Assembly (NCBI GenBank): GCA_035506535.1
Contig: DATJPE010000033.1
Coordinates: 35,506 to 99,505 of the forward strand
From: Actinomycetes bacterium
Lineage (GTDB): Bacteria > Actinomycetota > Actinomycetes > DATJPE01
Direction of reading: 5' to 3'
DNA length: 64,000 bases
In this document: positions 1-64,000 of the stretch, in pieces
How the letters are laid out: each line of letters starts with the position of its first letter
How positions within the stretch are numbered: the first letter of the stretch is position 1
The notes under the pieces: model-generated
The model's database searches: none
What the model was told of the DNA's origin: nothing
Seen by the model: the letters and a program-made list of their open reading frames with translations, nothing else
Program-made: the position numbers and the translations under genes

Positions 1-192
1 CACGTGCGTGTGCGCGTACCCGCCGATCTTCTGCCAGAGGGCGAGCAGGAGCATGACGATCGTGAACTCCTGCGCGAAGGAGCCCGTGTACTTGGCCCAG
101 CGGTTCGGGACGGGTCGGCTGGCGACCGCGATGACCGCCAGCAGGGCGGCGATGGTCACCGAGAGCTGGAAGCTCGGGCGCAGCTGCGGCAA
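1..192 (-). CDS. Membrane protein, N-terminal part only (runs off the window edge); resembles actinobacterial PAP2/AUR1-like phosphatase family N-termini
   Basis: Manual minus-strand translation LPQLRPSFQLSVTIAALLAVIAVASRPVPNRWAKYTGSFAQEFTIVMLLLALWQKIGGYAHTHV; TTG start at 192 preceded by GGAGGGG; two hydrophobic segments. Confidence 0.4.
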   Translation of the reverse strand, partial: MPQLRPSFQLSVTIAALLAVIAVASRPVPNRWAKYTGSFAQEFTIVMLLLALWQKIGGYAHTHV

Positions 193-222
193 CGACTCAC
201 CCCCTCCGGACGTCTGGCCAGA

Positions 223-753
223 CTAGACCGCGATCAGCGCGGCGAGCCTGGTCCGGTCGGAGCAGTACGTCAGCATCCGCTGGGCGTCGATGCGCACGTA
301 GCGAGCCATGGACGGCTCCGCGACCCACTCCTCCGGAGCGCTGCCCTGGTAGACCGCCTGCCAGTACGGCCGCACGCCGTCCGCCTCGGAGGTGCCCCCG
401 ACCACGACGTGAGCCGTCCCGTGAACCGTGATCGCGAGGTCGTCGCCGACGACGTGCGTCGCGCTCACCCCCGGCCGGCGCTCCAGGTGCCTGATCCGCC
501 AGGCATCCGAGGAGGTGGTGAACCAGAAGCGACCGTGCAGGAACAACCCGTCGACCGGCGCGACGCGTGGCTGCCCCGACGCGGTGACCGTCGCGACCGC
601 CAGGTGCTTGACCCCGGTCAGGTAGGCGGCCGCCTCCACCGCGCTGAGACGGCGCTCCGGGGTGATGATGTCGAGGGTCTGCGTTCCCGCGGCCGCGAAG
701 GAGGCGTCGATCAGGGCCTGCAGGGCGGCCAGCTCCTCAGGGCTCTCGTGCAT
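223..753 (-). CDS. Pyridoxamine 5'-phosphate oxidase-like (split-barrel FMN/F420-binding) protein
   Basis: LAVATVTASGQPRVAPV and RIRHLERRPGVS motifs typical of PNPOx-like proteins. Confidence 0.8.
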   Translation of the reverse strand: MHESPEELAALQALIDASFAAAGTQTLDIITPERRLSAVEAAAYLTGVKHLAVATVTASGQPRVAPVDGLFLHGRFWFTTSSDAWRIRHLERRPGVSATHVVGDDLAITVHGTAHVVVGGTSEADGVRPYWQAVYQGSAPEEWVAEPSMARYVRIDAQRMLTYCSDRTRLAALIAV

Positions 754-910
754 GTGCCCAGCCTGGCATCCACCAGCACGGACTACCTATCGGCAGGGAT
801 GGCAGCGGAGCGGGCAGTGCCCCGCCACGGTCGGGCGCCCCGTGGCTCTACGCTGATGACTGGAGCCAGGCGGCGAGGACGCGGGCCGGTGCGGAAGGGA
901 ATGCCTAGCG

Positions 911-3214
911 GTGACCATCGCACCTGAGACCCGAGTGGTCGAGTTGTCGGTGGGCGGGATGACCTGCGCCTCCTGCGCGGCCCGTGTGCAGAAGCGGCTG
1001 AACCGGGTCGAAGGGGTGCACGCCGCCGTCAGCTTCGCCAGCGAACGAGCCACGATCCAGGCGCCCTCGGAGCTGAGCGTCGCAGATCTCATCGCCCAGG
1101 TGGAGGCCGCGGGCTACAGCGCGGCGCCGGCGGGCGACTCCTCCGAGGAGGCTGACCACCGACGACTGCTCGACCTGCGGCGCCGGCTGGTCGTCGCGCT
1201 CGTCCTCACGATGCCGCTGGAGAATCTGTGCATCCTGTGGCCGATGGGACTCATCCCGCGGGTCGATCACTGGCAGCTGGTGCTCATCGCCCTGGCCACG
1301 CCGGTGGTGACCTGGTGCGCGTGGCCGTTCCACCGGGCCGCCTGGATCAATGCCCGGCACGGGGCGACCTCCATGGACACCCTGGTCTCCCTGGGCATCA
1401 TCGCCGCCAGCCTGTGGTCCCTCTACGCGATGTTCGCCCTCCCCTTCGACGGGCAGCGAAGCGGCGTCTCGCTGCTCTTCCGCGCGGGTGGCGGGCAGGT
1501 CTATGTCGGTGCCGCGGCTGGTGTCGCCACACTGCTCCTGATCGGCCGAGTCTACGAGGCCGGCGCCCGGCGAAGCGCACGCAGCGCACTTCGTTCGCTC
1601 GCGGCGCTGGGCGCGAAGGAAGCGACACTGCTGCTCCCGGACGACGCCGAACGACGCGTCCCGGCCGCCCTGCTGTCCTCGGGCGACCGCTTCCTCGTCC
1701 GCCCCGGCGAGACGATCGCGACGGACGGCGTGGTTGTCGCCGGATCGGCCGCGATCGACGCCTCGCAGATGACCGGCGAGTCGCGGCCGGTCCACGCGGT
1801 CGAGGGCGACGACGTGCTCGGCGGGACGACCGCTCTGGACGGTCGGCTGGTCATCGAGGCGCTACGTCCGGCAGCGGACAGCCACCTCGCCCAGATGGTC
1901 CACCTGGTCGAGCAGGCGCAGGCCGAGAAGTCCCATGCCCAACGGCTGGCCGACCGGGTGAGCGCGGTCCTCGTCCCTGCCGTCATCGTCGTGGCCGGCC
2001 TCACTCTCGTCGGCTGGCTCGCCCTCGGTGCCTCCACCGCCACCGCGGTGGGGGCCTCCATCGCCGTCCTTGTGGTGGCCTGCCCGTGCGCCCTGGGCCT
2101 CGCCACTCCGACCGCCCTCATGGTCTCAGCGGGCGCTGCCGCCGAGAACGGGGTCTTCGTCAAACGGCAGCAGGCCCTCGAGATGGCCACTGAGATCGAC
2201 ACCGTGGTGCTCGACAAGACGGGCACCGTCACGACGGGGCGTCTCGAGGTCGAAGCGGTGGGGGGCGGAGGGGGCACGAACGGCCCGGACCCCGGCTGGC
2301 TGCGGCTCGCCGGGGCGCTCGAGGCGGGCTCGGAGCATGCCGTGGGGACAGCGATCACGGCGCGAGCGCGTACCGCGTTCGGTAACCTCCCGGAGGTCCA
2401 GGACTTCGAGGCGCACCCGGGTATGGGAGCCACGGGCGCGGTGGAGGGCCACGCCGTCGCCGTGGGGAGCCCCACTTTCGTCGCCTCCCTGATCGGCGCG
2501 AGGGTCGTCGAGCCGATCGTGAGCTCGGTCGCAGCCGAGGAACGCTCGGGTCGGACGGTCGTGCTGGTCGCGGTCGATGGTCGCGTGTGCGGGTATCTCG
2601 CACTGACCGACCAGCTGCGCGACACCGCCGCAGCTGCCGTCACGGATCTCAAGCGCCTCGGTCTGCGCGTGCTCCTGGTCACGGGCGACAACCCCGGCGC
2701 CGCCCAGGGGGCCGCGGACCGGCTTGGCATCGACGAGGTTCGCTCACGTGTCCTCCCTGACGCAAAGGCCGAGCTCGTCCGGTCCCTTCAGGCCGAGGGG
2801 CATCGGGTCTGCTTCGTCGGGGACGGACTCAATGACGGTGCCGCGCTGGCCTGCGCGGACCTGGGCATGGCGATCGGGTCCGGCACCGACCTCGCCATCG
2901 ATGCCGCAGACGTCGTCCTCAGCCGCGACGACCTCGGCGTCGTCTCCACCGCGATCTCGCTGGCCAGGGCGACGGTGCGCACGATCCAGCAGAACCTCCG
3001 CTGGGCCGTCGGGTACAACCTCGTCGCGATCCCGTTCGCGATGCTGGGGTTCCTCAACCCGCTGCTCGCGGGCGCCGCCATGACGACGTCCTCGACCCTG
3101 GTGCTCTGGAACAGCCTGCGCCTGCACGAGCGATTCGCCCCGGCCTCCAACACCTACGCCGCCCGCCTGGCAGCGCTTGCACCGGGCACGGTGCCTGAGG
3201 TCGAAGCTCTCTGA
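911..3214 (+). CDS. copA: Cu(I)-translocating P1B-1 type ATPase
   Basis: N-terminal HMA GMTCASC, TGES, CPCALGLATP, DKTGT, GDGLND, TM YN and MxxSS Cu(I) signature. Confidence 0.93.
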   Translation: MTIAPETRVVELSVGGMTCASCAARVQKRLNRVEGVHAAVSFASERATIQAPSELSVADLIAQVEAAGYSAAPAGDSSEEADHRRLLDLRRRLVVALVLTMPLENLCILWPMGLIPRVDHWQLVLIALATPVVTWCAWPFHRAAWINARHGATSMDTLVSLGIIAASLWSLYAMFALPFDGQRSGVSLLFRAGGGQVYVGAAAGVATLLLIGRVYEAGARRSARSALRSLAALGAKEATLLLPDDAERRVPAALLSSGDRFLVRPGETIATDGVVVAGSAAIDASQMTGESRPVHAVEGDDVLGGTTALDGRLVIEALRPAADSHLAQMVHLVEQAQAEKSHAQRLADRVSAVLVPAVIVVAGLTLVGWLALGASTATAVGASIAVLVVACPCALGLATPTALMVSAGAAAENGVFVKRQQALEMATEIDTVVLDKTGTVTTGRLEVEAVGGGGGTNGPDPGWLRLAGALEAGSEHAVGTAITARARTAFGNLPEVQDFEAHPGMGATGAVEGHAVAVGSPTFVASLIGARVVEPIVSSVAAEERSGRTVVLVAVDGRVCGYLALTDQLRDTAAAAVTDLKRLGLRVLLVTGDNPGAAQGAADRLGIDEVRSRVLPDAKAELVRSLQAEGHRVCFVGDGLNDGAALACADLGMAIGSGTDLAIDAADVVLSRDDLGVVSTAISLARATVRTIQQNLRWAVGYNLVAIPFAMLGFLNPLLAGAAMTTSSTLVLWNSLRLHERFAPASNTYAARLAALAPGTVPEVEAL

Positions 3215-3228
3215 CGCGACGGGGAGCT

Positions 3229-4041
3229 TCACGGACCGGACGCGTGCGCAGCGCGGGTCACCCTCGGGCGGCCGGTGCTGTCGCGGAACTCCGCGTCTGC
3301 CATGGCAGCCAGCCAGTCGGTGACGGCGCCCACCTGGCTGGATGCCCTGACCACCACCGGACACCCGGGACAGGCATGAGGCGAGGGCGTGGAGTTCAGC
3401 ACGCAGCACAGGCTCCGGGCCGGCACCACCACGACAGCACCGTCGTCCGGTCGGCAGTGCAGGTACCGACCCCTGACTCCAGCCCCCAGGGCGCTGGAGA
3501 TCGCCGTCGACGCTTGCTGGAGCCAGTCCAGGTCGTCGCTGCGCCCCGAGGAGCGTGCGGCCCGGAACATGCCGGCGATGGCCGACTCCGCCGCGATCGT
3601 GGCGACCGCCCGTTCGTGGATGCGAGAACCTGCCGTGGTGGACGCGGCGACCGGTCGGAGCAGCCCGCCGATCCACGCGCCGACCGCCTCAGGCCCCGGA
3701 GGGTCATCCACCCGGGCGTCGCGCGCCAGCCAGAGTTCCTGGACCTCACCCACGGAGTCCACCACGAGGCCGAGTTGGTGAACTTGGACCTGGACCCAGA
3801 CCCCGTCCTGGAAGAGCGGTCGTGCCAGAAGTTCGATCACCGCCCAGTTCGCGAGATGCAGCGGTGTCAGCTGCAACGACCGGCGCGACAGGTCGAGGCC
3901 CGACATGCTGGACATGATCCACTCGTAGCCCCGACCGGCCACAATGTCGCCAAGCGTGATCGTGCCTGGCCTCGCGGGACCGATGCCCACCGGCGGAACG
4001 AGTCCCTCCCACGCGGTCACGCCACTGAGGTCACCCGGCAT
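3229..4041 (-). CDS. FhuF-like ferric-siderophore/metal-chelate reductase with [2Fe-2S] motif
   Basis: C-terminal CC-x10-C-x2-C (CCVLNSTPSPHACPGC); overlaps the ABC ATPase stop. Confidence 0.7.
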   Translation of the reverse strand: MPGDLSGVTAWEGLVPPVGIGPARPGTITLGDIVAGRGYEWIMSSMSGLDLSRRSLQLTPLHLANWAVIELLARPLFQDGVWVQVQVHQLGLVVDSVGEVQELWLARDARVDDPPGPEAVGAWIGGLLRPVAASTTAGSRIHERAVATIAAESAIAGMFRAARSSGRSDDLDWLQQASTAISSALGAGVRGRYLHCRPDDGAVVVVPARSLCCVLNSTPSPHACPGCPVVVRASSQVGAVTDWLAAMADAEFRDSTGRPRVTRAAHASGP

Positions 4042-4876
4042 CGGCAGGCCCTCCGCGCTCGAAGATCAGGTGGGGTCGTCCGGTCACGGGGTGCGCTACG
4101 ACATGGGACCTGACCTGGAAGACGCGGTCGATCACCGAGGGGTCCAGGGCGTCCTCGGGGGCGCCGCCGGCGACGATCGCTCCCTCCGCGATGACGTAGA
4201 CCCGGTCGCACCAGGCCCCGGCCAGGTTGAGGTCGTGAAAGGCGGCGATCACGGTCATGCCCAGCGAACGAACGTGGTGAAGCACATCGAGCTGGTAGCG
4301 GATGTCCAGGTGGTTGGTCGGCTCGTCCAGGATCAGCACGCGGGACTCCTGGACCAGCGCTCTGGCGATCAGGGTGCGCTGGCGCTCTCCTCCCGACAAC
4401 TGGTTGAACCGACGATGCGCGAGGTGAGCGAGGCCGAGGGTGTCGAGGGCGGTGAGTACCAGCTCCCGGTCGCGCTCGCCCTCGCGCTCGAAGCCTCGCA
4501 GGTGCGGAAGCCGGCCCAGAGCGGCGACCTCGGCCGCCGTGAAGTCGAAGTCACTCGGCATGTCCTGCGCGACCGCGGCGATGCTCCGCGCGGACTCCCG
4601 GGCGGTGAGCTTCCAGATGTCCTTGTGATCCATCCAGACCGCACCCTCGCTGGGACGGAGGGCGCGGTAGCAGGACCGCAGGACCGTCGTCTTGCCGCTT
4701 CCGTTGGGACCCACCAGTCCGACCATGGCCGCCGCCGGGATGTCCAGGTCCACCCCGTGCGCGATCTCGACGTCACCGATCTCGATGTGCAGTCCCTCGA
4801 TCGACAGCCTTGGGGGGCTGATGGCGCTCAAGGGAGAGGCGCGACCGTCCGCGTCGCCGACGACCCGGCTCATCAC
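4031..4876 (-). CDS. Metal-chelate ABC transporter ATP-binding protein (FecE/BtuD-like)
   Basis: GPNGSGKT Walker A, LSGGERQR signature, LILDEPTNHLD Walker B, FHDLNLA. Confidence 0.92.
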   Translation of the reverse strand: MMSRVVGDADGRASPLSAISPPRLSIEGLHIEIGDVEIAHGVDLDIPAAAMVGLVGPNGSGKTTVLRSCYRALRPSEGAVWMDHKDIWKLTARESARSIAAVAQDMPSDFDFTAAEVAALGRLPHLRGFEREGERDRELVLTALDTLGLAHLAHRRFNQLSGGERQRTLIARALVQESRVLILDEPTNHLDIRYQLDVLHHVRSLGMTVIAAFHDLNLAGAWCDRVYVIAEGAIVAGGAPEDALDPSVIDRVFQVRSHVVAHPVTGRPHLIFERGGPADAG

Positions 4877-5967
4877 CCGTCGATGTCCTGCCGTCGCAGC
4901 AGCCAGAGGAAGAACGGGGCACCGATGATCGCGGTCAGGACGCCGACATTGATCTCGTCCGGTGCGAAGATCACCCGGCCTATCAGGTCCACGGCCATGA
5001 GGTACAGGCCCCCGAGGAGCGCCACGGCGGGCAACAACCGGGTGTGCTCGGCACCGAAGACCATGCGACCGACGTGAGGGACGACGAGGCCGACGAAGCC
5101 GATCGGGCCGACCAGCGATACCACGACCGCCACGGCCAGGGACGTGATGACGAGCAGTCTGATCCTGAGCCGGTCCGGGTCCAGGCCGACCGCGGCGGAG
5201 GTCTCATCCCCCATCGCCAACCCGTTCAGCGACCGGCTGTGGAAGCGCAAGGCGGCGGCGACGAGCGCCAGCATCACGAACGCGACCGGGATCTGGTCCC
5301 ATTGCGCCGAGGCCAGGCTCCCCAGGGTCCACTCCTGCTGCGTCTCGGTGGAGTTGATGTCCGGGTTGAGCGTGCTGAAGAACTCGGTGATACCGGCGAG
5401 GGCGAAGGAGACGGCCACGCCCGCGAGCAGCAGCCGTGTGGAGCTCACCCGGCCACGGCGCCGGGCCAGCGCGAAGACGAGCCCCAAAGTGGCCACCGCG
5501 CCGAGGAAGGCCGCCACGGCCGGTGGGAAGACCCTCGACCCAGTCACGAGTGCGACGTAGAAGACGATCACGACAGCCGCCGACGCACCCGACTCGATCC
5601 CCAGGATGTACGGGTCGGCGATCGGGTTGCGTACCAGCGCCTGGACGGCCACCCCGACCAGGGCGAGCGCCCCACCGACGATGAACCCGAGCGCGACCCT
5701 CGGGGCACGGATGAGCCAGATGATGGAGTCGTCCGGCGAGGCAGTGGTCTTCGCGCCCACGATGTGATGGAAGATGATCGACCAGACCTGGCCCGCGGGG
5801 ACGCGGACCTGCCCGTAGGTCATACCGAGGGTGGCGACCAGGACGGTCAGGAGGGCGACCAGCGCCATCCGGACCGCGTACCGTCGGCGCAGCCTTGCCC
5901 CCTCGTGGCGCGCGGAGTCGACGGGGAGCGCACCGGCGGCGGTCGATGCGATGGACAGAGGGGGCAT
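4873..5967 (-). CDS. FecCD/BtuC-family ABC permease
   Basis: IRAPRV, RNPIADPYILG, LAMGDETSAAVG, GPIGFVGLVVPH. Confidence 0.92.
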   Translation of the reverse strand: MPPLSIASTAAGALPVDSARHEGARLRRRYAVRMALVALLTVLVATLGMTYGQVRVPAGQVWSIIFHHIVGAKTTASPDDSIIWLIRAPRVALGFIVGGALALVGVAVQALVRNPIADPYILGIESGASAAVVIVFYVALVTGSRVFPPAVAAFLGAVATLGLVFALARRRGRVSSTRLLLAGVAVSFALAGITEFFSTLNPDINSTETQQEWTLGSLASAQWDQIPVAFVMLALVAAALRFHSRSLNGLAMGDETSAAVGLDPDRLRIRLLVITSLAVAVVVSLVGPIGFVGLVVPHVGRMVFGAEHTRLLPAVALLGGLYLMAVDLIGRVIFAPDEINVGVLTAIIGAPFFLWLLRRQDIDG

Positions 5968-5980
5968 CAGGCGGCGACCT

Positions 5981-7093
5981 CTACAGCTTGCCTTCGCTCT
6001 TGAGGCGGATGAGGCCGTCCACGAGCAGCCTCACCGCGTCGACGGCACGGGGGGAGCCGGCGGCGGCGAAGTAGGAGATGGGCACGTAGGCCTGGTTCTT
6101 GACGGCCTCGACCGTTCTAAGCTGCGGGTCCGACTGCAGGAAGTGCTCCATCTGGGAGACGGTGAATCCACTGTCGGTGACGAGCCAGAACACGTCCGGA
6201 TCCGTCTTGACCACCTGTTCCCAGCTCACGTTCACGTTGGGATTCGTGTCGTACTCGCGGAAGGCGTACGTCGAGCCGGCCTCAGTGATGATCGCGTTCG
6301 CCGTCGTCACCCCGAGAGTGCCGGGAGAGGATGTCATTCCGTTCGCCTCCCCGATCCGGTAGCTCCCCAGCCCCGCTCTCTTGGCCAGCGCGTGATCCTG
6401 AGCCAGCTGCGCCTGGAGGCTTGCGATCAACGCAGCCGCCCTGGCCTGGACGTTGAAGATGACGCCGAGGTTGCGGATGTCGGAGTAGAGCTGGTTGAAG
6501 TCGTACAGCGGCCGGGAGCTGTACTGACCGCAGTCCGACAGCGTCTCGTAGCTGGCGACTCCCAACGCGTTCCAACGCTGCGGCGTGGCTGGGCCGATGC
6601 CCTTGGTGAAGGCGCTCGGGAAGTCCGAGACGACGATGTCCGGGCGCAACGCCACGATCGACTCCAGCGAGGGGTAGGCGTCCCCATAGCTCAGCCCGCT
6701 CAGGGTGGCGACGACCTGGGCGTCCCGGGACCACTCCTGCTCGGGCGTCTCGAACTTCGTGACCGCCACGATCCTGCTCGTCAGGCCGAGGGCGACCAGC
6801 GTGTCGGTGGCGCTGTCGTCGAGAGTGACGATCCGCTGCGGCGCCGACTGGTAGGTCTGAGTACCGTTGCAGTCTCGCACGGTCACCGGATAGCGAGTCT
6901 GGCTCGAGGGAACGGGCGCCCTCGTCGCCTCCGTGACGCCCACGCTGGACGACTCGTCAGCCCTGCCGGCACCGCAGCCCGCGGACAGCACGGCCAGTCC
7001 GATGACGACGGCTGCCATCCGGATTCCTGGCAGGAGGCGACGGCGAAGGTGCCGATGGCGCCCGACAGACCCCTTCCCCTCCAGCGTCAGCAC
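5981..7093 (-). CDS. Metal-chelate-binding lipoprotein (class III helical-backbone SBP)
   Basis: Lipobox LSAG-C, YPVTVRDCNG..APQRIVTL, SLESIVALRPDIV; GAGGAG RBS before GTG 7093; RRRLL may be a Tat motif. Confidence 0.88.
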   Translation of the reverse strand: MLTLEGKGSVGRHRHLRRRLLPGIRMAAVVIGLAVLSAGCGAGRADESSSVGVTEATRAPVPSSQTRYPVTVRDCNGTQTYQSAPQRIVTLDDSATDTLVALGLTSRIVAVTKFETPEQEWSRDAQVVATLSGLSYGDAYPSLESIVALRPDIVVSDFPSAFTKGIGPATPQRWNALGVASYETLSDCGQYSSRPLYDFNQLYSDIRNLGVIFNVQARAAALIASLQAQLAQDHALAKRAGLGSYRIGEANGMTSSPGTLGVTTANAIITEAGSTYAFREYDTNPNVNVSWEQVVKTDPDVFWLVTDSGFTVSQMEHFLQSDPQLRTVEAVKNQAYVPISYFAAAGSPRAVDAVRLLVDGLIRLKSEGKL

Positions 7094-7136
7094 GGCTGCT
7101 CCTCACATTCGGTTGGGGTCGAGGCATGGGGCCGAT

Positions 7137-7180
7137 CTTCTACATGATGTAGAGGAGACTACCTTCTACATCGTGTAGAG
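7137..7180. promoter_or_regulatory. Two tandem palindromic operators, TCTACATGATGTAGA (7139-7153) and TCTACATCGTGTAGA (7165-7179), with overlapping divergent -10 boxes between them
   Basis: 18-bp direct repeat CTTCTACATnnTGTAGAG with centres 26 bp apart; minus-strand TAGTCT (7161-7156) and plus-strand TACCTT (7160-7165). Confidence 0.75.
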
Positions 7181-7226
7181 CGCTGGCGCCCGCCGCGTCC
7201 CACGTCCACCTCGACGAGGAGTCCCC

Positions 7227-8873
7227 ATGCCGGATGCGCTGCGCGTGAGCCGCATCCTCATGGCGTCGACGGCTCTCGCTGCCGCCTCGCTGGTCCAGGT
7301 CGCGGTCGCGGCTCCGGCGAGTGCACACGCGACCGTCGTGTCCAGCTCCCCCGCCGACGGGGCACGGCTGGCCCGCTCCCCCGCCGACGTCTCGATCACC
7401 TTCGACGAGCCGGTCAGCCTCGGGTCGACCACCTACCTGCGAGTGGTGAACAGCTCGGGCAGGCGCGTCGACTCCTCAGTGGCGTCCCATCCCGGTGGTC
7501 AAGGCCGCGTCGTCGCGGTCACCCTCCGTCCCGACCTTCCGCCAGACGTGTACGTCGCGAGCTGGCGGGTCATCTCCGCCGACTCGCACCCGGTCGCCGG
7601 GACCATCCGCTTCGCGGTCGGTGACGCAGTTCTGACGCCACTCACGACCTCCGTCCAGGTTGTGGACCGGGTGACGAGCACGGCGATGGCGGTCGCCAGG
7701 TTCACCGGCTTCGCCGGGTTGACCCTTCTCGGCGGGCTGTGGGTGGTGCTCGTGAGCTGGCCGGCAGGTCGCCGCGACCGACGGGCGCGTCTGCTCCTCT
7801 GGACCGGCTGGGGACTCGCGCTGGGGGGCACGGTGGGTGCGTTCCTGATGCAGGGTCCCTATGTTGCGGGCTCCGGGGTGGCCACGCTCGTGCGCCCTGA
7901 CGTCCTCAGCTCCACCTTCCACACAGACTACGGTCAGCTGGCCCTCGCTCGCGTGGGCTCACTCGTGGTCCTCGCGCTGGTGATGGACGCCGTGCTGAGA
8001 GGAGCGCCGACCGCCGACCGTTACCCGGCCGCCGTGCTGAGTGCGTGTGCACTCGCCGTCGCCCTGACCTACTCGGGCGCCGGACATCCCCGTACGACCC
8101 CGCCCTCGTGGATGTCAGTCGCCCTCGACTCGGCTCACCTCCTGTCGGTGTGCGCATGGCTCGGCGGTCTGGCCATGCTCGTGGTGGCGGTCCTCCCGAG
8201 ACGGTCCCCCGAACTGGTGACCGTGGTCCTGCCTGCCGTCTCGAACGTGGCGACGGTCGCCGTCGTGGTGATCGCGGTGTCCGGCGCCTATGCAGCCTTC
8301 CGCGGGGTCGGCACGCTGCAGGCGCTGACGTCCACCTATGCCCTTCTCGTCGCGGGCAAGGTCCTGCTCTTCGGCGGGCTCCTGGGCATCGGGGCGTGCA
8401 GCCGAGCCTGTGTCCGCCGCCTGGCGGCGACGAGCCGCCGCCCCGACCGCCTCCGTCACCTGGTGACGGCCGAGCTCAGCGTCGCCACAGTGGTGCTCGC
8501 CCTCACCTCGGTTCTCGTCGCGCAGCCCCGCGGCCCGGAGGCCGTGGCCACCGAACAGTCCCGGCCGGTCTCCGCGCAGGCAACTCTCGGGCCCGGTCGC
8601 TCGGTACGGGTGATAGTCGAACCCGGACGGCACGGCGTGGTCGCCGTGTTCGTCACGGTGACGGGCGAAGTTGCGCGCCGGATCACGGTCGATGCGTCGC
8701 TGCCGCGTCAGGAGCTCGGCCCGATCCCTGTCCCGCTCGTGCCCGACGGCCCACACCGGTACTCAGCCAGCGGTGTCCTGCTGCCCCATGCCGGCGTCTG
8801 GCGATTCACGGTGGTTGTCGGCACCTCGGAGTTCGACGCCACGACCACAGCGGTATCGATCCACCTGCACTGA
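7227..8873 (+). CDS. CopC-CopD fusion copper uptake protein (YcnJ-like)
   Basis: Signal peptide ending ASA-H (HATVVSSSP), WRVISADSHP CopC site, multi-TM CopD domain (HLLSVCAWLGGL), C-terminal extracytoplasmic domain. Confidence 0.9.
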   Translation: MPDALRVSRILMASTALAAASLVQVAVAAPASAHATVVSSSPADGARLARSPADVSITFDEPVSLGSTTYLRVVNSSGRRVDSSVASHPGGQGRVVAVTLRPDLPPDVYVASWRVISADSHPVAGTIRFAVGDAVLTPLTTSVQVVDRVTSTAMAVARFTGFAGLTLLGGLWVVLVSWPAGRRDRRARLLLWTGWGLALGGTVGAFLMQGPYVAGSGVATLVRPDVLSSTFHTDYGQLALARVGSLVVLALVMDAVLRGAPTADRYPAAVLSACALAVALTYSGAGHPRTTPPSWMSVALDSAHLLSVCAWLGGLAMLVVAVLPRRSPELVTVVLPAVSNVATVAVVVIAVSGAYAAFRGVGTLQALTSTYALLVAGKVLLFGGLLGIGACSRACVRRLAATSRRPDRLRHLVTAELSVATVVLALTSVLVAQPRGPEAVATEQSRPVSAQATLGPGRSVRVIVEPGRHGVVAVFVTVTGEVARRITVDASLPRQELGPIPVPLVPDGPHRYSASGVLLPHAGVWRFTVVVGTSEFDATTTAVSIHLH

Positions 8874-8884
8874 AGGGAACCTGC

Positions 8885-9637
8885 ATGATCCACATCACGC
8901 CACGACGTGCTGCTCTCGTCGCCACGATCACGGCCGCGATCGTCGTGCTGCCGGCCGTGGCAGCTTCCGCCCATGTCACGGTCAGCGCGCCCGGAGCGAC
9001 CCAGGGGGGAACCGACCAGGAGATCACGTTCCGGGTACCGGTGGAGAAGGACGTGGACACCGTGGGGCTCAAGGTCGCCCTTCCGACGGATACACCGATC
9101 GCCGACATCCTCGTGGAGCCCGTCCCCGGCTGGACTCACACGGAGAAGACCATCACCTTGAAGACTCCCATCGTCACTGACGACGGCAACATCACCGAGG
9201 CCGTCTCCGAGGTGGACTGGGCAGCCACGCCCGGACACGGCCTGACGCCAGGCGAGTTCGGCGCGTTCACGGTGATCGCCGGCCTGCTGCCGAAGACCCC
9301 GACGTTGACCTTCAAGGCGATCCAGGTCTACGCCGACGGGTCGCAGGTCGACTGGACACAGACTGAAGCTCCGGGGAGCACGGCAGAGCTGGACAACCCG
9401 GCTCCCGTGCTGGCCCTCGCCCCCGCGGCCACGACCAGTGGCTCGACGACGTCCTCCGCGAGCCCGCTGGCATCCGAAGCGGCGTCTTCCGAGGCCTCGA
9501 CCGGAGCGGCTTCCTCCGGCGGCAGCGGGTCCTCCAGCACGTCGACGTGGGCACTGGTGCTCAGCGTTCTCGCCCTGGTCGCAGCGCTCGCCGCACTGGG
9601 GGTGGTGGCCGCCAGGACCCGGGCACGGCGAGCGTGA
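8885..9637 (+). CDS. ycnI: YcnI-family (DUF1775) copper-binding membrane protein
   Basis: ASA-HVTV, FRVPVE, VEPVPGW, FKAIQVYADG..VDW, C-terminal TM; ATG 8885 after AAGGGA. Confidence 0.88.
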   Translation: MIHITPRRAALVATITAAIVVLPAVAASAHVTVSAPGATQGGTDQEITFRVPVEKDVDTVGLKVALPTDTPIADILVEPVPGWTHTEKTITLKTPIVTDDGNITEAVSEVDWAATPGHGLTPGEFGAFTVIAGLLPKTPTLTFKAIQVYADGSQVDWTQTEAPGSTAELDNPAPVLALAPAATTSGSTTSSASPLASEAASSEASTGAASSGGSGSSSTSTWALVLSVLALVAALAALGVVAARTRARRA

Positions 9638-9641
9638 ACCG

Positions 9642-9887
9642 CTAGGAGCGGATCGGGGCCGCCAGGGCGTAGCCCGCCTCGGCGACCGCCTTGGTGAGCT
9701 CCTCGTCGGAGAGGGTGCGACGAGCCCGCACCGTGGCCCGCGAGGGCCGGTCGGCGTCCCCGAGCTCGATGTCGACGGACTCGACCGATCCGATCGCGCC
9801 CAACTCCTCTCGCACCGCCGACACGCAGTGCGAGCACGTCATCCCCGCCACGAGAAGCTCGTAGCGGTTGGCTGCGACGTCGCTCAT
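9642..9887 (-). CDS. copZ: CopZ-like heavy-metal chaperone
   Basis: GMTCSHC, C-terminal AVAEAGY. Confidence 0.88.
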   Translation of the reverse strand: MSDVAANRYELLVAGMTCSHCVSAVREELGAIGSVESVDIELGDADRPSRATVRARRTLSDEELTKAVAEAGYALAAPIRS

Positions 9888-9907
9888 CCGGCTCCTCATC
9901 CTCGGGA

Positions 9908-10600
9908 TCACATGCCGCTCATGCCGTGCATGGACATACTGGCCATCCCGAACTGCATGGCCAGGATCATGTAGCCCATGCCCAGGCTCATCAGCGACAG
10001 GGTCGCGCGCACGACTCGGCTGTCCAGGCGCTCATGATGGCCCTGGCTGACGGCCGGCTCAGTCCGCGCGACCAGCGCCGGCCCGGCCGCCCCCACGGCC
10101 ACGACCGGGCGCGCGGGCAGAGCTGCCCCGGCCTCCGGCTCGGGCCAACCGACTCCCGCCCGCTCGGCGGCGTGGGCGAGCGGGCCGGCGGCCCAGGCGA
10201 TCGCCTCGATCGCGAACCAGGCGGCCAGGACGGTCGACAGCACGGCGTCGCCGTGCTGGGGAATGGCGAACATGTAGGCCATGGCGAGCAGGTCGACCGC
10301 GGTGAGCGGCCAGACCACCGTGCTACGTCGGTGCCGGCGTGCGTCACCGACGACGAGGACCAAGACGCCACACGCGGCGGCGAGGTAGACCACCTCCGGC
10401 AGTGCGGGGCCGACGACCATGGCGCCACCGGGCCAGAACATGTCGATCATGCCAAGGGCCATGAGCACGTGGGTCGCGTGCCACAGGCGCCGTCGCCCGG
10501 CCATCCCCACGCTGTGTCGCAGGTGGACGGCGAGCACCCAGGTGTAAGCAGCGGTCCACAGGAGCGCGGACCACGTGGGGATCCACGAGCTCGCGCTCAT
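9908..10600 (-). CDS. DUF5134-like Met/His-rich membrane protein
   Basis: HATHVLMALGMIDM, DLLAMAYM, LMSLGMGYM, tail MASMSMHGMSGM; upstream of copZ. Confidence 0.7.
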   Translation of the reverse strand: MSASSWIPTWSALLWTAAYTWVLAVHLRHSVGMAGRRRLWHATHVLMALGMIDMFWPGGAMVVGPALPEVVYLAAACGVLVLVVGDARRHRRSTVVWPLTAVDLLAMAYMFAIPQHGDAVLSTVLAAWFAIEAIAWAAGPLAHAAERAGVGWPEPEAGAALPARPVVAVGAAGPALVARTEPAVSQGHHERLDSRVVRATLSLMSLGMGYMILAMQFGMASMSMHGMSGM

Positions 10601-10720
10601 CAGTCCCTCCAGATCGCCTCGGCCCGGGTGGGCCGTCCGAGCATAGCGAAGGCTCAACGGGCGGTTGCGCTCACGGGAGCGGCCCACCGAAGGCAACGCG
10701 TCGGACGTACCCTCAGACCC

Positions 10721-12451
10721 GTGGAGATCCCCGAGCGGGACCCCGGCCTGCCGGAGCCGCCGCTGCTGCGCCGCATCCGCGAGTCGGTCATCGGGGACGA
10801 CGAGCTCATGCAGACCCCGTACGGCGCTCGGCGGGTGACCTACGCGGACTACACCGCCAGCGGGCGCGGCCTGTCCTTCGTGGAGGACTTCGTCCGGCAC
10901 GAGGTCCTGCCGCGCTACGCCAACACGCACACCGAGTCCAGCGGCACCGGGCTGCAGACCACCCGGCTGCGCGAGGACGCTCGGCGGATCATCCACGACG
11001 CGGTCAACGGCGACGACGACACGGTCGTGCTCTTCGCCGGGTCCGGGAGCACCGGGGCGATCGACAAGCTGATCGGCATCCTCAACCTGCGGCTCCCGGC
11101 CGACCTCGACGCGCGCTGGCAGCTGTCGTCGCACATCCCGCGCGAGCAACGGCCCGTCGTCCTCATCGGGCCGTTCGAGCACCACAGCAACGAGCTGCCG
11201 TGGCGGGAGTCGATCGCCGACGTCGTGGTGATCCCCGAGGATGTCGACGGGCACATCGACAAGGCACGCCTGGAGGATGCGCTGCGCGCGTACGCCCACC
11301 GGCCCCTGCGCATCGGCAGCTTCAGCGCCGCGAGCAACGTCACAGGGATCGTCAGCGACGCCCACGCGATCTCGGCCCTGCTGCACGAGCACGGCGCGCT
11401 CGCGTTCTGGGACTACGCGGCGGCCGGCCCGTACGTCGACATCGAGGTCAACCCGCGCTGCGAGGCGCACCCCCTCGCCTACAAGGACGCCGTCTTCCTC
11501 TCACCGCACAAGTTCATCGGCGGTCCGGGCACGCCGGGGGTCCTCGTCGTCCGTCGCGAGCTGTTGACGAACTCGGTGCCCGACGTCGTGGGTGGCGGCA
11601 CCGTCGCCTACGTGAACCCGGCCGAGCACGTCTACCTGAGCGATCCGGTGCACCGCGAGGAGGGCGGCACGCCCGCCATCATCGACTCGATCCGTGCCGG
11701 CCTCGTCTTCCAGCTCAAGGAAGCCGTCGGGGTCGAGGTGATCCGCGCCCACGAGGAGGACATGCTGCGCCGCGCGGTCGAGGCGTGGCACACCCATCCC
11801 TGCATCGAGGTGCTCGGCAACCTCGAGGCCGAGCGCCTGTCCATCGTGTCCTTCGTCGTCCGCCGTCCCGGCGGTCGCTATCTGCACCACAACCTCGTCG
11901 TGGCCATCCTCAACGACGTCTTCGGGATCCAGTCGCGCGGCGGGTGCTCGTGCGCAGGGCCGTACGGCCACCGGCTGCTCGGCATCGACCTCGAACGCAG
12001 CCACGAGTTCGAGCGCGCGATCACCGCCGGCTGCGAGGGCATCAAGCCCGGCTGGGTGCGCGTGAGCTTCAACTACTTCGTCAGCGAGGCGGTCTTCCAC
12101 TACGTGGTCGAAGCGGTGGCCCTCGTCGCCGACGAGGGCTGGCGGCTCATGCCCGACTACCGCTTCGACGCGGTGTCGGGTCGCTGGCGGCATCGCGACG
12201 GAGCGGTCGAACCGCCCCTGCGGCTGCACCAGGTGAGCTACTCCGCTGACGGCGCCATGACCTACCCGCACACCCATGCCGTTGCCGACGAGTCGGTGCT
12301 CGAGCAGCACCTCGCCGACGCCAGGGCCCTGTTCGCCTCGCGAGCCGGGGACGTCGTCACGGCCGGCGCGGACGAGCTCCTCGAGCGGCTCGGGCCGGAC
12401 GTCGAGGCCTTGCGCTGGTTCGAGCTCCCCTCGGTCTGCCTCGAGCCCTAG
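10721..12451 (+). CDS. Class V PLP-dependent enzyme (SufS-like cysteine desulfurase family)
   Basis: YADYTASG, EHHSNELPW, SPHKFIGGPG (PLP Lys), RGGCSCA. Confidence 0.85.
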   Translation: MEIPERDPGLPEPPLLRRIRESVIGDDELMQTPYGARRVTYADYTASGRGLSFVEDFVRHEVLPRYANTHTESSGTGLQTTRLREDARRIIHDAVNGDDDTVVLFAGSGSTGAIDKLIGILNLRLPADLDARWQLSSHIPREQRPVVLIGPFEHHSNELPWRESIADVVVIPEDVDGHIDKARLEDALRAYAHRPLRIGSFSAASNVTGIVSDAHAISALLHEHGALAFWDYAAAGPYVDIEVNPRCEAHPLAYKDAVFLSPHKFIGGPGTPGVLVVRRELLTNSVPDVVGGGTVAYVNPAEHVYLSDPVHREEGGTPAIIDSIRAGLVFQLKEAVGVEVIRAHEEDMLRRAVEAWHTHPCIEVLGNLEAERLSIVSFVVRRPGGRYLHHNLVVAILNDVFGIQSRGGCSCAGPYGHRLLGIDLERSHEFERAITAGCEGIKPGWVRVSFNYFVSEAVFHYVVEAVALVADEGWRLMPDYRFDAVSGRWRHRDGAVEPPLRLHQVSYSADGAMTYPHTHAVADESVLEQHLADARALFASRAGDVVTAGADELLERLGPDVEALRWFELPSVCLEP

Positions 12452-12480
12452 ATGCCAGGGTCGTCGCGCGAGCGAGCGGA

Positions 12481-14202
12481 TCAGGTGGCGTGCAGGAGCA
12501 GGCGTGCGGAGTATCCGTTCGAGCGGTAGCCGTCGGAGTGGACCACGACACGGTAGGCGTACCAGGTGGCCCGGGGCGGGGTCACCCGGAAGGCGAAGCG
12601 ACCCTCGCTCGAGGTGTGCGTGCTCGCCACGGTGACCCAGGCCCCGCCCTGGCGGACCTGGCGGTCGACGAGCAGTCCCGCCTCGGTCGGGGCGACGCGT
12701 CCCCGCAGCGACACCGGGTGGCCGTGGCGGACCGAGCCGGCGCTGAGCGCCGCCGTGACGGCAAGCCTGACGGTGGAGGAGTTCGGGGCGCTGCTTCCCG
12801 GGTAGTACCACCACGACCCGGACACGAGCAGCCGGTAGGAGCCGTTGGCACGGGGCAGCCGACTGACGGACAGCGTCCCGGTGGCCGACGTGCGGCCGGT
12901 CGCCACCTTCTGCCAGCTCTGCCCGGGCCGTGACCACTGCAGCGTCCACGGCAGGTCGGCGACCGGTGTCCCGCCGGGGCTGCGGACCTTGCCCGAGACG
13001 ATGATCCGGCGCCCGTACGTGGTGTCCCCCGCGTACAGCGAGACGACGGGCGTCCGCTTGGCGACCGACCGGGCGTAGGTGCGCAGCTGGGTGAACTGCC
13101 CAGCACCCTCGTACCCGAGGGCCCACAGCGCCACGCCGGCGAGGTGGTAGCGCGCGACGAGCTCGGTCCGGTCGAGGACCGCGTGGGCGTCGTCGTAGAC
13201 GACCTTGCGGGTGACCGTGCACGCGGCGGCGCTGCCGTCCGCGGCGTGACCGGCATAGACCTTGCGGTAAGTGAACGAGCGCTCGGCGGTCGAGGCGTCC
13301 CAGTGCTTCGTGGCGCCGTACTGGGTCGCCAGCGCCTCTGCCTGGCGCGTGGTCGGCGCCGTTGTGAACGGCATGTTGTCCGTCGGGCACCCGGCCGTCG
13401 AGGAGACCACCCAGTTGCGGCCGTACGCCGGGACACCCAGCTGGATGCGGCCGGCGGGGACCTGGGTCACGGCGTAGGCCACGATCTGGCGCACCCACGA
13501 GATCGGGGCGATCGGCCCGGGCGAGGAGACCGAGTAGTCGTAGGCCATGATGCGCAGCCGGTCGACGTAGGGCGCGATGTCGTGCCAGTCATAGACCCAG
13601 AACCCGCTGGTGTCGCTACGGGCGCTGTCGTAGATGGGCGGGGTGGTGACCGCGAGGGTGCGGCCGGCTCGATGCAACGCGAGAGAGAGCTGGCGGACGA
13701 ACTGCACCCAGGCAGGGCGCGTAGTCGCCCAGGTCGAGCGGCCGTCGTGGAAGGCGAAGCTCTCGTAGTCCAGGTCGATGCCGTCGTAGTCGCCGCGCTC
13801 GGCGAGAGCGACGAGGGCGTGGACCTGGTTGGCCCGAAGCGTGCTCGAGCGCAGGATCGAGGCCATCTTGCCCTTGGGGGTGCCATCGGCGACCGTGGCG
13901 TAGACCCGCAGGTGCGCGGCGTGCGCCTGGGCCACGATGGCCGCCCGCTGGGCATCGGGCACGCGGTCGGAGATGACGGTGCTGCTGAGGGCGGAGTGCC
14001 AGAACCCGCCGACGTCGCTCATCAGGTCCGCGTTGGCCTGCATGCTCGCCACGGCATCGGCCGTGCCCCAGTAGGGCAACCAGCCGCTGACGATCCGGCG
14101 GGGCTGCGCCTGCGCCTGCGCGGGAGCGCTGAGGGAGGAGAGGCCGACCCCGACGAGAACCGCGGCGATGCCCACCGCCAGCGCGCTCTTCAGCGAAGCC
14201 AC
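12481..14202 (-). CDS. Secreted GH18 glycoside hydrolase with C-terminal Ig-like domains
   Basis: Signal peptide, DGIDLDYE catalytic motif, IMAYDY, GVALWALG; GTG 14202 after GGAG. Confidence 0.85.
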   Translation of the reverse strand: MASLKSALAVGIAAVLVGVGLSSLSAPAQAQAQPRRIVSGWLPYWGTADAVASMQANADLMSDVGGFWHSALSSTVISDRVPDAQRAAIVAQAHAAHLRVYATVADGTPKGKMASILRSSTLRANQVHALVALAERGDYDGIDLDYESFAFHDGRSTWATTRPAWVQFVRQLSLALHRAGRTLAVTTPPIYDSARSDTSGFWVYDWHDIAPYVDRLRIMAYDYSVSSPGPIAPISWVRQIVAYAVTQVPAGRIQLGVPAYGRNWVVSSTAGCPTDNMPFTTAPTTRQAEALATQYGATKHWDASTAERSFTYRKVYAGHAADGSAAACTVTRKVVYDDAHAVLDRTELVARYHLAGVALWALGYEGAGQFTQLRTYARSVAKRTPVVSLYAGDTTYGRRIIVSGKVRSPGGTPVADLPWTLQWSRPGQSWQKVATGRTSATGTLSVSRLPRANGSYRLLVSGSWWYYPGSSAPNSSTVRLAVTAALSAGSVRHGHPVSLRGRVAPTEAGLLVDRQVRQGGAWVTVASTHTSSEGRFAFRVTPPRATWYAYRVVVHSDGYRSNGYSARLLLHAT

Positions 14203-14284
14203 TTCATCTCCTCCAGTGCTGGCCGGGCGACCTGTCCGGCCACCTTCCACTGTGACCGCCCTACCCAAGGACAGCCACATCGAA

Positions 14285-14303
14285 GCCTGAGAGTCTCTCA
14301 GGC
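14285..14303. promoter_or_regulatory. Perfect inverted repeat GCCTGAGAG-T-CTCTCAGGC (terminator or operator)
   Basis: Lies between the ABC operon end (14310) and the GH18 start. Confidence 0.4.
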
Positions 14304-14309
14304 CGAGCG

Positions 14310-15059
14310 TCAGAGGTGACCGAACTCACTCACCCTGCGCAGGAACGCCTGGGTACGTGGCTGCGCCGGCGCGGCGAAGAACTGCGCCGGAGGGCCCTGC
14401 TCGCACACGACCCCGCCGTCGAGGAAGACGACCTCGCTCGCCACCTCGCGGGCGAAGCCCATCTCGTGGGTGGCAAGCACCATCGTCATCCCCGAGCGGG
14501 CCAGGTCCCGGATGACCTCCAGCACCTCACCGACCAGCTCCGGGTCGAGCGCGGAGGTCACCTCGTCGAGCAGCAGCAGGTCGGGCTCCATGGCGAGGGC
14601 CCGCACGATCGCGACGCGCTGCTGCTGGCCGCCGGAGAGCCGGTCCGGGTAGTCGTCGGCCTTGTCGGCCAGCCCGAACCGGGACAGCAACTCCCTCGCC
14701 TGAGCCTGCACCTGCTTCGAGGGGCGCCGGGCCACCTTGCGCGGGGCCAGGCAGACGTTCTCCAGAACGGACAGGTGTGGGAAGAGGTTGTACGCCTGGA
14801 ACACGATCCCGACCCGCCGGCGGACCGCGTCGAGGTCGACGTCGTAGTCCGTCACGTCGATGTCGTCGACCCGGATGCTGCCCGCGTCCACCGGCTCCAG
14901 GCCGTTGATGCAGCGTAGGAGGGTCGACTTCCCGGAGCCGGAGGCACCGATGAGGCAGACGACGCCCCCGCGCTCGACGTCGAGGGAGACCCCGCGCAGG
15001 ACGGCCGTCGTGCCGAACGCCTTGTGCACGGAGTCGACGTGCAGCAGCGGCTCGCTCAT
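14310..15059 (-). CDS. Polar amino-acid ABC transporter ATPase (GlnQ-like)
   Basis: GASGSGKS, LSGGQQQR, LLLDEVTSALDPE, THEMGFA. Confidence 0.93.
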   Translation of the reverse strand: MSEPLLHVDSVHKAFGTTAVLRGVSLDVERGGVVCLIGASGSGKSTLLRCINGLEPVDAGSIRVDDIDVTDYDVDLDAVRRRVGIVFQAYNLFPHLSVLENVCLAPRKVARRPSKQVQAQARELLSRFGLADKADDYPDRLSGGQQQRVAIVRALAMEPDLLLLDEVTSALDPELVGEVLEVIRDLARSGMTMVLATHEMGFAREVASEVVFLDGGVVCEQGPPAQFFAAPAQPRTQAFLRRVSEFGHL

Positions 15060-15910
15060 CGCACCCCGATGGTCTGGCGCTCCCGCTCCCGCGCGAGCAG
15101 CCGGTCGGTGACCCGGGCCAGCGGGATCGTGATCGCGATGAACAGAAGAGCGGCGGCGACGAGGGGGGTGGAGTTGAAGTCGGAGCTCTCATAGATCTGG
15201 GCGGCCCGCAGCGCCTCGATCGGCCCCAGCACCGCGACGAGAGCAGTGTCCTTCTGCAGCGAGACGAAGTCGTTGAGCAGCGGCGGCAGCACCCGGCGGA
15301 CCGCCTGGGGGAGGACCACGTGACGCATCGTCTGGAACGAGCTGAGGCCGAGCGAGCGGGCCGCCGCGCGCTGGCTCGGGTGCACCGACTCGATCCCGGC
15401 TCGGTAGACCTCGGAGACGTAGGCGCTGTAGGAGACGACGAGCGCGACGGTTCCCCAGACGGTCACCGAGGAGGTGAGGCCCTGGATCTGCAGCGCCGGG
15501 ATGCCGAACCCGAAGAGGAACACCAGCAGCAGGGTGGGCACCCCTCGGAAGACGTCCACGAACAGGGCTGCGAGCAGCCGGAACGGCAGGAACACCGGCG
15601 CCCGGAGCCCGCGCAGCAGGGCGATGCCGAGGGCCACGACGAGGATGAGCACCTCCGCGACGCAGAAAAGCTTCACGTTGAGCAAGAAGCCGCGCAGCAC
15701 GCTGGGGAAGGACGCCTTGAACTCCGAGGGCGAGAAGAACTGCTCCTTCACGGCGGGCCAGCCGGGGGCGGAGGTGACACCCCAGACGATGAGCGCCAGC
15801 GCCACCACGGTGGACAGCGACGCGATCCCGGCGTCGCGTCGAGCCCGCCGCCGCAGGTGGTCCTGGCGCTCCGGGTCGACGTACGGCAGGTCGGCCGCGG
15901 CCGGGGTCAC
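15056..15910 (-). CDS. Polar amino-acid ABC permease (HisM/GlnP-like)
   Basis: FRGVPTLL, AYVSEVYRAGI, AAARSLGLS, LQKDTALV; GTG overlaps the SBP stop. Confidence 0.92.
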   Translation of the reverse strand: MTPAAADLPYVDPERQDHLRRRARRDAGIASLSTVVALALIVWGVTSAPGWPAVKEQFFSPSEFKASFPSVLRGFLLNVKLFCVAEVLILVVALGIALLRGLRAPVFLPFRLLAALFVDVFRGVPTLLLVFLFGFGIPALQIQGLTSSVTVWGTVALVVSYSAYVSEVYRAGIESVHPSQRAAARSLGLSSFQTMRHVVLPQAVRRVLPPLLNDFVSLQKDTALVAVLGPIEALRAAQIYESSDFNSTPLVAAALLFIAITIPLARVTDRLLARERERQTIGVR

Positions 15911-16878
15911 GAGAAGGTGACGACCCCGGCCCCGGCGCCGAGCCACTTGTCGGTGATCTGCTGCAGCTCACCGCTCGACTTGATCGCCGCGACGGCCTGG
16001 TTCACACAGGTGAGGATCGGGCTGCCCTTCTGCATGAGGAGGCCGAACTGCTCGCCCTTGGCCGGCGCCGGGAACTGGCCGACGATGATCCCGTTGTCCA
16101 GCTCGGCACCGGTGATGTAGAAGGCGGTGGGCAGGTCCACGACGATCGCGTCGACCTGCCCGTTCTTCAGCGCCTTGGTCGCGGCGTCGGTGTCGTTGAA
16201 GACACTGGGCTGCTGCGTGGGCTTCACGATGTCTTGGATCGTCTGCAGGCTGGTCGTGCCGACCTGGACGCCGAACTTGAGCTTCTTCAGCCCCTCGATC
16301 GTCGTGACGCCGTCGGCCTTGCCGCCCTTGAGCGCGATGACCGCCTGGTTGACGTTGTAGTAGCCGTCGCTGAAGTCCACGACCTTGGCCCGCTGCGGGG
16401 TGATCGAGATCTCGTTGATGTCGAAGTCGAAGCGCTTCGGCCCGGGCTGGTAGGAGCTGTTGAAGGGAACGACGACCCACTTGACCTGGTTCGTGGCGTA
16501 GCCGAGCTGCTTGGCCACCGCGTAGGCGACGGCCGACTCGAAGCCCTTGCCGTTGGCCGGGTTGTTGTTCTCGAAGTACGGGGGGTAGGCCGGCTTGTCG
16601 GTGCCGACGGTCAGCACACCGCTGGTCCTGGTCTTCAAGGTGTCAGGGCTGCAGGACGACGACGCCGACCCGGCCGCCGACGTGGACGTGGCGGGCGTGG
16701 ACCCGGACGAGCCGGTCGAGGCTGCCGCGGATGTCCCCTGGGAGGTCGCACCCGACGACCCCGCGCTGCTGGCGGTGGAGCAGCCCGCCAGGCCGAGACA
16801 GGCCACGGCCAGCAGGCCGAGAGGGACACGAAGCGCACGTCGATTCGGATTCACGACCGGACACGATAACCGCCACAT
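15907..16878 (-). CDS. Amino-acid-binding lipoprotein (SBP family 3)
   Basis: Lipobox LAG-C, AYPPYF, EISITPQR..VDFS, GTTS, VDLPT. Confidence 0.9.
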   Translation of the reverse strand: MWRLSCPVVNPNRRALRVPLGLLAVACLGLAGCSTASSAGSSGATSQGTSAAASTGSSGSTPATSTSAAGSASSSCSPDTLKTRTSGVLTVGTDKPAYPPYFENNNPANGKGFESAVAYAVAKQLGYATNQVKWVVVPFNSSYQPGPKRFDFDINEISITPQRAKVVDFSDGYYNVNQAVIALKGGKADGVTTIEGLKKLKFGVQVGTTSLQTIQDIVKPTQQPSVFNDTDAATKALKNGQVDAIVVDLPTAFYITGAELDNGIIVGQFPAPAKGEQFGLLMQKGSPILTCVNQAVAAIKSSGELQQITDKWLGAGAGVVTFS

Positions 16879-16980
16879 GTCACATCGTGGTCGAGGGCGC
16901 CCTCCCCCGTGGGTCAGGACGCCCTCTTCCCTCGTTGACGCAGCCGGGACCGATCAGGTTCCGTCGGGTTCGGTGCCGGG

Positions 16981-17913
16981 TCAGGAGAAGGCGGCGAGCC
17001 CGGCGCCGCGGCCGAGCCAGCGCTGGGTGATCGCCGCGAGGCGCCCGGAGGTGGCGAGGGCGTCGAGGGCCTGGTCCACGCAGGCCAGGATCGGGCTGTC
17101 GCGCTCGAGCGTCATGCCCCACTGGGTGCCGGTCTCGGGTGTCGGGAACGACCCGGTCACGACCAGGCCGGACCCTGCGCTCGCCAGGGCGAAGGCGGTC
17201 GGGAGATCGACGACGACCGCGTCCACCCGCCCGGCCTGAAGCGCCCGCTCGGCGGCCGCGACACTCGGGTAGGCACGTGGCGCGCGGCTGGGGCGCACGT
17301 CACGGCGGATGGTGGCCATCCCGGCGGAGGCGGCGCGAGCGCCGAGCCGCAGCGTGCGCAGCCCGGCCGTGGTGCGGACCGCCGCGGCAGGACCGCCGGT
17401 TCGCGCCAGCACGCTCTGGTTGACGAGGTAGTAGGCGTGGCTGAAGTCGACGCTGCGCGCCGCGGCCACCGTGATGGGCAGCTGGCCGATGCCGATGTCG
17501 AACGGCTGCGACGCGCTGGACGTCAGGTCGGAGGCGGCCACGGTGTCCCACACGACGTCGGTGTCATGGAAGCCGAGCTGGTGCGCGAGGGCGTACGCGA
17601 GCGCCGACTCGAAGCCCTTGCCGTTTCCTGGGTTGTTGTCCTCGAAGTACGGCGGCTCGGCCGGGGTCGACGTCGCGAAGGTGAGCTCGTGCTCCACCTT
17701 GGTCGTGAGGCTGTCCGGGGAGCACGACAGCGCGGACGACACGCCCGGCGCGCTCGAGGAGGGCAACTCGGACTGCCCCTGCGTCTGGTCGGCCTCCGCG
17801 CTGCCGGCAATGGCGCCGCTGGGCGCCTCGCACCCGGCCAGCGCGACCGCGCCGACCACCACTGCCACCAGGCACGCCGCGAGGGCGCGGCGGCGGTTCC
17901 CCGGCGTCGTCAC
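16981..17913 (-). CDS. Second, divergent SBP family 3 lipoprotein (paralog of the neighbour)
   Basis: LAG-C lipobox; EPPYFEDNNPGNGKGFESALAYA matches the neighbour; ligand-contact residues altered. Confidence 0.85.
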   Translation of the reverse strand: MTTPGNRRRALAACLVAVVVGAVALAGCEAPSGAIAGSAEADQTQGQSELPSSSAPGVSSALSCSPDSLTTKVEHELTFATSTPAEPPYFEDNNPGNGKGFESALAYALAHQLGFHDTDVVWDTVAASDLTSSASQPFDIGIGQLPITVAAARSVDFSHAYYLVNQSVLARTGGPAAAVRTTAGLRTLRLGARAASAGMATIRRDVRPSRAPRAYPSVAAAERALQAGRVDAVVVDLPTAFALASAGSGLVVTGSFPTPETGTQWGMTLERDSPILACVDQALDALATSGRLAAITQRWLGRGAGLAAFS

Positions 17914-19304
17914 GGGCGCAGACGATAGCGAGCGCGCACCAACGGCTCCTCGGCGACCACGGCGGTCGGTGGCCGCATCCGGCCCGCGACCAGCGCCGTC
18001 ACCGCGGCCAGGACGGCCATCGAGCACAGGATCAGCGCGAAGGTAGTGGTCGGGTACGAGTCGCGACCAACCGCGTAGATCGCGGAGCCGAGCGCGATGG
18101 TCAGCGTGGCGGCGAGGGTGTCGCAGAGCTGCATCCCCGCCGAGACGAAGCCGCGGTCGCCCGGCGCGGCCAGCCGCAGCGACGCCACCGAGACCGAGGC
18201 CATGCCCAAGCCCATGCCGAGGCCGGCGAGCACCCAGCCCACGCTGGCCACGAGGACCGGGACGCCGCCCCGGAGCGTGGTCGCCACCGCGAGGATGCCC
18301 GCGACCAGCAGGATGGCTCCGGAACGGACCAGCGCCTCGCGCGGCAGCAGCATGGTGGGCCGGCCCTGGATCCAGGCACCGGTCGACCAGCCGAGCGACC
18401 CGACGGTGAGGGTCACCCCGGCCACCGTCGGGGTCAGCCCGCGCTGGGTGACCAGCAGGAGCGGCACGAACGTGCCGGCGCCGAAGAACGGACCGGACAG
18501 CCCCCCACGCATGAGCACGGTCGTCGGCAGGCCGCGCCGAAGGCGAAGGGCCCCTCCCGGCAGCAGCCGGGGCAGGGCGAGCAGCAGCAGAGCGACCCCG
18601 GTGACCAGCAGCGGCACCGACCAGGCGTCGACCCGGGTCCCGGCCACCTGGAGCGCCGCGGCGCCCGCCGCGACCGCGAGCGCGAGCCTGGTACGTCCGG
18701 CCCGGCGCCGGCCCCGCCCGGGCGGCTCCAGGTGGGCCAGCCGCGGCAGGATGAGCAGGGTCGCCGGGACGCCGAGGAAGGGCACCAGCAGGAACACCAG
18801 CCGCCACGACAGATGCTCGGTCAGCACGCCGGCGATGGAGGGGCCCACGAGGGCGGGCAGGATCCAGGCGGCGGAAAGGACGCTGAACATCCGTGGCCGT
18901 ACGTCCTCGGGATAGGCGGACCCGACGACGACGTACACCGCCACGACGACCCCGCCGGCGCCCAGCCCCTGCAGCATGCGGCCCAGCACGAATCCGGGCA
19001 TGCTCACCGCGGTGCCGGCGACCACGAGGCCCACGGTGAAGACCGCCATCCCGCCGACGAGCGGGATCCGCGGGCCGCGGGAGTCGCATGTCTCTCCGGC
19101 GACGACGGTGGCGAACAGCGAGGCGACGAGGAAGCCGGAGAAGGCCCAGCCGTAGGCCCCCAGCCCGCCCAGGTCGCTCACCGCCACCGGCATCGCTGTG
19201 GCCACGGCCATCGCCTCGAAGGCGACCGCCGTCACGACGCCGGCGATGCCGAGGGTGAGGCCCCTTCGCCGCGGCCCGAGGACGCCCTGGGCCGCGGCGC
19301 TCAC
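17910..19304 (-). CDS. MFS transporter (DHA2-like)
   Basis: FEAMAVATAMP, CDSRGPR, GRMLQGLG; many TM segments. Confidence 0.9.
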   Translation of the reverse strand: MSAAAQGVLGPRRRGLTLGIAGVVTAVAFEAMAVATAMPVAVSDLGGLGAYGWAFSGFLVASLFATVVAGETCDSRGPRIPLVGGMAVFTVGLVVAGTAVSMPGFVLGRMLQGLGAGGVVVAVYVVVGSAYPEDVRPRMFSVLSAAWILPALVGPSIAGVLTEHLSWRLVFLLVPFLGVPATLLILPRLAHLEPPGRGRRRAGRTRLALAVAAGAAALQVAGTRVDAWSVPLLVTGVALLLLALPRLLPGGALRLRRGLPTTVLMRGGLSGPFFGAGTFVPLLLVTQRGLTPTVAGVTLTVGSLGWSTGAWIQGRPTMLLPREALVRSGAILLVAGILAVATTLRGGVPVLVASVGWVLAGLGMGLGMASVSVASLRLAAPGDRGFVSAGMQLCDTLAATLTIALGSAIYAVGRDSYPTTTFALILCSMAVLAAVTALVAGRMRPPTAVVAEEPLVRARYRLRP

Positions 19305-19612
19305 TCCTCGCCGGACCCTTCGTCGCCCGGCGGGAGCGACTCGAAGATCTCCTTGCAGGTGGGGCAGACGGGATAGCGGTTGGGGTCCCGGCTCGGCACC
19401 CACACCTTGCCGCAGAGCGCGACGATCGGCGTTCCCGTCACCATCGCCTCGACGATCTTGTCCCTGGGCGCGTAGTGAGCGAACCGGTCGTGGTCCCCCT
19501 CGTCGGTCGGGACGAGCCGGCGATCCTCCTCGAGGATGGTCCCGGCGCCGCCACCCACCGGCTCGGCCGCCGGGCCCTCGGTCGAAGCCAGCGGCGTGCG
19601 CGTCTCGGACAT
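19301..19612 (-). CDS. DUF3039 domain protein
   Basis: GDHDRFAHY..ALCGKVWVPSRDP..PVCPTCKEI; leaderless TACACT promoter. Confidence 0.88.
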   Translation of the reverse strand: MSETRTPLASTEGPAAEPVGGGAGTILEEDRRLVPTDEGDHDRFAHYAPRDKIVEAMVTGTPIVALCGKVWVPSRDPNRYPVCPTCKEIFESLPPGDEGSGEE

Positions 19613-19645
19613 GCCTGGAGTGTAGGCGCGGCGCCGGCTTCGCAC

Positions 19646-20215
19646 TCAGTTCATCTCGGGGTCGTCGGGGAAGGTGGCCATGAGGGCCAGGTCCCCGCCC
19701 TGACGGCGCAGGACCAGGCGCCACAGCTGGTCGGGGTCGTCGGTGAACGCGTCCCCCGGCAGGGCGTCGACGACGTACCACGAGCCCTCGGCCACCTCGT
19801 CCTCGAGCTGTCCCGCCCCCCACCCGGAGTAGCCCGCGTAGACCCGCACCGCCGCGAGCTCGGCTCGGACCAGGGCCGGGTCCTGGTCGAGGTCGACGAG
19901 CCCGAGGCCGCGCGCGCTCACCGGACGAAAGCCGGTCGGCTCGCTGACACCGGGCTCGGGGCAGGCCAGCGCGAGCGCGGAGTCGACGGCGACCGGCCCG
20001 CCGTACCAGAGCACGGGAGAACCGACGAAGCCGTCCCAGGGGCCGAGGACCTCGGCGAGCGGGACCTCGGTGGGCCGGTTGAGGACGACGCCGACCGCCC
20101 CGTCCTCGCCGTGCTCGAGGAGCAGCACGACGGTGCGCCGGAAGTGCGGGTCGTCGAGCAGTGGCGTCGCCACCAGGAGGTGGCCCGCCAGCTCCGAGGA
20201 TGCGGTGCCGTCCAT
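19646..20215 (-). CDS. YqgE/AlgH family protein
   Basis: DPHFRRTVV, GVVLNRP, GGPV, YAGYSGWGAGQL. Confidence 0.92.
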   Translation of the reverse strand: MDGTASSELAGHLLVATPLLDDPHFRRTVVLLLEHGEDGAVGVVLNRPTEVPLAEVLGPWDGFVGSPVLWYGGPVAVDSALALACPEPGVSEPTGFRPVSARGLGLVDLDQDPALVRAELAAVRVYAGYSGWGAGQLEDEVAEGSWYVVDALPGDAFTDDPDQLWRLVLRRQGGDLALMATFPDDPEMN

Positions 20216-20277
20216 CGCTCCGAGGCTCTCGCGTCGGCGGGAGGCTCAGCAAGCATCCGTCCGTCTAGGCTCCGGGC

Positions 20278-20952
20278 GTGGACGTGCTGGTGATCGGAAA
20301 CCGGGAGGACCCCGAACGCGGGTACGTCGGCGACGCGCTCGCCGACCGCGGCGCGACCTTCCGTGAGGTGTGGCGCGGGGACCTGATGACCGAGGACCTG
20401 CCCGCGGGCACTCCGGACGTGGTGCTGGTCCTGGGCTCGGAGTGGCACGTGTACGACCCCGAGGTGCGGCCCGCGGTCGAGCGCGAGATCCGCTTCCTGC
20501 GCCAGGCGGCCGCCCAGGAGGTCCCGGTGCTCGGGATCTGCTTCGGCGCGCAGGTGCTGGCCCGCGCGTTCGGGGGTGACGTGCGCCACGACCCCGGGGG
20601 CGGGGAGGTGGGCTGGTACACGGTCGACTCCGACGACCCGGCGCTGCCCGAGGGGCCGTACGTCCAATGGCACAGCGACGTCTTCAGCGTGCCGCCGGGC
20701 GCGGTGGAGCTGGCGCGCTCCCCCGTGGGGCCGCAGGCCTTCGCCCTCGGCTCGGCCTTCGCGGTGCAGTTCCACCCTGAGGTGACCCCGCAGATCCTGC
20801 ACCGCTGGGCGGTCGGCGGGCACGCCACCATCTCGCGCTGGGGACTCGACCGGGAGCGCCTGCTCGCCGAGGCGGACGAGCGCGCCGAGGCCTCCCGCGG
20901 GCACGCCGAGGCGCTCGTGGAGGCGTTCCTCGCCGGGGAGTTCAGGCGCTGA
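20278..20952 (+). CDS. Stand-alone class I glutamine amidotransferase
   Basis: [17 protein letters not shown] catalytic triad motifs. Confidence 0.88.
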
Positions 20953-22753
20953 GGCGCTTCCGCAACTGGTCGAGCTGCTCGCTGAGCTCGGCGGGCAGGT
21001 GGTCACCGAAGCGCTGGAAGTACTCCTCGGTGAGCCCGGCCTCGGTGAGCCAGTGCTCACGGTCGATCTCGAAGAGCGCCTCGACGTCCGCCGGCGGGAT
21101 GTCCAGTCCCTCCAGGTGGAGCTCGCCGGCCGCGGGCATCCGGCCGATCGGGGTGTCGACGGCGGCCGCATGACCCGAGGTCCGGCGCACCACCCAGTCG
21201 AGGACCCGGCTGTTCTCGCCGAATCCGGGCCACAGGTAGTGCCCGTCCGCGCCCTTGCGGAACCAGTTCACCTGGTAGATGCGCGGCAGCTTCTCAGCCG
21301 AGGTCTCGCGACCCACCGCCAGCCAGTGCGCCCAGTAGTCGGCCATGTTGTACCCGCAGAAGGGCAGCATCGCGAACGGGTCGCGACGCAGCTCGCCCAC
21401 CGCGCCGTCGGCGGCCGCAGTGGTCTCCGAGGAGACGGTGGCGCCCAGGAACACCCCGTGCTCCCAGTCGAAGGACTCGACGACGAGCGGGACGTTGGTC
21501 GCCCGGCGCCCGCCGAAGAGGATCGCGTCGATCGGGACGCCAGCGGGGTCCTCCCAGTTGTCCGCGATGGACGGGCACTGCGACGCGGGAGCGGTGAACC
21601 GGGCGTTCGGGTGCGCCGCGACGGTCCCCGACTCCGGCGTCCAGTCCGCGCCCTTCCAGTCGATGAGGTGCGCCGGCGGCTGCTCGGTCAACCCCTCCCA
21701 CCACACGTCGCCGTCGTCGGTGAGGGCGACGTTGGTGTAGATGACGTTCCCGGTGAGGGTGTTGATCGCGTTCGCGTTGGTCTTCAGGCTGGTGCCGGGG
21801 GCGACCCCGAAGAAGCCCGCCTCCGGGTTGATGGCGTGCAGGCGCCCGTCCTCGGCGTAGCGCATCCAGGCGATGTCATCGCCGACGGTCTCGACGGTCC
21901 AGCCGGGCAGCGTCGGTTCGAGCATCGCGAGGTTGGTCTTGCCGCACTGAGAGGGGAAGGCGGCGGCCACGTGTCGGACATCACCGGTGGGTGAGGTGAG
22001 CTTGAGGATCAGCATGTGCTCGGCGAGCCAGCCCTCGTCGCGCGCCATGACGGAGGCGATACGCAGGGCGAAGCACTTCTTGCCGAGCAGCGCATTGCCG
22101 CCGTAGCCCGAGCCGTAGGACCAGATCTCGCGGGTCTCGGGGAAGTGCACGATGTACTTGGTCTCGTTGCACGGCCACGCGACGTCGGCCTCCCCCTGGT
22201 GCAGCGGCTTGCCGACCGAGTGCACCGCCGGGACGAAGCTGCCCTGCTCGTCGATCAGGTCGAGGGCGGCCTTGCCCATGCGAGTCATGATCCGCATGCT
22301 CACGACGACGTACGGGCTGTCGGTGATCTCCACGCCGAGCTGGCTGATGGGTGAGCCGAGGGGACCCATGGAGAAGGGGACGACGTACATCGTCCGGCCG
22401 CGCATCGAGCCGCGGAAGAGGCCGTGGAGCGTCTCGCGCATCTCGGCGGGGTCGCGCCAGTTGTTCGTCGGGCCGGCGTCCTCCTCCTCGAGGGAGCAGA
22501 TGAACGTGCGGTCCTCGACGCGGGCGACATCGCTGGGGTTGGAGCGGGCCAGGAAGGAGTTCGGGTGCTTCGCCGGGTTCAGCGGGATGAACGTGCCGGA
22601 GGCGACGAGCTCACGCGTGAGCCGGTCCCACTCCTCCGCGGACCCGTCGCACCAGACGACCCGGTCCGGCTCCGTCAGGGCGGCGACCTGGCCGACCCAG
22701 GTGCGCAGCGCGGTGTTGGCGGTGGGCGCGTCCTCGAGCCCCGTCACTGTCAT
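20942..22753 (-). CDS. pckG: Phosphoenolpyruvate carboxykinase (GTP)
   Basis: [59 protein letters not shown]. Confidence 0.97.
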
Positions 22754-22848
22754 GGCATCTCCCTCGATGAGGCGGCGGGCCCTCGTCGCCGCGCGCCTAG
22801 TGACAGGGTGCCCTCCCGAGGCGTCCAAGGCCACCGCCGAAGGTCCTT

Positions 22849-22864
22849 CGTGACCAACTGCACA
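22849..22864. promoter_or_regulatory. CRP/GlxR-like site CGTGA-CCAACT-GCACA upstream of pckG
   Basis: 8/10 match to TGTGA-N6-TCACA in the pckG / L,D-transpeptidase divergent gap. Confidence 0.4.
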
Positions 22865-22952
22865 GGGCGCCTACAGCCCCCGCGCGGCGATGACGACACC
22901 CAGACCGAGCCCGATGCAGGATCGAGTCGAGACGTCGCCACCGGGAGGACCC

Positions 22953-23711
22953 GTGACCGCGATCACAGCTCGCCGTGCCATCGGCCTCGCGGCCTGCTCG
23001 GTGCTGGCTGCCGGCCTGCTCGGCGCGCCGACCGCGCTGGCCGCCGCGAGCCCCCCCGCCTGCGACCAGACCCTGCCCACCCGGCTGACCCACCTCGGGG
23101 ACTCCACCCAGGTGGTCGTCGCCACGGCCGCGGGGTGGGGCTCCACCGCGGGGACGGTGCAGGTCTTCGAGAAGCGAAGCGGCACCCCCGGCACCGGCTG
23201 GTGCCTGGTGCTGGGGCCGTACCGGTCCCGCTACGGGTGGGCCGGGCTCGTGCCCGGCACGAAGCGGCGCAAGGACACCGGGACCACCCCGGCCGGGACG
23301 TACGCGCTGCCCAAGGCGTTCGGGCTGGACCCGAACCCGGGGACGGCTCTGCCGTACATCCACTCGGACGGCAACGACTACTGGGCGCTGGACCCGAAGT
23401 ACCCGTGGACGTTCAACACCTACCGCTTCAACGGCGTCCACGGCTTCCGAGCCTCCCAGGCCGAGCACATCGCGCACTTCAGCGTGCAGTACCGCTACGC
23501 GGCGGTGATCGGCTTCAACCTGCCCTCCCCGGGCCACCGGGCCAACCGGGTGCGCGGGGGCGCGATCTTCCTGCACGTCAACGGCTCGGGGGCCACGGCC
23601 GGCTGCGTCTCGGTCTACCAGTCGGCGATGGTGGCGATCCTGCGCCGTCTGGACCCTGCCCGCCACCCCATGATCGTGATCTCACCCATGTCGTGGCTGG
23701 CGAGCGCCTGA
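22953..23711 (+). CDS. Secreted L,D-transpeptidase (YkuD) family protein
   Basis: Signal peptide, TPAGTY, GGAIFLHVNGSGATAGCVS (His/Cys); GGAGGA RBS. Confidence 0.85.
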   Translation: MTAITARRAIGLAACSVLAAGLLGAPTALAAASPPACDQTLPTRLTHLGDSTQVVVATAAGWGSTAGTVQVFEKRSGTPGTGWCLVLGPYRSRYGWAGLVPGTKRRKDTGTTPAGTYALPKAFGLDPNPGTALPYIHSDGNDYWALDPKYPWTFNTYRFNGVHGFRASQAEHIAHFSVQYRYAAVIGFNLPSPGHRANRVRGGAIFLHVNGSGATAGCVSVYQSAMVAILRRLDPARHPMIVISPMSWLASA

Positions 23712-23729
23712 GCTGGCCGGCCCGAGACG

Positions 23730-23767
23730 CGACGAGGCCCCGGTGCCGGAGCACCGGGGCCTCGTCG
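23730..23767. terminator. Bidirectional hairpin between convergent genes
   Basis: CGACGAGGCCCCGGTGC-CGGA-GCACCGGGGCCTCGTCG, 17-bp perfect stem. Confidence 0.8.
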
Positions 23768-23777
23768 TGCGGCTTCG

Positions 23778-23981
23778 TCAGATCGCGCGGACGGCGTCCG
23801 CCTGCGGGCCCTTCTGGCCCTGCGTCACCTCGAACTCGACGCGCTGCCCCTCGTCGAGGCTGCGGTAGCCGTCGGATGCGATGGCGGAGTAGTGGACGAA
23901 CACGTCGGGTCCGCCGCCGTCCTGGGCGATGAAGCCGTAGCCCTTCTCAGCGTTGAACCACTTGACGGTGCCCTGAGCCAT
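23778..23981 (-). CDS. cspA: Cold-shock protein
   Basis: [26 protein letters not shown]; AGAAGGAG RBS. Confidence 0.97.
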
Positions 23982-24169
23982 GGAGATCTCCTTCTGGGGT
24001 CGACGCCGGGACCTCGTCCCTCGTCGTCGTCCACCGCACTTTGCGGTGCACGCGGCTGCCTTGCGCCGTCCCACATCCGGACCTCGGGTCGTGCACACGA
24101 AACCCCCCGTTCACGTCCCGGGGCGCTCGTGCCGTACTGCGAACTGCTCAAGCAACCGGGCCGAAGGTA
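23982..24169 (-). promoter_or_regulatory. cspA promoter (-10 TACCTT at 24169-24164) and ~175-nt structured 5' UTR
   Basis: Long non-coding leader containing the hairpin CACCGC-AAAGT-GCGGTG; TSS inferred. Confidence 0.5.
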
Positions 24170-24255
24170 CCACGCGGCCCCTCACCGCACGTAGCCACGA
24201 ACCGGTCAGGTCACGGCGCGGTTGGGCCGACGCAATCCGGGGAAGGAGGTGTCCG

Positions 24256-25329
24256 ATGAGAGCTCCGACACTGGTGGCCGCCGCCGCGCTCGCCGGTCTG
24301 GGCTTCGGCGCCGCCCTGGGCGTCGGCCTGGCCGCGGCCGCCGATGGCGGCTCTGCGTCTCCGAACGCGCCCGGCCCGCCCGCCGCCACCACCGGCCAGG
24401 CGTCCACCGAAGCCTCCAGCAGCCCGACCCCCTCCTCGGCCACGTCGGCGTCGCCCAGTGCCGGCTCCGGGTGGTCGGTCACGCTCAGGGCGCCCGGCGT
24501 GGACGTCCTCCAACCGATCGCCCTCAGCGGCACCGTGCAGGCGGCCCCCGGCGATCCGGCCCGGCCGACGTACGCCGTCCTCGAGCGCTGGGTCTCGCCG
24601 TCCTGGACCCCCGTGCACCAGGTCCCCCTCACCTGGACGGGGAGCGCCGCCACCCTCGCGACGACCTACGCCCGGACCGCCAGCCCGGGCACGTACGCGC
24701 TCCGCCTCGCCGTGACGACCACGCCCGGCGTCACCGTGCTCGGCAGCGTGACGGTGCCGGTACGGGCGGCCATCGACATCAGCGTCTCCGGGCCGTTGAC
24801 CCGTGCCGACCTGCCCTTCACCTATCGCGCCGGCTGCCCGGTGCCGCCCTCGAGGCTGCGCCGGGTCGACATGAACTTCTGGTCCTTCCAGCCGGGCATC
24901 GTCGCCCGTGGCAGCCTCATCGTGAAGGACTCGCTCGTGCCGGACGTCCGGCGCGCGTTCACCCGGATCTTCGCGGCGCACTTCCCGATCCACAAGATGT
25001 TCCCCGCCGACCGCTACGGCGGGAAGGACGTCCGGGCGATGGCGGCCGACGACACCTCGGCCTTCAACTGCCGGACCGTGACCGGGAACCCCTACCGCAT
25101 CTCCCAGCACAGCTACGGCAACGCGATCGACATCAACACCTGGGAGAACCCCTACGTCACGCCGTCGCACGTCTACCCCTCGCGCCACTTCTTGCGACGC
25201 AGTCCCTACCGGATGGGCATGATCGTCAAGCACGGCCCCGTGCAGCGCGCGTTCACGGCGCTGGGCTGGCTGTGGGGAGCGCGCTGGAGCCACCCGGACT
25301 ACCAGCACTTCTCGTCGAACGGAGGCTGA
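24256..25329 (+). CDS. Secreted M15-family D,D-carboxypeptidase-like metallopeptidase
   Basis: FNCR, SQHSYGNAID, DYQHF zinc motifs; signal peptide and Ser/Pro linker; AAGGAGG RBS. Confidence 0.87.
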   Translation: MRAPTLVAAAALAGLGFGAALGVGLAAAADGGSASPNAPGPPAATTGQASTEASSSPTPSSATSASPSAGSGWSVTLRAPGVDVLQPIALSGTVQAAPGDPARPTYAVLERWVSPSWTPVHQVPLTWTGSAATLATTYARTASPGTYALRLAVTTTPGVTVLGSVTVPVRAAIDISVSGPLTRADLPFTYRAGCPVPPSRLRRVDMNFWSFQPGIVARGSLIVKDSLVPDVRRAFTRIFAAHFPIHKMFPADRYGGKDVRAMAADDTSAFNCRTVTGNPYRISQHSYGNAIDINTWENPYVTPSHVYPSRHFLRRSPYRMGMIVKHGPVQRAFTALGWLWGARWSHPDYQHFSSNGG

Positions 25330-25333
25330 GCCC

Positions 25334-26176
25334 GTGGCGGGTACGGACGGCGCCAGCCGCCCGGCGGTGCTCGTGGCCGGCATCGCCTTCGTCGTCGCGG
25401 CCGTCGTCGGCGCCATCGCCGCGCTGGCGCTGTCCTCGGGCCCGAGCCGCCACGTCGGAGGCGCCTCGGCAGCGGTGCCCGCCCCGTCGACCCCGAAGGC
25501 CTCGGACCGGCGGACGTCCGGGACGTCGACGTCGACCCGGTCCCCGTCGGGGACCCCGAGCCGGTCCCCGGCGAGCCTGCCCGGCCAGCCCGACCGGACC
25601 TCCGGTGGTCTCACGGCCCGCACCCTGCCCAGTGCAGGCTCCCTGGGCGTGGGATGGATCTATCGCGTCGACCGGGGCTCCGCGGAGGCGGGCTACGTCG
25701 GGAACGGCACGCCGACCCTCGCCCGGGACCCGCACGAGGTCGTGCTGACCGCGGTACCCCTCGGCTGCGAGCAGCGCTCGCAGCTGCCGGTCCCCGCCCA
25801 CGTGCTGGAGACCGACTACCGGCAACGGGCCCGCGGGACCGCCGGCGTGGGGCTGCGCCTGCGCTTCAGCACCCCCGCGGCGGCCGGCCGCTTCGAGGCG
25901 CTCCGGCGCGAGGACCTCGAGGCGTGCGCCCGCCAGCCGCTGGAGCCGGGCGACGGCGGGGTCCACCTGGTGAGCGGGGTGCGGTCGAGCGGCCGGGGTA
26001 CCTACGTCTCCGCGCGCACCGACGCGTCCCTGCCGGCCGGCCAGCGGACCTGGACCGAGGTCGCCGCCTGGATCGGGGGACGCGACGTGGTGCTGCTCGC
26101 GGTCAACGCCGCCCCGGGTTCCCCGGTCGCCGACGTCGCGCGGCTGTCCGAGGCGGCTGGGTCGATCCTGCGCTGA
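25334..26176 (+). CDS. Hypothetical membrane-anchored extracytoplasmic protein
   Basis: N-terminal TM, Ser/Thr/Pro linker, globular domain with two Cys; no family recognised. Confidence 0.6.
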   Translation: MAGTDGASRPAVLVAGIAFVVAAVVGAIAALALSSGPSRHVGGASAAVPAPSTPKASDRRTSGTSTSTRSPSGTPSRSPASLPGQPDRTSGGLTARTLPSAGSLGVGWIYRVDRGSAEAGYVGNGTPTLARDPHEVVLTAVPLGCEQRSQLPVPAHVLETDYRQRARGTAGVGLRLRFSTPAAAGRFEALRREDLEACARQPLEPGDGGVHLVSGVRSSGRGTYVSARTDASLPAGQRTWTEVAAWIGGRDVVLLAVNAAPGSPVADVARLSEAAGSILR

Positions 26177-26177
26177 G

Positions 26178-27101
26178 TCAGCCCGCGAGCTGCTGCAGCA
26201 CCTCCCGGAGGGTGAACGCCGCGCGCGGCGGGCGCCCGGTCCTCGCGACGGACATCCGCACCTGGGCGTTCTGCCACGAGCACACGCTGCGCACCTCACC
26301 GTCCACCCGTCCGGAGACGCAGTCGATCGGGGGGGAGCCGTGGCCCATCCCGCTGAGGCGGACCAGGCTCGTCCGCTGGGCGGGGTCGCCCATCGCGGAC
26401 TCGAGGAGGGACACCAGGCGGGCCTTGAGCGCGGCGCCTGACACGGATCGAGCCTCGCCAGGCCGCAGTGCCGAGGCGATGAAGAAGAAGCGGTCGCTGC
26501 CGAGGCCGTAGAACGACGCCACCGCACGGTGCCCGCCGCGGGCAGCCTCGGTCACGACGTGCGCGGCCAGCGACCGGGAGACGGGGTCGACCGCCCACGG
26601 CACGCCGGCGAGGTCCGACGGGGTGGACCTGGGAAGGCGTACGCGAGCGGACGGGAACGGCCGCGACGGCGGCGCCGGCCGTGAGCTCGGGGCGTTCGAG
26701 CCGGCGGAGGATGCCGAGGAGTGCGTGGTGGTCCACGCGTACCAGCCGCCGACGGCGAGGAGCGCGCAGAGCGCGACCGCGACGAGCGAGCGGGTCGAGG
26801 GGCGCGGCAGGCGTGGTGTGCCCCGGCGACGCACGACCGGCCGACGGGCTGCCGCCGCCGGCGGCCGGCTGGGGGCCGGGTCGGCCACCGCGATCATCGG
26901 CTGCGGGACGGGAGGCTGCGGGACGGGAGGCTGCGGGACGGGAATGGGAGCTGGAGGCGCTGCAGCGGGGGCCGCCAGCGCGCTGGGCAGGGGCCGCGTC
27001 TGCGGGCCCCAGGCAGAGCCGTCCCACCAGCGGGCCAGGCCGGGGTCGGTGGGATCCCGGTACCAGCCAGCCCCCGGTACGACGTCCGTCGCCGCGCTCA
27101 T
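26178..27101 (-). CDS. DUF2510 domain membrane protein
   Basis: GAGWYRDP..ARWWDGSAWGPQTR, Pro-rich linker, TM. Confidence 0.8.
   Translation of the reverse strand: MSAATDVVPGAGWYRDPTDPGLARWWDGSAWGPQTRPLPSALAAPAAAPPAPIPVPQPPVPQPPVPQPMIAVADPAPSRPPAAAARRPVVRRRGTPRLPRPSTRSLVAVALCALLAVGGWYAWTTTHSSASSAGSNAPSSRPAPPSRPFPSARVRLPRSTPSDLAGVPWAVDPVSRSLAAHVVTEAARGGHRAVASFYGLGSDRFFFIASALRPGEARSVSGAALKARLVSLLESAMGDPAQRTSLVRLSGMGHGSPPIDCVSGRVDGEVRSVCSWQNAQVRMSVARTGRPPRAAFTLREVLQQLAG
26899..26943. repeat. 15-bp tandem repeat (GGCTGCGGGACGGGA)x3 encoding the PVPQP linker
   Basis: Three exact units, read directly. Confidence 0.9.
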
Positions 27102-27226
27102 GGCATGTCCTCGTCGGTTGCGGCGGCCCTGACGGGTCACCTCCCTGAGGATCATCGGCACGGGGCGCGCTGTCGTTGAGGGGTCCGGGGCGCCCACCGG
27201 TCCCTGGGGCGCCTAGCCTTGAGGGC

Positions 27227-28570
27227 ATGCTCGGGGCGAGGAGCGGCCCGCACTGGATCGGGCCGGTCGAGCTGGTCTGGCGCGCGCGTGGTGCCCTGCG
27301 ACGGCGCGACGGCGGGTCGGTGCTGCGCCGCATCACCAACGGCGCCACGACGGCCACCGGCCTGCGCATCCGCGGCCAGCACACCCTGATCCTCCTGGAC
27401 CCCGCGCACGCCGGTGAGCTCCTGGTCGACCTGGCACCCTCGACCACGAAGGGACCCGGGCTCCAGCTGACCAGGCCGCTGCTCGGCAACGGCCTGCTGA
27501 CCAGCGAGGGAGAGGAGCACCGGCGGGTACGCCGGCTCGTCGCGCCGGCCTTCTCGCCGAAGCGGCTGGCGGGCTACGTCGACACCTTCGCCGGGCGCAC
27601 CGAGGCGATGCTGGAGCGCTGGTCGGACGGCGCGACCGTGGACGTCTACGACGAGATGGGCGCCCTGACGCTGGACATCGTCGGCCAGACCCTGCTCGGC
27701 CTGGACCTCAGCGCCGACACGACCGGCATCCGCTCGGCCCTGGAGGCGGGGCTGACCGCGTTCGCGCAGATCGGGTTCCCGCTGACGCCGCGACGCGGCG
27801 TCCCGGCCGACCTGACCCGGCTCGCCCCGCCCGAGCTCGACGCGGTGCACCGCGTGGTCGACGAGATCATCGAGACCCGGCGCGGCTCGACCCTCGGCGA
27901 CCGTGGGGACGTGGTCTCCGCGCTGCTCGCCGCCGCCGCTGAACCCCGCGGGCTCACGCCGCAGGAGGTGCACGACAACGTCGTGACCCTGCTGATGGCC
28001 GGGCACGAGACGACCGCCAACGCGCTCGCGTGGACCTTCCACCTGCTGGGTCGCCACCGCGACGTGGAACGCGCCCTGCGGGCGGAGGTGGACGGCCTCG
28101 GCGGGCGGGCGGTCACGAGCGAGGACCTGCCCCGGCTCACCTACACCAGGGCCGTGGTCAGCGAGTCGATCCGCCTGTTCCCACCCGCCTGGGTCATGGG
28201 CCGTACCGTCACCAGCGACGCGCGCTTCGGCGAGTGGCGGGTCCCGGCCGGCTCGACCGTCGCGGTCAGTCCCCTGCTCATGCAGCACGACGAGCGCTGG
28301 TTCCCCGAACCGGAGCGCTTTGATCCCCAGCGGTGGCTCGACGAGCGCAAGGACACGGTGCCGCGCTACGCCTACATCCCGTTCGGAACGGGGCCGCGGT
28401 CGTGCATCGGCGAGCAGTTCGCGTGGATGGAGGCCGTCACCGTGCTCGCCACCGTCGCCGCCCGAGTCGCGTTGCGGCCGGTGACCGGCCACACGGTGAC
28501 ACCGCAGTTCCGGGTCACGCTCCGTCCGGGAAACGGCATGCCCATGACGGTGGTCCGGAACACCGAATGA
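27227..28570 (+). CDS. Cytochrome P450
   Basis: AGHETTA I-helix, ESIR (ExxR), [14 protein letters not shown] heme Cys; leaderless TAGCCT. Confidence 0.95.
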
Positions 28571-28815
28571 CCTGCGGTCACGGGTACGCCCGTTCGGGTG
28601 AGGTCTAGACGCACGGTAGCCGTCTCTCACCCTGGGTGATCGGGCCTCACCCCCGTGGCGTAGCGCGGCGCACGAGGTGTCAGGAGAACGGAGGATGCCC
28701 GCTCCGACACGGACTCCTATCGTGATTCTCGGACGTCTCGCTCGCCGGGACGCCCAGCCCTTGGGGGGGCGTACGCATGGGGAGGCCTGCTTCGGCAGGC
28801 ACGGAGGGCTGATCG

Positions 28816-29670
28816 ATGGACGTTGTCGACGCCGAGGCCGGCGTGGCGCCGCGTCCCGCGCGATGGCGGCGCGTCCACCGACAACGCGTCCTCGCTCTCG
28901 ACGGGGTCGCTGTCGCGCTGGGAGTCCTCGCCGCCTGCGCCCTGCAGTCGGCCAGGGGTGGTTCGAGCCCAGCGCTGGCGTTCCTGGTCGGCGGTCTGTC
29001 CGCGCTGTCGTGGTGGGGGCTCACCGCGGTGCTGCGCGCATACGACCCCCGGCTGATCGGCTCCCTGCGCGAGCTCGCCGCCCCTCTGGCGGCCGGCGCG
29101 GGGGTTGCCAGCGGACTGGTCGTCGCGGTGGCGCTCGGCGTGTCTCAGGCGACCGCTCTTCTCGCGGCCGTCTCGTGCGGAACCGCGGTGGTGGCATCCC
29201 TGCTCGCGCGTGCCGCCATGCGGGTGCACCTTGCGCAGTCGCGGCTGCGTGGCCGGTCCATGAGCCGGGTGCTGGTCGCCGGGCCGGAGGAGGAGGCGCT
29301 GCGACTCGCGCGCGACCTCCGCGGCTCCCCCGCCCAGGGACTGCGCGTTGTCGCCGCCTGCCTGACCGAGGACAGCCACTTCCTGCCCTCGTCGTTGGAC
29401 CAGGAGATCACCGTGGCGGGAGGCTTCACCGACGTCGTCGCGGCCGCCCGGCACTTCGCGGTCGACGTGGTCGCGCTCTTCCCCTGCGCGGAGCTCGACG
29501 CCGTCACCCTGGGTCGGATCAACCGCGGGCTCGCCGACGCCGAGGTCGAGGTCCTCCTCGTGCCGTCGAGCTCCCCACCGGAGGCACGATCGGGAGCCGG
29601 GACCGCGCGCTCCGACCCGGAGCGGACCATCGAGATGAACGCCGGGACGGGCCAGGTCGTTCTACCGTAG
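28816..29670 (+). pseudogene. N-terminal half (TMs plus CoA-binding-like domain) of a WcaJ/RfbP-type priming sugar transferase, catalytic domain absent
   Basis: LRAYDPRLIG, RVLVAG, GLRVVAAC, EVLLVP, then a short unrelated tail and a stop. Confidence 0.6.
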
Positions 29671-29676
29671 GCACCC

Positions 29677-30408
29677 ATGGAGGCGTCTGAGGCGAGCACG
29701 GCCGGCATCGTGGGTCCTGTCCTCAGCGTGTGGGCGCATCCCGACGACGAGACCTACCTGGCAGCCGGCGCGATGGCCGCGGCCGTCAGGGACGGGCACC
29801 GCGTGGTCTGCGTCACCGCGACGCGCGGGGAGCAAGGTTCGACCGACCCGCAGCGCTGGCCCCCGGGCGAGGAGCTCGCCGCGGTCAGGACGGTCGAGCT
29901 GGAGCGCGCGCTGGCGCATCTGGGCGTGCACGAGCACCACTGGCTCGACTACCCCGACGGGGGATGCGCGGACGTCGACGAGGGTGAGGCGGTGGCCCGG
30001 ATCCGCGGTCTGCTCGACGAGGTCGACCCACGCCTGGTCCTCACCTTCGCCCCGGACGGGCAGACCGGACACAGTGACCACATCACCGTGTCCCGATGGG
30101 TCGGGCTCGCCGTCGACTCACTGAGCGGCGAGCGGCCTCGGCCGCGCGTGCTCCACGCCCGAGCGAGCAGCGAGTGGCTCGCCCGCTGGCGGCCGGTGCT
30201 GGAGCCGCTCGGGGTCTACATGGGCTTCGAACCGGTCTCCACGCCTCGCGCCGAGCTGGCACTGTGCCTCGACCTCGACGGCGACCTGCTGGCGGCGAAG
30301 ATGAACGCCCTTCGGGAGCAGGCCAGCCAGACGGAAGCGGTGATCGCCGCCCTCGGTGAGGAATTCATGAGCGAGGGCCTGCGCGAGGAGGGGTTCGTCG
30401 AGGGCTGA
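29677..30408 (+). CDS. PIG-L family deacetylase
   Basis: WAHPDDE, TATRGEQG, GHSDH, HxSQ-like EQASQ. Confidence 0.9.
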   Translation: MEASEASTAGIVGPVLSVWAHPDDETYLAAGAMAAAVRDGHRVVCVTATRGEQGSTDPQRWPPGEELAAVRTVELERALAHLGVHEHHWLDYPDGGCADVDEGEAVARIRGLLDEVDPRLVLTFAPDGQTGHSDHITVSRWVGLAVDSLSGERPRPRVLHARASSEWLARWRPVLEPLGVYMGFEPVSTPRAELALCLDLDGDLLAAKMNALREQASQTEAVIAALGEEFMSEGLREEGFVEG

Positions 30409-30493
30409 TCCCGGCCATTGCCTCGGGGGCCGAAGCGGAGAACGATGGCGCCAGCCCCCGCCCCCAGACGGCGAGGCGGCCCGGAGGTGGCCC

Positions 30494-30853
30494 ATGAGCG
30501 CGACCGAGACCCGCAACATCGACAAGCCCCACGAGACCCGCATGTTCACGGCCCACGGCTCCATGGACGTGGTCACCTTGGGCGACTTCACGATGGGACG
30601 CGGGTCCTTCGAACCCGGTTGGCGATGGTCGGCGGACGTCAAGCCGATCGCCGGGACGGACTCGTGCATGACGCGGCACACCGGCCTGTGCCTGTCCGGC
30701 CGCATGGTGGTTCGCGCCGACGACGGCAGCGAGGTCACCATCGAACCCGGTGACGTCTTCGTCATCGAGCCCGGGCACGACGCATGGACGCTGGGCGAGG
30801 AGCCCTGCGTGCTGGTGGACACCGGCGTCGCGGCGTACGCCAAGCCCAGCTGA
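30494..30853 (+). CDS. Cupin domain protein
   Basis: EPGWRWS, HTGLCLSG, PGDVFVIEPGHDAW. Confidence 0.88.
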   Translation: MSATETRNIDKPHETRMFTAHGSMDVVTLGDFTMGRGSFEPGWRWSADVKPIAGTDSCMTRHTGLCLSGRMVVRADDGSEVTIEPGDVFVIEPGHDAWTLGEEPCVLVDTGVAAYAKPS

Positions 30854-30856
30854 GCC

Positions 30857-31249
30857 TCAGGAGGACCAGAAGGCGTCGAACGCCGCCTGGTCCTCCGGGT
30901 AGACCCGACGCAGCACGATCTTCCCGTCACGGAAGGCGAGCAGCTGCAACGCGCGGTCGTGCAGCCTGCGCCCGTGACGCTCGCCGGTGACGTCGACGAG
31001 CGCCGCGACGTGGCCCCGACCGACCAGGAGGTCGACCGGGACGACCTGCTGGGTGCCGTCGGTGAGCTCGAGGACTCGGCGCAGGTAGCCGAGCACGGCC
31101 GCACGGCCGTGGAAGTCGCCGGAGATCTGGCTGCGTCCGGGTGTGTGCCACCAGATGTCGTGGTGCAGCAGCTCACCGAGCGCGTCGAGGTCCCGGGCGG
31201 CGAAGGCCGCGAACGCGGCGCGCGCGACGTCGACGTCGGCTTGGCTCAT
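30857..31249 (-). CDS. SnoaL-like / NTF2-family protein
   Basis: AFAARDLDALGELLHHDIWWHTPG, FRDGKI. Confidence 0.85.
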   Translation of the reverse strand: MSQADVDVARAAFAAFAARDLDALGELLHHDIWWHTPGRSQISGDFHGRAAVLGYLRRVLELTDGTQQVVPVDLLVGRGHVAALVDVTGERHGRRLHDRALQLLAFRDGKIVLRRVYPEDQAAFDAFWSS

Positions 31250-31289
31250 CCGTCTCACCTCCGCGGGACATGCTCCCGCCCTGGCCGGG

Positions 31290-32297
31290 CTACGGCGAGG
31301 AGGGGACGGCGGTGAAGTGGCGGTGCACGAGGTGTCCGTCGACGTGGGCGCTCAGCACGTACGTGCCGTCGAGCTGCGCGCTCGGCAGCACGACCACGGC
31401 GTTCATCCACGACAACCAGCCACGTGCGGTCGACGACGCCTGCGGATCGGTGAACGCCCTTGTCGTCGAGGACAGCCGGCACCAGCTCGTGGCGACCCGG
31501 TGGCCGTCGGCGGTCGTGAGCCGAAGTCCTGTGACCACCAGGCGGGAGGAGGACCCGGGCCTTGCGAACCACATCGCCGGACCGGCCACGCTCAAGCCGC
31601 AGGCGGTGACCGGGTCGGGCCACTCCTGACCGGCCGAGGTGCTGCCGTTGATCCGCCAACCTGACGCGGGCCAGGCCATGAGCCTCGAGGTCGCGTCGCG
31701 GTCGGCGTAGTGGCCACCGGTCACGTCGATGGCGACGGCGAACCGGGTGTCGGCGGAGGGCGAGGACCCGGACGACGCGCCGAACCCCATCTGCGTCTGC
31801 GTCGGGTCCGCTAGGGCGAGGGAGTGGAAAGGCGACTCGGCGAAGCGCATCACCTCCACCCGGGCTGACCCGGCTACCGCGTCCGTCGCCATCAACGACT
31901 CGCCTGCACCCCTGGCGGCCAGTGCCCACGAGACCGCATGAGCGCAGGCCAGCGACTTGCGAGGCGCGTGCAGGTCGGTGTCCTGCCCCGTTCTCACGAT
32001 GCAGGTCGCCGCGGCACGCGAACGCGCGTCGAGAACGGCGAGGATCGACACGGGCGGCGCCCCGACCGATCGCCGGAAGGCCGCGATCATCCGACGGTAG
32101 GAGCTGGATCCGGCCGGCTGCGCGATCGACGGCGGGAGCAGCGGCCGGGAGGCCTCGCGCGCGGCGGACGGCGAGGCGTGCACGACTGCGGTCGGGCGCA
32201 GGAAGGCCAGCGCGAGCAGGACGATGACGCACGCCGTCATCCGAAGCGCTCGGAACAGCGCCGCGCGAACGCCGACCACGACTTCCCCCCACCGCAC
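31290..32297 (-). CDS. Secreted protein with a degenerate CAP/SCP-like domain
   Basis: Signal peptide, FRRSVGAPP, SPFHSLALADP..MGFG; start uncertain (alternative 32240). Confidence 0.5.
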   Translation of the reverse strand: MRWGEVVVGVRAALFRALRMTACVIVLLALAFLRPTAVVHASPSAAREASRPLLPPSIAQPAGSSSYRRMIAAFRRSVGAPPVSILAVLDARSRAAATCIVRTGQDTDLHAPRKSLACAHAVSWALAARGAGESLMATDAVAGSARVEVMRFAESPFHSLALADPTQTQMGFGASSGSSPSADTRFAVAIDVTGGHYADRDATSRLMAWPASGWRINGSTSAGQEWPDPVTACGLSVAGPAMWFARPGSSSRLVVTGLRLTTADGHRVATSWCRLSSTTRAFTDPQASSTARGWLSWMNAVVVLPSAQLDGTYVLSAHVDGHLVHRHFTAVPSSP

Positions 32298-32465
32298 CCG
32301 TGATCACCCGGGCACTGCAGGATGACGTCCGATTCCCCTTTCGCCGCAAGGGTGATCGACCTTTCGCACACCCTCGGCGCACACGGTTTCGGCACACAGT
32401 CACGGAGCATGACCACTGCGCAACCACGCCCGTCGGTCGAACGGATGAGGGCCGATCGGCCGGCA

Positions 32466-32479
32466 GGGCACTTCGCCCC
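32466..32479 (+). promoter_or_regulatory. Degenerate DosR/DevR-like box GGGCA-CTTC-GCCCC upstream of the flavodoxin gene
   Basis: GGG-N8-CCC, centre 35.5 bp upstream of the end of -10 TAGGTT (32503-32508). Confidence 0.4.
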
Positions 32480-32543
32480 TGTCCGCTTCGGGGAGCTCCT
32501 GCCTAGGTTCGGAACGCAGGCAGCACGAACGCGGAGGTGGACG

Positions 32544-33077
32544 ATGAGAGCGGTCGTGGTCTACGAGTCGATGTACGGGAACACCCGCGCCGTGGCGGAG
32601 GCGATCGCCGAGGGCCTCTCGCCGAGGATGGAGGCCGAGGCGGTGCCGGTCTCGATGGTGAGGAGCGAGGCTGTCGCCGCAGCCGACCTGGTCGTAGTCG
32701 GTGGCCCCACGCATGTGCACGGCATGAGCCGACCATCCACCCGCAAGTCCGCGGTCGAAGCCGCGGCGAAGCCCGGTGCCGAGGTCCACCTCGACGAGCA
32801 CGCGGAGGGCGAGGGACTGCGGGAATGGTTCGACCGGCTGCCGCACCAGGCCGGCATGGCCGCAGCCTTCGACACCCGCATCGACCTGTCGGCTGCGATG
32901 ACCGGCCGCGCGTCGAAGGGCATCGGCAAGCGCCTGCGCCAGCACGGGATGACCCTGCTGTCGCCTCCGGAGAGCTTCCTCGTCGACAAGGCCGGCCACC
33001 TCGAGGCGCAGGAGCAGCAGCGAGCCCGGGACTGGGGGGTCGCCCTCGCGGCTGCCCTGATGCCGGCCACCGGATGA
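32544..33077 (+). CDS. Flavodoxin-domain protein
   Basis: VVYESMYGNT, VVGGPTH, AAFDTR; GGAGG RBS. Confidence 0.88.
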   Translation: MRAVVVYESMYGNTRAVAEAIAEGLSPRMEAEAVPVSMVRSEAVAAADLVVVGGPTHVHGMSRPSTRKSAVEAAAKPGAEVHLDEHAEGEGLREWFDRLPHQAGMAAAFDTRIDLSAAMTGRASKGIGKRLRQHGMTLLSPPESFLVDKAGHLEAQEQQRARDWGVALAAALMPATG

Positions 33078-33101
33078 GGGCCGGCTGACGGGGGCCGCTG
33101 C

Positions 33102-33743
33102 TCAGGTCTGGGGGGCCAGGTGCCGGACGAACCAGTCGGCCGCCAGATCGGCGACTCGGTCCAGGGCCCCGGGCTCCTCGAACAGGTGGGTCGCGCCGGG
33201 GATGACCTCGAGCCGGTTCTCGCAGCTCAGGAGAGCCTGCGCCTCACGGTTCAGCTCGACGACCAGGTCGTCGTTGCCGCCGACGATGAGAAGTGTCGGT
33301 GCCCGCACCAGGCCGAGCCGGGCACCGGCCAGGTCGGGGCGGCCTCCTCGCGAGACCACGGCCGCAACCAGACAGTCCGGATCCGAGGCCGCCCAGAGGG
33401 CCGCGCCCGCACCGGTGCTCGCGCCGAAGTAGCCGACCGGCCGGCCCGTCGTTGAGGCATGGGTGCCCAGCCAGGCCGTCACCGCCAGCAACCTGGAGGC
33501 GAGCAGGTCGATGTCGAAGACCATCGCCCGATCACCCTCCTCGCGCACGGTCAGCAGGTCCAGCAGCAAGGTGCCCAGCCCGGACTCGCCCAGGACGTCG
33601 GCGACGTAGCGGTTGCGCGGGCTGTGCCGGGAGCTTCCGCTGCCGTGGGCGAAGACCACGACGGCGACCGCATCGTCGGGCACGGTGAGACGACCCCCGA
33701 GCTCGGCGCCGCCCGCACCCACGAGGACGTCCTCAGCGCGCAT
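33102..33743 (-). CDS. Dienelactone hydrolase-like alpha/beta hydrolase
   Basis: FAHGSGSSRHSPRN, GYFGASTG, SRGGRPDLA, GATHLFEE; overlaps the SulP stop. Confidence 0.9.
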   Translation of the reverse strand: MRAEDVLVGAGGAELGGRLTVPDDAVAVVVFAHGSGSSRHSPRNRYVADVLGESGLGTLLLDLLTVREEGDRAMVFDIDLLASRLLAVTAWLGTHASTTGRPVGYFGASTGAGAALWAASDPDCLVAAVVSRGGRPDLAGARLGLVRAPTLLIVGGNDDLVVELNREAQALLSCENRLEVIPGATHLFEEPGALDRVADLAADWFVRHLAPQT

Positions 33744-35646
33744 GATGCTCCTTCTTCCGCTTCTTCCTCGGCTCGGCCGGCTCGGGCTGAGCCGACGTCG
33801 GCTCCTCGGGCTCATCGGAGCGAGCCGCGATGTGCTCGTGAGCGCCGAGCTCCCCCGCGCCCTCCTCGTCTTCGAGCAGGGCCTCCCCGGGCAGCTCGAC
33901 CGGGCTGGCGCCTCCGGTGCGGGCCGGCACGTGGCGCAGACCGTGGGCGTGGCGAGCCTCTCTTACCCCCTGGGAGATGCTGTGCCACGAGTGGTCGGGC
34001 CCCAGCTCGTCGAAGAAGCCGCATCGGCGAAGGGCCTCTCGCACCGGCCACATGACCCGGACCAGGTAGAGGTCGACCCCACGGCGGCGCAGGGTCGCGA
34101 GCAGGTCGGCCAGGGCGTCGGCGCTCGTGGTGTCCATCTGGTTCGTGGCCTCGAGGTCGAGCACGAGAGCCCGGGTCCCCGGGTGCTCGTCGACCATCCG
34201 GAGCACGCGGTCGTGGATCGGCGCGGCGGTCACCCAGAACATCGGGGCGTCGACCCGCAGCACGAGGACACCGGGGAAGGTGGGTCGTTCGTCGTGGTTG
34301 CGCACGCTGCCCCAGGCGGCCTTCTCCCCCGGCACCTTGCCCATCTCCTCGATGTCCACCCGGCTCGAGCGATAGACCAGGCCGAGCACAGAGCCTGCGA
34401 TCGCGATGAGCAGGCCGTCGAGGGGACCGAGGAGGACGACCCCAACCGCCGCGACGACGGCGGCGACGATGTCGTTGCGGCGCACCCGCGCGTAGCGGCG
34501 CAGCGCTCCGAAGTCCATGAGCCGCCACACCGCGTTGACGACGATCGCCGAGAGCACCGCCCGGGGCAGGACCGACAGTGCGGGGGCGATGGCGACGATC
34601 ACCACGATCGACATGGCCGCGGCCGCCATCCCGGCGACCTGGGTGCGCCCACGCGCCTCCGACATCGCGGCGGTCTTGGTCAGGCTCCCGGCGACGCCCA
34701 TGCCACCGAAGAGACCGGAGGCGACGTTGGCGGCGCCGGCGGCCAGCAGCTCCTGGTCGGCGTCGATCGGGTATCCGCCCTTCCCGGCGAACAAGCGCGC
34801 GGCGCTCAGCCCCTCAGCGAGACCCACGAGGGCCAACGCCGCCCCTGCACCCAGGATCGCCCCGAGGTCGCCCGCTTGGACGTTGGGCAGCTGGGGGGTC
34901 GGCAGCCCGCGTGGGACCGGTCCGACCACCTCGACGCCGTGTGCCCTCAGATGGAAGGCCTGCGAGACGGCCAGCCCGCCGATGAGCACGATCAGCCCCC
35001 AGGGCGCCCGTGGCGCGAGGCGCTGTCCGCCGAAGAGGACGACGAGGGACACCACCGAGATCCAGATCGCGATGTCGTTGGCCTGCCCGCTCTGCAGGCT
35101 TCCCTCCAGGGCGCCGATGCGTTCCACGACCTGCCCCCGAGGCGAGGGGACGCCGAGCAGGTGCGGCACCTCTCCCAGGATCACCAGGATGACCAGGCCG
35201 AGGACGAAGCCGGTGACGATGGGCTTGGAGAGGAACTCCGCCATCCAGCCGATCCGCAGGAAGCCCGACGCCAGCAGGACCAGTCCGGAGGCCAGGGCGA
35301 GCGCGGCCGTGTAGGAGGCGGCCCGCAGGGTGCCGGCGACGCCGAAGCTGGCGAGGAAGGAGCCGGACAGCACCGAGACCGTCGAGACGGGGCCGACGAT
35401 GAGCTCGCGCGAGGAGCCGAGCAGCGCGTAGGCCAGCAGCGCCACGGGGACGGCGTACAGGCCCACCTCGACGGGGGCTCCGGCGATGGACGCGTAGCCG
35501 AGGGCCTGCGGCACCGCCAGGGCAGCCACGACGGCGCCGGCGATCAGGTCACCGCGCAGCCAGGGCCGCTGGTACCTGGGCAGCCAGGCCAGGACCGGCA
35601 GCCGTCGCCAGCGGCCCGGTGCGCCCTCGACCACCGCGTCGCTCAT
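33733..35646 (-). CDS. SulP/SLC26 anion transporter with STAS domain
   Basis: GDLIAG..VPQALGYA, GSSRELIVGP, DADQELLA, STAS LVLDLE..MDTT. Confidence 0.93.
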   Translation of the reverse strand: MSDAVVEGAPGRWRRLPVLAWLPRYQRPWLRGDLIAGAVVAALAVPQALGYASIAGAPVEVGLYAVPVALLAYALLGSSRELIVGPVSTVSVLSGSFLASFGVAGTLRAASYTAALALASGLVLLASGFLRIGWMAEFLSKPIVTGFVLGLVILVILGEVPHLLGVPSPRGQVVERIGALEGSLQSGQANDIAIWISVVSLVVLFGGQRLAPRAPWGLIVLIGGLAVSQAFHLRAHGVEVVGPVPRGLPTPQLPNVQAGDLGAILGAGAALALVGLAEGLSAARLFAGKGGYPIDADQELLAAGAANVASGLFGGMGVAGSLTKTAAMSEARGRTQVAGMAAAAMSIVVIVAIAPALSVLPRAVLSAIVVNAVWRLMDFGALRRYARVRRNDIVAAVVAAVGVVLLGPLDGLLIAIAGSVLGLVYRSSRVDIEEMGKVPGEKAAWGSVRNHDERPTFPGVLVLRVDAPMFWVTAAPIHDRVLRMVDEHPGTRALVLDLEATNQMDTTSADALADLLATLRRRGVDLYLVRVMWPVREALRRCGFFDELGPDHSWHSISQGVREARHAHGLRHVPARTGGASPVELPGEALLEDEEGAGELGAHEHIAARSDEPEEPTSAQPEPAEPRKKRKKEHHAR

Positions 35647-35651
35647 GCCAG

Positions 35652-35671
35652 CCCGTCCCGTCCCGTCCCGT
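35652..35671. repeat. (CCCGT)x4 microsatellite in the sulP 5' UTR
   Basis: Four exact pentamers, 5 nt upstream of the ATG. Confidence 0.8.
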
Positions 35672-35707
35672 GGCCTCGATCCTGGCGTCGGCCACCCGAT
35701 GCGCCCA

Positions 35708-35721
35708 GGGACGTTGGGCCC
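35708..35721 (-). promoter_or_regulatory. DosR/DevR-like box GGGAC-GTTG-GGCCC
   Basis: 9/10 match to GGGAC-N4-GTCCC; centre 35.5 bp upstream of the end of sulP -10 CAGGAT (35684-35679). Confidence 0.55.
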
Positions 35722-35725
35722 AAGT

Positions 35726-35758
35726 GTTCACCGTGCGTTCATGTCATGTTCACCTTCG
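35726..35758 (+). promoter_or_regulatory. Three GTTCAY direct repeats at 11-bp period (PHO-box / OmpR-family-like)
   Basis: GTTCACC at 35726, GTTCATG at 35737, GTTCACC at 35748. Confidence 0.55.
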
Positions 35759-35803
35759 ACCACGCCGGCCCTGCGGGCAACCGAGGAGCTCTAGGGTCGG
35801 GCC

Positions 35804-36436
35804 ATGGGCGAGATGAGCATGAACAGGGCCATCCACGCGGGGTTCCGGCGCGACCTGGACCGCCTCGATGCGGCGCTGTCGGCCTTCCCGGCGGGCAACC
35901 AGGTTCGAGCGACGCAGCTCGACCGGGCCTGGGCCAACCTCGACGACCAGTTCACCTACCACCACCACGGCGAGCACGAGATCGCTTGGCCCGCGTTGCG
36001 AGCGGTCGGGGTGTCGGCGGACCTGCTGGCCGAGCTCGACGGCGAGCACGCGGCGCTGGAGACCGCGCTCGTCGACGTCCGCGCGGCCATGGCAGAGCTG
36101 GCGCGAACCGCGCTCGCCGACGACGCGAAGGCCGCCCTCGCCGCCGTCGAGCGGCTGCGCGAGGTGGCCGTCACCCACCTCGACCACGAGGAGGCCGAGC
36201 TGGAGCCGGTCTTCCTGGCCAAGCGGGACAGCCCCGAGCTCAAGGCGATGGGCAAGCAGTTCGCGAAGGTCAGCCCGGCTCGCGCCGGCCGCTACTTCGC
36301 CTGGTTGCTCGACGGCGCCGACGACGACGTACGGGCCGCCGTGACCCACCAGATCCCGGGACCGGTCGTCTCCGTGGTCAGCGGAGTGTTCGGGCGTAGC
36401 TACCGCCGGGACGTCGCGCCCGCGTGGGAGAGCTGA
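35804..36436 (+). CDS. Hemerythrin-domain protein
   Basis: IHAGFRRDL, HHHGEH, EHAAL, HLDHEE; leaderless TAGGGT. Confidence 0.85.
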   Translation: MGEMSMNRAIHAGFRRDLDRLDAALSAFPAGNQVRATQLDRAWANLDDQFTYHHHGEHEIAWPALRAVGVSADLLAELDGEHAALETALVDVRAAMAELARTALADDAKAALAAVERLREVAVTHLDHEEAELEPVFLAKRDSPELKAMGKQFAKVSPARAGRYFAWLLDGADDDVRAAVTHQIPGPVVSVVSGVFGRSYRRDVAPAWES

Positions 36437-36437
36437 G

Positions 36438-37223
36438 TCAGTTCAGTGGTGTGAACGTCGCGGCCCCGGCGCAGGCGCCGCCGGTGGCCGCGCTCGGCGA
36501 GGACGGCCCGGCGACGGGTTGCAGCCCACCGCCCTGCGAGTCGTACCAGAACCAGGACCCGTTGGCCGGACCCTGAGCCGACCCGGTCGTGGTGTACGCC
36601 CGCAGGCAGTAGCCCTGTGCGGTCGAGGCGACGGCCACGTGCGCGGTCCGGCTGATCCCCGTGATCGGGCCCCGGACCGCGTAGTTCTGGTGGTCGGAAT
36701 ACCACGTCTCCATCGCCTGCGCGGCGTTGACGAGAGCCTGCTTCGCGTCGGAGTCCGTGGCCTGCTTGATCGCCTGCTGCCCGGTCTGCGTCTCGGCCTG
36801 CGCGGTCCTGCCCAGGCCACGGAACACGAGGAGACCGCCCACGACCGCGACGAGCGCCACCACGGTGACGACCAGCCAGGTGCCGCGACCGGATCCGCCG
36901 CTGCCGCTCATCCGTACCGTGCCGCTCACCGGCCGGCTAGGCGACGCGTACGTCGCATCAACGGGGAAGCCGAACTGGTCGACCGCGCCTCCGGCCTGCG
37001 CCTGTGGTGCCCAGCTCGGGGCGGCGGGCGGCGTCGACGCGGGCGTGGCTGATGGGGCCGCGGCAGGTGTTGCGGGGGTCGCGGGCGGGACTGCCGGAGG
37101 CGTCGGTGCCGGGGGCGGCGCGGCGGTCCAGCCCTGCCCGGTCCACCAAGCGGGCTGCCCGGTGTGCGGATGCACGTACCAGCCGGGCGCCGGGCCGGTC
37201 GCCGGCCGGTCGGTGGTGGACAT
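36438..37223 (-). CDS. DUF2510-TM-pilin-like domain protein
   Basis: APGWYVHP..WWTGQGWT; TM; DAKQALVNAAQAMETWY and a Cys pair. Confidence 0.72.
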   Translation of the reverse strand: MSTTDRPATGPAPGWYVHPHTGQPAWWTGQGWTAAPPPAPTPPAVPPATPATPAAAPSATPASTPPAAPSWAPQAQAGGAVDQFGFPVDATYASPSRPVSGTVRMSGSGGSGRGTWLVVTVVALVAVVGGLLVFRGLGRTAQAETQTGQQAIKQATDSDAKQALVNAAQAMETWYSDHQNYAVRGPITGISRTAHVAVASTAQGYCLRAYTTTGSAQGPANGSWFWYDSQGGGLQPVAGPSSPSAATGGACAGAATFTPLN

Positions 37224-37293
37224 GGCTCCTCCAGACGTCCAGAGCAGCATCGACCGGGACCAGTCCCGGCTTGATAGCGCGTTCGGCTCCCGC

Positions 37294-37315
37294 TGTCGGC
37301 GGGACTCCCTACAGT
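37294..37315 (+). promoter_or_regulatory. PafBC-type (RecA-NDp) promoter TGTCGG-N10-TACAGT
   Basis: Exact match; 7 nt to ATG 37323 (leaderless). Confidence 0.75.
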
Positions 37316-37322
37316 CCCAGCC

Positions 37323-38564
37323 ATGACGACGCCGCCGATCGTGCTGGTCCCCGGATTCTGGCTCGGCGCCTGGGCCTGGGACGAGGTCGCCGACATCCTG
37401 CGGGCCGAGGGGCACGACATCACCGCCGTGACGCTCCCGGGCCTTCGTTCCCCCGACGAGGACCGCGCCCGCGTGCGACTCGCGGACCACGTCGACGCGG
37501 TCTGCGCCGCGGTCTACGCCGCCGGGGCCCCCGTGGTCCTCGCCGTGCACAGCGGCGCCGGAGTTCCCGGGTACGCCGCCAGCGACCGCATCCCCCAGCA
37601 GATCGCCGCCATGGTCTACGTCGACTCCGGACCCGCCACCGGGGCGCTGGACCCGGACTTCGCCGGTGACGACCTGCCCCTGCCCTCCTGGGAGGGTCTG
37701 GTCGCGGACGGGAACAGCATCGAGGGGATCAGCGAGGAGCAGCTCGCCACCTTCCGCGCGCGAGCGCTGCCCCAGCCGGGCGGGGCGATCCGCGACGCGC
37801 CGGTGCTGACCAACCAGGCGCGGCTGGACGTCCCGACCACGGTGATCTGCACCTCGGCGACCGCCACCCAGCTGCAGGAGTGGGTCGGCCAGGGCTACGC
37901 CTGGATCGGCGGCCTCGCCGAGCTGCGCACCGTCGACTACGTCGACCTGCCCACGGGGCACTGGCCGATGTGGTCGCGTCCCGCCGACCTGGCCGCAACC
38001 TTGTCCGGCATCGTCCGCCGGTACTCGGTCGCGGTCGAGCCGCCGTACGCCGGGGACGAGACCGCGACCCTGCTGGGCTCGCTCGAGCGGCAGCGGCGCA
38101 CGCTGGCGTGGAAGTGCGGCGGGCTCGGCTCGGAGGGGATGAACGCGCGGCTGGGCCCGAGCTCGCTGTCCCTCGGCGGGCTGCTCAAGCACATGGCGCT
38201 GGTCGAGGCGAACACGTTCTCGCTCAAGCTCAACGACCACGGGCTCGGACAGCCGTGGGAGTCGGTGGACTTCGATGTCGACCCCGACTGGGAGTTCCGC
38301 ACCGCCGCGCAGGACTCCCCGGCGGAGCTGTTCGCCCTGTGGCGGGCCGCCGTGGCCAGATCGCGCGAGGAGGTCGCGCAGGCGCTGGCCGAGGGCGGCA
38401 TGGACCGCCTATCTCGGCGAGAATGGCCCGACGGGAGGGTGCCCACGTTGCGGCGGCTGGTGGCCGACATGGTCGAGGAGTACGCCCGCCACGTCGGGCA
38501 CGCCGATCTCATCCGGGAGTCCGTCGACGGGCTCACCGGCGAGGATCCCCCGCCGCTACCGTGA
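37323..38564 (+). CDS. Alpha/beta-hydrolase fused to a DinB/DUF664 domain
   Basis: VPGFWLGAWAW, VHSGAG, GHWPM; then ERQRRTLAWKC, KHMALVE, EEYARHVGHADLIRE. Confidence 0.85.
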   Translation: MTTPPIVLVPGFWLGAWAWDEVADILRAEGHDITAVTLPGLRSPDEDRARVRLADHVDAVCAAVYAAGAPVVLAVHSGAGVPGYAASDRIPQQIAAMVYVDSGPATGALDPDFAGDDLPLPSWEGLVADGNSIEGISEEQLATFRARALPQPGGAIRDAPVLTNQARLDVPTTVICTSATATQLQEWVGQGYAWIGGLAELRTVDYVDLPTGHWPMWSRPADLAATLSGIVRRYSVAVEPPYAGDETATLLGSLERQRRTLAWKCGGLGSEGMNARLGPSSLSLGGLLKHMALVEANTFSLKLNDHGLGQPWESVDFDVDPDWEFRTAAQDSPAELFALWRAAVARSREEVAQALAEGGMDRLSRREWPDGRVPTLRRLVADMVEEYARHVGHADLIRESVDGLTGEDPPPLP

Positions 38565-38568
38565 CGGG

Positions 38569-39222
38569 ATGACCGAACCGATCACGGCAGGGCAGTTCCA
38601 CGCCGCCGAGGGCGTCGAGGACTGGCGAGCCCTCTACACCGGCGTCTCGGCCCACTTCCGTACCGGGTCCTTCTCGACGGGCGTGGCGCTGGTCGAGGTC
38701 ATCGGCCGCCTCGCCGACGCCGCCGACCACCACCCTGACGTCGACCTGCGCTACGGCGGGCTCACGGTGCGCCTCGTCACCCACTCCGTGCAGGGGCTGA
38801 GCGATCGCGACGTGGCCCTGGCCCAGCAGATCTCGGCGGCGGCCCGCGAGCTCGGCGTCGCGGCCGACCCCGCGGCGGTCCAGGACGTCGAGGTGGCGAT
38901 CGACGTGCTCGACCTCTCGGCCGTACGGCCGTTCTGGCTGGCCGTCCTCGGCTACCGCGAGGCCGCCGGACGGGACTACCTGGTCGACCCCCACGGCCGC
39001 TGGCCGACCATCTGGTTCCAGCAGATGGACGAGCCACGGCCGCAGCGCAACCGGGTCCACGTCGACATCTGCGTGCCGCACGACGAGGCGCAGACGCGGA
39101 TCGCCGCCGCGGTCGCCGCCGGCGGACGGCTGGTGAGCGCCGAGCACGCCCCGTCCTGGTGGGTGCTCGCGGATCCCGAGGGCAACGAGGCGTGCGTCGC
39201 GACCTGGCAGGGTCGCGACTGA
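38569..39222 (+). CDS. Pterin-4a-carbinolamine dehydratase-like plus VOC/glyoxalase fusion
   Basis: ADHHPDVDLRY..THS; NRVHVDI; ADPEGNEAC. Confidence 0.88.
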   Translation: MTEPITAGQFHAAEGVEDWRALYTGVSAHFRTGSFSTGVALVEVIGRLADAADHHPDVDLRYGGLTVRLVTHSVQGLSDRDVALAQQISAAARELGVAADPAAVQDVEVAIDVLDLSAVRPFWLAVLGYREAAGRDYLVDPHGRWPTIWFQQMDEPRPQRNRVHVDICVPHDEAQTRIAAAVAAGGRLVSAEHAPSWWVLADPEGNEACVATWQGRD

Positions 39223-39226
39223 GGAC

Positions 39227-40783
39227 TCACGCGGCCGCGGCGAGCGCCACGGCCACCATGGCCACCACCAGCAGCGCGAGCGCGAGTGGCCAGACGAAGC
39301 GCAGGTAGCGGTCGTAGCCGACGCGTGCGATCGCCAGACCCCCGACGAGGACGACACTGGTTGGCGACACCATCAGCGTCAGCCCGTGCCCGAGGACCCA
39401 GGCCGTCACGGTCGTCGTCCGGTCGACGCCCGCGAAGTCCGAGAGCGGTGAGAGCAGCGGCATGGCGAGCGTCGCGTGCCCCGAGCTCGACGGGATGAGG
39501 AAGGCGAGCGGGATGTTGATGAGCACCGTCACGGCCGCGAAGACGCCGGCCGACGCGCCACCGACGAGGTGCTCCATCGAGTGCAGGATCGTGTCCAGAG
39601 TCCGGGTGTTGGTCATGATGACCGAGACTCCGCCGGCGAGGAGGACGACCAGTGCCGGGGTCATCATGTCCGCGGCGCCGGCGGCGATGAGCCGGACGAT
39701 CTCCCGCTCGTTCATCCGCGCGACCACGCCGACGACGACCGAGGCGATGAGGAACAGCATCGCCAGCTGCGGGAACCACCAGTTCAGCTCGAACCAGTAC
39801 GGCGTCACGGCGGTCGCGTGCGTCAGGTCGTCCGCCGGACCGGTCGCCGCCCCGAGGATGCTCGACCACGGGATCACCGAGAAGATCATCAGACCGAAGG
39901 CCGCCACGGTGATGCCGAGCACCACCTTCTGGGTGCCGCTCAGGGTCTCGCCTGGGGCGTCGGAGGACTCACCCGTGTGGTCGTCCCAGCCGACGAGCGA
40001 GGCCGCCGGATCCCGGCGCACCCGAGCCGCATAGCGAAGCACCCAGGCGACGGCCAGGCCGGTGATCACCGCCCAGAGGAGCAGCCGAAGGCCGATCCCG
40101 TCGCCTATCGAGACCCGCGCCTCCCCGGAGGCCACCCCGATCGAGAACGGGTTGACGGTCGCTCCCATGACGCCCGCGAGGGCTCCGAGGATGATCATCG
40201 CCGCGGTGACCAGCCGGTCGTAGCCGAGCGCCGCCATCAGCGGGAGGAACAGGGCGTAGAAGCCCAACGTCTCGACCGAGAAGCCCATCGTCGAGCCGAG
40301 CAGTGAGAAGAGCACCATCACCGTGACGATGAGCAGCCAGCCCTTGCTGCGCAGCCGGTGGGCCAGCGCGGCGATCGCCACCTCGAGGCTTCGAGTGGCG
40401 AAGGAGACCGAGATGAACGCTCCGATCGCCATGATGAAGACGATCACCCCGATCTGGCCGAACATCCGCCCGACCGTCTCGGTGTCCACCACGCCGGTGG
40501 CCGGGTTGCGAAGCCCGTACGTGCCGTTGACCGGCGCCAGCAGCAGCTGTTGGACCCGCTCGCCGAAGGTCAGCGGGTTCGGGACCCGGTGGTAGGTCCC
40601 CGGGATCGGCGAGCCGTCCGGGTCGGTGCGATACGCGCCGGCGGGGATGAGAAGAGCGGCGATCCAGACCAGCACGGTGACGATCGCGAGAGTGGTCACC
40701 GCGGAGGGGAAGCTGAAGCCCTTCGCGGGTGCGAACGTCTCGGAACCGTCGCTGTCCTGCGCCTCGGCGGCCGGCGCGGACAT
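39227..40783 (-). CDS. YfcC family (DcuC-like/ArcD2) transporter
   Basis: FSFPSAVT, IPAGAY, NPFSIGVA, PSSSGHA. Confidence 0.88.
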   Translation of the reverse strand: MSAPAAEAQDSDGSETFAPAKGFSFPSAVTTLAIVTVLVWIAALLIPAGAYRTDPDGSPIPGTYHRVPNPLTFGERVQQLLLAPVNGTYGLRNPATGVVDTETVGRMFGQIGVIVFIMAIGAFISVSFATRSLEVAIAALAHRLRSKGWLLIVTVMVLFSLLGSTMGFSVETLGFYALFLPLMAALGYDRLVTAAMIILGALAGVMGATVNPFSIGVASGEARVSIGDGIGLRLLLWAVITGLAVAWVLRYAARVRRDPAASLVGWDDHTGESSDAPGETLSGTQKVVLGITVAAFGLMIFSVIPWSSILGAATGPADDLTHATAVTPYWFELNWWFPQLAMLFLIASVVVGVVARMNEREIVRLIAAGAADMMTPALVVLLAGGVSVIMTNTRTLDTILHSMEHLVGGASAGVFAAVTVLINIPLAFLIPSSSGHATLAMPLLSPLSDFAGVDRTTTVTAWVLGHGLTLMVSPTSVVLVGGLAIARVGYDRYLRFVWPLALALLVVAMVAVALAAAA

Positions 40784-40787
40784 CGCG

Positions 40788-42029
40788 TCAGTAGTCGACC
40801 GGGTCGCGGATGATCGGGCAGGTCATGCAGTGACCGCCGCCACGGCCGCGCCCCAGCTCGGAGCCGACGATGGTGATGACCTCGATGCCCTCCTTGCGCA
40901 ACAGGGTGTTGGCGTAGGTGTTGCGGTCGTAGGCGAACACCACTCCCGGCGAGACCGCCACCAGGTTCGCGCCGCTGTCCCACTGAGTGCGCTCGCGCAG
41001 GTAGTCGCTGCCCCCGGTCTCGACGACGCGCAGCTTCGGCAGGTTGAGCGCACTCGCCACGGTCTCGAGGAACGGCTTCTCCTCCTTGTGCAGCTCGATC
41101 CCTCCGGGCCGGTCAGACGGACGGTAGGAGAACGCCTCGATGCCGAACACGATGTCGGGATAGACCAGGACGCAGTCGCGGTCCGCGAACGTGAAGATCG
41201 TGTCGAGGTGCATGGCCGCGCGCGACTTCGGCATCGCCGCGACGATGACCCGCTCGGCCGCGCCCCGCTCGAAGAGGGCCGCCGCCAGCTGACTGATGCC
41301 CTGCCGGGAGGACCGCTCGCTCATGCCGACCAGCACCGTCTTGTTGCCGATGGGCATGACGTCCCCGCCCTCGAGGGTCGCGCGGCCCCAGTCCCTGGTC
41401 GGGTCGCCCCACCAGACGTTCACCTTGCCGGAGAACTCCGGGTGGAACCGGTAGATCGCCGTGGTGAGGATCGTCTCCTCGTGGCGCGCCGGCCAGAAGA
41501 GCGGGTTCAGCGTGACACCGCCATAGATCCAGCAGGTCGTGTCGCGTGTGTAGAGGGTGTTCGGCAGCGGGGGGAGCAGGTACTCGTTCACCCCCGCCGC
41601 GTCGCGGACCAGGCCGATGGTGTCCCCGCCGTAGGTCTCCGGGAACTCATACGTGGAGAGCCCGCCGATCAGCGTCTCCGCGAGCTCACGGTCGTCGAGC
41701 TGGTCGAGGTAGGCACGGACCTCCTCGACGAGGTCGAGACCGACCTTGTCCGGCACGACCTGCTGGTCGAGGATCCACGCGCGCGCTTCGGGGAGAGCCA
41801 CAGTCTCCGCGAGGAGCGAGTGCATCTCCACGACGTCCACCCCGCGGTCGCGCAGCTTCGCCATGAAGTCGAAGTGGTCACGTTTGGCGTTGTCGACCCA
41901 CATGACGTCGTCGAACAGCAGGTCGTCGCAGTTCGTCGGCGTCAGCCGCTGGTGGGCACGCCCCGGTGCGCACACCATCACCTTGCGAAGCTGGCCGACC
42001 TCCGAATGAACGCCGAACTCCTGGTCCAT
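40788..42029 (-). CDS. arcA: Arginine deiminase
   Basis: [47 protein letters not shown]. Confidence 0.97.
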
Positions 42030-42041
42030 CGATCCACCTTC

Positions 42042-43490
42042 TCAGATCGAGATGATTCCCGCAGCGAGAGCGATGACGCCCACCAGGCCACCCGTGACCA
42101 GGACGACGCACAGCACGAGCTCCCGCGGCGTGAACAGCTTTCGTCGGTTCTCCCGGCGGGCCATGACGTAGAGGATCGTGCCCGGCGCGTAGATCACACA
42201 CGATAGGAGCAGGAACTTCGCCCCCGCCGTATAGACGAGGAACAGCGTGTAAACGCTGGCCAACGTGCCGATGAACAGATGGCGACGTCGTGTCTGCGGG
42301 TCGGCCTCGTAGGTGTCACGACGCACGGCGATCTGCAACGCGTACGCAGCGGCGAGGAAGTACGGGATCAGCGACAGGCTGGTGCACAGGTCCAGCATGA
42401 AGTTGAGCGCGTCCTCCGACGCGAGCGTGACGACGAGGAAGATCTGGACGAGCAACGAGGTGAGGATCAGGGCCGCGATCGGGCTCCCGGCGGGGTTCAG
42501 GCGCCTGAGGAACCGCGGCATGTCGTCGTTGGTCGCGGGGATGTACATGACCTCCGCTGCCATCAGGGTCCAGGCGAGATAGGCGCCGAGCACGGAGATG
42601 ACGACCCCGAAGCTGATGAATGTCGACCCCCACGGGACGAGCGACTCCAGCACGGTCCCCATGGACGGCTGCCGAGCGTCGGCGAGCTCGCTGCTCGGCA
42701 GGACGCCGTAGGAGAGGAGGGTGACCAGCGCGAAGATGCTCAGGACGCTCAGGAAGCCGAGAACCGTTGCTCTGCCTACGTCCTCGCGGCGGCGCGCGTA
42801 CCTGGAGTAGACCGAGGCGCCCTCGATCCCGAGGAAGACGAACGTGGTCACGAGCATCGTCGAGCGCACCTGGGTGAACAGGGTCGAGAGCGACGCCGGC
42901 TCTCCTCCCCACCAGTTCAGTTTGAACTGGTGCGAGCTGAAGGACAGCGCGACGACGAGGATGAAGACGAGGATCGGGACCAGCTTGGCCACCGTGACGA
43001 TGCGGTTGATCCCCGCTGCTTCCTTGACGCCACGCGCGATCAGGACGTGGAACACCCACACGCCGATGGACGACAGCGCTACCGCGAGCAGCGTGTCGCC
43101 CTTGCCCAGGCTCGGAAAGGCGCGACCGATCGTGGTCATGATGAAGACCCAGTAGAAGCAGTTGCCGACGCAGGCGCTCGCCCAGTACCCGAACGCGGAG
43201 TTGAACCCGACGTAGTCCCCGAAGCCGGCCTTTGCATAGGCGAAGACACCGGAATCCAGATGTGGCTTGCGGATCGCGAGGTTCTGGAACACCAGGGCCA
43301 GCATCAGCATCCCGACACCGGCGACGATCCAGGCGACGATCGCACCCAGGACGCCAGTTGCGGCCCCGAAACGTGCGGGGAGCGAGAAGACGCCCGCACC
43401 GACCATGGAACCGACGACCATCGCGGTGAGCGTGGGCAGGCTCATACGTGCCAACGAGGTTGGCTGTGTCGCTTCTTCTACCTCGGTCAC
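42042..43490 (-). CDS. arcD: Arginine/ornithine antiporter (APC family)
   Basis: VVGSMVGAGVFSLP, YAKAGFG, FVFLGIEGA. Confidence 0.92.
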   Translation of the reverse strand: MTEVEEATQPTSLARMSLPTLTAMVVGSMVGAGVFSLPARFGAATGVLGAIVAWIVAGVGMLMLALVFQNLAIRKPHLDSGVFAYAKAGFGDYVGFNSAFGYWASACVGNCFYWVFIMTTIGRAFPSLGKGDTLLAVALSSIGVWVFHVLIARGVKEAAGINRIVTVAKLVPILVFILVVALSFSSHQFKLNWWGGEPASLSTLFTQVRSTMLVTTFVFLGIEGASVYSRYARRREDVGRATVLGFLSVLSIFALVTLLSYGVLPSSELADARQPSMGTVLESLVPWGSTFISFGVVISVLGAYLAWTLMAAEVMYIPATNDDMPRFLRRLNPAGSPIAALILTSLLVQIFLVVTLASEDALNFMLDLCTSLSLIPYFLAAAYALQIAVRRDTYEADPQTRRRHLFIGTLASVYTLFLVYTAGAKFLLLSCVIYAPGTILYVMARRENRRKLFTPRELVLCVVLVTGGLVGVIALAAGIISI

Positions 43491-43671
43491 AGTTCGCCTC
43501 CGGTGGCGTGGGGAGGACGTCGTTCGGCGACCCGCAGCGTTCAGGGGATGTCGTACGTGGCCGTGCCACCGAGGCTAACGCGAGACAGATCGGGTCGCAG
43601 ACTTGGCCAGAGCAGGTGATGACGTCAACGCCTGGCACCACAACCGGACGCCGAATCCGCTGAACGAGCGC

Positions 43672-44004
43672 CTACTTGGGCGGCAGCGAGGCAGCGTAAT
43701 CCGTCGAGCGGTCGACCCACTCGCCGAGCCGGTCATCGGTCGTCACGTCGGCGGCCGCCACCCGCAGCCAGCCCTGCATCGGCCGACCCCGCATCACCGC
43801 GACCTCTGCTCCCGTCGAGTCGAGGATGGTGTCCGTCTCAGCGGGGTCGACGCAGACCAGCAGCCCACCCTGCGAGCTGGCCGCGATCGCCATGTTCCCG
43901 TCGAGAAGGAACGCGATCCCACCGAACATCCTCTTCTCGCTGACCCCTGCTCGACCGGTCACGAGGTCGCGGATCCGGTCCGCCAGCTCCACGTCGTACG
44001 CCAT
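43672..44004 (-). CDS. TfoX/Sxy N-terminal family protein
   Basis: MAYDVELADRIR, EKRMFGG, MRGRPMQGW. Confidence 0.85.
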   Translation of the reverse strand: MAYDVELADRIRDLVTGRAGVSEKRMFGGIAFLLDGNMAIAASSQGGLLVCVDPAETDTILDSTGAEVAVMRGRPMQGWLRVAAADVTTDDRLGEWVDRSTDYAASLPPK

Positions 44005-44012
44005 GAATCGGG

Positions 44013-44034
44013 ACGCTACTCGCGACCTCGGACA
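44013..44034 (-). promoter_or_regulatory. Near-match PafBC-type promoter TGTCCG-N10-TAGCGT
   Basis: One mismatch in the hexamer; 8 nt to ATG 44004. Confidence 0.4.
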
Positions 44035-44133
44035 TGACGGGCTGCTCCGTGTCCGGCGAGGGGTGGACGACGCGGGCCAGCGCGAGGAGCCTCGTCCGAG
44101 ACGTCCCCATGCGGGCGAGTCGAGGAGAGATCG

Positions 44134-44550
44134 ATGGCTTCCAGCAAACGCCAGATCGTGGAGACGCAAGCCTGGGCAGGCTACCTCGCGGCGACCCATG
44201 TCCCAGCCGCGGTGCGGGTCGGCAACCGGCTGCTGGTGACCGGGCACACGGGCGAGGACGCGGACGAGGTGTACCCGCCCGACGCCGCCACCCAGATCCG
44301 CAACACCTTCGCCAACGTCGCCGAGACCCTCGCGGCAGCCGGCTCGTCATGGGTCGACGTCGTCTCCGTGACCTCCTATCACGTCGGCCTGGCCGCGCAG
44401 GAGGAGCAGCTGCTCGCCGCCGCGTCCGAGTTCCTCACCCCGCCCTACCCGGCCTGGACCGCCGTGGGCGTCGCTGAGCTCTGGCAGGGCGCCCTCGTCG
44501 AGATCGCCTGCGAAGCCGTGCTGCCCGACGCGCCGCTGACGGCGCCGTGA
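44134..44550 (+). CDS. RidA/YjgF family protein
   Basis: GNRLLVTGHTG, QIRNTFAN, PPYPAWTAVGV, VEI. Confidence 0.9.
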   Translation: MASSKRQIVETQAWAGYLAATHVPAAVRVGNRLLVTGHTGEDADEVYPPDAATQIRNTFANVAETLAAAGSSWVDVVSVTSYHVGLAAQEEQLLAAASEFLTPPYPAWTAVGVAELWQGALVEIACEAVLPDAPLTAP

Positions 44551-44562
44551 GAGCCGGCTGGG

Positions 44563-46257
44563 TCAGGGGGGTTCGCCGTAGTTGGTGATGCGGTGGTCCT
44601 CGGGTGGGGTGGTGTGGGTGCCGCTGGGGGTGGTCCAGGTGATGGACCCGTCGGTCTGGCGCTCAGCGGAGAAGCCGTAGAGCGTCTTGAGCCGGTGGTG
44701 GTGGACGCAGGCCGGGTTGGCGTTGCTGACAGCGGTGTCGCCGCCTTCGCTCCACGGGATCGCGTGGTCGAACTGCATGGCCGCCCGGCCGCAGCCGGGC
44801 GCGCTACATCGTTGGCCGAGGCCGACGAGGTGGTCGCGCATCTTCGGCGTCGGTCGGTAGCGTCGCCGGCCGAGGTCGAGCAGGTGGCCGGTGGCGTCTT
44901 CGTGGACCAGCCGCCGCCAGGAGCTCGAGCGGGCGAGATCGCGGGCCAGTTCGATCGGCAGCGGCCCGTAGCCGGGCAGGTCGGCGTGCCCCTCGCGAAG
45001 GCCGAGCAGGGTGGTGAGGTCGACGTGTACGACGACCTCGCGGGTGGCGTCCCGTCCGGCGCGAAGCCCCTCCGGGGTCCAGGGCTCGGACAGCGGCAGA
45101 CGCACGTACTCGTGCTCGTCCTCGGGCTCCTCCTCGGGCTCGTCCTCGTCCCGACCCTCGTCTTCTGGCTCCTCAGCGGAGAAGCCGGCCGCGCCGGGCG
45201 CGTCCTCGACGGTCTCGCCGTCCGCGACGGGTGCCTCCTCGACGGGTCCCGCTGGCTGCGGCTCGTCAGCGGAGAAGCCATACGCGCTGGGGGCGTCGGC
45301 GATGGGTTCGGTGGGTTCGGCGGGCTCGTCGGTGGGGCTGCCGGCTTCGATATGCTCGAGGAGGGCGGTCAGCTGCGGGGTCTGGGCGATCTCGATCCCG
45401 CTCAGGCGCGCCCAGCGGCGCAGCACCAGGAGCTTGAGCAGCCGCAACGGTATCGGGGGCTTGCCCTGCGCGGCGCGCTGCGCGGCCCAGGCCTTGGCCT
45501 CGGCGTGGATGGCGTTGTCCAGCTCGCGGATGGTGACGACATCGGACTCGATCCACAGGCCCGCGGTGCCGTCGTCACGCTCGTGGCGGCGTACCCCGAA
45601 GTCCTTGGTCCCCCGCAGGAACGCCTCGGACAGCTGCTCGGGGTCGAGGGAGGCGACGACGCGGCGTACGGAGCGGCGGAACGCGGAGACGCTCTGGGAC
45701 TGCGCGCGGGGGAACACCCGCCGCTCCACGACGGCGCACTGCTCGTCGGAGAGCCCGGCCGTCAGCTCGCGCAGCGCGTACAGGTGGCCCATGGTGATCG
45801 CGCCGCGGCCCAGCGCGTCGCGGGCCTTCGGGTAACGGGTGGTCAGGTCGCTGGCCAGCTTGCGCCGCTCGCCGACACCGAACTCCGAGGCGTTGAGCGC
45901 AATGGCCAGGTCGGCGTCGCTCACCTCGGTGAAGTCGCCGTCCATCGGCGCCAGCGGGTACAAAGTGAGGAGGTCCTCCGGCACCGGGGCGCTCACCTTC
46001 GCGACCGCCTCCAGGGCGAGGGCGTGGCAGGCGGTGGCGCAGCGCTGCATCGCCTCGGCGTACTTGATCCGCACCCCGACCGGGTACAGCGTCGGGTCGA
46101 ACCGGGCCAGGACCGCCATCGCGGCCGGCCCCGGCGGCAGCGCGCCGTCCATCACCTCCCACGCGGTCAGCCGCTGTCCCTCGACCGTGTCGTCGACGGC
46201 GTCGTACGGGCGCAGCACCTCGATCCGGAAGCCGAGGGCCGAGGTGACAGGAGGCAT
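44563..46257 (-). mobile_element. DUF222-HNH endonuclease gene (13E12-repeat-like)
   Basis: GAITMGH, VHVDLTTLLG, GYGPLP, YRPT, CSAPGC..FDHAIPWSEGGDT..NANPACVHHHRLKT. Confidence 0.85.
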
Positions 46258-46263
46258 GCAACA

Positions 46264-46286
46264 AATGTACGAGAGGTCACCGACAA
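46264..46286 (-). promoter_or_regulatory. PafBC-type (RecA-NDp) promoter TTGTCGGTG-N8-TACATT
   Basis: Exact match; 6 nt to ATG 46257. Confidence 0.8.
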
Positions 46287-46319
46287 CGCCCACCCCCGCA
46301 GACCAGATTGGGGATAACG

Positions 46320-46340
46320 GCGGCACTCGAGGAGTGCCGC
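46320..46340 (-). terminator. Hairpin downstream of tnaA
   Basis: GCGGCACTC-GAG-GAGTGCCGC. Confidence 0.5.
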
Positions 46341-46356
46341 GTCGTGAGCCCGGTCG

Positions 46357-47739
46357 TTACTGGACCGGCTCGAAGGTCGCCGTGAAGTGCCGTAGCGCCG
46401 GCGGCTCGTCGACGATGCGGTAGCCGGTGAGCTCGCCCGCCCGGCCGGCGACGTGCTCGCAGACCTCGATCACGTAGTCGATGTGGCTCTGGGTGTACGT
46501 GCGCCGCGGGATGGCCAGCCGCACGAGGTCCATGGCGGCCGGCTCCTCGCTGCCGTCAGGGCGTCGACCGAACATCACGGTGCCGATCTCGCAGCTGCGG
46601 ACACCGCCGGCCTCGTAGAGCGCCACCGCGAGGGCCTGGCCCGGGTAGCGCAGCGGCGGGATGTGCGGGAGCAGCGCCCGGGCATCGAGATAGACCGCGT
46701 GCCCGCCGACGGGGGTGAGCACGGGCACGCCGGCCCGCTGCAACGCGTCCCCGAGGTAGGCCGTCGAGCGGATCCGGTAGCGCAGGTAGTCGTGGTCGAC
46801 GACCTCGCGCAGCCCCTGCGCAAGTGCCTCGAGGTCCCGTCCGGCGAGGCCGCCGTACGTCGGGAACCCCTCGGTGAGGATGAGCAGGTTGCGGCACTCC
46901 TGTGCGAGTGCGTCGTCGTCCATCGCGAGCCAGCCACCGATGTTGCCCATCGGGTCCTTCTTCGCGCTCATCGTCATGCCGTCCGCGAGGGAGGCCATCT
47001 CGCGGACGATGTCGCGGACGTCGCGCTCGTGCTGGCCCGGCTCGCGCTCGCGGATGAACCACGCGTTCTCGGCGAACCGGCACGCGTCGAGGAACAGCTT
47101 CTTGCCGTGTGCGTCGCACACCTCGCGCACGGCGTGGAGGTTGGCCAACGAGACCGGCTGCCCGCCGCCGCTGTTGTTGGTGACGGTGACGAACACGACC
47201 GGTACGTCGTCCCCGCGCCGGTCGAGCAGCGCGTCGAGGGCCTCGACGTCCATGTTCCCCTTGAACGGGTGGTCGGAGTGCGGGTCGCGCCCCTCGGCGA
47301 TGACCAGGTCGACCGCTTCCGCGCCGGTGTACTCGACGTTGGCCCGCGTCGTGTCGAAGTGCGTGTTGTTCGGCACGACCCTCCCGGGACCGGCCAGCAC
47401 GCTGAACAGGATCCGCTCGGCGGCGCGGCCCTGGTGGGTCGGGATGACGTGCTCGAAGGGGAAGAGCTCACGCACCGCGTCGCGGAAGATGTCGTAGGAG
47501 GGCGAGCCGGCGTAGGACTCGTCGCCGTGCTGGATCGCGGCCCACTGGTCCCTGCTCATCGCGCCGGTGCCGGAGTCGGTGAGCAGGTCGACGAGCACGT
47601 CCTGGGCCCGCACCCGGAACAGGTTGTAGCCGGCCTCGACGACGGCGGCGTGCCGCTGGTCCGGTGTGGTCATCCGCAATGGCTCCACGGAGTGGATCCG
47701 GAACGGCTCGATGATGGTGTGGAAGGCGGGCGAGCTCAT
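46357..47739 (-). CDS. tnaA: Tryptophanase
   Basis: EPFRI, LLTDSGT, HQGR, FDTT (Asp rather than the Thr of TPL), MSAKKD, LRHFT (His rather than the Phe of TPL). Confidence 0.9.
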   Translation of the reverse strand: MSSPAFHTIIEPFRIHSVEPLRMTTPDQRHAAVVEAGYNLFRVRAQDVLVDLLTDSGTGAMSRDQWAAIQHGDESYAGSPSYDIFRDAVRELFPFEHVIPTHQGRAAERILFSVLAGPGRVVPNNTHFDTTRANVEYTGAEAVDLVIAEGRDPHSDHPFKGNMDVEALDALLDRRGDDVPVVFVTVTNNSGGGQPVSLANLHAVREVCDAHGKKLFLDACRFAENAWFIREREPGQHERDVRDIVREMASLADGMTMSAKKDPMGNIGGWLAMDDDALAQECRNLLILTEGFPTYGGLAGRDLEALAQGLREVVDHDYLRYRIRSTAYLGDALQRAGVPVLTPVGGHAVYLDARALLPHIPPLRYPGQALAVALYEAGGVRSCEIGTVMFGRRPDGSEEPAAMDLVRLAIPRRTYTQSHIDYVIEVCEHVAGRAGELTGYRIVDEPPALRHFTATFEPVQ

Positions 47740-47818
47740 CCCCCGATGCTGCCCGGCCACGGGCGCCGGCGGGGCTGATCGGCCGACTCGGCGGTGCTGA
47801 CTGGCCCGGGAACATTCG

Positions 47819-47832
47819 CTTGAACGTTCAAG
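47819..47832. promoter_or_regulatory. Perfect palindrome CTTGAACGTTCAAG (operator-like)
   Basis: 14-bp palindrome in the tnaA/dioxygenase divergent gap, upstream of -10 TACAGT. Confidence 0.6.
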
Positions 47833-47874
47833 TTATGCCTACAGTTGCTCGAGGCGACCCCAGGAGGCGTCCAG

Positions 47875-48750
47875 GTGTTCAGCGTGATGTTCCCCGAGGT
47901 CGAGGCGGGTGCCTTCGAGGCCTTCCTGCGCGAGCGTGGCGAGGAGAGCCGTGCGCAGCGCGCCTGGTCGCCGGCGGACGGGCCGCTCCCGAGCCTCTAC
48001 CTCAGCCACGGCGCCCCGCCGCTGTTCAACGACGCGCACTGGATGACGCAGCTGTACGACTGGGCGCTCGCCATGCCCAAGCCGACTGGGATCCTGATCG
48101 TCAGCGCGCACTGGGAGCACGCGCCGGTGATGCTCTCCTCGCCCGAGGCGGGCACCGCGCTCGTGTACGACTTCGGCGGGTTCGCGCCCGTCTACTACCG
48201 GATGACCTACCCGACTCCGGCGGCGCACTGGCTCGCGGAGGCGGTCGCGAAGCTGATGCCGGACACCGAGCCGTTGCACGTGAGCCCGCGGCGCGGCCTC
48301 GACCACGGCGCGTGGGTCCCGCTGAAGGTGATGTACCCGCACGCGGACGTACCGGTCCTCCAGCTGTCCATGCCCACGCACGACCCGGCCCGGCTGATGC
48401 AGCTCGGGGCCAGGCTGCGTCCCCTGCGCGAGCACGGCGTGCTCGTCGTCGGCTCCGGCTTCATGACCCACGGGCTCCCGTTCGTCACGGCCGACATGTG
48501 GGTCAACAACGCCGTCCCCGCCTGGTCGGCGGACTTCGACACGTGGACCGCGGAGGCGCTGGGCGCGGTGGACTGGGACGAGCTGGCGCGCTTCCGGCAC
48601 GCACCCGGGATGCCGTACGCCCACCCGACGGTGGAGCACTTCACCCCGCTGTTCGTGACCCTCGGCGCCGCGACGCGACCGGCGGTCCCCACGACGCCGA
48701 TCGACGACTACATGTTCGGCTTCGCCAAGCGGTCCATCGCGCTGGCCTGA
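47875..48750 (+). CDS. LigB/DODA-type (YgiD-like) extradiol dioxygenase
   Basis: SHGAP, SAHW, GLDHGAW, GSGFMTH, AHPTVEHF; AGGAGG RBS before GTG 47875. Confidence 0.9.
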   Translation: MFSVMFPEVEAGAFEAFLRERGEESRAQRAWSPADGPLPSLYLSHGAPPLFNDAHWMTQLYDWALAMPKPTGILIVSAHWEHAPVMLSSPEAGTALVYDFGGFAPVYYRMTYPTPAAHWLAEAVAKLMPDTEPLHVSPRRGLDHGAWVPLKVMYPHADVPVLQLSMPTHDPARLMQLGARLRPLREHGVLVVGSGFMTHGLPFVTADMWVNNAVPAWSADFDTWTAEALGAVDWDELARFRHAPGMPYAHPTVEHFTPLFVTLGAATRPAVPTTPIDDYMFGFAKRSIALA

Positions 48751-48766
48751 GCCGTATCCTCCGCGG

Positions 48767-49399
48767 ATGACCAGCGCGCTCCTCGCCGGGTACGGTGTGG
48801 GGCTGCTCGTCGCCCTGCAGGTCGGCCCGATCTTCCTGCTCTGCGCCCGCACGTCGGCGCGCTTCGGCTTCGCCCCCGGTGCGGCGATCGGCGGCGGCGC
48901 CGCGACCGTCGACCTGCTCTACGCCGCCCTCGGTGCCCTCGGCGCCTCGGTGCTCCTGCGGGCCTCCGCCCTCCGGCTCGGACTCGGGCTGCTCGGCGCA
49001 GGAGTGCTGGCGTACCTGGGGATCCGCACGCTGCACGACGCGTTCCGGGTCCGGATCGGCGGGGAGTCCGACGAGGAGGTGTTCTCCACCGGCCGGGCGT
49101 TTCGCACCGCGCTGGCGGCCACCGCGTCGAACCCCCTGACGATCCTCACCTGGGCGGCTGTGTTCTCGGGCGCCGCCGTCGCCCAGGTCGCGGGGAGCAC
49201 GCCGGCCGCCGTCGCCTTCGTCGTGGGGACCGGTCTCGGCTCCCTGACGACCCACCTCCTGCTGGCCGGCTCGATGGCCGCGATCGGCGCGCGGCTCGAC
49301 CGTACGGCGCTGCGCGCGATCGACGTCCTCTCCGGCGTCGGCCTGGTCCTGTTCGCGGGAGCGCTCGGCTGGCGCAGCGTCGAGTCGAGCCGCACCTGA
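48767..49399 (+). CDS. LysE family exporter
   Basis: VGPIFL, DLLYA, TASNPLTILTW. Confidence 0.88.
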   Translation: MTSALLAGYGVGLLVALQVGPIFLLCARTSARFGFAPGAAIGGGAATVDLLYAALGALGASVLLRASALRLGLGLLGAGVLAYLGIRTLHDAFRVRIGGESDEEVFSTGRAFRTALAATASNPLTILTWAAVFSGAAVAQVAGSTPAAVAFVVGTGLGSLTTHLLLAGSMAAIGARLDRTALRAIDVLSGVGLVLFAGALGWRSVESSRT

Positions 49400-49412
49400 C
49401 ACGGGCCGGCGG

Positions 49413-50657
49413 TCAGCGCAGGCTGACCGTCACGGGACCGGCGTCGAGGTCGACGCGGCTCCCCCAGCGGGCGGAGACGTCCACCGGGCGGTTGGGCACC
49501 AGGGTGAGCCCCGATCGCTGACGGTGCAGCAGGCGAGGTCCCTGGCGGACCTCGAGCACCGGGCGCGCCACGAACTCGGTGCTCCACACCACGAAGCGTC
49601 CCCGGGGCGGGGGCGGGCCGGTCGGGCCCACGCGGTTCGGCGCCACCCAGCGCAGCGGATGCTCGGCCCTGACGGCCACGTCGGGCTCCGGCACGGCGCC
49701 GGAGAGATGGCCCAGCACCTGGGCGGACACCGCCGCTCCCTCCAGCGCGACGACGTCGGCCGTCTCGACACCGCGCAGCAGGTTGCCGACCGCGAAGACC
49801 CCGGGACGCGAGGTCCGCAGGGCGGTGTCGACGGACGGCCCGCGGGTGCCCGGGTCGATGGCCAGTGCGCCGCGTCGCGCGAGCTCGTGGTCGGGGATCC
49901 AGTCGCCGGTGAACACCACCGTGTCGGCCTCGATGACCTCGAGGCGGCCGTCGGGCCGGCGTACCTCGACCGCCTCCAGCCGGGGGTGGCCGAGCAGGCG
50001 GGTGAGCGCCGATCCGGTGAGCAGCGGGAAGCGGTAGCGCGCGGCCGCCGCGACGCGGAAGGCGAGATAGGACTGCTGGCGCGGCAGGTCGGTGACCATG
50101 GCCGCCACGCGGACGCCTCCGTGCTGCAGGGTCAGCGCCGCCGAGAAGGAGACGTGCTCGGCGCCGACGACCACGGCACGCGTGCCGACGCGCTGGTGGT
50201 GCACGTACACCGCTTGCTGCAGCTGGCCGGTGGTGTACACCCCTGACGGGCGGCTGCCGGGCACGAGCCGGGCCGAGCGCGGGCGTTCGCGGGCACCGGT
50301 CGCCAGGACGACCGCGCGAGCGGTGATGAGCTCCAGACCGCCGGGGCTGACCGTCTCCAACGTGAGCGGGCCGGCCCAGCCGGTGGCCGTGACCCCGGTG
50401 CGCAGCCACGCGCCGGCCTCGAGCGCGAGATCGGTACGGCGGCGCGCGTACGCCGGACCGGTCATGGCGCGGTGCAGGTCGCGCAGCCCGTAGCCGGTGT
50501 GGTGGCTGTGGCGCGGGATTCCGCCGGGTCGCTGCTCGCGATCGAGCACCTCGACGACGCCGGCCCCAGCGCGCGCCAGCTCCATGGCAGCCGACAGCCC
50601 CGCGGGGCCTGCCCCGACGACGAGGACGTCCACGGCACGGGCCAAGAGGTCGCTCAC
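49413..50657 (-). CDS. FAD-dependent pyridine nucleotide-disulfide oxidoreductase
   Basis: VGAGPAG, GGIPRHSHHTGYG, ATGARERPR, GVFAVGN. Confidence 0.88.
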   Translation of the reverse strand: MSDLLARAVDVLVVGAGPAGLSAAMELARAGAGVVEVLDREQRPGGIPRHSHHTGYGLRDLHRAMTGPAYARRRTDLALEAGAWLRTGVTATGWAGPLTLETVSPGGLELITARAVVLATGARERPRSARLVPGSRPSGVYTTGQLQQAVYVHHQRVGTRAVVVGAEHVSFSAALTLQHGGVRVAAMVTDLPRQQSYLAFRVAAAARYRFPLLTGSALTRLLGHPRLEAVEVRRPDGRLEVIEADTVVFTGDWIPDHELARRGALAIDPGTRGPSVDTALRTSRPGVFAVGNLLRGVETADVVALEGAAVSAQVLGHLSGAVPEPDVAVRAEHPLRWVAPNRVGPTGPPPPRGRFVVWSTEFVARPVLEVRQGPRLLHRQRSGLTLVPNRPVDVSARWGSRVDLDAGPVTVSLR

Positions 50658-52081
50658 CGGCCGCCCTCCGCGCCGCCCCCGGCCATCGCCCGGCGGCGCT
50701 CGACGAGCGCCTCGACCTCCGCGCCGCAGAAGAAGCCCTGGCAGCGACCGTTGAGCGCGCGCGTACGGCGGCGCAGTCCGTCGATCGAGCGCGGCGGGAT
50801 GGGCGAGCCGAGCGCGTCGCGGATCTCACCGAGGCTCACCCGCTCGCAGTGGCACACGATGCGCCCGTAGTCGGGGTCCTCCGCGATGAGGTCCGCGCGC
50901 TGGTACGGCCGCGGGGACGCCTCCCCGATGGTGGGCATCCGCGGCGTGACGACGTCGTGGCGCTCCCGGGCGTCGAGGCCCGCCTCCTGGAGCAGCCCGA
51001 CGACGTGCTCGGCGATCGCCATCGACGCGGTGAGGCCGGTCGAGCGGATCCCACCGACGCAGACGTAGGCCTGATCGGCGTGTCCGCGCAGCTGGTAGTC
51101 GCCGTGCTCGGTGGCCGCCCGCAAGCCCGCGTAGACCGCCGTCACCTCCTCGGCGACCAGCGTCGGCAGGATGCGCGCGCCCTTGTCGCGCAGGAGCGCC
51201 AGCCCCTGCGCCGTGGAGCCGGTGTCGGTCTTGTCCTCGAGGTCCTCGGCCGTCGGGCCGAGCAGCACGTTGCCGAAGACGGTCGGCGTGACGAGCACGC
51301 CCTTGCCGAGCACGCTCGGCACCGGCAGCAGGATGTGGCGGACCAGAGGGCGGGCCAGCTTGTCGTAGACGATGAGCTGTCCCCGGCGCGGGGTGACGCG
51401 GAAGTCGTCGTGGCCGAAGACCCGGTCGAGCTCGTCGGAGAACAGCCCCGCGGCGTTCACGACGTAGCGGGCGCTCACCTCCCCTCGGCTGGTCCGCAGC
51501 CGGTGCGCGAGACCACGGTGCCCGGGCGAGACGGACTCGACCCGGGTCGCGAGGAGCAGCTCCACCCCTCCGGAGACCGCCTCGGTGGCGAAGGCGAGCG
51601 GGGTGGTCCACGGGCACACGATGGCCTCGTCGGGGACCTCGAGGGCGCTAAGCGCACCGGGGCCGAGGTGCGGTTCCCGCCGGTAGAGCTCGTCGGCGTC
51701 GACGATGCGGGTCCGGAGGTAGCCGTTCGCCTCGGCCTTGGCCCGCAGCCCCGGCAGGGCGTCGCGCTGCTCGTCGTCCCACGCCACGAGCAACGCACCA
51801 AGGCGCTCGACCGCGATGCCCGCGTCGGCGGCGTACGCCGACAGCAGCTCGTGGCCGCGCCGGACCAGGCTCGCCTCGAGCGTCCCCGGCGTCGCGTCGA
51901 AACCCGTGTGCAGGATCGCGGTGTTGGCCTTCGAGGTCCCCTCGCCGACGTCGGAGGCGGCATCGACGAGGGCGACCGCGAGGTCTCGGTGCGCGAGCTC
52001 GCGCGCGATCGCGCAGCCGACCACGCCGGCGCCCACGACCACGACGTCGTAGGCCGCCCGGGACCCCGCAGCCGGGTTCAC
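50654..52081 (-). CDS. FAD-dependent oxidase (GlpO/LhgO-like) with BFD-like [2Fe-2S] C-terminus
   Basis: VGAGVVG, TSKANTAILHTG, GGIRSTGLT, CHCERV..GRCQGFFC. Confidence 0.88.
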   Translation of the reverse strand: MNPAAGSRAAYDVVVVGAGVVGCAIARELAHRDLAVALVDAASDVGEGTSKANTAILHTGFDATPGTLEASLVRRGHELLSAYAADAGIAVERLGALLVAWDDEQRDALPGLRAKAEANGYLRTRIVDADELYRREPHLGPGALSALEVPDEAIVCPWTTPLAFATEAVSGGVELLLATRVESVSPGHRGLAHRLRTSRGEVSARYVVNAAGLFSDELDRVFGHDDFRVTPRRGQLIVYDKLARPLVRHILLPVPSVLGKGVLVTPTVFGNVLLGPTAEDLEDKTDTGSTAQGLALLRDKGARILPTLVAEEVTAVYAGLRAATEHGDYQLRGHADQAYVCVGGIRSTGLTASMAIAEHVVGLLQEAGLDARERHDVVTPRMPTIGEASPRPYQRADLIAEDPDYGRIVCHCERVSLGEIRDALGSPIPPRSIDGLRRRTRALNGRCQGFFCGAEVEALVERRRAMAGGGAEGGR

Positions 52082-53529
52082 GTCGGCTCCCGCGCGGTCA
52101 GCCGGCGAACGGCCGCCCGGTAGCTCGCCAGCCGGGCGATGGCCTCGTCGGCGCTGACCGCCGGCTCGTACACCGCGGCCGGCTCCCAGCGAGGCACGGC
52201 ATCGGCAAGGCGCAGCCTCGGGTCCAGGCCCAGCCGCGCGGCGGTCGCGACCCCGAGCGCGGTGGCGTCCGGGGAGGCGTACACCTCGACCGGCATCTGC
52301 AGGAGGTCGGCCTGGGTCTGCATGAGCAGCCTGCTGCGCGTCAGCCCCCCGTCGACCCGCAGCATCGACAGGGGACAGCCCAGGTCCTCGGCCATGGCGT
52401 TGCTGAGCTCGACCACCTGCGCCGCGATGCCGTCGCAGAGCGCGCGCACGACGTGGCCCCGCGTCGTCTCCAGACCCAGCCCGCCGAGGGCCGCCCGTAC
52501 GTCGCCGCGCCAGGACGGTGCCGCCAGCCCGGCGAAGGCGGGCACGAACGTGACCCCTCCCGTGTCGTGGACACCGAGCCCGAGACCGTCGATGTCCTCC
52601 GGCCCCGAGAGCAGCCCGACGTCGGTGAGCCAGCGGACAGCAGAGGCCACCGTGTAGACCTGGCCGTCGAAGCAGTACGTCGGATCGCCGGCGAGGCGCC
52701 ACGCCACGCACGCCACGAGGCCGTGCCTCGACCGCCGAGCCGGGGCTCCCGCGTTCGCCAGGACGAAGGCCCCGGTGCCGTACGTGCACTTCGCGCTCGC
52801 CGCGTCGAGACACCCCTGCGCGAGCAGTGCGGCCTGCTGGTCGACCAGCAGACCGCTCACCGGTACCGGCGGGCCGAAGGCCGTGGTCGTCCCGACGGCG
52901 CCGGCGCAGTCGACGACCCTCGGCAGCCGTTCCCCGGCGAGCCCGAACGCGGAGACCGCGTCCATCGACCACTCGCAGGTGTCGAGGTCGAGCAGCATCG
53001 TCCGCGAGGCCGTCGAGGCGTCGGTGACGAGCTCGCCGGTGAGCCGGTGGACGAGCCAGCTGTCGCTGGTCGTGACCATGCCCTCGCCGGTGAGATGGCG
53101 GCGCAGCCAGGCCATCTTCGGCGCGGCGAAGTACGCGTCGAGAGGCAGTCCGGTCGTCTCGGCGAGCGTCTCGGCGTGCTCGCCCATCTCGGCGCAGATC
53201 TCAGCGGCGCGACGGTCCTGCCAGACGATCGCGTCGGTGTACGGCTCCCCGGTCGCGGGGTCCCACGCGAGCACGGTCTCGCCCTGGTTGGCCAGGCCGA
53301 CGGCCGCGACCGGCTCCCCCGCGGCTGCGAGCGCCTGATGCCCGGCATCCAGCACGGAGGCCAGCAGCTCGCTCGGGTCCTGCTCGACGGCCCCGCCGGC
53401 GCCGTAGCGGGGGCGGACCGCGGTGGCCCCGACGCCGATGACGCCACGGTCGGGACAGACGACCAGGGCCTTGGTACCCGAGGTGCCCTGGTCGATCGCC
53501 AGCACGTTGCCCGTCATGGTCACCGACAC
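52078..53529 (-). CDS. FGGY-family carbohydrate kinase (glycerol kinase-like)
   Basis: IDQGTSGTK, NQGET, WQDRR, DQQAAL, KCTYGTG, VDGG; alternative start 53517. Confidence 0.88.
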   Translation of the reverse strand: MSVTMTGNVLAIDQGTSGTKALVVCPDRGVIGVGATAVRPRYGAGGAVEQDPSELLASVLDAGHQALAAAGEPVAAVGLANQGETVLAWDPATGEPYTDAIVWQDRRAAEICAEMGEHAETLAETTGLPLDAYFAAPKMAWLRRHLTGEGMVTTSDSWLVHRLTGELVTDASTASRTMLLDLDTCEWSMDAVSAFGLAGERLPRVVDCAGAVGTTTAFGPPVPVSGLLVDQQAALLAQGCLDAASAKCTYGTGAFVLANAGAPARRSRHGLVACVAWRLAGDPTYCFDGQVYTVASAVRWLTDVGLLSGPEDIDGLGLGVHDTGGVTFVPAFAGLAAPSWRGDVRAALGGLGLETTRGHVVRALCDGIAAQVVELSNAMAEDLGCPLSMLRVDGGLTRSRLLMQTQADLLQMPVEVYASPDATALGVATAARLGLDPRLRLADAVPRWEPAAVYEPAVSADEAIARLASYRAAVRRLTAREPT

Positions 53530-53571
53530 CCTATGAGGCGAGCACCGGTGCGGCGCGAGAGACGGCGCCGG

Positions 53572-53958
53572 CTACGACCGCTGCTGGACCACCTCGACGA
53601 GGTTGTCGGCCGGGTCGAGAACCCATGCCGTGCGCAAGCGCCCGGCCTGGAAGTCCTCCGGCGCCCTAAGCGGCCGGCCACCGGCACGAAGCATCAGCTG
53701 GTAGGCCGCGTCCGCGTCGTCGCACCAGAGGCAGACCTCCATCGCGTTGCCCTCGCTGGAGACGTCGAGGCCGTGCACGTCATGGGCAGCGGCGACCGAC
53801 GCGATCCCCAGCGTGAGGCCGAGGCTGCGGACCTCGACATGTTCCGGGACGCCCTCGCGAGGCGTCCGGTAGGTCTCCTCGAAACCGATCCCCCTGTAGA
53901 ACGAGACGCACGGCTCGACGTCGTCGACGAACATGTTGATCTGGAACCCGGAGAACAT
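53572..53958 (-). CDS. VOC/glyoxalase family protein
   Basis: FVDDVE..FY..IGF, LDPADNLVE; leaderless TAGGGT. Confidence 0.85.
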   Translation of the reverse strand: MFSGFQINMFVDDVEPCVSFYRGIGFEETYRTPREGVPEHVEVRSLGLTLGIASVAAAHDVHGLDVSSEGNAMEVCLWCDDADAAYQLMLRAGGRPLRAPEDFQAGRLRTAWVLDPADNLVEVVQQRS

Positions 53959-54081
53959 GAAACGACCCTAGGGCCTGCACGCCGAGGCGGCGTCGGATGA
54001 GGAACCCGATATCGTCCCGAAGACCCGAGTCCGACTATTGGAGCCCGGCATGGTGGCGACGAACAGGCTCGCCCGAGCGCG

Positions 54082-55251
54082 GTGACCGACGCCGACCGCG
54101 GTCCGGTCACGCCGTCCCTGCTGACCGTCCTGCGCGAGTGGGGCCGGATCGGCTGCATCGGCTTCGGGGGGCCGCCCACGCACATCAAGCTCCTCCGCGC
54201 GCTGTGCGTGGAGCAGCGGCGGTGGATCGACGCGACGGAGTTCGAGGACGCGATCGCGACGTGCAACCTGCTCCCGGGACCGGCGTCGACCCAGCTGTCC
54301 ATCTACTGCGCGTGGCGCCTGCGTGGTCGGGCCGGTGCCCTCGTGGGCGGAACCGCGTTCATCCTGCCCGGCCTCGTCGTCATCCTCGCCCTGGCGGCGT
54401 TGTTCCTCGAGGGTGCGCCACCGACGTGGGTCCTCGCCGCCGGGGCGGGCGCCGGCTCGGCGGTGGCCGCGGTCGCCGTCCATGCCGGGGTCGGCCTCGT
54501 CCCAGCGAGCTGGGCGAGGAGCGCGGCGCGCGTGCGTTGGGCGGCGTACGTCCTCGCCGGTGCCGTCGCCGCCGCGACGCTGGGCCCGCGGCTGGTGCTC
54601 GTGCTGCTCGCGTGCGGGGGAGTGGAGCTCCTCCTCCGGCGTGGCCTGCCCCGTGGCCCGGCGCGACCGGGCCTCTCCCCGCTCCCCCTCCTCGGCGTGG
54701 GCACCCTGAGCGCCGGTGTGCTCCTGAGCGTGGCGTGGGTGGCCATCAAGGTCGGCGCGCTGTCCTACGGCGGCGGCTTCGTCATCATCCCGCTCATGCA
54801 GGGCGACGCCGTCGGCCACTACCACTGGATGACCGGCGCCCAGTTCCTCAACGCCGTGGCTCTCGGCCAGATCACCCCGGGCCCGGTCGTGCAGACGGTG
54901 GCTGTCGTCGGCTACGCGGCAGCCGGGCTCGTCGGAGGGGTGCTCGCCTCGGTGGTGGCCTTTACCCCCTCCTTCCTGTTCGTCCTCCTGGGCGCGACCC
55001 GCTTCGACCGCATCCGGGCCGACCAACGGGCGCGGGCCTTCCTCGACGGTGCCGGCCCGGCCGCGATCGGGGCGATCTTCGGCTCGGCCATCCCGCTCAC
55101 GCGCGCGTTGACGGAGCCGTGGCAGTTCGCCCTGCTGGCACTGGCCGCGATCGTCCTGCTCGCCCTGCGTCGAGGCGTCGTCGCGACCCTGCTCGCCGCC
55201 GCGCTCGTCGGGATGGTGGCTGTCGCCGCCGGAGCACCGCTGCCGGGGTGA
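54082..55251 (+). CDS. chrA: Chromate ion transporter
   Basis: GFGGP, LLPGPASTQ, YGGG, ITPGP (two CHR repeats). Confidence 0.92.
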   Translation: MTDADRGPVTPSLLTVLREWGRIGCIGFGGPPTHIKLLRALCVEQRRWIDATEFEDAIATCNLLPGPASTQLSIYCAWRLRGRAGALVGGTAFILPGLVVILALAALFLEGAPPTWVLAAGAGAGSAVAAVAVHAGVGLVPASWARSAARVRWAAYVLAGAVAAATLGPRLVLVLLACGGVELLLRRGLPRGPARPGLSPLPLLGVGTLSAGVLLSVAWVAIKVGALSYGGGFVIIPLMQGDAVGHYHWMTGAQFLNAVALGQITPGPVVQTVAVVGYAAAGLVGGVLASVVAFTPSFLFVLLGATRFDRIRADQRARAFLDGAGPAAIGAIFGSAIPLTRALTEPWQFALLALAAIVLLALRRGVVATLLAAALVGMVAVAAGAPLPG

Positions 55252-55257
55252 TCGGCG

Positions 55258-58200
55258 TCACGCGGTCGTGTCGAGGGCGACGGCTGAGGCGACGCGGCGA
55301 CGGTCGTCGAGGGCGGCCAGCCACCCGGAGGCGCCGATCCGCTCGTAGACCGACCGGGCCTGGGCGAACCTCGCGGCCGCCTCCTCATGACGACCCTGGC
55401 CGGCGAGCCAGGCGGCGTGGTCCTCGACGGCACGCGCGCCGAGGCCGACGATCCCGAGGGACATCAGCTGGTCGGCGCCCTCACGCAGGTCGGCATCGAC
55501 GCGAGCCGGGTCGTCGCCACGGGCAGCGCCGATCAGGCCGGAGAGCCGGCGGTGGTGCGCCAGCACCGCGGAGGACAAGATCCCCGGCGGCGCATCGGTG
55601 ACGGGCTCGAGCAGCTCCTCCGCCAGGTCGGGGTCGTCGACAGCGAGAGCGGACTCGACGAGCGACGGCCAGACGTGGACGAAGTCGTCCTCGAGGCCGC
55701 TCGCGGCGAGCAGGTGACGCAGGCTCTCGCGCAGCAGCTCCGGAACTCCCGACGTCTCTTCCCTGCGGACCAGCTCGTTGGCGCGCTCGGAACCCACCCA
55801 GGCCATGACGTTCTCCTGGTCGGCATCCTCGGACCCGACCGCCGGCCAGCCCCGGCTCTCCCCGCGCGCCTCGTCCAGCCACCTCCCGAGAGCCGACACG
55901 ATGGGCAGGACCGACGAGTCGGTCACGTCCGCCGCCTCCTCGTCCATGGACGTCGCGGCCTCGCCGAGCCGACCGCTCAGCCACAGCAGCAGGCAGCGGT
56001 TGATGAAGGCGCCGTCGATCGCATCGCGCACACCGGAGCGGTGTGCCTCCAGCAACGCCTGGTCGGCCCAGCCGCGCGCTACCGCGAGGTCACGCCCGGC
56101 GTCGAGGATGAGCAAGTTGTTCAGGGCGTTGGACAGTGCCTCCGGGAAACCGTGCTCGCGGGCGATCTCGGCGGCGTTGCGATAGGCCAGCCCAGCGGAG
56201 ACCGGCGCCCCCATGACGAGGTACCGGTTGCCGACGTGCAGATGTGCCCGTGACAGCGAGGAGAAGTCGCCGAGGCGCTCGGACAGCTGGAGCCGCAGGT
56301 CGAGGAGCGGGGCCACTCGATCGTCGCCCAGGGAGTCGTAGGCGAGCGAGAGCGCCGACGCCAGGCGCAGGCGCGCAGAGTCGGTCTCGGGGCCGGGCGG
56401 CAGCGCCTCGTGCACGGGGGCGGCGACGCGGACGGCGCCGGCGTTGTCGCCCGCCCTCGCCATCGCCTGGGCCTGGATGCCAGTCGCCATGGCCGCCGAG
56501 ACGGAGTCGCCACGCCCGAGGTGTTCGTGACGCGCCAACTCGGCATGGCTGATCGCTACCGCCCAGGCCCCGGCCTCGTACGCCACCTCGGCAGCGGCCT
56601 GGTGCAGGCGGCCGATGTCTGCAGCGTCCCGGTTGCGTGCGATGGCCGTCTCGAGCAGGCGCAGCGACTCGCCCGGCGAGCCCAGCCGTCGCGCGCGGTC
56701 CGCGGCGCGCTCCAGCCACACACAGGCGCGGGCGATGAGCTCGTCGACGTCGTCGGTGGCCGCCGAGGAGTCGACGGCGTCCAGCAGGTGCTGGGCGACG
56801 ATCGCCGCCAGCTCGTCCGCCGACTCCTGCTGCGACTCGAGGAAGTCCGCGGCGGCGAGGTGCCGCTGTTTTCGCTGCCGCTTGCCCAGCGTCGAGTAGG
56901 CGACCTGGCGGACCACGCCCTGGACGAACCGGTACGAGCCGCGCTCGGCGGAGAAGCGATCGGTCTCGAGACTGAAGATCTCCTTGCGTTGCAAGGAGGC
57001 GAGCACCGGCTCCAGGTCGACAGAGGGGTCGCCGAGCGCTCGCAACCCGCGGTCGGTGAAGGCCAGGCCGAGGACCGAGGCGTCACTGACCACCTGGCGT
57101 TCGACCGGGGTGAGAGTGTCGAGACGCGCGGCGACGAGCGCCTGCAGCGAGGCGGGGGCGCTGCCCTCGGCGGTGGCGACGGTCAGCCGGTCGGTGGCTA
57201 CGTAGCGCCCGCCCGACGGGACGACGAGGTCGTGGTCGATGAGCGAACGCACCGTCTCCACCGCGAACAGCGGGATCCCCTCCGAGCGGCGGGCAAGCTC
57301 GTCGCGCACGGGGGACGGCAGCTCGCCGACGAGTCCGTCGAGCAGCTCCGCCATCACCGGCTCGTCCAGGACGTCCAGGCGGACCACCGAGGTCCGCCGA
57401 CCGCCGAGGTCCGGCCGACGGGCCAGCAGCTCGGGACGTGCCAGCGCGAGGATGAACAGCGCGTGCCGCGCCGTGGAGAGCAGGTAGTCGACGAAGTCGA
57501 GAAGTGCGTCATCGGCGTACTGCGCGTCGTCGATGACCCAGATCACGGGGGCGTCGCCGCCGACCGCGGCGAAGAACGCCGCCCACGCCGCGAACAGCTG
57601 CTCACGCGGGAAGGCGCTGTCGGTGTCGTCACCGATGAGGGTCGCCAGGCGGGGCCGGATCCAGCTGCGCTCGGCCTCGTCCGCGACGTACTGCGCGAGT
57701 CCGGCGTCCAGGGAGTCGAGTGCGCTTCCCGCGTCGTCGGACTCGACGACCTGCAGACGACCCCGAACCGCCTCCGCGAGCGCCCAGAAGGTCGCACCCT
57801 CCCCGTAGGACGGGCACCGGCCCCGGTGCCAGCGCACGGTCGCGGCGAGCCCGTCGCAGTACTTGTCGAACTCCCACGCCAGCCGCGACTTGCCGACTCC
57901 CGCCTCACCGTCCAGCACCACGAGCCGCGGCCGGCCGGCGTCCGCCGTCGCGTGGAACAGGTCCTTGATCAGGCGGACCTCGGCGGCACGGCCCACCAGG
58001 GGCGCCTCGAGCCCGTCCATTCGTCGGGCCCCGCCGACCTCGGCGACGACCTCGCGCGCGTGCCACAGGTGGACCGGCTCGGCCTTCCCCTTGAGCTGGT
58101 GTTCGCCGGCGTCGCGATAGGCCACCGAGCTCGCCGTGAGCGCGTGGGTGGTGTCGTCGACCCAGACCTGCCCGGGCTCGGCGCTCGCCTGGATCCTCGC

Positions 58201-58779
58201 CGCCGTGTTCACCGCGTCGCCGGCGACCATGCCCTCGGCGGTGGCGCCGACGGTCACCGCTACCTCGCCGGTCAGCACGCCCACGCGCATCGCGAGGGTG
58301 GGGACACCCTGCTCGGCGCCCAGGGCCGACACCGCCTGCAGCAGCTCGAGTCCCGCCCGGACCGCGCGCTCCGCGTCGTCCTCCCTGGCGACCGGGACCC
58401 CCCAGACGGCCATCACGGCGTCGCCGATGAACTTCTCGACGGTGCCGCCGTAGCGGCCGATGACGGTGCGGCACCGGTCGAAGTACTGCGACAAGAGGTC
58501 GCGGACCTCCTCGGCGTCCCGGGTCTCGCTCAGCGGGGTGAAGCCCACCAGGTCGGCGAACAGCACCGAGGCCACCCGTCGTTCAGGGAACGCCCCGGAC
58601 TGCTCCCGCTGGGCCGGACGGCCGTTGTCCAGAGCCGTCCCGCACTCCGAGCAGAACCTGCCGCTCGGCGCCGGAGCGCCGCAGCCCGGGCACGCCCGCT
58701 GCGCGAGCGCGGTGCCGCACTCGGGGCAGAACTTCGCACCGGGGACGACCTCGGCGCGACAGGTCGGGCAGGCGCTCAC
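55258..58779 (-). CDS. Double zinc ribbon + class III nucleotide cyclase + STAND NTPase + TPR protein
   Basis: CxxC x4, FADLVGFT, EKFIGDA, GDAVNTAAR, GEAGVGKS, IDDAQYAD, helical C-terminus. Confidence 0.9.
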   Translation of the reverse strand: MSACPTCRAEVVPGAKFCPECGTALAQRACPGCGAPAPSGRFCSECGTALDNGRPAQREQSGAFPERRVASVLFADLVGFTPLSETRDAEEVRDLLSQYFDRCRTVIGRYGGTVEKFIGDAVMAVWGVPVAREDDAERAVRAGLELLQAVSALGAEQGVPTLAMRVGVLTGEVAVTVGATAEGMVAGDAVNTAARIQASAEPGQVWVDDTTHALTASSVAYRDAGEHQLKGKAEPVHLWHAREVVAEVGGARRMDGLEAPLVGRAAEVRLIKDLFHATADAGRPRLVVLDGEAGVGKSRLAWEFDKYCDGLAATVRWHRGRCPSYGEGATFWALAEAVRGRLQVVESDDAGSALDSLDAGLAQYVADEAERSWIRPRLATLIGDDTDSAFPREQLFAAWAAFFAAVGGDAPVIWVIDDAQYADDALLDFVDYLLSTARHALFILALARPELLARRPDLGGRRTSVVRLDVLDEPVMAELLDGLVGELPSPVRDELARRSEGIPLFAVETVRSLIDHDLVVPSGGRYVATDRLTVATAEGSAPASLQALVAARLDTLTPVERQVVSDASVLGLAFTDRGLRALGDPSVDLEPVLASLQRKEIFSLETDRFSAERGSYRFVQGVVRQVAYSTLGKRQRKQRHLAAADFLESQQESADELAAIVAQHLLDAVDSSAATDDVDELIARACVWLERAADRARRLGSPGESLRLLETAIARNRDAADIGRLHQAAAEVAYEAGAWAVAISHAELARHEHLGRGDSVSAAMATGIQAQAMARAGDNAGAVRVAAPVHEALPPGPETDSARLRLASALSLAYDSLGDDRVAPLLDLRLQLSERLGDFSSLSRAHLHVGNRYLVMGAPVSAGLAYRNAAEIAREHGFPEALSNALNNLLILDAGRDLAVARGWADQALLEAHRSGVRDAIDGAFINRCLLLWLSGRLGEAATSMDEEAADVTDSSVLPIVSALGRWLDEARGESRGWPAVGSEDADQENVMAWVGSERANELVRREETSGVPELLRESLRHLLAASGLEDDFVHVWPSLVESALAVDDPDLAEELLEPVTDAPPGILSSAVLAHHRRLSGLIGAARGDDPARVDADLREGADQLMSLGIVGLGARAVEDHAAWLAGQGRHEEAAARFAQARSVYERIGASGWLAALDDRRRVASAVALDTTA

Positions 58780-58847
58780 GTACACCCCCACCCTGCGGTA
58801 GACCGATGCCGAGACGATACCGAGCGGGTCGGCGCCGAGTCCGCTGT

Positions 58848-60620
58848 TCAGCGATTCGCCCCGGTCGTGCCGTCGGGCTCGAGGGCGAGGCAGCGACGAA
58901 TGACCCGTCGGAGGTCCTCGGTCGGGTCGGCCGGCGCTTCGACGCTGCGCCACGCCACATGCTGGTCCGGGCGCACCAGCACGCACCCGGACTCGGCAGT
59001 CTCCGAGAGCTCCGCCCAGGCGCCGTACAGGTCGACGACCTCGCAGCCGGGGCCGATCCGGACTGCCGACAGCGGTACGCCGAGCTCGGCTCCGACCTTC
59101 GCGGCGGCACCCAGCCAGGCGGCACCGCGGTTTCGGGCCAGCAGCGTGAACCGCTCCGGCTCGGCGAGGTCGAGGGTGGAGCGCGTACGACCGTCGACGC
59201 CGACCCAGCAGTGCGGGACGCGAGATCCCGGCCGGCTGCTCGCCTGGTAGTACAGCTCCGGGTCGCGCTCGTCGTGGAGCGGCGCCGCCCCGTCGTCGAT
59301 GACCGCGGCGGAGGCGTACACCTGGTTCATCTCCACGCCGTGCGCGTGGTAGCTGTACACCTTGGACCGCTTGGCTCGTTCGAACGCCGCGCGGCGCTGC
59401 TCGCCGGCGTCGGTGTCGGCGAAGAGCTCGGCGAACTGAGCCTCGCGGACCTCCGGTGCCGCGGAGGGATCGATGCCCAGCGCCTGGACCACCTCCGGGT
59501 TCTGCCGCCAGCTCGCGATGGCCCGATCCACCACCTGCCGCCCGACCGGCTGCCGCTCGTCGCTGTAGGTCTCGAGCAGCCGCTCCCCCGCTCCCCAGCG
59601 CAGCACCGCGGCGAGCTTCCAGGCCAGGTTGAACGCGTCCTGGATGCAGGTGTTCCCGCCCAGCCCGTTCATCGGCGGGTGCCGGTGGACGGCGTCCCCG
59701 GCGCAGAGGACCCGACCCGCCTGGTAGCGCTCGGCGATGACGTGGTTGATGCGCCACGGGAACACGCCGGTGACCCGGACGTCGATCGTGTCGTCCTGGA
59801 TGATGTCGCGGACGTGCTGCTCGACCTGGGCAGTGCTGAGGTCGGCCACCGATGCCCCGAGGTGGACGAACCCGATGACCCAGTCGTCCCACGGACGAAC
59901 CATGCGCAGCATGGCGTTGCCGAGGTTCTCGGGCCGGTCGGGCTGGAGGATCCAGTACAGCGACCCCGGCCGGTGCGCGACGTGGCGCGAGAGGTCGGCG
60001 CTGAACCGGACGTTGAGCGCGGGCGCGAGTCCCTGGGTCCCGACGAGGGGCAGCCCGACCGCGTCGGCGACCCGGCTCTGACCGCCGTCCGCGCCCACGA
60101 CATAGCGAGACCTCACCTGCAGTTGCTCGCCGCTGACCAGGTCCTCGAGGACCGTGGTGACGCCGTCCTCGTCCTGCTCCAGGGTCAGGAACCTGGTGTC
60201 GAAGCGAACCGTCGCCCCGAGCCGTTGCGCCTCGCCGACCAGGATGGGTTCGAAACGGTGCTGCGGCAAGTCGCACCCACGGCCGGGGCTGGCGGCCGCG
60301 TACTCACCCAGCCGGGCCGGGTCGTTGCCCCACGTCCACATGCGTCCGAACTCGCGTCCGGCGACCGCGGTCATCATCACGTGGTTGGCCATCAGCTCAC
60401 CCGGCGCAGCCTGTTGGTAGCACGCCTCCTCGAGGCCGACGGCCCGCATCACCTCCATGGTCCGCTGATTGATGATGTGCGCCCTCGGCGAGTCGGCGAC
60501 CCAGTGGGTCTGGCTGATCGCGAGGGTGTCGACGCCGTGCCGCGCGAGCAGCAGAGCAGTGCTGGCCCCGGTGAGCCCGGCCCCGACGACCAGCACCTCG
60601 GTGTCGACGCCTAGGGCCAT
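58848..60620 (-). CDS. FAD-dependent phenol monooxygenase (PheA/TfdB-like)
   Basis: VGAGLTG, PRAHIINQR, GADG, GDAVHRHPPMNGLGGN..QDAFNLAWKLA, VRPDQHVAW. Confidence 0.9.
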   Translation of the reverse strand: MALGVDTEVLVVGAGLTGASTALLLARHGVDTLAISQTHWVADSPRAHIINQRTMEVMRAVGLEEACYQQAAPGELMANHVMMTAVAGREFGRMWTWGNDPARLGEYAAASPGRGCDLPQHRFEPILVGEAQRLGATVRFDTRFLTLEQDEDGVTTVLEDLVSGEQLQVRSRYVVGADGGQSRVADAVGLPLVGTQGLAPALNVRFSADLSRHVAHRPGSLYWILQPDRPENLGNAMLRMVRPWDDWVIGFVHLGASVADLSTAQVEQHVRDIIQDDTIDVRVTGVFPWRINHVIAERYQAGRVLCAGDAVHRHPPMNGLGGNTCIQDAFNLAWKLAAVLRWGAGERLLETYSDERQPVGRQVVDRAIASWRQNPEVVQALGIDPSAAPEVREAQFAELFADTDAGEQRRAAFERAKRSKVYSYHAHGVEMNQVYASAAVIDDGAAPLHDERDPELYYQASSRPGSRVPHCWVGVDGRTRSTLDLAEPERFTLLARNRGAAWLGAAAKVGAELGVPLSAVRIGPGCEVVDLYGAWAELSETAESGCVLVRPDQHVAWRSVEAPADPTEDLRRVIRRCLALEPDGTTGANR

Positions 60621-60817
60621 GGGGGCTCTCCTCCTGGTGCACCGGCGCCGGCCGAGCGGGCGCGCCTCGTGCCATCACCCTGTCGCGGTCACCTCCGAAG
60701 GGAAGGAGGCCGCCGGGAAAGCAAAGGTTGCAGATTCCGTGATCCCGACTCCGGCGCAGACCACGGTTGGATCGACGTTGCATCGGGCGCGTGACGGCAT
60801 CGGGAACGTGGGGGCAG

Positions 60818-61089
60818 TTCGCCCAGATGCTCCTGGCGCAGGAGTACACCTCGTGGACGCGGGAGAGCGTGGCGCACGCGTGGAGGCCCGTGGGCGTCTC
60901 CTCGGGGCGAGCACTGAGCACCCCTCTCCAGGAGACGACCTACCTCTGCGTGATCGCTCGCGACCACTCCTCGGTGGGCACGCAGGTCCACGTCACGTGG
61001 GGCAGTCCCGGCACGGCTCAACGCGAGATTCGCGCTCTCGTCGTGGCGCTCCCCTTCAAGCGGGACCAACGAAGGACGGACGTGTCTCT
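60818..61089 (+). pseudogene. C-terminal remnant of a GcvT-like aminomethyltransferase (LigM/DesA-like O-demethylase family)
   Basis: PVGVSSGR..YLCVIARDHSSVGTQVHVTWGSPGTAQREIRALV..PFKRDQRR; no N-terminal domain; frame runs on into the convergent GNAT. Confidence 0.55.
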
Positions 61090-61124
61090 CCGGCACCACG
61101 AAGAGCCCGGCCCAGTCGGCTCGA

Positions 61125-61736
61125 TCAGGCGAACGCCGCCTCTCGCCACATCGTCGTCACGACGGGGCCTTCGGAGAACGGCTCGAAGCGGTCGCGCACC
61201 GTGAAGCCGTATCGCTCGTAGAGGGAGACGTTCGCCGGGTTGCTGGCCTCCAGGAAGCACGGCGTGCCGATCTGGTCCACCGCCGCGAGGTTGTCGTCGA
61301 GCAGGCTCAGCCCGCGGCCACGGCCCCGGTGCGCGGGGTCGGTTCCGAGCAGCGAGAGGTAGTGGTGGGGCTCGTCGCGCGGATGGTGCTCGTCGAAGAG
61401 CTCGAACGCGCGCAGCACTCGATCCGCACCCGTTCCAAGTCGCTCGCGGAGCCCGTCCTCGAGCTCCTCCTCCTGCGCCGGTGCCAGCTCGGTTCCCCCG
61501 GGTGGGATCCAGACGGAGACGGCGACCTCGTCGTCCGTGAGCCACACGAAGGGGTAGCGAAGCGCCCCGCTGACGAACAGTCCCCAGAGCCAGCGGTGCT
61601 GTACGCGCCTGGCCGACTCATCCGGGAACGCGGACGCCCAGGTGGGGTCGTCGTGGAAGGCCTCGACCAGGATCTCCACCGCTCGTGCGGTCTGCTGCGT
61701 TCCTTGGACGACATGCGGCGGGTGGCTCTGGCTCAC
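61125..61736 (-). CDS. GNAT N-acetyltransferase
   Basis: AFHDDP, YLSLLGTDPAHRGRGRG, LEAS..NVSLYERYGF. Confidence 0.9.
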   Translation of the reverse strand: MSQSHPPHVVQGTQQTARAVEILVEAFHDDPTWASAFPDESARRVQHRWLWGLFVSGALRYPFVWLTDDEVAVSVWIPPGGTELAPAQEEELEDGLRERLGTGADRVLRAFELFDEHHPRDEPHHYLSLLGTDPAHRGRGRGLSLLDDNLAAVDQIGTPCFLEASNPANVSLYERYGFTVRDRFEPFSEGPVVTTMWREAAFA

Positions 61737-61835
61737 GCGACACCTCCGCAGGACGGGTATCGAAGCATTGTGCCGCTTGCAGCACGTCGTCACCGCTGAG
61801 ATTCGTCGATTCCTGTTGATACGACTGGAGAAGAC

Positions 61836-61857
61836 TGTCGGAGGGCGGGTCTAACGT
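61836..61857 (+). promoter_or_regulatory. PafBC-type (RecA-NDp) promoter TGTCGG-N10-TAACGT
   Basis: Exact match; 7 nt to ATG 61865. Confidence 0.8.
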
Positions 61858-61864
61858 CGTGGGC

Positions 61865-63181
61865 ATGAGAACACTCGCGGCAGCCGCGAGCATGCCGGGT
61901 CCCGCCGCGGTGTCGGCCGCGTCGGAGGCGATCGGTCAGTTGCAGAGCGCCTCGTGGTGGACGGCATCGACGAGCGAGCTCCTCGAGAGTGCCCTCGCGC
62001 TCGAGGAGGTGAACCGCCTCGTGCAGGCCGCGCGTCTGGAGCTGCTCGCCGAAGTCGAGACCCGCGGCGCGGCGATCGAGGCCGGCGGCCGGTCCACCGT
62101 CGACTGGCTGGTCCGCACCGGAGGTCTCTCGCGTCATGAGGCGCGCCGCGTCACGAGGCTCGCCGGCAAGATCGGGACGCACGCGCCCGCGGTCCGCGAC
62201 GCGCTACGCGCCGGCGAGATCGACATCCCGCACGCCGAGGTCATCGCGACGGCGATCCAGGAGCTCACGCAGCGCGCCGCACGGATGCGCGCGCCCCTCG
62301 ACCGGGCCGAGATCGCGAAGGCGGAACAGACGCTGCTCGAACTGGCTCCGTCCTTGGACCCCTCGAGCCTGCGGGCGGCCGCGGCCCACCTGCTCGACCT
62401 GGTCGCGCCGATCCCGCCCGAGGAGAAGGACCTGGTCGAGCCGGTCCGGGAGTTCACCTGCTCGAAGCTGCCGGATGGTTCGGGCTCGGTGCACGGCTCC
62501 CTGGACGCCGAGGGGATGGCCCTGCTCGAGGCGGCGCTCTCGCCGCTGTCCGCACCGCGCCCCACGGCCGCGGACGGACGCGACGCCCGTACGCCGGCAA
62601 GGCGACGCGGCGACGCCCTCGTCGAGCTGGCCCGCCGATCCCTCGCCGACGGCGGACTTCCCGGCGAAGGCGGCTCGCCGGCGACGGTGGTGGTCACCCT
62701 CGACCACCAGTCGCTGGTCGGCAACGTGGGCACTGGCACGCTCGACGACGGGACCGAGCTGGCGCCCGGCCTCGCCCGCCGGCTGGCTTGCGACGCCATG
62801 GTCATCCCGGCCGTGCTGGGGACGTCCTCGCAGGTCCTGGACATCGGGCGCGCCTCCCGAACCGTGCCGGTCGGGATGCGCCGCGCCCTCCTCGTGCGCG
62901 ACGGCGGGTGCGCGTTTCCGGGGTGCGGGCTCCCACCTGCGTGGACGGACGCGCACCACATCGTGCCCTGGTCGCAGGGCGGCGAGACCCGGCTCGACAA
63001 CCTTGTCGCGCTGTGCGGCCACCATCACCGACTCGTCCACCACAGCGACTGGGAGGTCGCCATGGCCCTCGACGGGATGCCGACCTTCCGGCCACCGCCC
63101 GGGCTGGCCGACTCGGTCGTCATGCGCGATCCGACCTGGCGCCTCGACGTCGACCGGCGCTTTGGGTCCGACGCGGCGTAG
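61865..63181 (+). mobile_element. DUF222-HNH endonuclease gene (13E12-repeat-like)
   Basis: GEIDIPHA, RRGDALVEL, RRLACDA, RDGGCAFPGC..DAHHIVPWSQGGETRLDNLVALCGHHH. Confidence 0.9.
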
Positions 63182-63217
63182 GTGAGGTCGGTCGTCGGCT
63201 TGCGGCATGCTGGCCGG

Positions 63218-63805
63218 GTGAGCGACGACGGGCCGACGTACACCACGGGCCTCCTCACGCCCGAGACCTGGGACGACTTCGCCACGCTCGTGGAGGCGAA
63301 CAACGGGGTGTGGGGAGGCTGCTGGTGCATGGGCTTCCACCCGGAGGGCGTCGGCAAGGGCCACACTGTGGCGGGGAACCGAGCCGCGAAGCTCGCCCAT
63401 GTCACTGCGGGCACCGTCCACCAGGTCCTCGTCTACGCGGGCGCGGAGTGCGTCGGGTGGTGCCAGTTCGGCACACCTGTCGAGCTGCCGACCATCAACA
63501 ACCGGGCAACCTACGCCAAGGGCCTGATGGCTCTGCCCGACTGGCGGATCGGGTGCATCTTCACCGGAAGCCGGCACCGGAGGCGCGGCGTGGCCCGCGC
63601 GGCGGTCGCGGGAGCCCTCGCCGCGATCAAGGAGGCAGGCGGCGGCCTCGTCGAGGCCTACCCGGAGCAGGTCGAGGGTCGCGAGCCGCAGCGGGGCGCG
63701 TACTTCCACACCGGCCCCGAGGACCTGTTTACCGACTTCGGCTTCACCCGTGACCGCCAGATCGCCAAGTGGCGATGGGTGATGCGCCTGCGCGTCGAGG
63801 GGTGA
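63218..63805 (+). CDS. GNAT-fold acetyltransferase
   Basis: GGCWCMGFH, VGWCQFG, RRRGVA, VEAYP. Confidence 0.85.
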   Translation: MSDDGPTYTTGLLTPETWDDFATLVEANNGVWGGCWCMGFHPEGVGKGHTVAGNRAAKLAHVTAGTVHQVLVYAGAECVGWCQFGTPVELPTINNRATYAKGLMALPDWRIGCIFTGSRHRRRGVARAAVAGALAAIKEAGGGLVEAYPEQVEGREPQRGAYFHTGPEDLFTDFGFTRDRQIAKWRWVMRLRVEG

Positions 63806-63817
63806 GCGATACACCCG

Positions 63818-63845
63818 TTGACACATTCCAATATCGGAATATGTT
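63818..63845 (+). promoter_or_regulatory. Promoter (TTGACA ... TATGTT) overlaid by the inverted repeat ACACATTCC-N6-GGAATATGT (autoregulatory ArsR operator)
   Basis: 9-6-9 palindrome at 63821-63844 with 1 mismatch; 6 nt to GTG 63852. Confidence 0.65.
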
Positions 63846-63851
63846 TGTCCC

Positions 63852-64000
63852 GTGGCCCGCTCCTCCACCACGTCGGACGTGTTCAACGCGGTTGCGGACG
63901 CACGTCGCCGCGAGATCCTGGACACGCTGATCACCGGCGAGAAGGCGGTCGGGGCGATCGTTGACGACCTGTCGATGCCCCAGCCCCAGGTGTCCAAGCA
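63852..64000 (+). CDS. ArsR/SmtB family regulator (5' part, runs off the window)
   Basis: MARSSTTSDVFNAVADARRREIL..QPQVSK. Confidence 0.85.
   Translation, partial: MARSSTTSDVFNAVADARRREILDTLITGEKAVGAIVDDLSMPQPQVSK

Follow-up and report, generated by a model that had tools for sequence, protein, structure and literature searches.

Comparison of the 64-kb stretch of DNA analysed here (the window) with related loci supports a link between a siderophore-type ABC importer and copper, and the importer appears to be more than a chance neighbour of the copper genes around it. The importer cassette, which includes a gene for a FhuF-like protein, is rare and moves as one unit. Because copper genes also adjoin the related cassettes of other uncultured soil bacteria, the importer probably carries a copper-related chelate.

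Gene content of the copper locus

All genes named in the preliminary description were present, intact and correctly placed (Table 1). In the NCBIfam profile search the P1B ATPase exceeds the cutoff of TIGR01511 (478 against 397 bits), its translation contains the motifs GMTCASC, CPC, N-x6-YN-x4-P and M-x2-SS (MTTSS), and the gene converges with that of the FhuF-like protein, the two stop codons being 14 nt apart. The CopC-CopD fusion, with more than 1000 homologs named copper transport or resistance protein, has an additional C-terminal extracytoplasmic domain; the mature CopC part has an N-terminal His, and the protein also shows a D-x-H motif. His is also the predicted first mature residue of YcnI (ASA/HVTV), whose family (DUF1775) forms a Cu(II) mono-His-brace (PMC8424229). 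The genes for CopZ and the DUF5134 protein form one operon, and a PPOX-class F420-type oxidoreductase is encoded at 223-753.

Table 1 Features of the copper locus in the window
Feature	Position	Strand	Evidence
P1B-1 Cu(I)-translocating P-type ATPase, one N-terminal HMA domain	911-3214	+	Pfam E1-E2_ATPase, Hydrolase, HMA
FhuF-like putative [2Fe-2S] reductase, 270 aa, final importer-operon gene	3229-4041	-	C-terminal C-C-x10-C-x2-C
ABC ATPase, type II importer (FecE/BtuD-class)	4031-4876	-	Pfam ABC_tran 4.7e-31
FecCD/BtuC-family permease	4873-5967	-	Pfam FecCD 1e-90
Class III substrate-binding lipoprotein (SBP), opening gene of importer operon	5981-7093	-	Pfam Peripla_BP_2; lipobox LSAGC
Tandem 15-bp palindromes, SBP/copCD divergent promoter region	7139-7179		TCTACA-N3-TGTAGA twice, 26-nt period
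YcnJ-like CopC-CopD fusion	7227-8873	+	Pfam CopC 1.5e-22, CopD 9.4e-13
YcnI (DUF1775), membrane-anchored	8885-9637	+	Pfam DUF1775 1.6e-33
CopZ-type HMA metallochaperone	9642-9911	-	MTCSHC; NCBIfam CopZ models 8.6e-13; Pfam HMA
DUF5134 membrane protein, Met/His-rich	9908-10600	-	PF17197

The importer operon and its FhuF-like protein

The importer operon runs on the minus strand from 7093 to 3229 in the order SBP, permease, ATPase and FhuF-like protein. Its earlier description as overlapping applies to the last three genes, since the ATPase gene overlaps its two neighbours by 11 and 4 nt, but not to the SBP and permease genes, which are 13 nt apart. Public gene calls start the SBP at an alternative ATG at 7018 (345 aa), which leaves a gap of 208 bp to copCD instead of 133 bp from the GTG start; the longer protein is favoured because an Arg-rich N-terminus is common to the orthologs. 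The SBP clade comprises about 12 proteins with >50% identity among the 1.84 billion proteins searched, and Cys50 and Cys163 are invariant. No ligand is known for the solved SBPs nearest to it (4mlz, 4n01 and 4ljs), and the next nearest bind siderophores or heme. All NCBIfam matches of the permease and the ATPase lie below their cutoffs, the best ones of the ATPase being F420-0, corrinoid, heme and FecE ATPases.

The label FhuF-like holds at the level of the fold and of the cluster motif, but the relationship is remote: in searches of Pfam and NCBIfam not one model reached its threshold, and the FhuF models of Pfam and TIGR miss the protein. The motif CC-x10-C-x2-C is invariant in 38 members of the family, which has 80 representatives among the 1.84 billion proteins. 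For the AF2 model (pLDDT 83.7) the best Foldseek match is E. coli FhuF (7qp5; probability 1.0, E 2e-3, TM 0.40-0.44), followed by the C-domains of IucA/IucC, and FhuF is also the best PDB match of the family profile (E 0.042). Identity to canonical FhuF amounts to about 14%. Judged from this model and the motif, the protein is a putative [2Fe-2S] reductase of FhuF fold from a small undescribed family. The members found of this family and of the SBP clade are all metagenomic and without assigned name.

Relatives of the cassette and their neighbours

The gene order of the cassette is conserved in the loci L001, L004, L007, L016, L017, L033 and L051. Copper genes were present in five of the eight independent close-clade contexts (the window counted), compared to none of the roughly 15 loci where the SBP is a distant homolog with ≤33% identity (Fisher one-sided p ~0.002, drawn from few metagenomic contigs, some of them short). 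The neighbours include genes for DUF5134, P1B ATPase, CopZ, CsoR, a MymT-like metallothionein, PCuAC and YcnI. Besides the window, with P1B ATPase, CopCD, YcnI, CopZ and DUF5134, the copper-positive contexts are L011 (DUF5134, P1B ATPase, PCuAC), L051 (DUF5134, a MymT-like gene and a Ferric_reduct membrane protein), L004 (CopZ and a CsoR with the Cu(I) ligand set C-H-C) and the P0018 contig, where ycnI lies immediately 3' of the FhuF-like gene. DUF5134 adjoins the cassette in L011, L051 and L017, and its occurrence next to the cassette extends to a Chloroflexota genome. No copper genes were seen in L006 and L007, nor in L001, where the neighbours are NicO, a Fur-family gene and another FecBCD system.

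The adjacency to copCD-ycnI, and with it the full arrangement, is confined to the genome of the window; among the relatives, ycnI lies by the cassette in one contig and copCD in none. Neither the window nor the flanks of any relative contain chalkophore or siderophore biosynthesis genes.

Regulation of the cassette

The SBP/copCD gap had been described as containing a tandem palindrome, without an IdeR/DtxR box or a cobalamin riboswitch. Our scan of the gap for boxes of IdeR, Fur, Zur, Nur and CsoR, which detected none, and the Rfam search, with zero matches in the window at gathering threshold, agree with this. The palindrome copies, TCTACATGATGTAGA at 7139-7153 and TCTACATCGTGTAGA at 7165-7179, repeat with a period of 26 nt. 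The tandem was found once in the 64 kb, at a chance expectation of 0.13-0.21 matches even with 1-2 mismatches, it does not match the CsoR, IdeR, Zur, Fur or Nur consensus, and none of the 55 other loci searched, related ones included, contains it. We presume that it is the operator of this promoter region.

In four relatives (L001, L004, L011, L051) CsoR-type operators are located directly upstream of the SBP gene; the CsoR box consensus is TAC-N9-GTA with G-tracts (PMC3902906). These boxes are equalled in at most 2 of 200 shuffles, and a box of the same type precedes the DUF5134-P1B operon of L011 and the mymT-like gene of L051, while the box upstream of the L055 P1B ATPase served as positive control. 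The SBP promoters of the window and the relatives contain no IdeR, DmdR, Fur, Zur or Nur box, and neither a cobalamin riboswitch nor any other Rfam match was obtained for the window or six relatives. From the CsoR-type operators the cassette is predicted to be de-repressed when cytosolic Cu(I) is high, i.e. in a copper-excess response, instead of the acquisition during copper starvation that the preliminary description had implied.

Proposed function of the importer

Tentatively, and with a probability that we place somewhat under one half, we propose that the importer captures and takes up a copper chelate and that the FhuF-like protein frees Cu(I) for the copper-handling proteins. The SBP lipoprotein, FecCD/BtuC-class permease, ATPase and cytoplasmic FhuF-fold [2Fe-2S] reductase would constitute a self-contained uptake cassette. 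Outside the membrane, in the compartment that is also the site of Cu(II) handling by CopC, YcnI and PCuAC, the SBP would bind an organic copper chelate, probably a chalkophore from other organisms since no biosynthesis genes are nearby. The ABC transporter would bring the complex inside, where the FhuF-like protein may reduce or destabilise it, so that Cu(I) is freed. CopZ would accept the Cu(I), which the adjacent P1B-1 ATPase would export or route to cuproenzymes; in relatives the MymT-like metallothionein may be another acceptor. There, Cu(I) would also release CsoR and increase expression of the cassette, and uptake would be part of a copper-stress or copper-trafficking response, not of starvation. 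In the window the unique tandem palindrome would take the place of the CsoR sites, and its position in the promoter common to SBP and copCD-ycnI would imply co-regulation of both uptake routes by one repressor.

The copper gene context, the CsoR-type boxes of the relatives, an ECF sigma/anti-sigma pair orthologous to that of copCD-ycnI-PCuAC-sco operons, the missing iron-regulator boxes and riboswitches, the FhuF fold and the precedent of Cu-SF2768 import speak for Cu(II)-chelate uptake with reductive release as originally suggested, but a Cu chelate and an iron siderophore as cargo are not distinguishable from sequence. Against a copper chelate, nothing in the sequence points to the ligand, all evidence is comparative, none of the contexts contains genes for chalkophore biosynthesis, the promoter of the window lacks CsoR boxes, and the cassette lies beside Fur-family, NicO and FecBCD genes in L001 and apart from copper genes in L006 and L007. 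To our knowledge FhuF is known solely as ferric-siderophore reductase, and induction by CsoR at high copper is counter-intuitive for a copper importer.

Such induction would better suit an iron rescue during copper stress, in which a ferric (xeno)siderophore would be the cargo and the FhuF-like protein, acting as FhuF does, would reduce the Fe(III)-siderophore. An excess of Cu(I) damages Fe–S clusters and raises the iron demand, and the copper regulon would for this reason have taken over control from the iron regulator. Characterised members of all four protein families serve ferric-siderophore uptake, iron-uptake genes are induced by copper stress in Bacillus subtilis and E. coli, and in L001 a Fur-family gene and another FecBCD system lie beside the cassette. 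However, every promoter lacks an IdeR, DmdR or Fur box, seven of the eight contexts are without siderophore biosynthesis or other iron genes, and the partners that recur are not Fe–S repair genes but DUF5134 and proteins that handle Cu(II) outside the cytoplasm. The FhuF-like family is also distant from canonical FhuF, as its low identity and missing Pfam match indicate. We consider iron rescue somewhat less probable than the uptake of a copper chelate.

It is improbable that the cargo is a Ni/Co chelate, corrinoid, heme or F420 precursor, with the copper genes as co-members of mixed metal islands. In NCBIfam, each of the three transporter parts has its best matches among putative F420-0 and corrinoid ABC families, Streptomyces plasmid homologs with ~30% identity occur in cobalt/corrinoid contexts, and genes such as NicO and the Fur-family regulator in L001, CobW in L016 and the PPOX-class oxidoreductase in the window would fit. 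Yet the NCBIfam scores are far below the cutoff (e.g. 130 bits vs 392), heme-degradation genes are absent, and both the missing cobalamin riboswitch and the Cu(I) ligands of the L004 CsoR argue against such a cargo; since families linked to F420 abound in Actinomycetota, proximity to an F420 gene says little.

An ordinary importer without functional tie to copper, inserted as a mobile cassette in a variable region that gathers metal genes, is the least probable reading, as the differing neighbours from genome to genome, the IS elements and remnants of group II introns that border the L007 cassette and the copCD-ycnI adjacency in a single genome are set against copper genes in close but not in distant contexts, copper-type operators that lie directly in the promoter of the cassette itself in four of its relatives and the repeated adjacency of DUF5134 across phyla.

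Comparison with known systems

A siderophore-type ABC importer for a copper chalkophore is already known, namely that of Cu-SF2768 encoded by sfa orf19-21 of Streptomyces thioluteus (Wang et al. 2017, reviewed in PMC13500777), and the locus would be a variation on this kind of importer. Both systems have an actinobacterial FecB-like SBP, a permease and an ATPase with proposed copper-chelate uptake. According to the published description, sfa orf19-21 lie inside a diisonitrile NRPS cluster and a FhuF-like reductase is not reported, whereas the cassette is an orphan without biosynthesis genes that has its own FhuF-fold gene, copper-homeostasis neighbours and, in relatives, CsoR-type operators. 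Homologs of the sfa transporter are also present in strains not making the chalkophore (PMC13500777), which suggests piracy; those of Orf19 are confined to Streptomyces (PMC13500777).

With E. coli FhuBCD/FecBCDE and FhuF the cassette shares the transporter class and, in its reductase, the fold and the cluster motif C-C-x10-C-x2-C, but it has no iron-regulator box, and its context and regulation relate to copper rather than iron. As in the CsoR/RicR regulons (Streptomyces lividans copZA; M. tuberculosis ricR-mymT-lpqS-mmcO), relatives of the cassette possess TAC-N9-GTA operators with G-tracts and adjoin CsoR, CopZ, P1B ATPase and MymT-like genes, whereas the window promoter is without CsoR boxes; in the literature on these regulons we found no FecCD-class importer described. 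The window resembles ycnKJI of Bacillus subtilis in that ycnI, with the N-terminal His of the Cu(II) site, follows the gene of a YcnJ-like CopC-CopD fusion, but it has no YcnK regulator gene, and ycnKJI has no ABC importer partner. The YcnK site is reportedly a 16-bp direct repeat, in contrast to the tandem inverted repeat that is the operator candidate of the window.

The CopCD and YcnI proteins have orthologs with ~50% identity in copCD-ycnI-PCuAC-sco operons of Actinomycetota, such as the Streptomyces sco operon. These orthologs are usually grouped with PCuAC, Sco, MauE-thioredoxin and an ECF sigma/anti-sigma pair and without ABC importer, while in the window all of these partners are absent and the ABC cassette occupies the divergent position. 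The ECF sigma/anti-sigma pair that adjoins the cassette in its relatives is an ortholog of the pair adjoining these operons, and this family is common to both neighbourhoods.

Gene content of the copper locus

The genes listed in the preliminary description for positions 911-10600 match exactly the coding content that we obtained by Pfam, NCBIfam and translation (table below). The window DNA is actinobacterial with a high GC content (about 70%), and mycothiol S-transferase, PIG-L/MshB-like and PPOX/F420-type genes are found elsewhere in it. An identical locus is present on a second public contig, where gene calls and Pfam assignments agree, including PF17197 (DUF5134). On that contig the locus is flanked by ordinary core genes, with pncA, pncB, clpS, mec and cysO at one end and genes for a class V aminotransferase and a GH18 protein at the opposite end. 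The aminotransferase was rejected as a conserved neighbour, the copies of the window and of the comparator locus L008 being only 25% identical.

The translated P1B-1 ATPase shows CPC in TM4, N-x6-YN-x4-P in TM5 and M-x2-SS in TM6 and thus, with its HMA domain and TIGR01511 score, all features looked for in a P1B-1 Cu(I) ATPase. No CsoR box precedes its gene in the window; an imperfect inverted repeat of 13 nt (CGCCCCGTGGCTC / GAGCCAGGCGGCG) lies upstream. CopCD is followed by the DUF1775 protein YcnI, and the predicted mature N-termini are H-ATVV (CopC) and H-VTVS (YcnI). The locus therefore shares the CopC-CopD fusion and the N-terminal-His DUF1775 protein with YcnKJI-type loci, but lacks an adjoining YcnK-type repressor (DeoR HTH with copper binding), as neither the 1-16 kb region nor any of 10 small ORFs from the window contains such a regulator gene.

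Features of the copper locus and of the loci of relatives and comparators
Feature	Locus	Position	Strand	Remarks
Imperfect inverted repeat	window	836-875		upstream of P1B ATPase gene
P1B-1 Cu(I) ATPase	window	911-3214	+	HMA domain; TIGR01511 above cutoff
Importer operon: Peripla_BP_2 lipoprotein, FecCD permease, ABC ATPase, 270-aa protein	window	7093-3229	-	
copCD	window	7227-8873	+	YcnJ-like CopC-CopD fusion
ycnI	window	8885-9637	+	DUF1775
copZ	window	9642-9911	-	
DUF5134 gene	window	9908-10600	-	PF17197
GH18 protein	window	12481-14280		599 aa
Arginine deiminase region	window	39227-43574		
DUF5134 gene	L011	4374-5174		
DUF5134 gene	L051	1061-1633		
DUF5134 gene	L017	13813-14556		
Ferric_reduct membrane protein	L051	137-1033	+	PF01794
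CsoR-type boxes	L051	2245-2305		three boxes
Cys-rich protein	L051	2401-2568	+	55 aa
Conserved block	L001	5726-5863		
Conserved block	L004	9873-10008		
Conserved block	L007	9865-10008		
Conserved block	L011	8498-8633		
Conserved block	L051	2866-3001		
ECF sigma/ZAS-type anti-sigma pair	L004	6897-8413		
ECF sigma/ZAS-type anti-sigma pair	L006	8289-9719		
ECF sigma/ZAS-type anti-sigma pair	L011	751-2856		
ECF sigma/ZAS-type anti-sigma pair	L051	1621-2109		
ECF sigma/ZAS-type anti-sigma pair	L052	3605-4902		
ECF sigma/ZAS-type anti-sigma pair	L053	6623-7935		
CobW GTPase	L016	649-1956		
Fused binding protein	L016	4899-6779		627 aa
HMA-DJ-1/PfpI fusion protein	L016	13915-14793		
Integrase and transposase genes	L007	1400-9400		
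Group II intron domain matches	L007	3184-3261, 7866-7965		
tRNA-Sec gene	L001	15905-15996		

An intact importer with a FhuF-like fourth gene

The genes of the importer cassette are adjacent or overlapping, the final three by 4 and 11 nt. Together with the Pfam matches (E-values of 1e-90 for FecCD, 4.7e-31 for ABC_tran and 9.2e-17 for Peripla_BP_2), this arrangement shows that the cassette is an intact type II ABC importer of the FecCD/BtuCD class with a class III substrate-binding protein (SBP). The SBP translation contains the lipobox LAVLSAGC with a Cys that is invariant across the clade, in agreement with anchoring in a monoderm cell. A ligand could not be read from the SBP structure, since the AF2 model is mediocre (pLDDT 64.7) and its nearest structural neighbours come without known ligand.

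The fourth gene encodes a 270-aa protein with the FhuF-type [2Fe-2S] motif C-C-x10-C-x2-C at its C-terminus (CCVLNSTPSPHACPGC), which is invariant or nearly so among 38 family members. No Pfam or NCBIfam model, PF06276/PF11575 and TIGR03951 included, matched the window protein at threshold; TIGR03951 scored 13 bits (E 0.06), where its cutoff is 64. Over the 38 members, Pfam returned one match each for FhuF (0.015) and FhuF_C (0.062). Foldseek searches with the AlphaFold model (pLDDT 83.7) retrieved E. coli FhuF (7qp5) as best PDB match, with a probability of 1.0 and an E-value of 2e-3 at a TM score of only 0.40-0.44 and an rmsd of 7 Å, followed by the FhuF-like C-domains of IucA and IucC. A family profile searched against the PDB also ranked FhuF first (E 0.042). 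Cluster motif, predicted structure and profile ranking together point to the FhuF fold, in which the protein would form a separate and distant branch. With 80 representatives in 1.84 billion clusters, the family is very small; none of 72,556 plasmids contains a match, and the members carry either no name or the annotation 'hypothetical protein'.

Distribution of the cassette and its copper neighbours

The SBP clade is rare, with 12 proteins of >50% identity, every one of them from a metagenome of peat, wetland or soil. Identity reaches at most 47% among GTDB species representatives, and no plasmid match exceeds 33%. In every locus with sufficient DNA the order SBP-permease-ATPase-FhuF-like is kept, including a Caldilineaceae MAG and the loci L016 and L033, where SBP identity is down to 40-47%. 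Unusual genes flank the distant copy in L016: one encodes a binding protein in which a ZnuA-like part is fused to a Peripla_BP_2 domain, another a protein that joins HMA and DJ-1/PfpI domains, and the third a CobW GTPase.

In the window, the cassette is accompanied by genes for the P1B ATPase, CopCD, YcnI, CopZ and DUF5134. Among the relatives, L011 contains ECF sigma, anti-sigma, DUF5134, a small Met-rich peptide, P1B ATPase and PCuAC genes; L004 genes for CopZ, a CsoR whose ligand set for Cu(I) is C-H-C, anti-sigma, ECF sigma and VKOR; and L051 a Ferric_reduct membrane protein, DUF5134, ECF sigma and a Cys-rich gene. The P0018 contig carries ECF sigmas, a fragmented transporter and a FhuF-like gene with ycnI directly downstream. 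The cassette lies next to ECF sigma, anti-sigma, MauE and thioredoxin genes in L006, next to a Fur-family gene, NicO and a second FecBCD system in L001, and next to IS elements and group II intron remnants in L007. Copper-homeostasis genes thus occur in five of eight independent close-clade contexts and are missing from all of the roughly 15 independent loci whose SBPs show at most 33% identity (Fisher one-sided p about 0.002, calculated by hand). The synteny of the SBP clade with copper genes holds for those five contexts; copCD-ycnI orthologs elsewhere have no ABC neighbour.

DUF5134 is a Met/His-rich membrane protein whose gene recurs near the cassette in Actinomycetota and also, two genes downstream of the FhuF-like gene, in a MAG of Chloroflexota (L017), and is also found in operons with CopZ or the P1B ATPase. 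The Ferric_reduct protein of L051, which has a Met-rich N-terminal stretch and adjoins DUF5134, possibly reduces cupric or ferric ions at the membrane.

Regulatory sequences in the relatives

Two to four copies of the 17-mer ATACCC-N5-GGGTAT precede the SBP gene in L001, L004, L011 and L051/L028. The CsoR operator of Streptomyces is ATATACCCCTNAGGGGTATAT, with a TAC-N9-GTA core and G-tracts (PMC3902906). In their match to this operator the 17-mer sites outscore at least 198 of 200 shuffles, and in L001, L004, L011 and L051 they qualify as CsoR-type boxes. Such boxes also precede the DUF5134-P1B ATPase operon of L011; L055, an unrelated locus that serves as positive control, has the box immediately before its P1B ATPase gene. 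In L051, from an uncultured soil actinomycete, three of them stand before the gene for a Cys-rich protein (…LTCTHEDCNCRVLIQAECHCPG…CACG…), which we take to resemble the mycobacterial metallothionein MymT. The RicR-regulon paper describes mymT as confined to pathogenic mycobacteria.

The ~135 nt from the last box to the SBP start form a conserved block that carries GGCACGGGTAT, GCAGTTCA and GTCAAGTAGCGTTCTCCCGCT and a candidate ECF-type promoter (GGAAT-N16-GTC). A riboswitch or structured leader was rejected for this block, as it shows no conserved fold (-2.7 kcal/mol) and no Rfam match. In L004, L006, L011 and L051 an ECF sigma/anti-sigma pair adjoins the cassette, while in other genomes the pair adjoins copCD-ycnI-PCuAC-sco-mauE/trx operons. 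In Jatrophihabitantaceae-type MAGs, copCD-ycnI-PCuAC-(sco)-mauE/thioredoxin operons have such a pair beside them, with which the cassette-side factors share 47-59% (sigma) and, in local alignments, about 40-50% (anti-sigma) identity. The anti-sigma factors have a His-rich membrane motif (H-x-x-H-E) in common, and the pair is a candidate copper-sensing sigma system.

The shared promoter region of the window

In the window, cassette and copCD-ycnI have their promoter region in common. The divergent gap of 133 bp with a tandem palindrome was found as previously described if the SBP starts at a GTG, which is favoured by an Arg-rich N-terminus common to the orthologs. The gap carries two 15-bp palindromes (TCTACA-N3-TGTAGA), 26 nt apart, that are unique in the 64 kb and absent from all 55 other loci examined and from the copCD ortholog loci. 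In our own reading they are similar to the CopY/BlaI box TACA-N2-TGTA, but with a spacer of 3 nt. Between the palindromes, an 11-nt spacer contains the TAnnnT hexamers TACCTT (plus) and TAGTCT (minus); if these serve as promoter elements, one repressor could block both divergent promoters. A strict sigma-70 scan gave no hit.

No IdeR, Fur, Zur, Nur or CsoR box scored better than shuffles in the gap, the best match to the CsoR operator (TAC-N9-GTA with G-tracts) having 7 mismatches, and no Rfam family reached its gathering threshold in the window or in six relatives. Box scan and Rfam search therefore bear out the earlier statement that the gap contains neither an IdeR/DtxR box nor a cobalamin riboswitch. 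Among 10 of the small ORFs in the window there is no metalloregulator that could bind the palindrome, and homologs of CsoR, MymT, the ECF sigma and the anti-sigma factor are absent from the window. Since copCD-ycnI orthologs elsewhere have neither the palindrome nor an ABC neighbour, the full arrangement emphasized before, though present in the window, is limited to one genome and is a rearrangement that joined two normally separate copper-linked modules.

Cargo and proposed mechanism

Copper entry into the cytoplasm of Gram-positive and other monoderm bacteria is poorly understood. To our knowledge, experimental support for a chalkophore ABC importer is confined to the one for SF2768, and we know of no enzyme that releases copper from an imported chelate. 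NRPS or isonitrile genes were found neither in the 64-kb window nor in the flanks of the relatives. In this the cassette differs from the sfa orf19-21 type, which sits in or by the isonitrile NRPS cluster. The precedent comes from Streptomyces thioluteus, in which a siderophore-like ABC transporter imports Cu-SF2768; Orf19 homologs are reported to occur only in Streptomyces (PMC13500777). As metallophore ABC importers, including a chalkophore one, are already known, the cassette is a variant and not a new category. New are the dedicated protein family of putative FhuF fold, undescribed so far, the recurring links to CsoR, DUF5134 and ECF sigma, and the orphan status without biosynthesis genes nearby.

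We infer that an organic metal chelate is taken up by the cassette and that its handling is linked to copper status. The likeliest single cargo is a copper chelate made by other organisms, though we would put it at somewhat less than even chances. The FecB-like SBP and the transporter would take up the Cu(II) chelate, likely as piracy of the chalkophores of others, and the putative FhuF-fold [2Fe-2S] protein would act as cupric-chelate reductase, freeing Cu(I) for CopZ, metallothionein and the P1B ATPase. CsoR and/or the putative copper-sensing ECF sigma/anti-sigma pair would control the whole system, with DUF5134 as membrane partner. The complete model, an undescribed copper-regulated cassette for import and release with all these components, is put forward only tentatively.

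The main difficulty for import of a copper chelate is the CsoR-type control. It implies expression at high Cu(I), which fits a role in stress or trafficking better than starvation-driven acquisition. CopD, YcnJ, CopC and CopZ of Frankia are reported to be copper-induced (PMC4531530), and for M. tuberculosis an ABC system for copper influx, itself induced by copper, has been claimed (PMC13202654), which makes copper-induced uptake less odd. The strongest rival is a ferric-siderophore importer that the copper-stress regulon has taken over to meet iron demand. It would suit expression under copper stress; for the IdeR/DtxR iron box TTAGGTTAGGCTAACCTAA, neither the window nor six relatives gave a match that surpassed shuffles, the best ones having 8-10 mismatches, and we regard this explanation as possible but doubtful.

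Ni/Co chelates, corrinoids, heme or F420-0 are improbable cargoes. Scores for the putative F420-0 ABC models TIGR03868/03869/03873 were 130, 231 and 262 bits, where 392, 437 and 372 are required, and with 26 bits against a cutoff of 234 the window SBP stays below the equivalog level of the BtuF model. The nearest cultured SBP homologs (about 29-30% identity), on the Streptomyces linear plasmids NZ_CP109366 and NZ_CP108138 (L056, L057), adjoin CbtA/CbtB, methylmalonyl-CoA mutase/MeaB or adenosylcobinamide amidohydrolase genes and probably belong to corrinoid or cobalt systems. These cobalt/corrinoid contexts at 30% identity were set aside as uninformative for the SBP clade. Chance adjacency of cassette and copper genes is unlikely; the association with copper genes and copper-type operators is non-random. 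All of these findings come from about a dozen metagenomic contigs.

If the cassette does combine chalkophore import with a FhuF-fold reductase, it would represent the first known pairing of importer and reductase for copper chelates, and DUF5134 would acquire a function. Import of a copper chelate would constitute a second, wider-spread uptake route independent of chalkophore production, i.e. piracy in soils and peat, assign a non-iron function to a new FhuF-fold branch, and tie DUF5134 and the conserved ECF sigma/anti-sigma pair to copper trafficking. Import of iron under CsoR control would instead provide a direct genetic link from copper stress to iron acquisition.

Additional features of the loci

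In L007, the stretch immediately upstream of the cassette contains three integrase genes, several transposase genes and two group II intron domain matches, which suggests a mobile or recombination-prone region. The actinomycete contig L001 carries a tRNA-Sec gene with SelA and AIRS (SelD-like) genes nearby, implying that this genome uses selenocysteine. Unrelated to the cassette, the window also encodes a secreted GH18 protein whose C-terminus is extended by a long stretch and, further downstream, an arginine deiminase together with an amino-acid permease and a carrier of the DcuC type.

Follow-up and report, generated by a model that had tools for sequence, protein, structure and literature searches.

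Gene organization of the locus

The window, i.e., the whole 64-kb stretch of DNA that was analysed, carries two divergent operons separated by a gap of 133 bp. On the plus strand lies copCD (7227..8873), coding for a CopC-CopD fusion, a YcnJ-like copper importer, with Pfam matches to CopC and CopD and scores below the cut-off of the NCBIfam CopC and CopD models; its SD sequence, GAGGAG, is located 5 nt upstream of the start codon. On the 3' side follows ycnI (8885..9637, plus strand) for a copper-binding protein of the DUF1775 family (Pfam, E 1.6e-33). The minus strand encodes a chelate-type ABC importer consisting of a substrate-binding lipoprotein (5981..7093, Pfam Peripla_BP_2), a FecCD-type permease (4873..5967, Pfam FecCD, E 1e-90), an ABC ATPase (4031..4876, Pfam ABC_tran) and the product of a last gene (3229..4041), an open reading frame that overlaps the ATPase gene and had no match in Pfam or NCBIfam. 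With Peripla_BP_2, FecCD and ABC ATPase on the minus strand and CopC-CopD and DUF1775 on the plus strand, the Pfam assignments bear out the description of the flanking genes in an earlier reading that was made from the letters alone (the sequence-only reading). Genes for a P1B copper ATPase (911-3214) and a DUF5134 protein flank the two operons (Pfam).

The gene of the substrate-binding lipoprotein has a GTG start codon with an SD sequence at 7093. Public gene callers begin at 7018 (345 aa); in the alignment, homologs also have long charged N-termini. The top NCBIfam match of the protein was 'putative F420-0 ABC transporter', with 130 bits against a cut-off of 392 bits. Only 13 proteins make up its very small family at E <= 1e-15; apart from the lipobox cysteine, two further cysteines are invariant in them. 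Next to one homolog (L212) lie a gene of the Fur family, a NicO gene and another set of FecCD, ABC and binding-protein genes, on account of which the cargo of the importer family may be nickel, cobalt or another metal chelate. Upstream of two binding-protein homologs (70-78 % identical), a conserved non-coding leader of ~200 nt was located inside gaps of 600-750 bp (L212:5650-5855 and L215:6800-7000). This leader is absent from the window and had no match in Rfam; it is a candidate for an undescribed cis-regulatory RNA.

Twin palindromes in the divergent gap

The gap between the two operons contains two perfect 6-3-6 palindromes of the form TCTACA-N3-TGTAGA, site 1 at 7139-7153 (TCTACAtgaTGTAGA, i.e., TCTACATGATGTAGA; centre 7146) and site 2 at 7165-7179 (TCTACAtcgTGTAGA, i.e., TCTACATCGTGTAGA; centre 7172), with a centre-to-centre distance of 26 bp. 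The pair of 15-bp palindromes reported by the sequence-only reading was thus confirmed, and the repeated unit, cTTCTACATnnTGTAGAG, proved to be even longer: the dyads are near-identical 17-base palindromes. As candidate operators, without strand assignment, we consider operator 1 (TTCTACatgatGTAGAG, 7138..7154, core palindrome 7139-7153) and operator 2 (TTCTACatcgtGTAGAG, 7164..7180, core palindrome 7165-7179). Each has one mismatch to TTCTAC-N5-GTAGAA, in the last base (A to G). A 26-nt tandem direct repeat (7128-7153 and 7154-7179, 77 % identical) contains both of them, hence the pair may have originated from the duplication of one site.

In the 64 kb of the window, these two sites were the only matches at up to 2 mismatches, compared to a mean of 0.21 in shuffled sequences; the base composition predicts 0.00016 exact palindrome matches per 64 kb. 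The sites exist far beyond chance. In 955 kb of related high-GC DNA, TTCTAC-N5-GTAGAA was not found at up to 1 mismatch. The block of 43 bp has a G+C content of 42 % compared to 72 % for the window, in line with the earlier statement of an AT-rich repeat in a high-GC background. The dyad pair occupies the centre of the gap, the dyad centres being 53 and 55 bp away from the nearer start codon. A search of the gap for known RNA elements yielded none at E up to 1. The locus was present in just three DNA runs, all of them wetland metagenomes, and in no RNA run. A strain variant in one wetland run (X2) differed from the window by two SNPs in 280 nt, G7180A and T7205C. G7180A, the sole strain variant inside the operator region, turns site 2 into the perfect 17-bp palindrome TTCTACatcgtGTAGAA, a full match to the consensus.

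A scan of the gap with the sigma-70 consensus revealed no promoter. Each strand has a single TANNNT hexamer in the 133-bp gap, and both hexamers are located between the palindromes, where the sequence-only reading had placed -10-like elements for the two strands: the candidate -10 TACCTT for copCD-ycnI (7160..7165, plus strand) and the candidate -10 TAGTCT for the ABC importer operon (7161 to 7156, minus strand), which share their central TA. From these hexamers, transcription would start at about 7171-7173 on the plus strand, inside operator 2, and at about 7148-7150 on the minus strand, inside operator 1. The start sites proposed before, about 7172 on plus and about 7149 on minus and each within one palindrome, agree with these predicted positions.

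Association of twin sites with BlaI-family genes

Metagenome contigs were scanned for two copies of CTACA-N3-TGTAG separated by 3-33 bases, and at least 120 loci were obtained. Among the matches listed, the centre-to-centre spacing had a sharp peak at 25-26 bp. A Penicillinase_R (BlaI/MecI/CopY)-like gene adjoined the sites at 29 of the 58 loci with a spacing of 23-27 bp and at three of the 46 loci with a wider spacing, again among the matches listed; these genes were counted with a BlaI-like HMM if the gene start was right beside the sites, with tandem arrays left out. Pfam confirmed PF03965 in all eight BlaI-like genes that were tested. Several low-GC loci (L146, L086) have cores identical to the TCTACATGATGTAGA and TTCTACATCGTGTAGA of the window. 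L086 adjoins a full-length BlaI-like gene; L146 has only fragmentary BlaI-like matches just downstream and does not count among the 29.

Other twin sites had different neighbours. On a contig of 74 % G+C (L168:2558-2597), the region between the genes for a TetR-family protein and a DUF2269 membrane protein has twin ACTACA-N3-TGTAGT sites at a distance of 27 bp. As these sites adjoin a TetR-family gene, the CTACA-N3-TGTAG core is not exclusive to BlaI proteins. Nine related contigs among the matches listed, with 58-66 % G+C (L125, L119, L155, L157, L174, L181, L194, L190, L140), have twin GCTACA-N3-TGTAG sites at 26 bp that surround a TTGACA box; a BlaI gene is not in the vicinity. In L125, L155 and L190, translation beside the sites gave a small protein, RFIARVDAHLP...DRQLEGWE.RYARF; the one of the three that was tested had no match in Pfam.

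The same box at blaI-protease loci

In a high-GC Leifsonia contig (L192), cTTCTACacggtGTAGAAg and cTTCTACagagtGTAGAAc are located between cydA and a blaI-like gene, which is followed by a gene for an M48/M56 protease of 314 aa without a sensor domain. The arrangement of blaI and protease genes divergent from cydABDC was also observed in three further lineages, with regulators 52-59 % identical to the L192 protein (L192:1-2741, L202:1-7321, L205:160-7331, L209:1-7353). The gaps of ~100 bp at these loci hold between one and three copies of TTCTAC-N5-GTAGAA, spaced by 24-25 bp. Upstream of the blaI-like genes, perfect or near-perfect boxes were present in two copies in L192, in three copies in L209 and in two copies plus a half-site in L202; the box of L205 reads CTCTAC..GTAGAG and that of L207 has one mismatch. 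Thus five loci from organisms other than that of the window (L192, L202, L205, L207, L209) carry the same box at the promoter of a PF03965 gene, and the window sites match these boxes at the autoregulated promoters of an actinobacterial BlaI subfamily. One of the L209 boxes takes up precisely the spacer that separates TTGACT from CACAAT, a repressor position. Across the blaI promoter boxes, the half-sites are kept and the central 5 bases vary.

The box-bearing regulators have the recognition helix TTVLTVLSRLE in common, and their only match in the PDB was 2G9W, BlaI of M. tuberculosis (E 3e-15). Their partner proteases (312-355 aa) consist of M48/M56 only and lack a penicillin-binding sensor domain; an alignment of six of them revealed no obvious conserved Met/His/Cys metal-ligand loop. 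A beta-lactamase gene was not found beside any of the loci examined. The recurrent neighbour was cydABDC, which encodes a copper-free oxidase. From the conserved divergent synteny and the boxes, cydABDC may belong to the regulon of the actinobacterial BlaI. A literature search yielded no paper on a link between blaI-protease and cydABDC genes. On a further contig (L170:860-940), twin BlaI-type boxes, CTCTACagcttGTAGTT and TACTACaagctGTAGAG, lie 30 bp apart and 23 bp upstream of cydA, with no blaI gene within 700 bp of these boxes. This cydA is likely a second target regulated in trans. Just beyond the boxes, L170 has a short tandem repeat, which reads as HADHAG units in one frame.

Conservation at orthologous promoters

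For the footprinting of copCD, 80 loci were collected from genomes of Jatrophihabitans-like bacteria, Pseudonocardiales and Actinoplanes, with a top identity of 47 %. Conservation of the motif at orthologous copCD promoters had been set in advance as the check that might refute the sequence-only reading, and this expectation failed: neither the box nor any AT-rich palindrome was located upstream of copCD in any of the 80 relatives. The copCD-ycnI pair is kept in these relatives; there, the ABC importer is not adjacent and copCD follows other genes. The genes for close relatives of the binding protein (65-78 % identity) also have no box upstream. As the orthologous copCD promoters lack the motif, we read its link to the promoters of the window as a lineage-specific recruitment rather than an ancestral trait.

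Candidate regulator and proposed mechanism

A Penicillinase_R-like open reading frame was not detected in the 64-kb window by hmmsearch with a BlaI HMM or by tblastn, which agrees with the proposed encoding of the repressor in trans. Ten small open reading frames of the window, picked by size and codon bias, included no transcription factor, and a Pfam search revealed no TetR or other regulator gene flanking the gap. The public record of the window belongs to assembly ERZ27256505; none of the BlaI homologs that were looked up came from there.

The assignment to the BlaI/MecI/CopY family, also made by the sequence-only reading, appears well founded in the association of twin sites with PF03965 genes and in the exact box at actinobacterial blaI promoters. 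The window sites fit an operator of the BlaI family on every testable feature, namely the dyad core, the presence of two dyads and the box at PF03965 promoters of other organisms. The original interpretation, a BlaI-family repressor encoded in trans, is thereby supported. We consider it likely that the palindromes are twin operators of a trans-encoded Penicillinase_R repressor, one dimer binding to each dyad, and that both operons are co-repressed.

Dimers of the BlaI family bind to dyads, and true targets of BlaI_0696 of C. thermocellum have two dyads each in a 6-N5-6 layout (PMC8457756). For CopY and BlaI, it has been suggested that two operators obstruct the -35 region and RNA polymerase (PMC7253601). 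In the organism of the window, a winged-helix Penicillinase_R repressor from the actinobacterial subfamily nearest to BlaI of M. tuberculosis (Rv1846c), encoded in trans, would bind with one dimer per TTCTAC-N5-GTAGAR dyad. A spacing of 26 bp corresponds to about 2.5 helical turns, which would place the two dimers approximately on opposite sides of the double helix. Each dimer would lie over the spacer and -35 region of one promoter and, at the same time, over the start site of the opposite one; because of this double block, occupation of both dyads would silence copCD-ycnI and the chelate ABC importer together. We infer the co-control by one repressor from this geometry. Once the repressor is lost, most likely because its partner protease cleaves it, the operons would be derepressed.

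As the targets are copper-import genes, copper limitation or a failing heme-copper oxidase would be the favoured signal; copper or respiratory status is plausible in this role as an inference from the target genes. The regulon of M. tuberculosis BlaI reportedly includes sigC and the atp operon (PMC8265638). SigC drives copper acquisition, with ctpB and the chalkophore genes expressed under copper starvation, and the cyd genes rise in a copper-starved sigC mutant of M. tuberculosis (PMC7924339). YcnJ (CopCD) feeds copper to the aa3 oxidase during copper starvation (PMC13344008). A repressor that is lost upon copper or oxidase failure would tie together these observations on SigC and YcnJ with cydABDC and copper import. 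With considerable reserve, we therefore put forward that BlaI of the Rv1846c type and its sensor-less M48/M56 protease, a pair common throughout Actinobacteria, may form a switch for copper supply and heme-copper oxidase, a counterpart of PetR/PetP, rather than an antibiotic sensor; this possibility is tentative, with more speaking for caution than for acceptance. If it is true, the regulon would comprise cydABDC, copper import (here copCD-ycnI and the chelate importer) and, in M. tuberculosis, sigC and atp.

Alternative explanations

One alternative concerns only the signal and leaves the identity of the element untouched. The sites would be a BlaI-type operator, but the repressor would respond to envelope or beta-lactam stress or to copper excess, with the copper genes as part of a stress or resistance response. 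Classical BlaR1 senses beta-lactams, CopC and CopD were originally named resistance proteins, PetP cleaves PetR upon copper addition (bioRxiv 10.1101/2020.07.31.226407), and BlaI of M. tuberculosis reportedly represses blaC (cited in PMC8265638). The partner proteases of the box-bearing regulators, however, are devoid of the sensor domain for such antibiotics, their genes have cydABDC as recurrent neighbour instead of a beta-lactamase gene, and CopCD of the YcnJ type works in copper starvation (PMC13344008). We regard a stress signal as unlikely.

A second alternative assigns the dyads to a regulator of another family, TetR or a small DNA-binding protein, that recognises CTACA-N3-TGTAG. The twin sites beside the TetR gene in L168 and the nine loci of the L125 group, with sites around a TTGACA box and no BlaI gene nearby, are in favour of it, as is the lack of an adjacent PF03965 gene at roughly half of the listed matches that have a spacing of 23-27 bp. 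Against it, the outer bases of the window sites, TTCTAC...GTAGAG, equal those of the BlaI-linked boxes except for the last base, whereas the TetR-linked sites with cACTAC...GTAGTt are unlike them, and the outer bases in the L125 group differ from those of the window as well. Many loci without an adjacent BlaI gene may simply be trans targets, as the cydA of L170 appears to be. In the window itself, the gap is not flanked by a gene for TetR or another regulator, and none was among the ten small open reading frames scanned. An operator of another family is thus quite improbable.

A structural element, in which the palindromes pair into a 17-bp hairpin or cruciform and act as terminator, RNA stability element or small mobile repeat, is very improbable: the arms 7139-7153 and 7165-7179 are 93 % complementary and a 101-nt RNA folds with -42.3 kcal/mol (z = -4.2 against shuffles), but any two similar palindromes can pair, so that the fold is not independent evidence, a U-tract and a terminator call are missing, both operons point away from the block and leave nothing upstream to terminate, the sole -10-like hexamers are in the loop so that neither transcript would hold both arms, the window has no further copy, and half-sites kept around a variable centre, as in the blaI boxes, are the pattern of a protein-binding site.

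Implications for copper uptake

With twin BlaI operators as the preferred reading, the locus suggests that a BlaI-type regulator previously connected with beta-lactamase and respiratory genes governs copper uptake as well in this organism. Literature searches revealed no regulator of copper import of the copCD-ycnI type in Actinobacteria. The known targets of M. tuberculosis BlaI, i.e., ATP synthase, sigC and blaC, do not fit a pure antibiotic response. A box at a copper importer, a regulator beside the bd oxidase and a cyanobacterial cousin acting as copper switch lead to the idea that the system matches respiration and copper acquisition to the copper supply. If the copper switch were real, the twin operator would be the first direct cis link of the BlaI-type family to copper uptake; responses to copper starvation matter to the physiology of M. 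tuberculosis. If the switch is wrong, the locus would still present a clean case of two metal-uptake operons recruited in a lineage-specific manner into a BlaI-type regulon.

Comparison with known systems

The boxes of CsoR/RicR (GC-rich, with a run of C or G), Fur/Zur/IdeR, LexA and NrdR were rejected on sequence, by comparison with the motifs of these regulators. CopY/CopR of Firmicutes belongs to the same superfamily, regulates copper-related genes and is proposed to use two operators at each promoter (PMC7253601). Its cop box, KACA-N2-TGTM within RNYKACANNTGTMRNY, is even-spaced (PMC7253601), whereas the window sites have N3; TACA-N2-TGTA is absent from the window, and the sequence-only reading had already distinguished the element from the classic cop box. 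CopY serves copper export and senses copper by means of a C-terminal metal site, CxC or CxCx4CxC; the box-bearing actinobacterial regulators are without C-terminal CxC and reach only 27-37 bits against TIGR02698, which has a cut-off of 122 bits. Near the P1B ATPase gene (911-3214), a box was not found at up to 2 mismatches. The cop box was rejected for the N3 spacing, for the related regulators below the cut-off of the CopY model and without CxC, and for the lack of a site at the export ATPase gene.

In S. aureus, two dyads are located in the divergent intergenic region of blaZ and blaR1-blaI, and repression acts both ways. The distance of 26 bp in the window is close to the 24-25 bp of the BlaI-linked arrays and to the peak at 25-26 bp of the metagenome twin sites (about 2.3-2.5 turns). 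The sites of BlaI_0696 of C. thermocellum, GTCTAT-N5-ATAGAC, are likewise paired at every true target (PMC8457756). The BlaI-BlaR1 systems of S. aureus and B. licheniformis as well as BlaI_0696 differ from the window in that the operators are beside the gene of their own regulator, the response is to beta-lactams via a penicillin-binding sensor domain, and the targets are beta-lactamase or cell-wall genes.

BlaI/BlaR of M. tuberculosis (Rv1846c/Rv1845c) is similar in several respects: 2G9W is the only solved structure matched by the box-bearing regulators, these regulators are paired with an M48/M56 protease that lacks a sensor, the half-sites are arranged as 6-N5-6, and the regulon is tied to respiration, in M. 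tuberculosis by atp and sigC, as reported in papers that cite Sala et al. 2009, and here by synteny with cydABDC. The motif of M. tuberculosis BlaI is reportedly TAC[GT]AC-N5-GT[AC]GTA; the window sites agree with this form in 5 of 6 positions of the left half-site and in 4 of 6 of the right, and the second base of the half-site differs. The targets in the window, copper-import genes and a chelate ABC importer, are unreported for M. tuberculosis BlaI and, unlike in that system, are not beside the regulator gene.

PetR/PetP of Synechocystis sp. PCC 6803 (Slr0240/Slr0241) is a pair of a BlaI/CopY-family factor and a sensor-less M48/M56 protease. This cyanobacterial pair has four target genes, and in Synechocystis no importer is among them. 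PetP degrades PetR when copper is present (bioRxiv 10.1101/2020.07.31.226407), and PetR is also an activator; a repressor of copper uptake that responds to copper limitation needs the opposite sign. Factor and protease are co-transcribed, as matched by the box-bearing regulators of other organisms. PetR binds GACA-N3-TGTC (bioRxiv 10.1101/2020.07.31.226407), so the operator geometry is the same, GAC-N5-GTC or GACA-N3-TGTC compared to TAC-N5-GTA or TACA-N3-TGTA in the window, and the specificity base differs, with a half-site GACA for PetR and CTACA for the window. The repressing site of PetR, too, is located between -35 and -10. Under the control of the pair, the cell changes over from plastocyanin to cytochrome c6 or back (bioRxiv 10.1101/2020.07.31.226407), that is, it controls the choice between a copper-dependent and a copper-free electron carrier.

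Follow-up and report, generated by a model that had tools for sequence, protein, structure and literature searches.

A PafBC-type leaderless promoter upstream of a hydrolase-DUF664 fusion gene and a PCD-VOC gene: a putative damage-inducible detoxification operon in an uncultured actinobacterium

A promoter of the PafBC type (RecA-NDp) was found directly upstream of two closely spaced genes in a 64-kb stretch of DNA, here called the window, from an uncultured wetland actinobacterium. Gene 1 encodes an alpha/beta hydrolase fused to a DinB-superfamily (DUF664) domain, and gene 2 encodes a pterin-carbinolamine-dehydratase-like (PCD) domain fused to a VOC domain. The two genes probably constitute a leaderless operon for small-molecule (thiol-dependent) detoxification, induced through single-stranded DNA and PafBC and independently of LexA. 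We infer PafBC dependence and damage induction, a view of the regulation that sequence comparison supports well, and, more conditionally, all of the chemistry.

Nearly all work on the PafBC regulon has been done in mycobacteria, and the regulon is regarded as serving DNA repair, with some unexplained passengers. At least 17 genomes have a PafBC-type leaderless promoter before a member of the hydrolase family described here, in which identity is 50-70% across actinobacterial orders; this suggests that the actinobacterial damage response includes a conserved chemical-defence arm, as yet uncharacterised. Repeated fusion ties the hydrolase to DUF664, PF18029 and PCD-like domains, two of which, DUF664 and PF18029, also occur beside the genotoxic-stress regulator SiwR. 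The system offers a defined four-domain module for expression and assay, cultured hosts for genetics (Cellulomonas denverensis and Agrococcus), and a link from DNA-damage signalling to small-molecule (thiol) chemistry that can be put to the test.

The promoter of gene 1

The promoter occupies positions 37294-37315 of the forward strand. As read directly from the sequence, it consists of a -26 element, TGTCGG (37294-37299), a 10-nt spacer, CGGGACTCCC, and a -10 hexamer, TACAGT (37310-37315), without a -35 element. The hexamer is followed by 7 nt (CCCAGCC) and then by the ATG at 37323, which is the earliest possible start in the gene 1 frame of the open reading frame list and which aligns with the N-termini of orthologues (MTTPPIVLVPGFW / MTSAPIILVPGFW). 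From this geometry, transcription would begin on the forward strand at 37322 or 37323, 7-8 nt past the -10 hexamer, and the mRNA would be leaderless or carry a 1-nt leader. CCCGC/GCGGG arms flank the TGTCG core of the promoter.

The PafBC consensus derived from ChIP-seq is the 22-nt sequence tGTCgg(N10)tA(N3)T, in which the GTC triplet of the -26 element is strictly conserved, and 37294-37315 matches it exactly, GTC included (PMC8635444). The earlier note had described a perfect PafBC promoter. The motif, its spacing and the leaderless geometry are all borne out by the sequence, and the word "perfect" is apt for the 22-nt consensus but not for the commonest extended form among orthologues, TGTCgGtg, which has T at position 7 where the window has C. 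In PafBC candidates of M. tuberculosis the motif often lies 7-8 nt from the start codon, and the 7-nt distance found here is the commonest geometry among them (Table S7 of PMC8151990). Mycobacterial RecA-NDp/PafBC promoters (recA P1 and the leaderless promoters of Rv1128c, Rv0427c xthA and Rv1317c alkA) share tGTCgg-N10-tAnnnT, the lack of a -35 element, a motif ending 7-8 nt upstream of the start, and a co-occurrence on 13E12-type genes. The present case differs in its host, in that its targets are not repair genes, and in that PafBC control is predicted.

Scans of the locus found no terminators and, between 36900 and 39500, no sigma-70 -35/-10 promoter; a motif search found no LexA box near the promoter. 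Two candidate operators were rejected as neither conserved nor correctly spaced, namely a DosR-like box (a palindrome at 37254-37269) and a SiwR-like local operator at the gene 1 promoter.

The same motif recurs within the window. TGTCRG-N10-TANNNT has three matches against 0.12 expected, and the looser TGTC-N12-TANNNT has four against 0.43 expected, a number reached in none of 100 shuffles; all four of these sites sit 6-8 nt upstream of an ATG. Because the counts are far above both expectation and the shuffles, a chance match at the gene 1 promoter is excluded. The three other sites are TGTCCG-N10-TAGCGT (44013-44034, reverse strand), 8 nt upstream of an ATG; TGTCGG-N10-TACATT (46264-46285, reverse strand), 6 nt upstream of the ATG of a DUF222-HNH gene of the 13E12 type; and TGTCGG-N10-TAACGT (61836-61857, forward strand), 7 nt upstream of the ATG of a second DUF222-HNH gene. 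Two of these three therefore precede 13E12-type genes, a known class of PafBC target: the 13E12 genes of M. tuberculosis bear RecA-NDp promoters and are PafBC candidates.

Conservation of the promoter

GTC-N12-TANNNT is present at the same leaderless position, 6-7 nt from the start, in 17 of 83 orthologous hydrolase loci, where 0.26 would be expected, a 65-fold excess. The consensus of the orthologous promoters is TGTCgG-N10-TAGGGT-N6/7-ATGAC, and in nearly all 17 the -26 element retains its T, G, T and C. Among the carriers are locus L012 of Cellulomonas denverensis ATCC BAA-788, locus L080 of Agrococcus sp., a Cellulomonas sp., and MAGs of Mycobacteriales and Pseudonocardiales. On the hydrolase tree, the window and all box-bearing loci fall within one clade (64 rows, support 96), and the box-bearing loci occupy five or more separate positions.

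All 17 box-bearing loci encode stand-alone hydrolases, 50-70% identical to the N-terminal half of gene 1, and L081, which at 60% identity is the closest fusion orthologue, has the -10 hexamer and lacks the GTC box. For these reasons the promoter-conserved unit is, as judged from the sequences compared, the stand-alone hydrolase and not the fusion. A PafBC box was not found before the other fusion types (L081-L083 and L164-L167), the box is missing from fusions of the second hydrolase clade (two of three adjoin an ArsR-type regulator), and at L169 the sole candidate is a weak cGTCCG site some 80 nt upstream. Of the stand-alone orthologues from actinobacteria, about half retain nothing but the -10. 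The promoter conservation on which the proposal in the earlier note had partly depended thus holds for stand-alone hydrolases but not for fusions.

The box could in principle be read by a WYL-type activator other than PafBC, SiwR-like and either local or global, so that the genes would be stress-inducible as part of another regulon. In M. smegmatis, the SiwR-dinS system comprises an ssDNA-sensing WYL activator and the DinB_2/DUF664 operon msmeg_1357-1356, which is upregulated on genotoxic stress; genes for DUF664 and PF18029 proteins adjoin siwR, and in some actinobacterial species PF18029 replaces DUF664 (PMC10693628). SiwR thus controls genes of the kind found here, and both systems have DinB-superfamily (DUF664) and glyoxalase-like (PF18029) proteins that are stress-inducible, predictedly so in the window. 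The CCCGC/GCGGG arms around the TGTCG core would also fit such a reading. However, the arms are not kept in the 17 orthologous promoters, in which TGTC-N12-TAnnnT is, and the SiwR operator has another layout, being a palindrome of 19 bp that reaches from -10 to -35. Neither here nor at the orthologous loci does a regulator gene lie adjacent, and the occurrence of one motif before four genes that are unrelated, 13E12-type genes among them, within 64 kb is the pattern of a global regulon. In place of an adjacent regulator and a palindromic operator the window has a global PafBC-type box, and it differs further from SiwR-dinS in the addition of a serine hydrolase and a PCD-like domain and in the fusion of the domains. 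Control by a SiwR-like activator is therefore unlikely.

There is even less reason to expect an ordinary constitutive leaderless SigA promoter, in which TGTCGG would be incidental and the unit would belong to housekeeping metabolism rather than being damage-inducible. Leaderless promoters with a -10 only are common in Actinomycetota, and a TAGGGT -10 without a GTC box is indeed found at many actinobacterial orthologous loci (L003, L004, L006, L008, L009, L011, L020, L023, L024, L028 and L081). This very improbable reading is opposed by the excess of the motif at the exact position across orthologues, by the retention of the -26 T, G, T and C in nearly all box-bearing orthologues, and by the four sites in the window.

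The encoded proteins

Gene 1 (37323-38564, forward strand; stop codon TGA, 38562-38564) encodes 413 residues, which were assigned by Pfam, alignment and AlphaFold2. The Pfam matches, Abhydrolase_6 at residues 6-225 (55 bits against a cut-off of 26.3) and PF04978, the former DUF664 and now named 'MST', at residues 249-403 (116 bits against 27), agree with the hydrolase and DinB/DUF664 domains given in the earlier note. The hydrolase half comprises residues 1-236 (37323-38030) and the PF04978 half residues 249-403 (38067-38531). In the AlphaFold2 model (pLDDT 83.7), the linker (residues 237-244) is of low confidence, and the PF04978 half consists of four long helices (246-265, 284-303, 333-361 and 376-402) arranged as a four-helix bundle.

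In the hydrolase half, an alignment of 23 homologues shows Ser77 (VHSGAG) to be invariant and His213 (PTGHWP) nearly so, as expected from the earlier claim that the Ser and His motifs are kept. Asp208 is also nearly invariant, and R48, R145, R147, R167 and R219 are invariant. The canonical position of the catalytic acid, after strand 172-176, holds Ser or Thr in this clade and Glu in the other; for this reason, a full catalytic triad is at most a possibility. The best sequence and fold matches are SABP2/MES methylesterases, methylketone synthase I (MKS1), hydroxynitrile lyases (HNL), the BioH3 esterase and PytH, with a Foldseek E of 1e-10 to the SABP2/MKS1/HNL/BioH3 group in the PDB. The hydrolase half has the small cap domain of this group, and its nucleophile Ser aligns in H-S-x-x-G, but identity is only 15-23% and the acid position differs.

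In the PF04978 half, the three metal-binding histidines of the earlier note, His290, His390 and His393, are invariant in nine halves of this family, and in a profile search His290 aligned with the His on helix 1 of 2ou6, a structure of the DinB type. When this half was searched against the PDB as a single sequence, no match was found, and the profile search reached the mycothiol S-transferase structures 8f5v/8fx9 only at E 0.44-0.55. The enzyme in those structures, M. tuberculosis Rv0443, shares the four-helix-bundle DinB fold and a divalent-metal site, and we take it to be filed in Pfam under the same entry, PF04978 'MST'. Its metal site is formed by two His and an Asp, in contrast to the three conserved His here. 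Because the similarity is so marginal, the C-terminal half of gene 1 is placed by its sequence in PF04978 and is not filed as a mycothiol S-transferase of the Rv0443 type. The view in the earlier note that DinB/YfiT proteins include thiol transferases applies as far as membership of PF04978 and the DinB superfamily goes, but Pfam's name 'MST' claims more than is known. NCBIfam and PADLOC assign no family to the fusion.

Gene 2 (38569-39222, forward strand) begins 4 nt after the gene 1 stop codon and encodes 217 residues, likewise assigned by Pfam, alignment and AlphaFold2. The PCD-VOC gene that had been recognized at this position proves to contain Pterin_4a at residues 15-90 (38611-38838; 67.6 bits against 26) and Glyoxalase_6 (PF18029) at residues 109-210 (38893-39198; 88 bits against 23.6). 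The AlphaFold2 model (pLDDT 90.2) matches PCD/DCoH with a TM-score of 0.8 for the PCD domain, and FosB, FosA, the bleomycin- and zorbamycin-binding proteins BLMA and ZbmA, and GloA2 with a TM-score of about 0.55 for the VOC domain, which has the paired beta-alpha-beta-beta-beta fold. His54, His55 and His72, presumably the PCD active-site residues, are present with the canonical 17-residue His-His...His spacing. Unlike PCD/DCoH proteins, gene 2 falls below the cut-off of every NCBIfam PCD equivalog model (67.4 against 80), and the more distant PCD-VOC homologues no longer have the histidines. The VOC domain differs from FosB, FosA and GloA2 in its apparently incomplete metal site: the invariant residues include His164 and Asp140, the window also has Glu207, which is not listed as conserved, and the first VOC module has no conserved His/Glu metal ligands in the PCD-VOC alignment.

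The caveat in the earlier note that gene 2 might have its own -10 has gained weight. TACCGT (38557-38562, forward strand) lies 6 nt upstream of the ATG at 38569, and it is a credible candidate for a second, internal leaderless promoter, because stand-alone PCD-VOC orthologues are usually leaderless with TAnnnT 6-8 nt upstream of the start. There is no GTC box 16 nt upstream of TACCGT, where the sequence is GAGGAT, and expression of gene 2 may be independent of PafBC. Two PCD-VOC homologues (L135 and L152) have a PafBC-type box of their own.

Recurrent fusion of the four domains

Fusions of the hydrolase (ABH) to a PF04978 (MST) domain exist elsewhere, one of them with the same architecture as gene 1 at 60% identity (P0002), and dozens of ABH-MST and four-domain fusions are known in all. 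The ABH-MST-PCD-VOC order is found in P0004, P0005 and P0020, and other combinations include ABH-PCD-VOC (P0222 and P0250), PCD-MST (P0141) and VOC-MST (P0176). Separate genes are also found side by side, with ABH adjoining PCD-VOC in L015, L041 and L059, and MST adjoining PCD-VOC in L085, L087, L090 and L095. Because they are fused recurrently and in several combinations, the ABH, DUF664, PCD and VOC domains appear from sequence to form one functional module, and a physical complex of the gene 1 and gene 2 products would be predicted from the fusions. The fusion is not a lost stop codon peculiar to one strain, which the earlier note had named as a way in which its proposal might fail; it recurs in many proteins, but it is a minority architecture, both halves being mostly separate proteins.

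The sequence was matched in DNA metagenome runs only. Over 37200-39300 a Logan contig assembled from run X1 agrees with the window at every position, the fusion junction being free of indels; since it probably derives from the same sample as the window, it is not independent support. That the fusion is an assembly or frameshift artefact joining two separate genes, as a metagenome assembly and the usual separateness of the halves might suggest, is extremely unlikely, since a second assembler gave the identical sequence without indel or variant at the junction and since P0002 and the many other fusions exist.

Proposed mechanism and chemistry

In the proposed mechanism, single-stranded DNA derived from damage would activate the WYL regulator PafBC, as is established in mycobacteria, and PafBC would bind the -26 element. 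By 'sigma adaptation', the housekeeping RNA polymerase could then use the -10 hexamer without a -35 element and begin transcription at or beside the A of the gene 1 ATG. Gene 1 would be translated directly from the leaderless mRNA, followed by gene 2, which may additionally use TACCGT as a constitutive leaderless promoter.

The products would be four small-molecule enzyme domains that cooperate. The first is a serine hydrolase (Ser77/His213) that is SABP2-like and would act on esters or thioesters; the second has a metal site (His290/His390/His393) on a DinB fold and belongs to the thiol-transferase superfamily; the others are a PCD-like domain and a VOC domain of the FosB, glyoxalase or bleomycin-binding type. 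Most likely they would use a thiol (mycothiol) to inactivate a reactive electrophile or genotoxin, or would clear its conjugates, under genotoxic stress. A two-step enzyme directed against a genotoxin, the idea of the earlier note, may still be envisaged, but the evidence points to a four-domain module instead.

More specific versions of the chemistry can be only tentative. The module might form a glyoxalase- or formaldehyde-type pathway for aldehydes that depends on mycothiol, in which the DinB and VOC domains would handle a hemithioacetal and the hydrolase would cleave S-acyl-mycothiol, with methylglyoxal, glyoxal or formaldehyde as substrates. Among the fold matches of the VOC domain are glyoxalase I (GloA2) and two thiol transferases, FosA/FosB, the fold group of the hydrolase includes the thioesterase-type methylketone synthase I, and thiol transferases are found in the DinB superfamily. 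A hint of electrophile handling also comes from L167, where a PCD-MST fusion gene lies beside a separate Glyoxalase_6 gene and a gene of the Old Yellow Enzyme family (Oxidored_FMN). The pathway is nonetheless doubtful: the glyoxalase-type metal site is only partly conserved, the PCD domain is left without explanation, and L041 and L059, which have ABH and PCD-VOC without MST, are from Chloroflexota, which are not known as producers of mycothiol.

Protection against natural-product genotoxins (bleomycin/zorbamycin-, mitomycin- or colibactin-like) by binding or cleavage, in the manner of single-domain relatives, is a possibility of similarly modest standing. The bleomycin- and zorbamycin-binding proteins are among the VOC fold matches, the colibactin hydrolase ClbS has the DinB fold, zeocin and H2O2 elicit the strongest response of DinB genes under SiwR control, and damage induction would be compatible with a resistance function. 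Yet the likeness is at the level of the fold (TM-score about 0.55, identity 14-20%), and the 50-70% identity of the hydrolase across classes and even phyla suggests a universal metabolite rather than a niche antibiotic.

With comparable reserve, one might suppose that ABH, DUF664, PCD and VOC make up an unrecognised four-component thiol-dependent pathway whose hydrolase was wired to the PafBC regulon early in Actinomycetota; a glyoxalase/aldehyde system of actinobacteria that uses mycothiol, and a general system against genotoxins, would be two examples. If so, the puzzling DinB/DUF664 and PF18029 genes found in the SiwR and PafBC regulons would gain a concrete biochemical context. Actinobacteria have about 17 DinB-like genes each (PMC10693628), and the chemistry, if solved, would account for these.

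Relatives in mycobacterial PafBC regulons

The earlier note knew of no description of this unit as a regulon member, and the searchable PafBC literature, including Table S7 of PMC8151990, likewise mentions no orthologue of the hydrolase, the fusion or the PCD-VOC gene. Non-repair enzymes of related folds do occur among the damage-induced members of mycobacterial PafBC regulons. MSMEG_3910, a DinB_2 protein, belongs to the PafBC regulon (PMC10693628), and Rv1833c, an alpha/beta-fold haloalkane dehalogenase 2, is a PafBC candidate in M. tuberculosis. These are of other families than the halves of gene 1, DinB_2 rather than DUF664 and a dehalogenase rather than a SABP2-like hydrolase, and they are single-domain proteins that are not linked to each other as the two halves of gene 1 are.

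The two-gene unit and its PafBC-type promoter

Gene 1 is a 413-aa ORF (37323-38564) with two domains, an alpha/beta hydrolase (ABH; Abhydrolase_6, residues 6-225, Pfam 55 bits against a cut-off of 26.3) and PF04978 (residues 249-403, 116 bits against 27), formerly DUF664 and now named MST in Pfam. Gene 2 begins at the ATG at 38569, 4 nt past the gene 1 TGA, and its 217-aa ORF contains Pfam Pterin_4a (PCD; residues 15-90) and Glyoxalase_6 (VOC; residues 109-210) domains. The next gene, for a DcuC-type carrier (39227-40783), is convergent, which puts the end of the unit at 39222. The window, part of a wetland metagenome, is known from DNA runs only. A public wetland-metagenome run, assembled independently and probably taken from the same sample, has exactly this sequence over 37200-39300.

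Upstream of gene 1 (+ strand), the -26 element TGTCGG (37294-37299), the spacer CGGGACTCCC and the -10 hexamer TACAGT (37310-37315) are followed by CCCAGCC and the ATG at 37323. The sequence and Pfam thus bear out the earlier note's description of motif, spacing, start codon, two-domain gene 1 and downstream PCD-VOC gene. The PafBC motif was defined by ChIP-seq as tGTCgg(N10)tA(N3)T, with a strictly conserved GTC triplet contacted by PafB, a 3' part that is the SigA -10 element, and no -35 element (PMC8635444). The site at 37294-37315 agrees with this motif at all specified positions, and searches near it revealed neither a sigma-70 -35/-10 promoter nor a LexA box.

Chance does not account for this match. 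The window contains three occurrences of TGTCRG-N10-TANNNT (0.12 expected) and four of TGTC-N12-TANNNT (0.43 expected; none of 100 shuffles gave four), and all four of the latter lie 6-8 nt upstream of an ATG. Two of them, exact PafBC-type boxes that served as internal positive controls, precede divergent DUF222-HNH genes of the 13E12 family: one at 46264-46285 (- strand, 6 nt before the ATG) and one at 61836-61857 (+ strand, 7 nt). The fourth, a PafBC-type leaderless promoter (TGTCCG-N10-TAGCGT, 44013-44034, - strand), is followed after 8 nt by the ATG of a small gene. Members of the 13E12 family in M. tuberculosis "contain the RecA_NDp" and are damage-induced (PMC3381160), and 13E12 genes are PafBC candidates there, where 7 nt separate the motif from the start codon; in the candidate table as a whole, 7-8 nt is the commonest geometry, as for Rv0133, Rv0184, Rv0427c, Rv1128c, Rv1317c, Rv1406, Rv1482c and Rv1588c (Table S7, PMC8151990). 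At the sequence level, a PafBC-type promoter before gene 1 is strongly supported.

A perfect palindrome, CCGGGAC-CA-GTCCCGG (37254-37269), lies 25 nt 5' of the -26 element, in the 99 nt between gene 1 and the upstream, divergent DUF2510/pilin-like gene (36438-37223). This palindrome may be an operator of that upstream gene, and it showed no conservation among the orthologous loci inspected.

Conservation of the promoter

Orthologous loci were collected from one genome per species (at least 80 loci), and the resulting counts are lower bounds with a taxonomic bias. At nearly all of these loci the hydrolase stands alone, is about 237 aa long and is 50-70% identical to the N-terminal half of gene 1. 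The earlier note had proposed motif conservation as a check on the promoter, and GTC-N12-TANNNT indeed occurs within 76 nt of the gene in at least 18 of the 83 loci examined, against 0.26 expected. In 17 of these 18, the -10 element ends 6-7 nt upstream of the start codon (L001, L002, L005, L007, L010, L012, L013, L014, L015, L016, L017, L018, L022, L029, L033, L049 and L080), and the consensus is TGTCgG-N10-TAGGGT-N6/7-ATGAC. Among the hosts with the box are Cellulomonas denverensis, Cellulomonas sp. RIT-PI-Y, Agrococcus sp. KRD186, and MAGs of Mycobacteriales and Pseudonocardiales. In several orthologues from Gaiellales and Acidimicrobiales the -10 alone is retained, and the Chloroflexota orthologues examined lack the box and have Shine-Dalgarno leaders instead.

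In the hydrolase-domain tree, all box-bearing loci group with the window in a single clade (64 rows, SH-like support 96), where they are spread over five or more separate positions; no box was found on the other side (Rhodococcus and a second fusion clade, 21 rows). The PafBC-type promoter is therefore linked to this hydrolase family, and the link is old within Actinomycetota.

Clade-A hydrolases also occur outside Actinomycetota, in Peribacillus kribbensis (L026), an Acidobacteriota MAG (L035) and Chloroflexota (L019 and L036-L059), with 51-62% identity to the N-terminal half of gene 1. Such identity across phyla is unusually high for a small alpha/beta hydrolase, which suggests a universal substrate or horizontal transfer.

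History of the ABH-MST fusion

A strain-specific lost stop codon, which the earlier note raised, is ruled out as the origin of the fusion by dozens of ABH-MST proteins, including P0002 (403 aa), which has the same architecture, with 63% identity for the hydrolase and 58% for MST. The fusion is recurrent but a minority form: few 50%-identity cluster representatives cross the ABH-MST junction, and in most relatives either the hydrolase or the MST domain stands alone. The window, P0002 and the stand-alone genes share the clade A signature GFWLGAWAWD ... AVHSGAG ... HWPMWSRP; most fusions are of clade B (GLWLDGSSW ... GHSAGA ... HWPQFTRP), 36-41% identical to the window.

The GTC box is absent from the P0002 locus (L081), which retains TAGGGT, and no box was found at three clade-B fusion loci (L164-L166). 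A divergent ArsR/HTH_20 regulator gene adjoins clade-B fusions at L165 (1845-2426) and L166 (1828-2403). This neighbour and the missing box suggest that the ABH-MST module is under different, perhaps chemical-sensing, control in other lineages. The original interpretation thus holds in part. Its promoter is strongly supported; the ABH-MST fusion is not the unit conserved with a PafBC-type promoter, as the 17 box-bearing orthologues are stand-alone hydrolases. For its MST, PCD and VOC domains, the window has its closest counterparts in four-domain fusions with a clade-B hydrolase (65%, 66-68% and 68%). The simplest history would be that a PafBC-controlled clade-A hydrolase gene was joined to an MST / PCD-VOC operon like that at L090.

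At L025 (3001-3285) a clade-A hydrolase is directly preceded by MST-like remnants, broken into at least two pieces, which look like a decayed MST gene in reversed order (MST then ABH). Two four-domain fusion loci, L082 (2880-3000) and L083 (2800-2875), have a common leader of about 60 nt (gggttcgggttcacccaactcgcctcacactggaggg), preceded by TGTCGT-N9-TAGGCT, whose spacing lacks one base; this leader may have a regulatory role. In L083 (2872-3000) a stop codon follows the first ~25 codons of the fusion, the gene is called from a downstream TTG, and the hydrolase N-terminus appears disrupted.

A four-domain module and its possible chemistry

Besides ABH-MST, fusions were found for ABH-MST-PCD-VOC (P0004, P0005, P0020), ABH-PCD-VOC (P0222, P0250), PCD-MST (P0141; 65% and 59% identical to the window's domains) and VOC-MST (P0176). 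ABH genes adjoin PCD-VOC at L015 (divergently), L041 and L059, and MST genes do so at L085, L087, L090 and L095. Fusion recurs in several orders, which strongly indicates that the four domains belong to a common pathway or complex. Two PCD-VOC homologues have their own PafBC-type leaderless box (TGTCAG-N10-TAGCGT at L135, TGTCAT-N10-TACCGT at L152). DUF664 and PF18029 genes interchange beside the genotoxic-stress WYL activator SiwR, and the PafBC regulon includes the DinB_2 gene msmeg_3910; these families are described as being of unknown function (PMC10693628). The two-gene unit is a candidate PafBC-type damage-inducible operon of DinB-superfamily and VOC enzymes, which adds a conserved hydrolase and a PCD-like domain to the known operons of this type.

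In the proposed mechanism, damage would generate ssDNA and activate PafBC, and sigma-adapted initiation at about 37322/37323 would yield a leaderless mRNA; translation would be direct for gene 1 and coupled for gene 2. A -10 of its own (TACCGT, 38557-38562) may also serve gene 2, a caveat raised earlier that is justified, since stand-alone PCD-VOC genes typically have such leaderless elements.

The best relatives of the hydrolase half in sequence and fold (15-23% identity) are SABP2 / MES esterases, methylketone synthase I, hydroxynitrile lyases, BioH3 and PytH. Among the catalytic residues, Ser77 is invariant and His213 nearly so; where the acid usually stands, clade A has Ser/Thr and clade B has Glu. 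Asp208 and several Arg (R48, R145, R147, R167, R219) are conserved. The MST half is a predicted four-helix bundle with invariant His290, His390 and His393; its similarity to solved mycothiol S-transferases, whose metal site is two His and an Asp (PMC10950700), is marginal (E about 0.5). The PCD half has the PCD fold (TM-score 0.8) and contains His54, His55 and His72. Its score falls short of the NCBIfam equivalog cut-offs, and distant PCD-VOC proteins do not conserve these histidines. Fold neighbours of the VOC half are the FosB/FosA/FosX thiol transferases, bleomycin- and zorbamycin-binding proteins and GloA2. Conservation is limited to His164 and Asp140 (with Gly205-Asn206); Glu207 of the window is not listed among the conserved residues. 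As a best guess, the module would use a thiol to deal with a reactive electrophile or genotoxin and would include a step in which an ester or thioester is hydrolysed. In two rival concrete versions, it would be an aldehyde/glyoxalase-like pathway or would give resistance to natural-product genotoxins.

In L167 (1094-4553) the gene for P0141 is flanked by a NERD-domain gene and one for an Old Yellow Enzyme (Oxidored_FMN), and a separate Glyoxalase_6 gene lies close by; this neighbourhood hints at electrophile or quinone handling. The window's MST subfamily is also found fused to a pentapeptide repeat and DinB_2 (P0180) and to an AAA_33 / chloramphenicol-phosphotransferase-like kinase (P0244).
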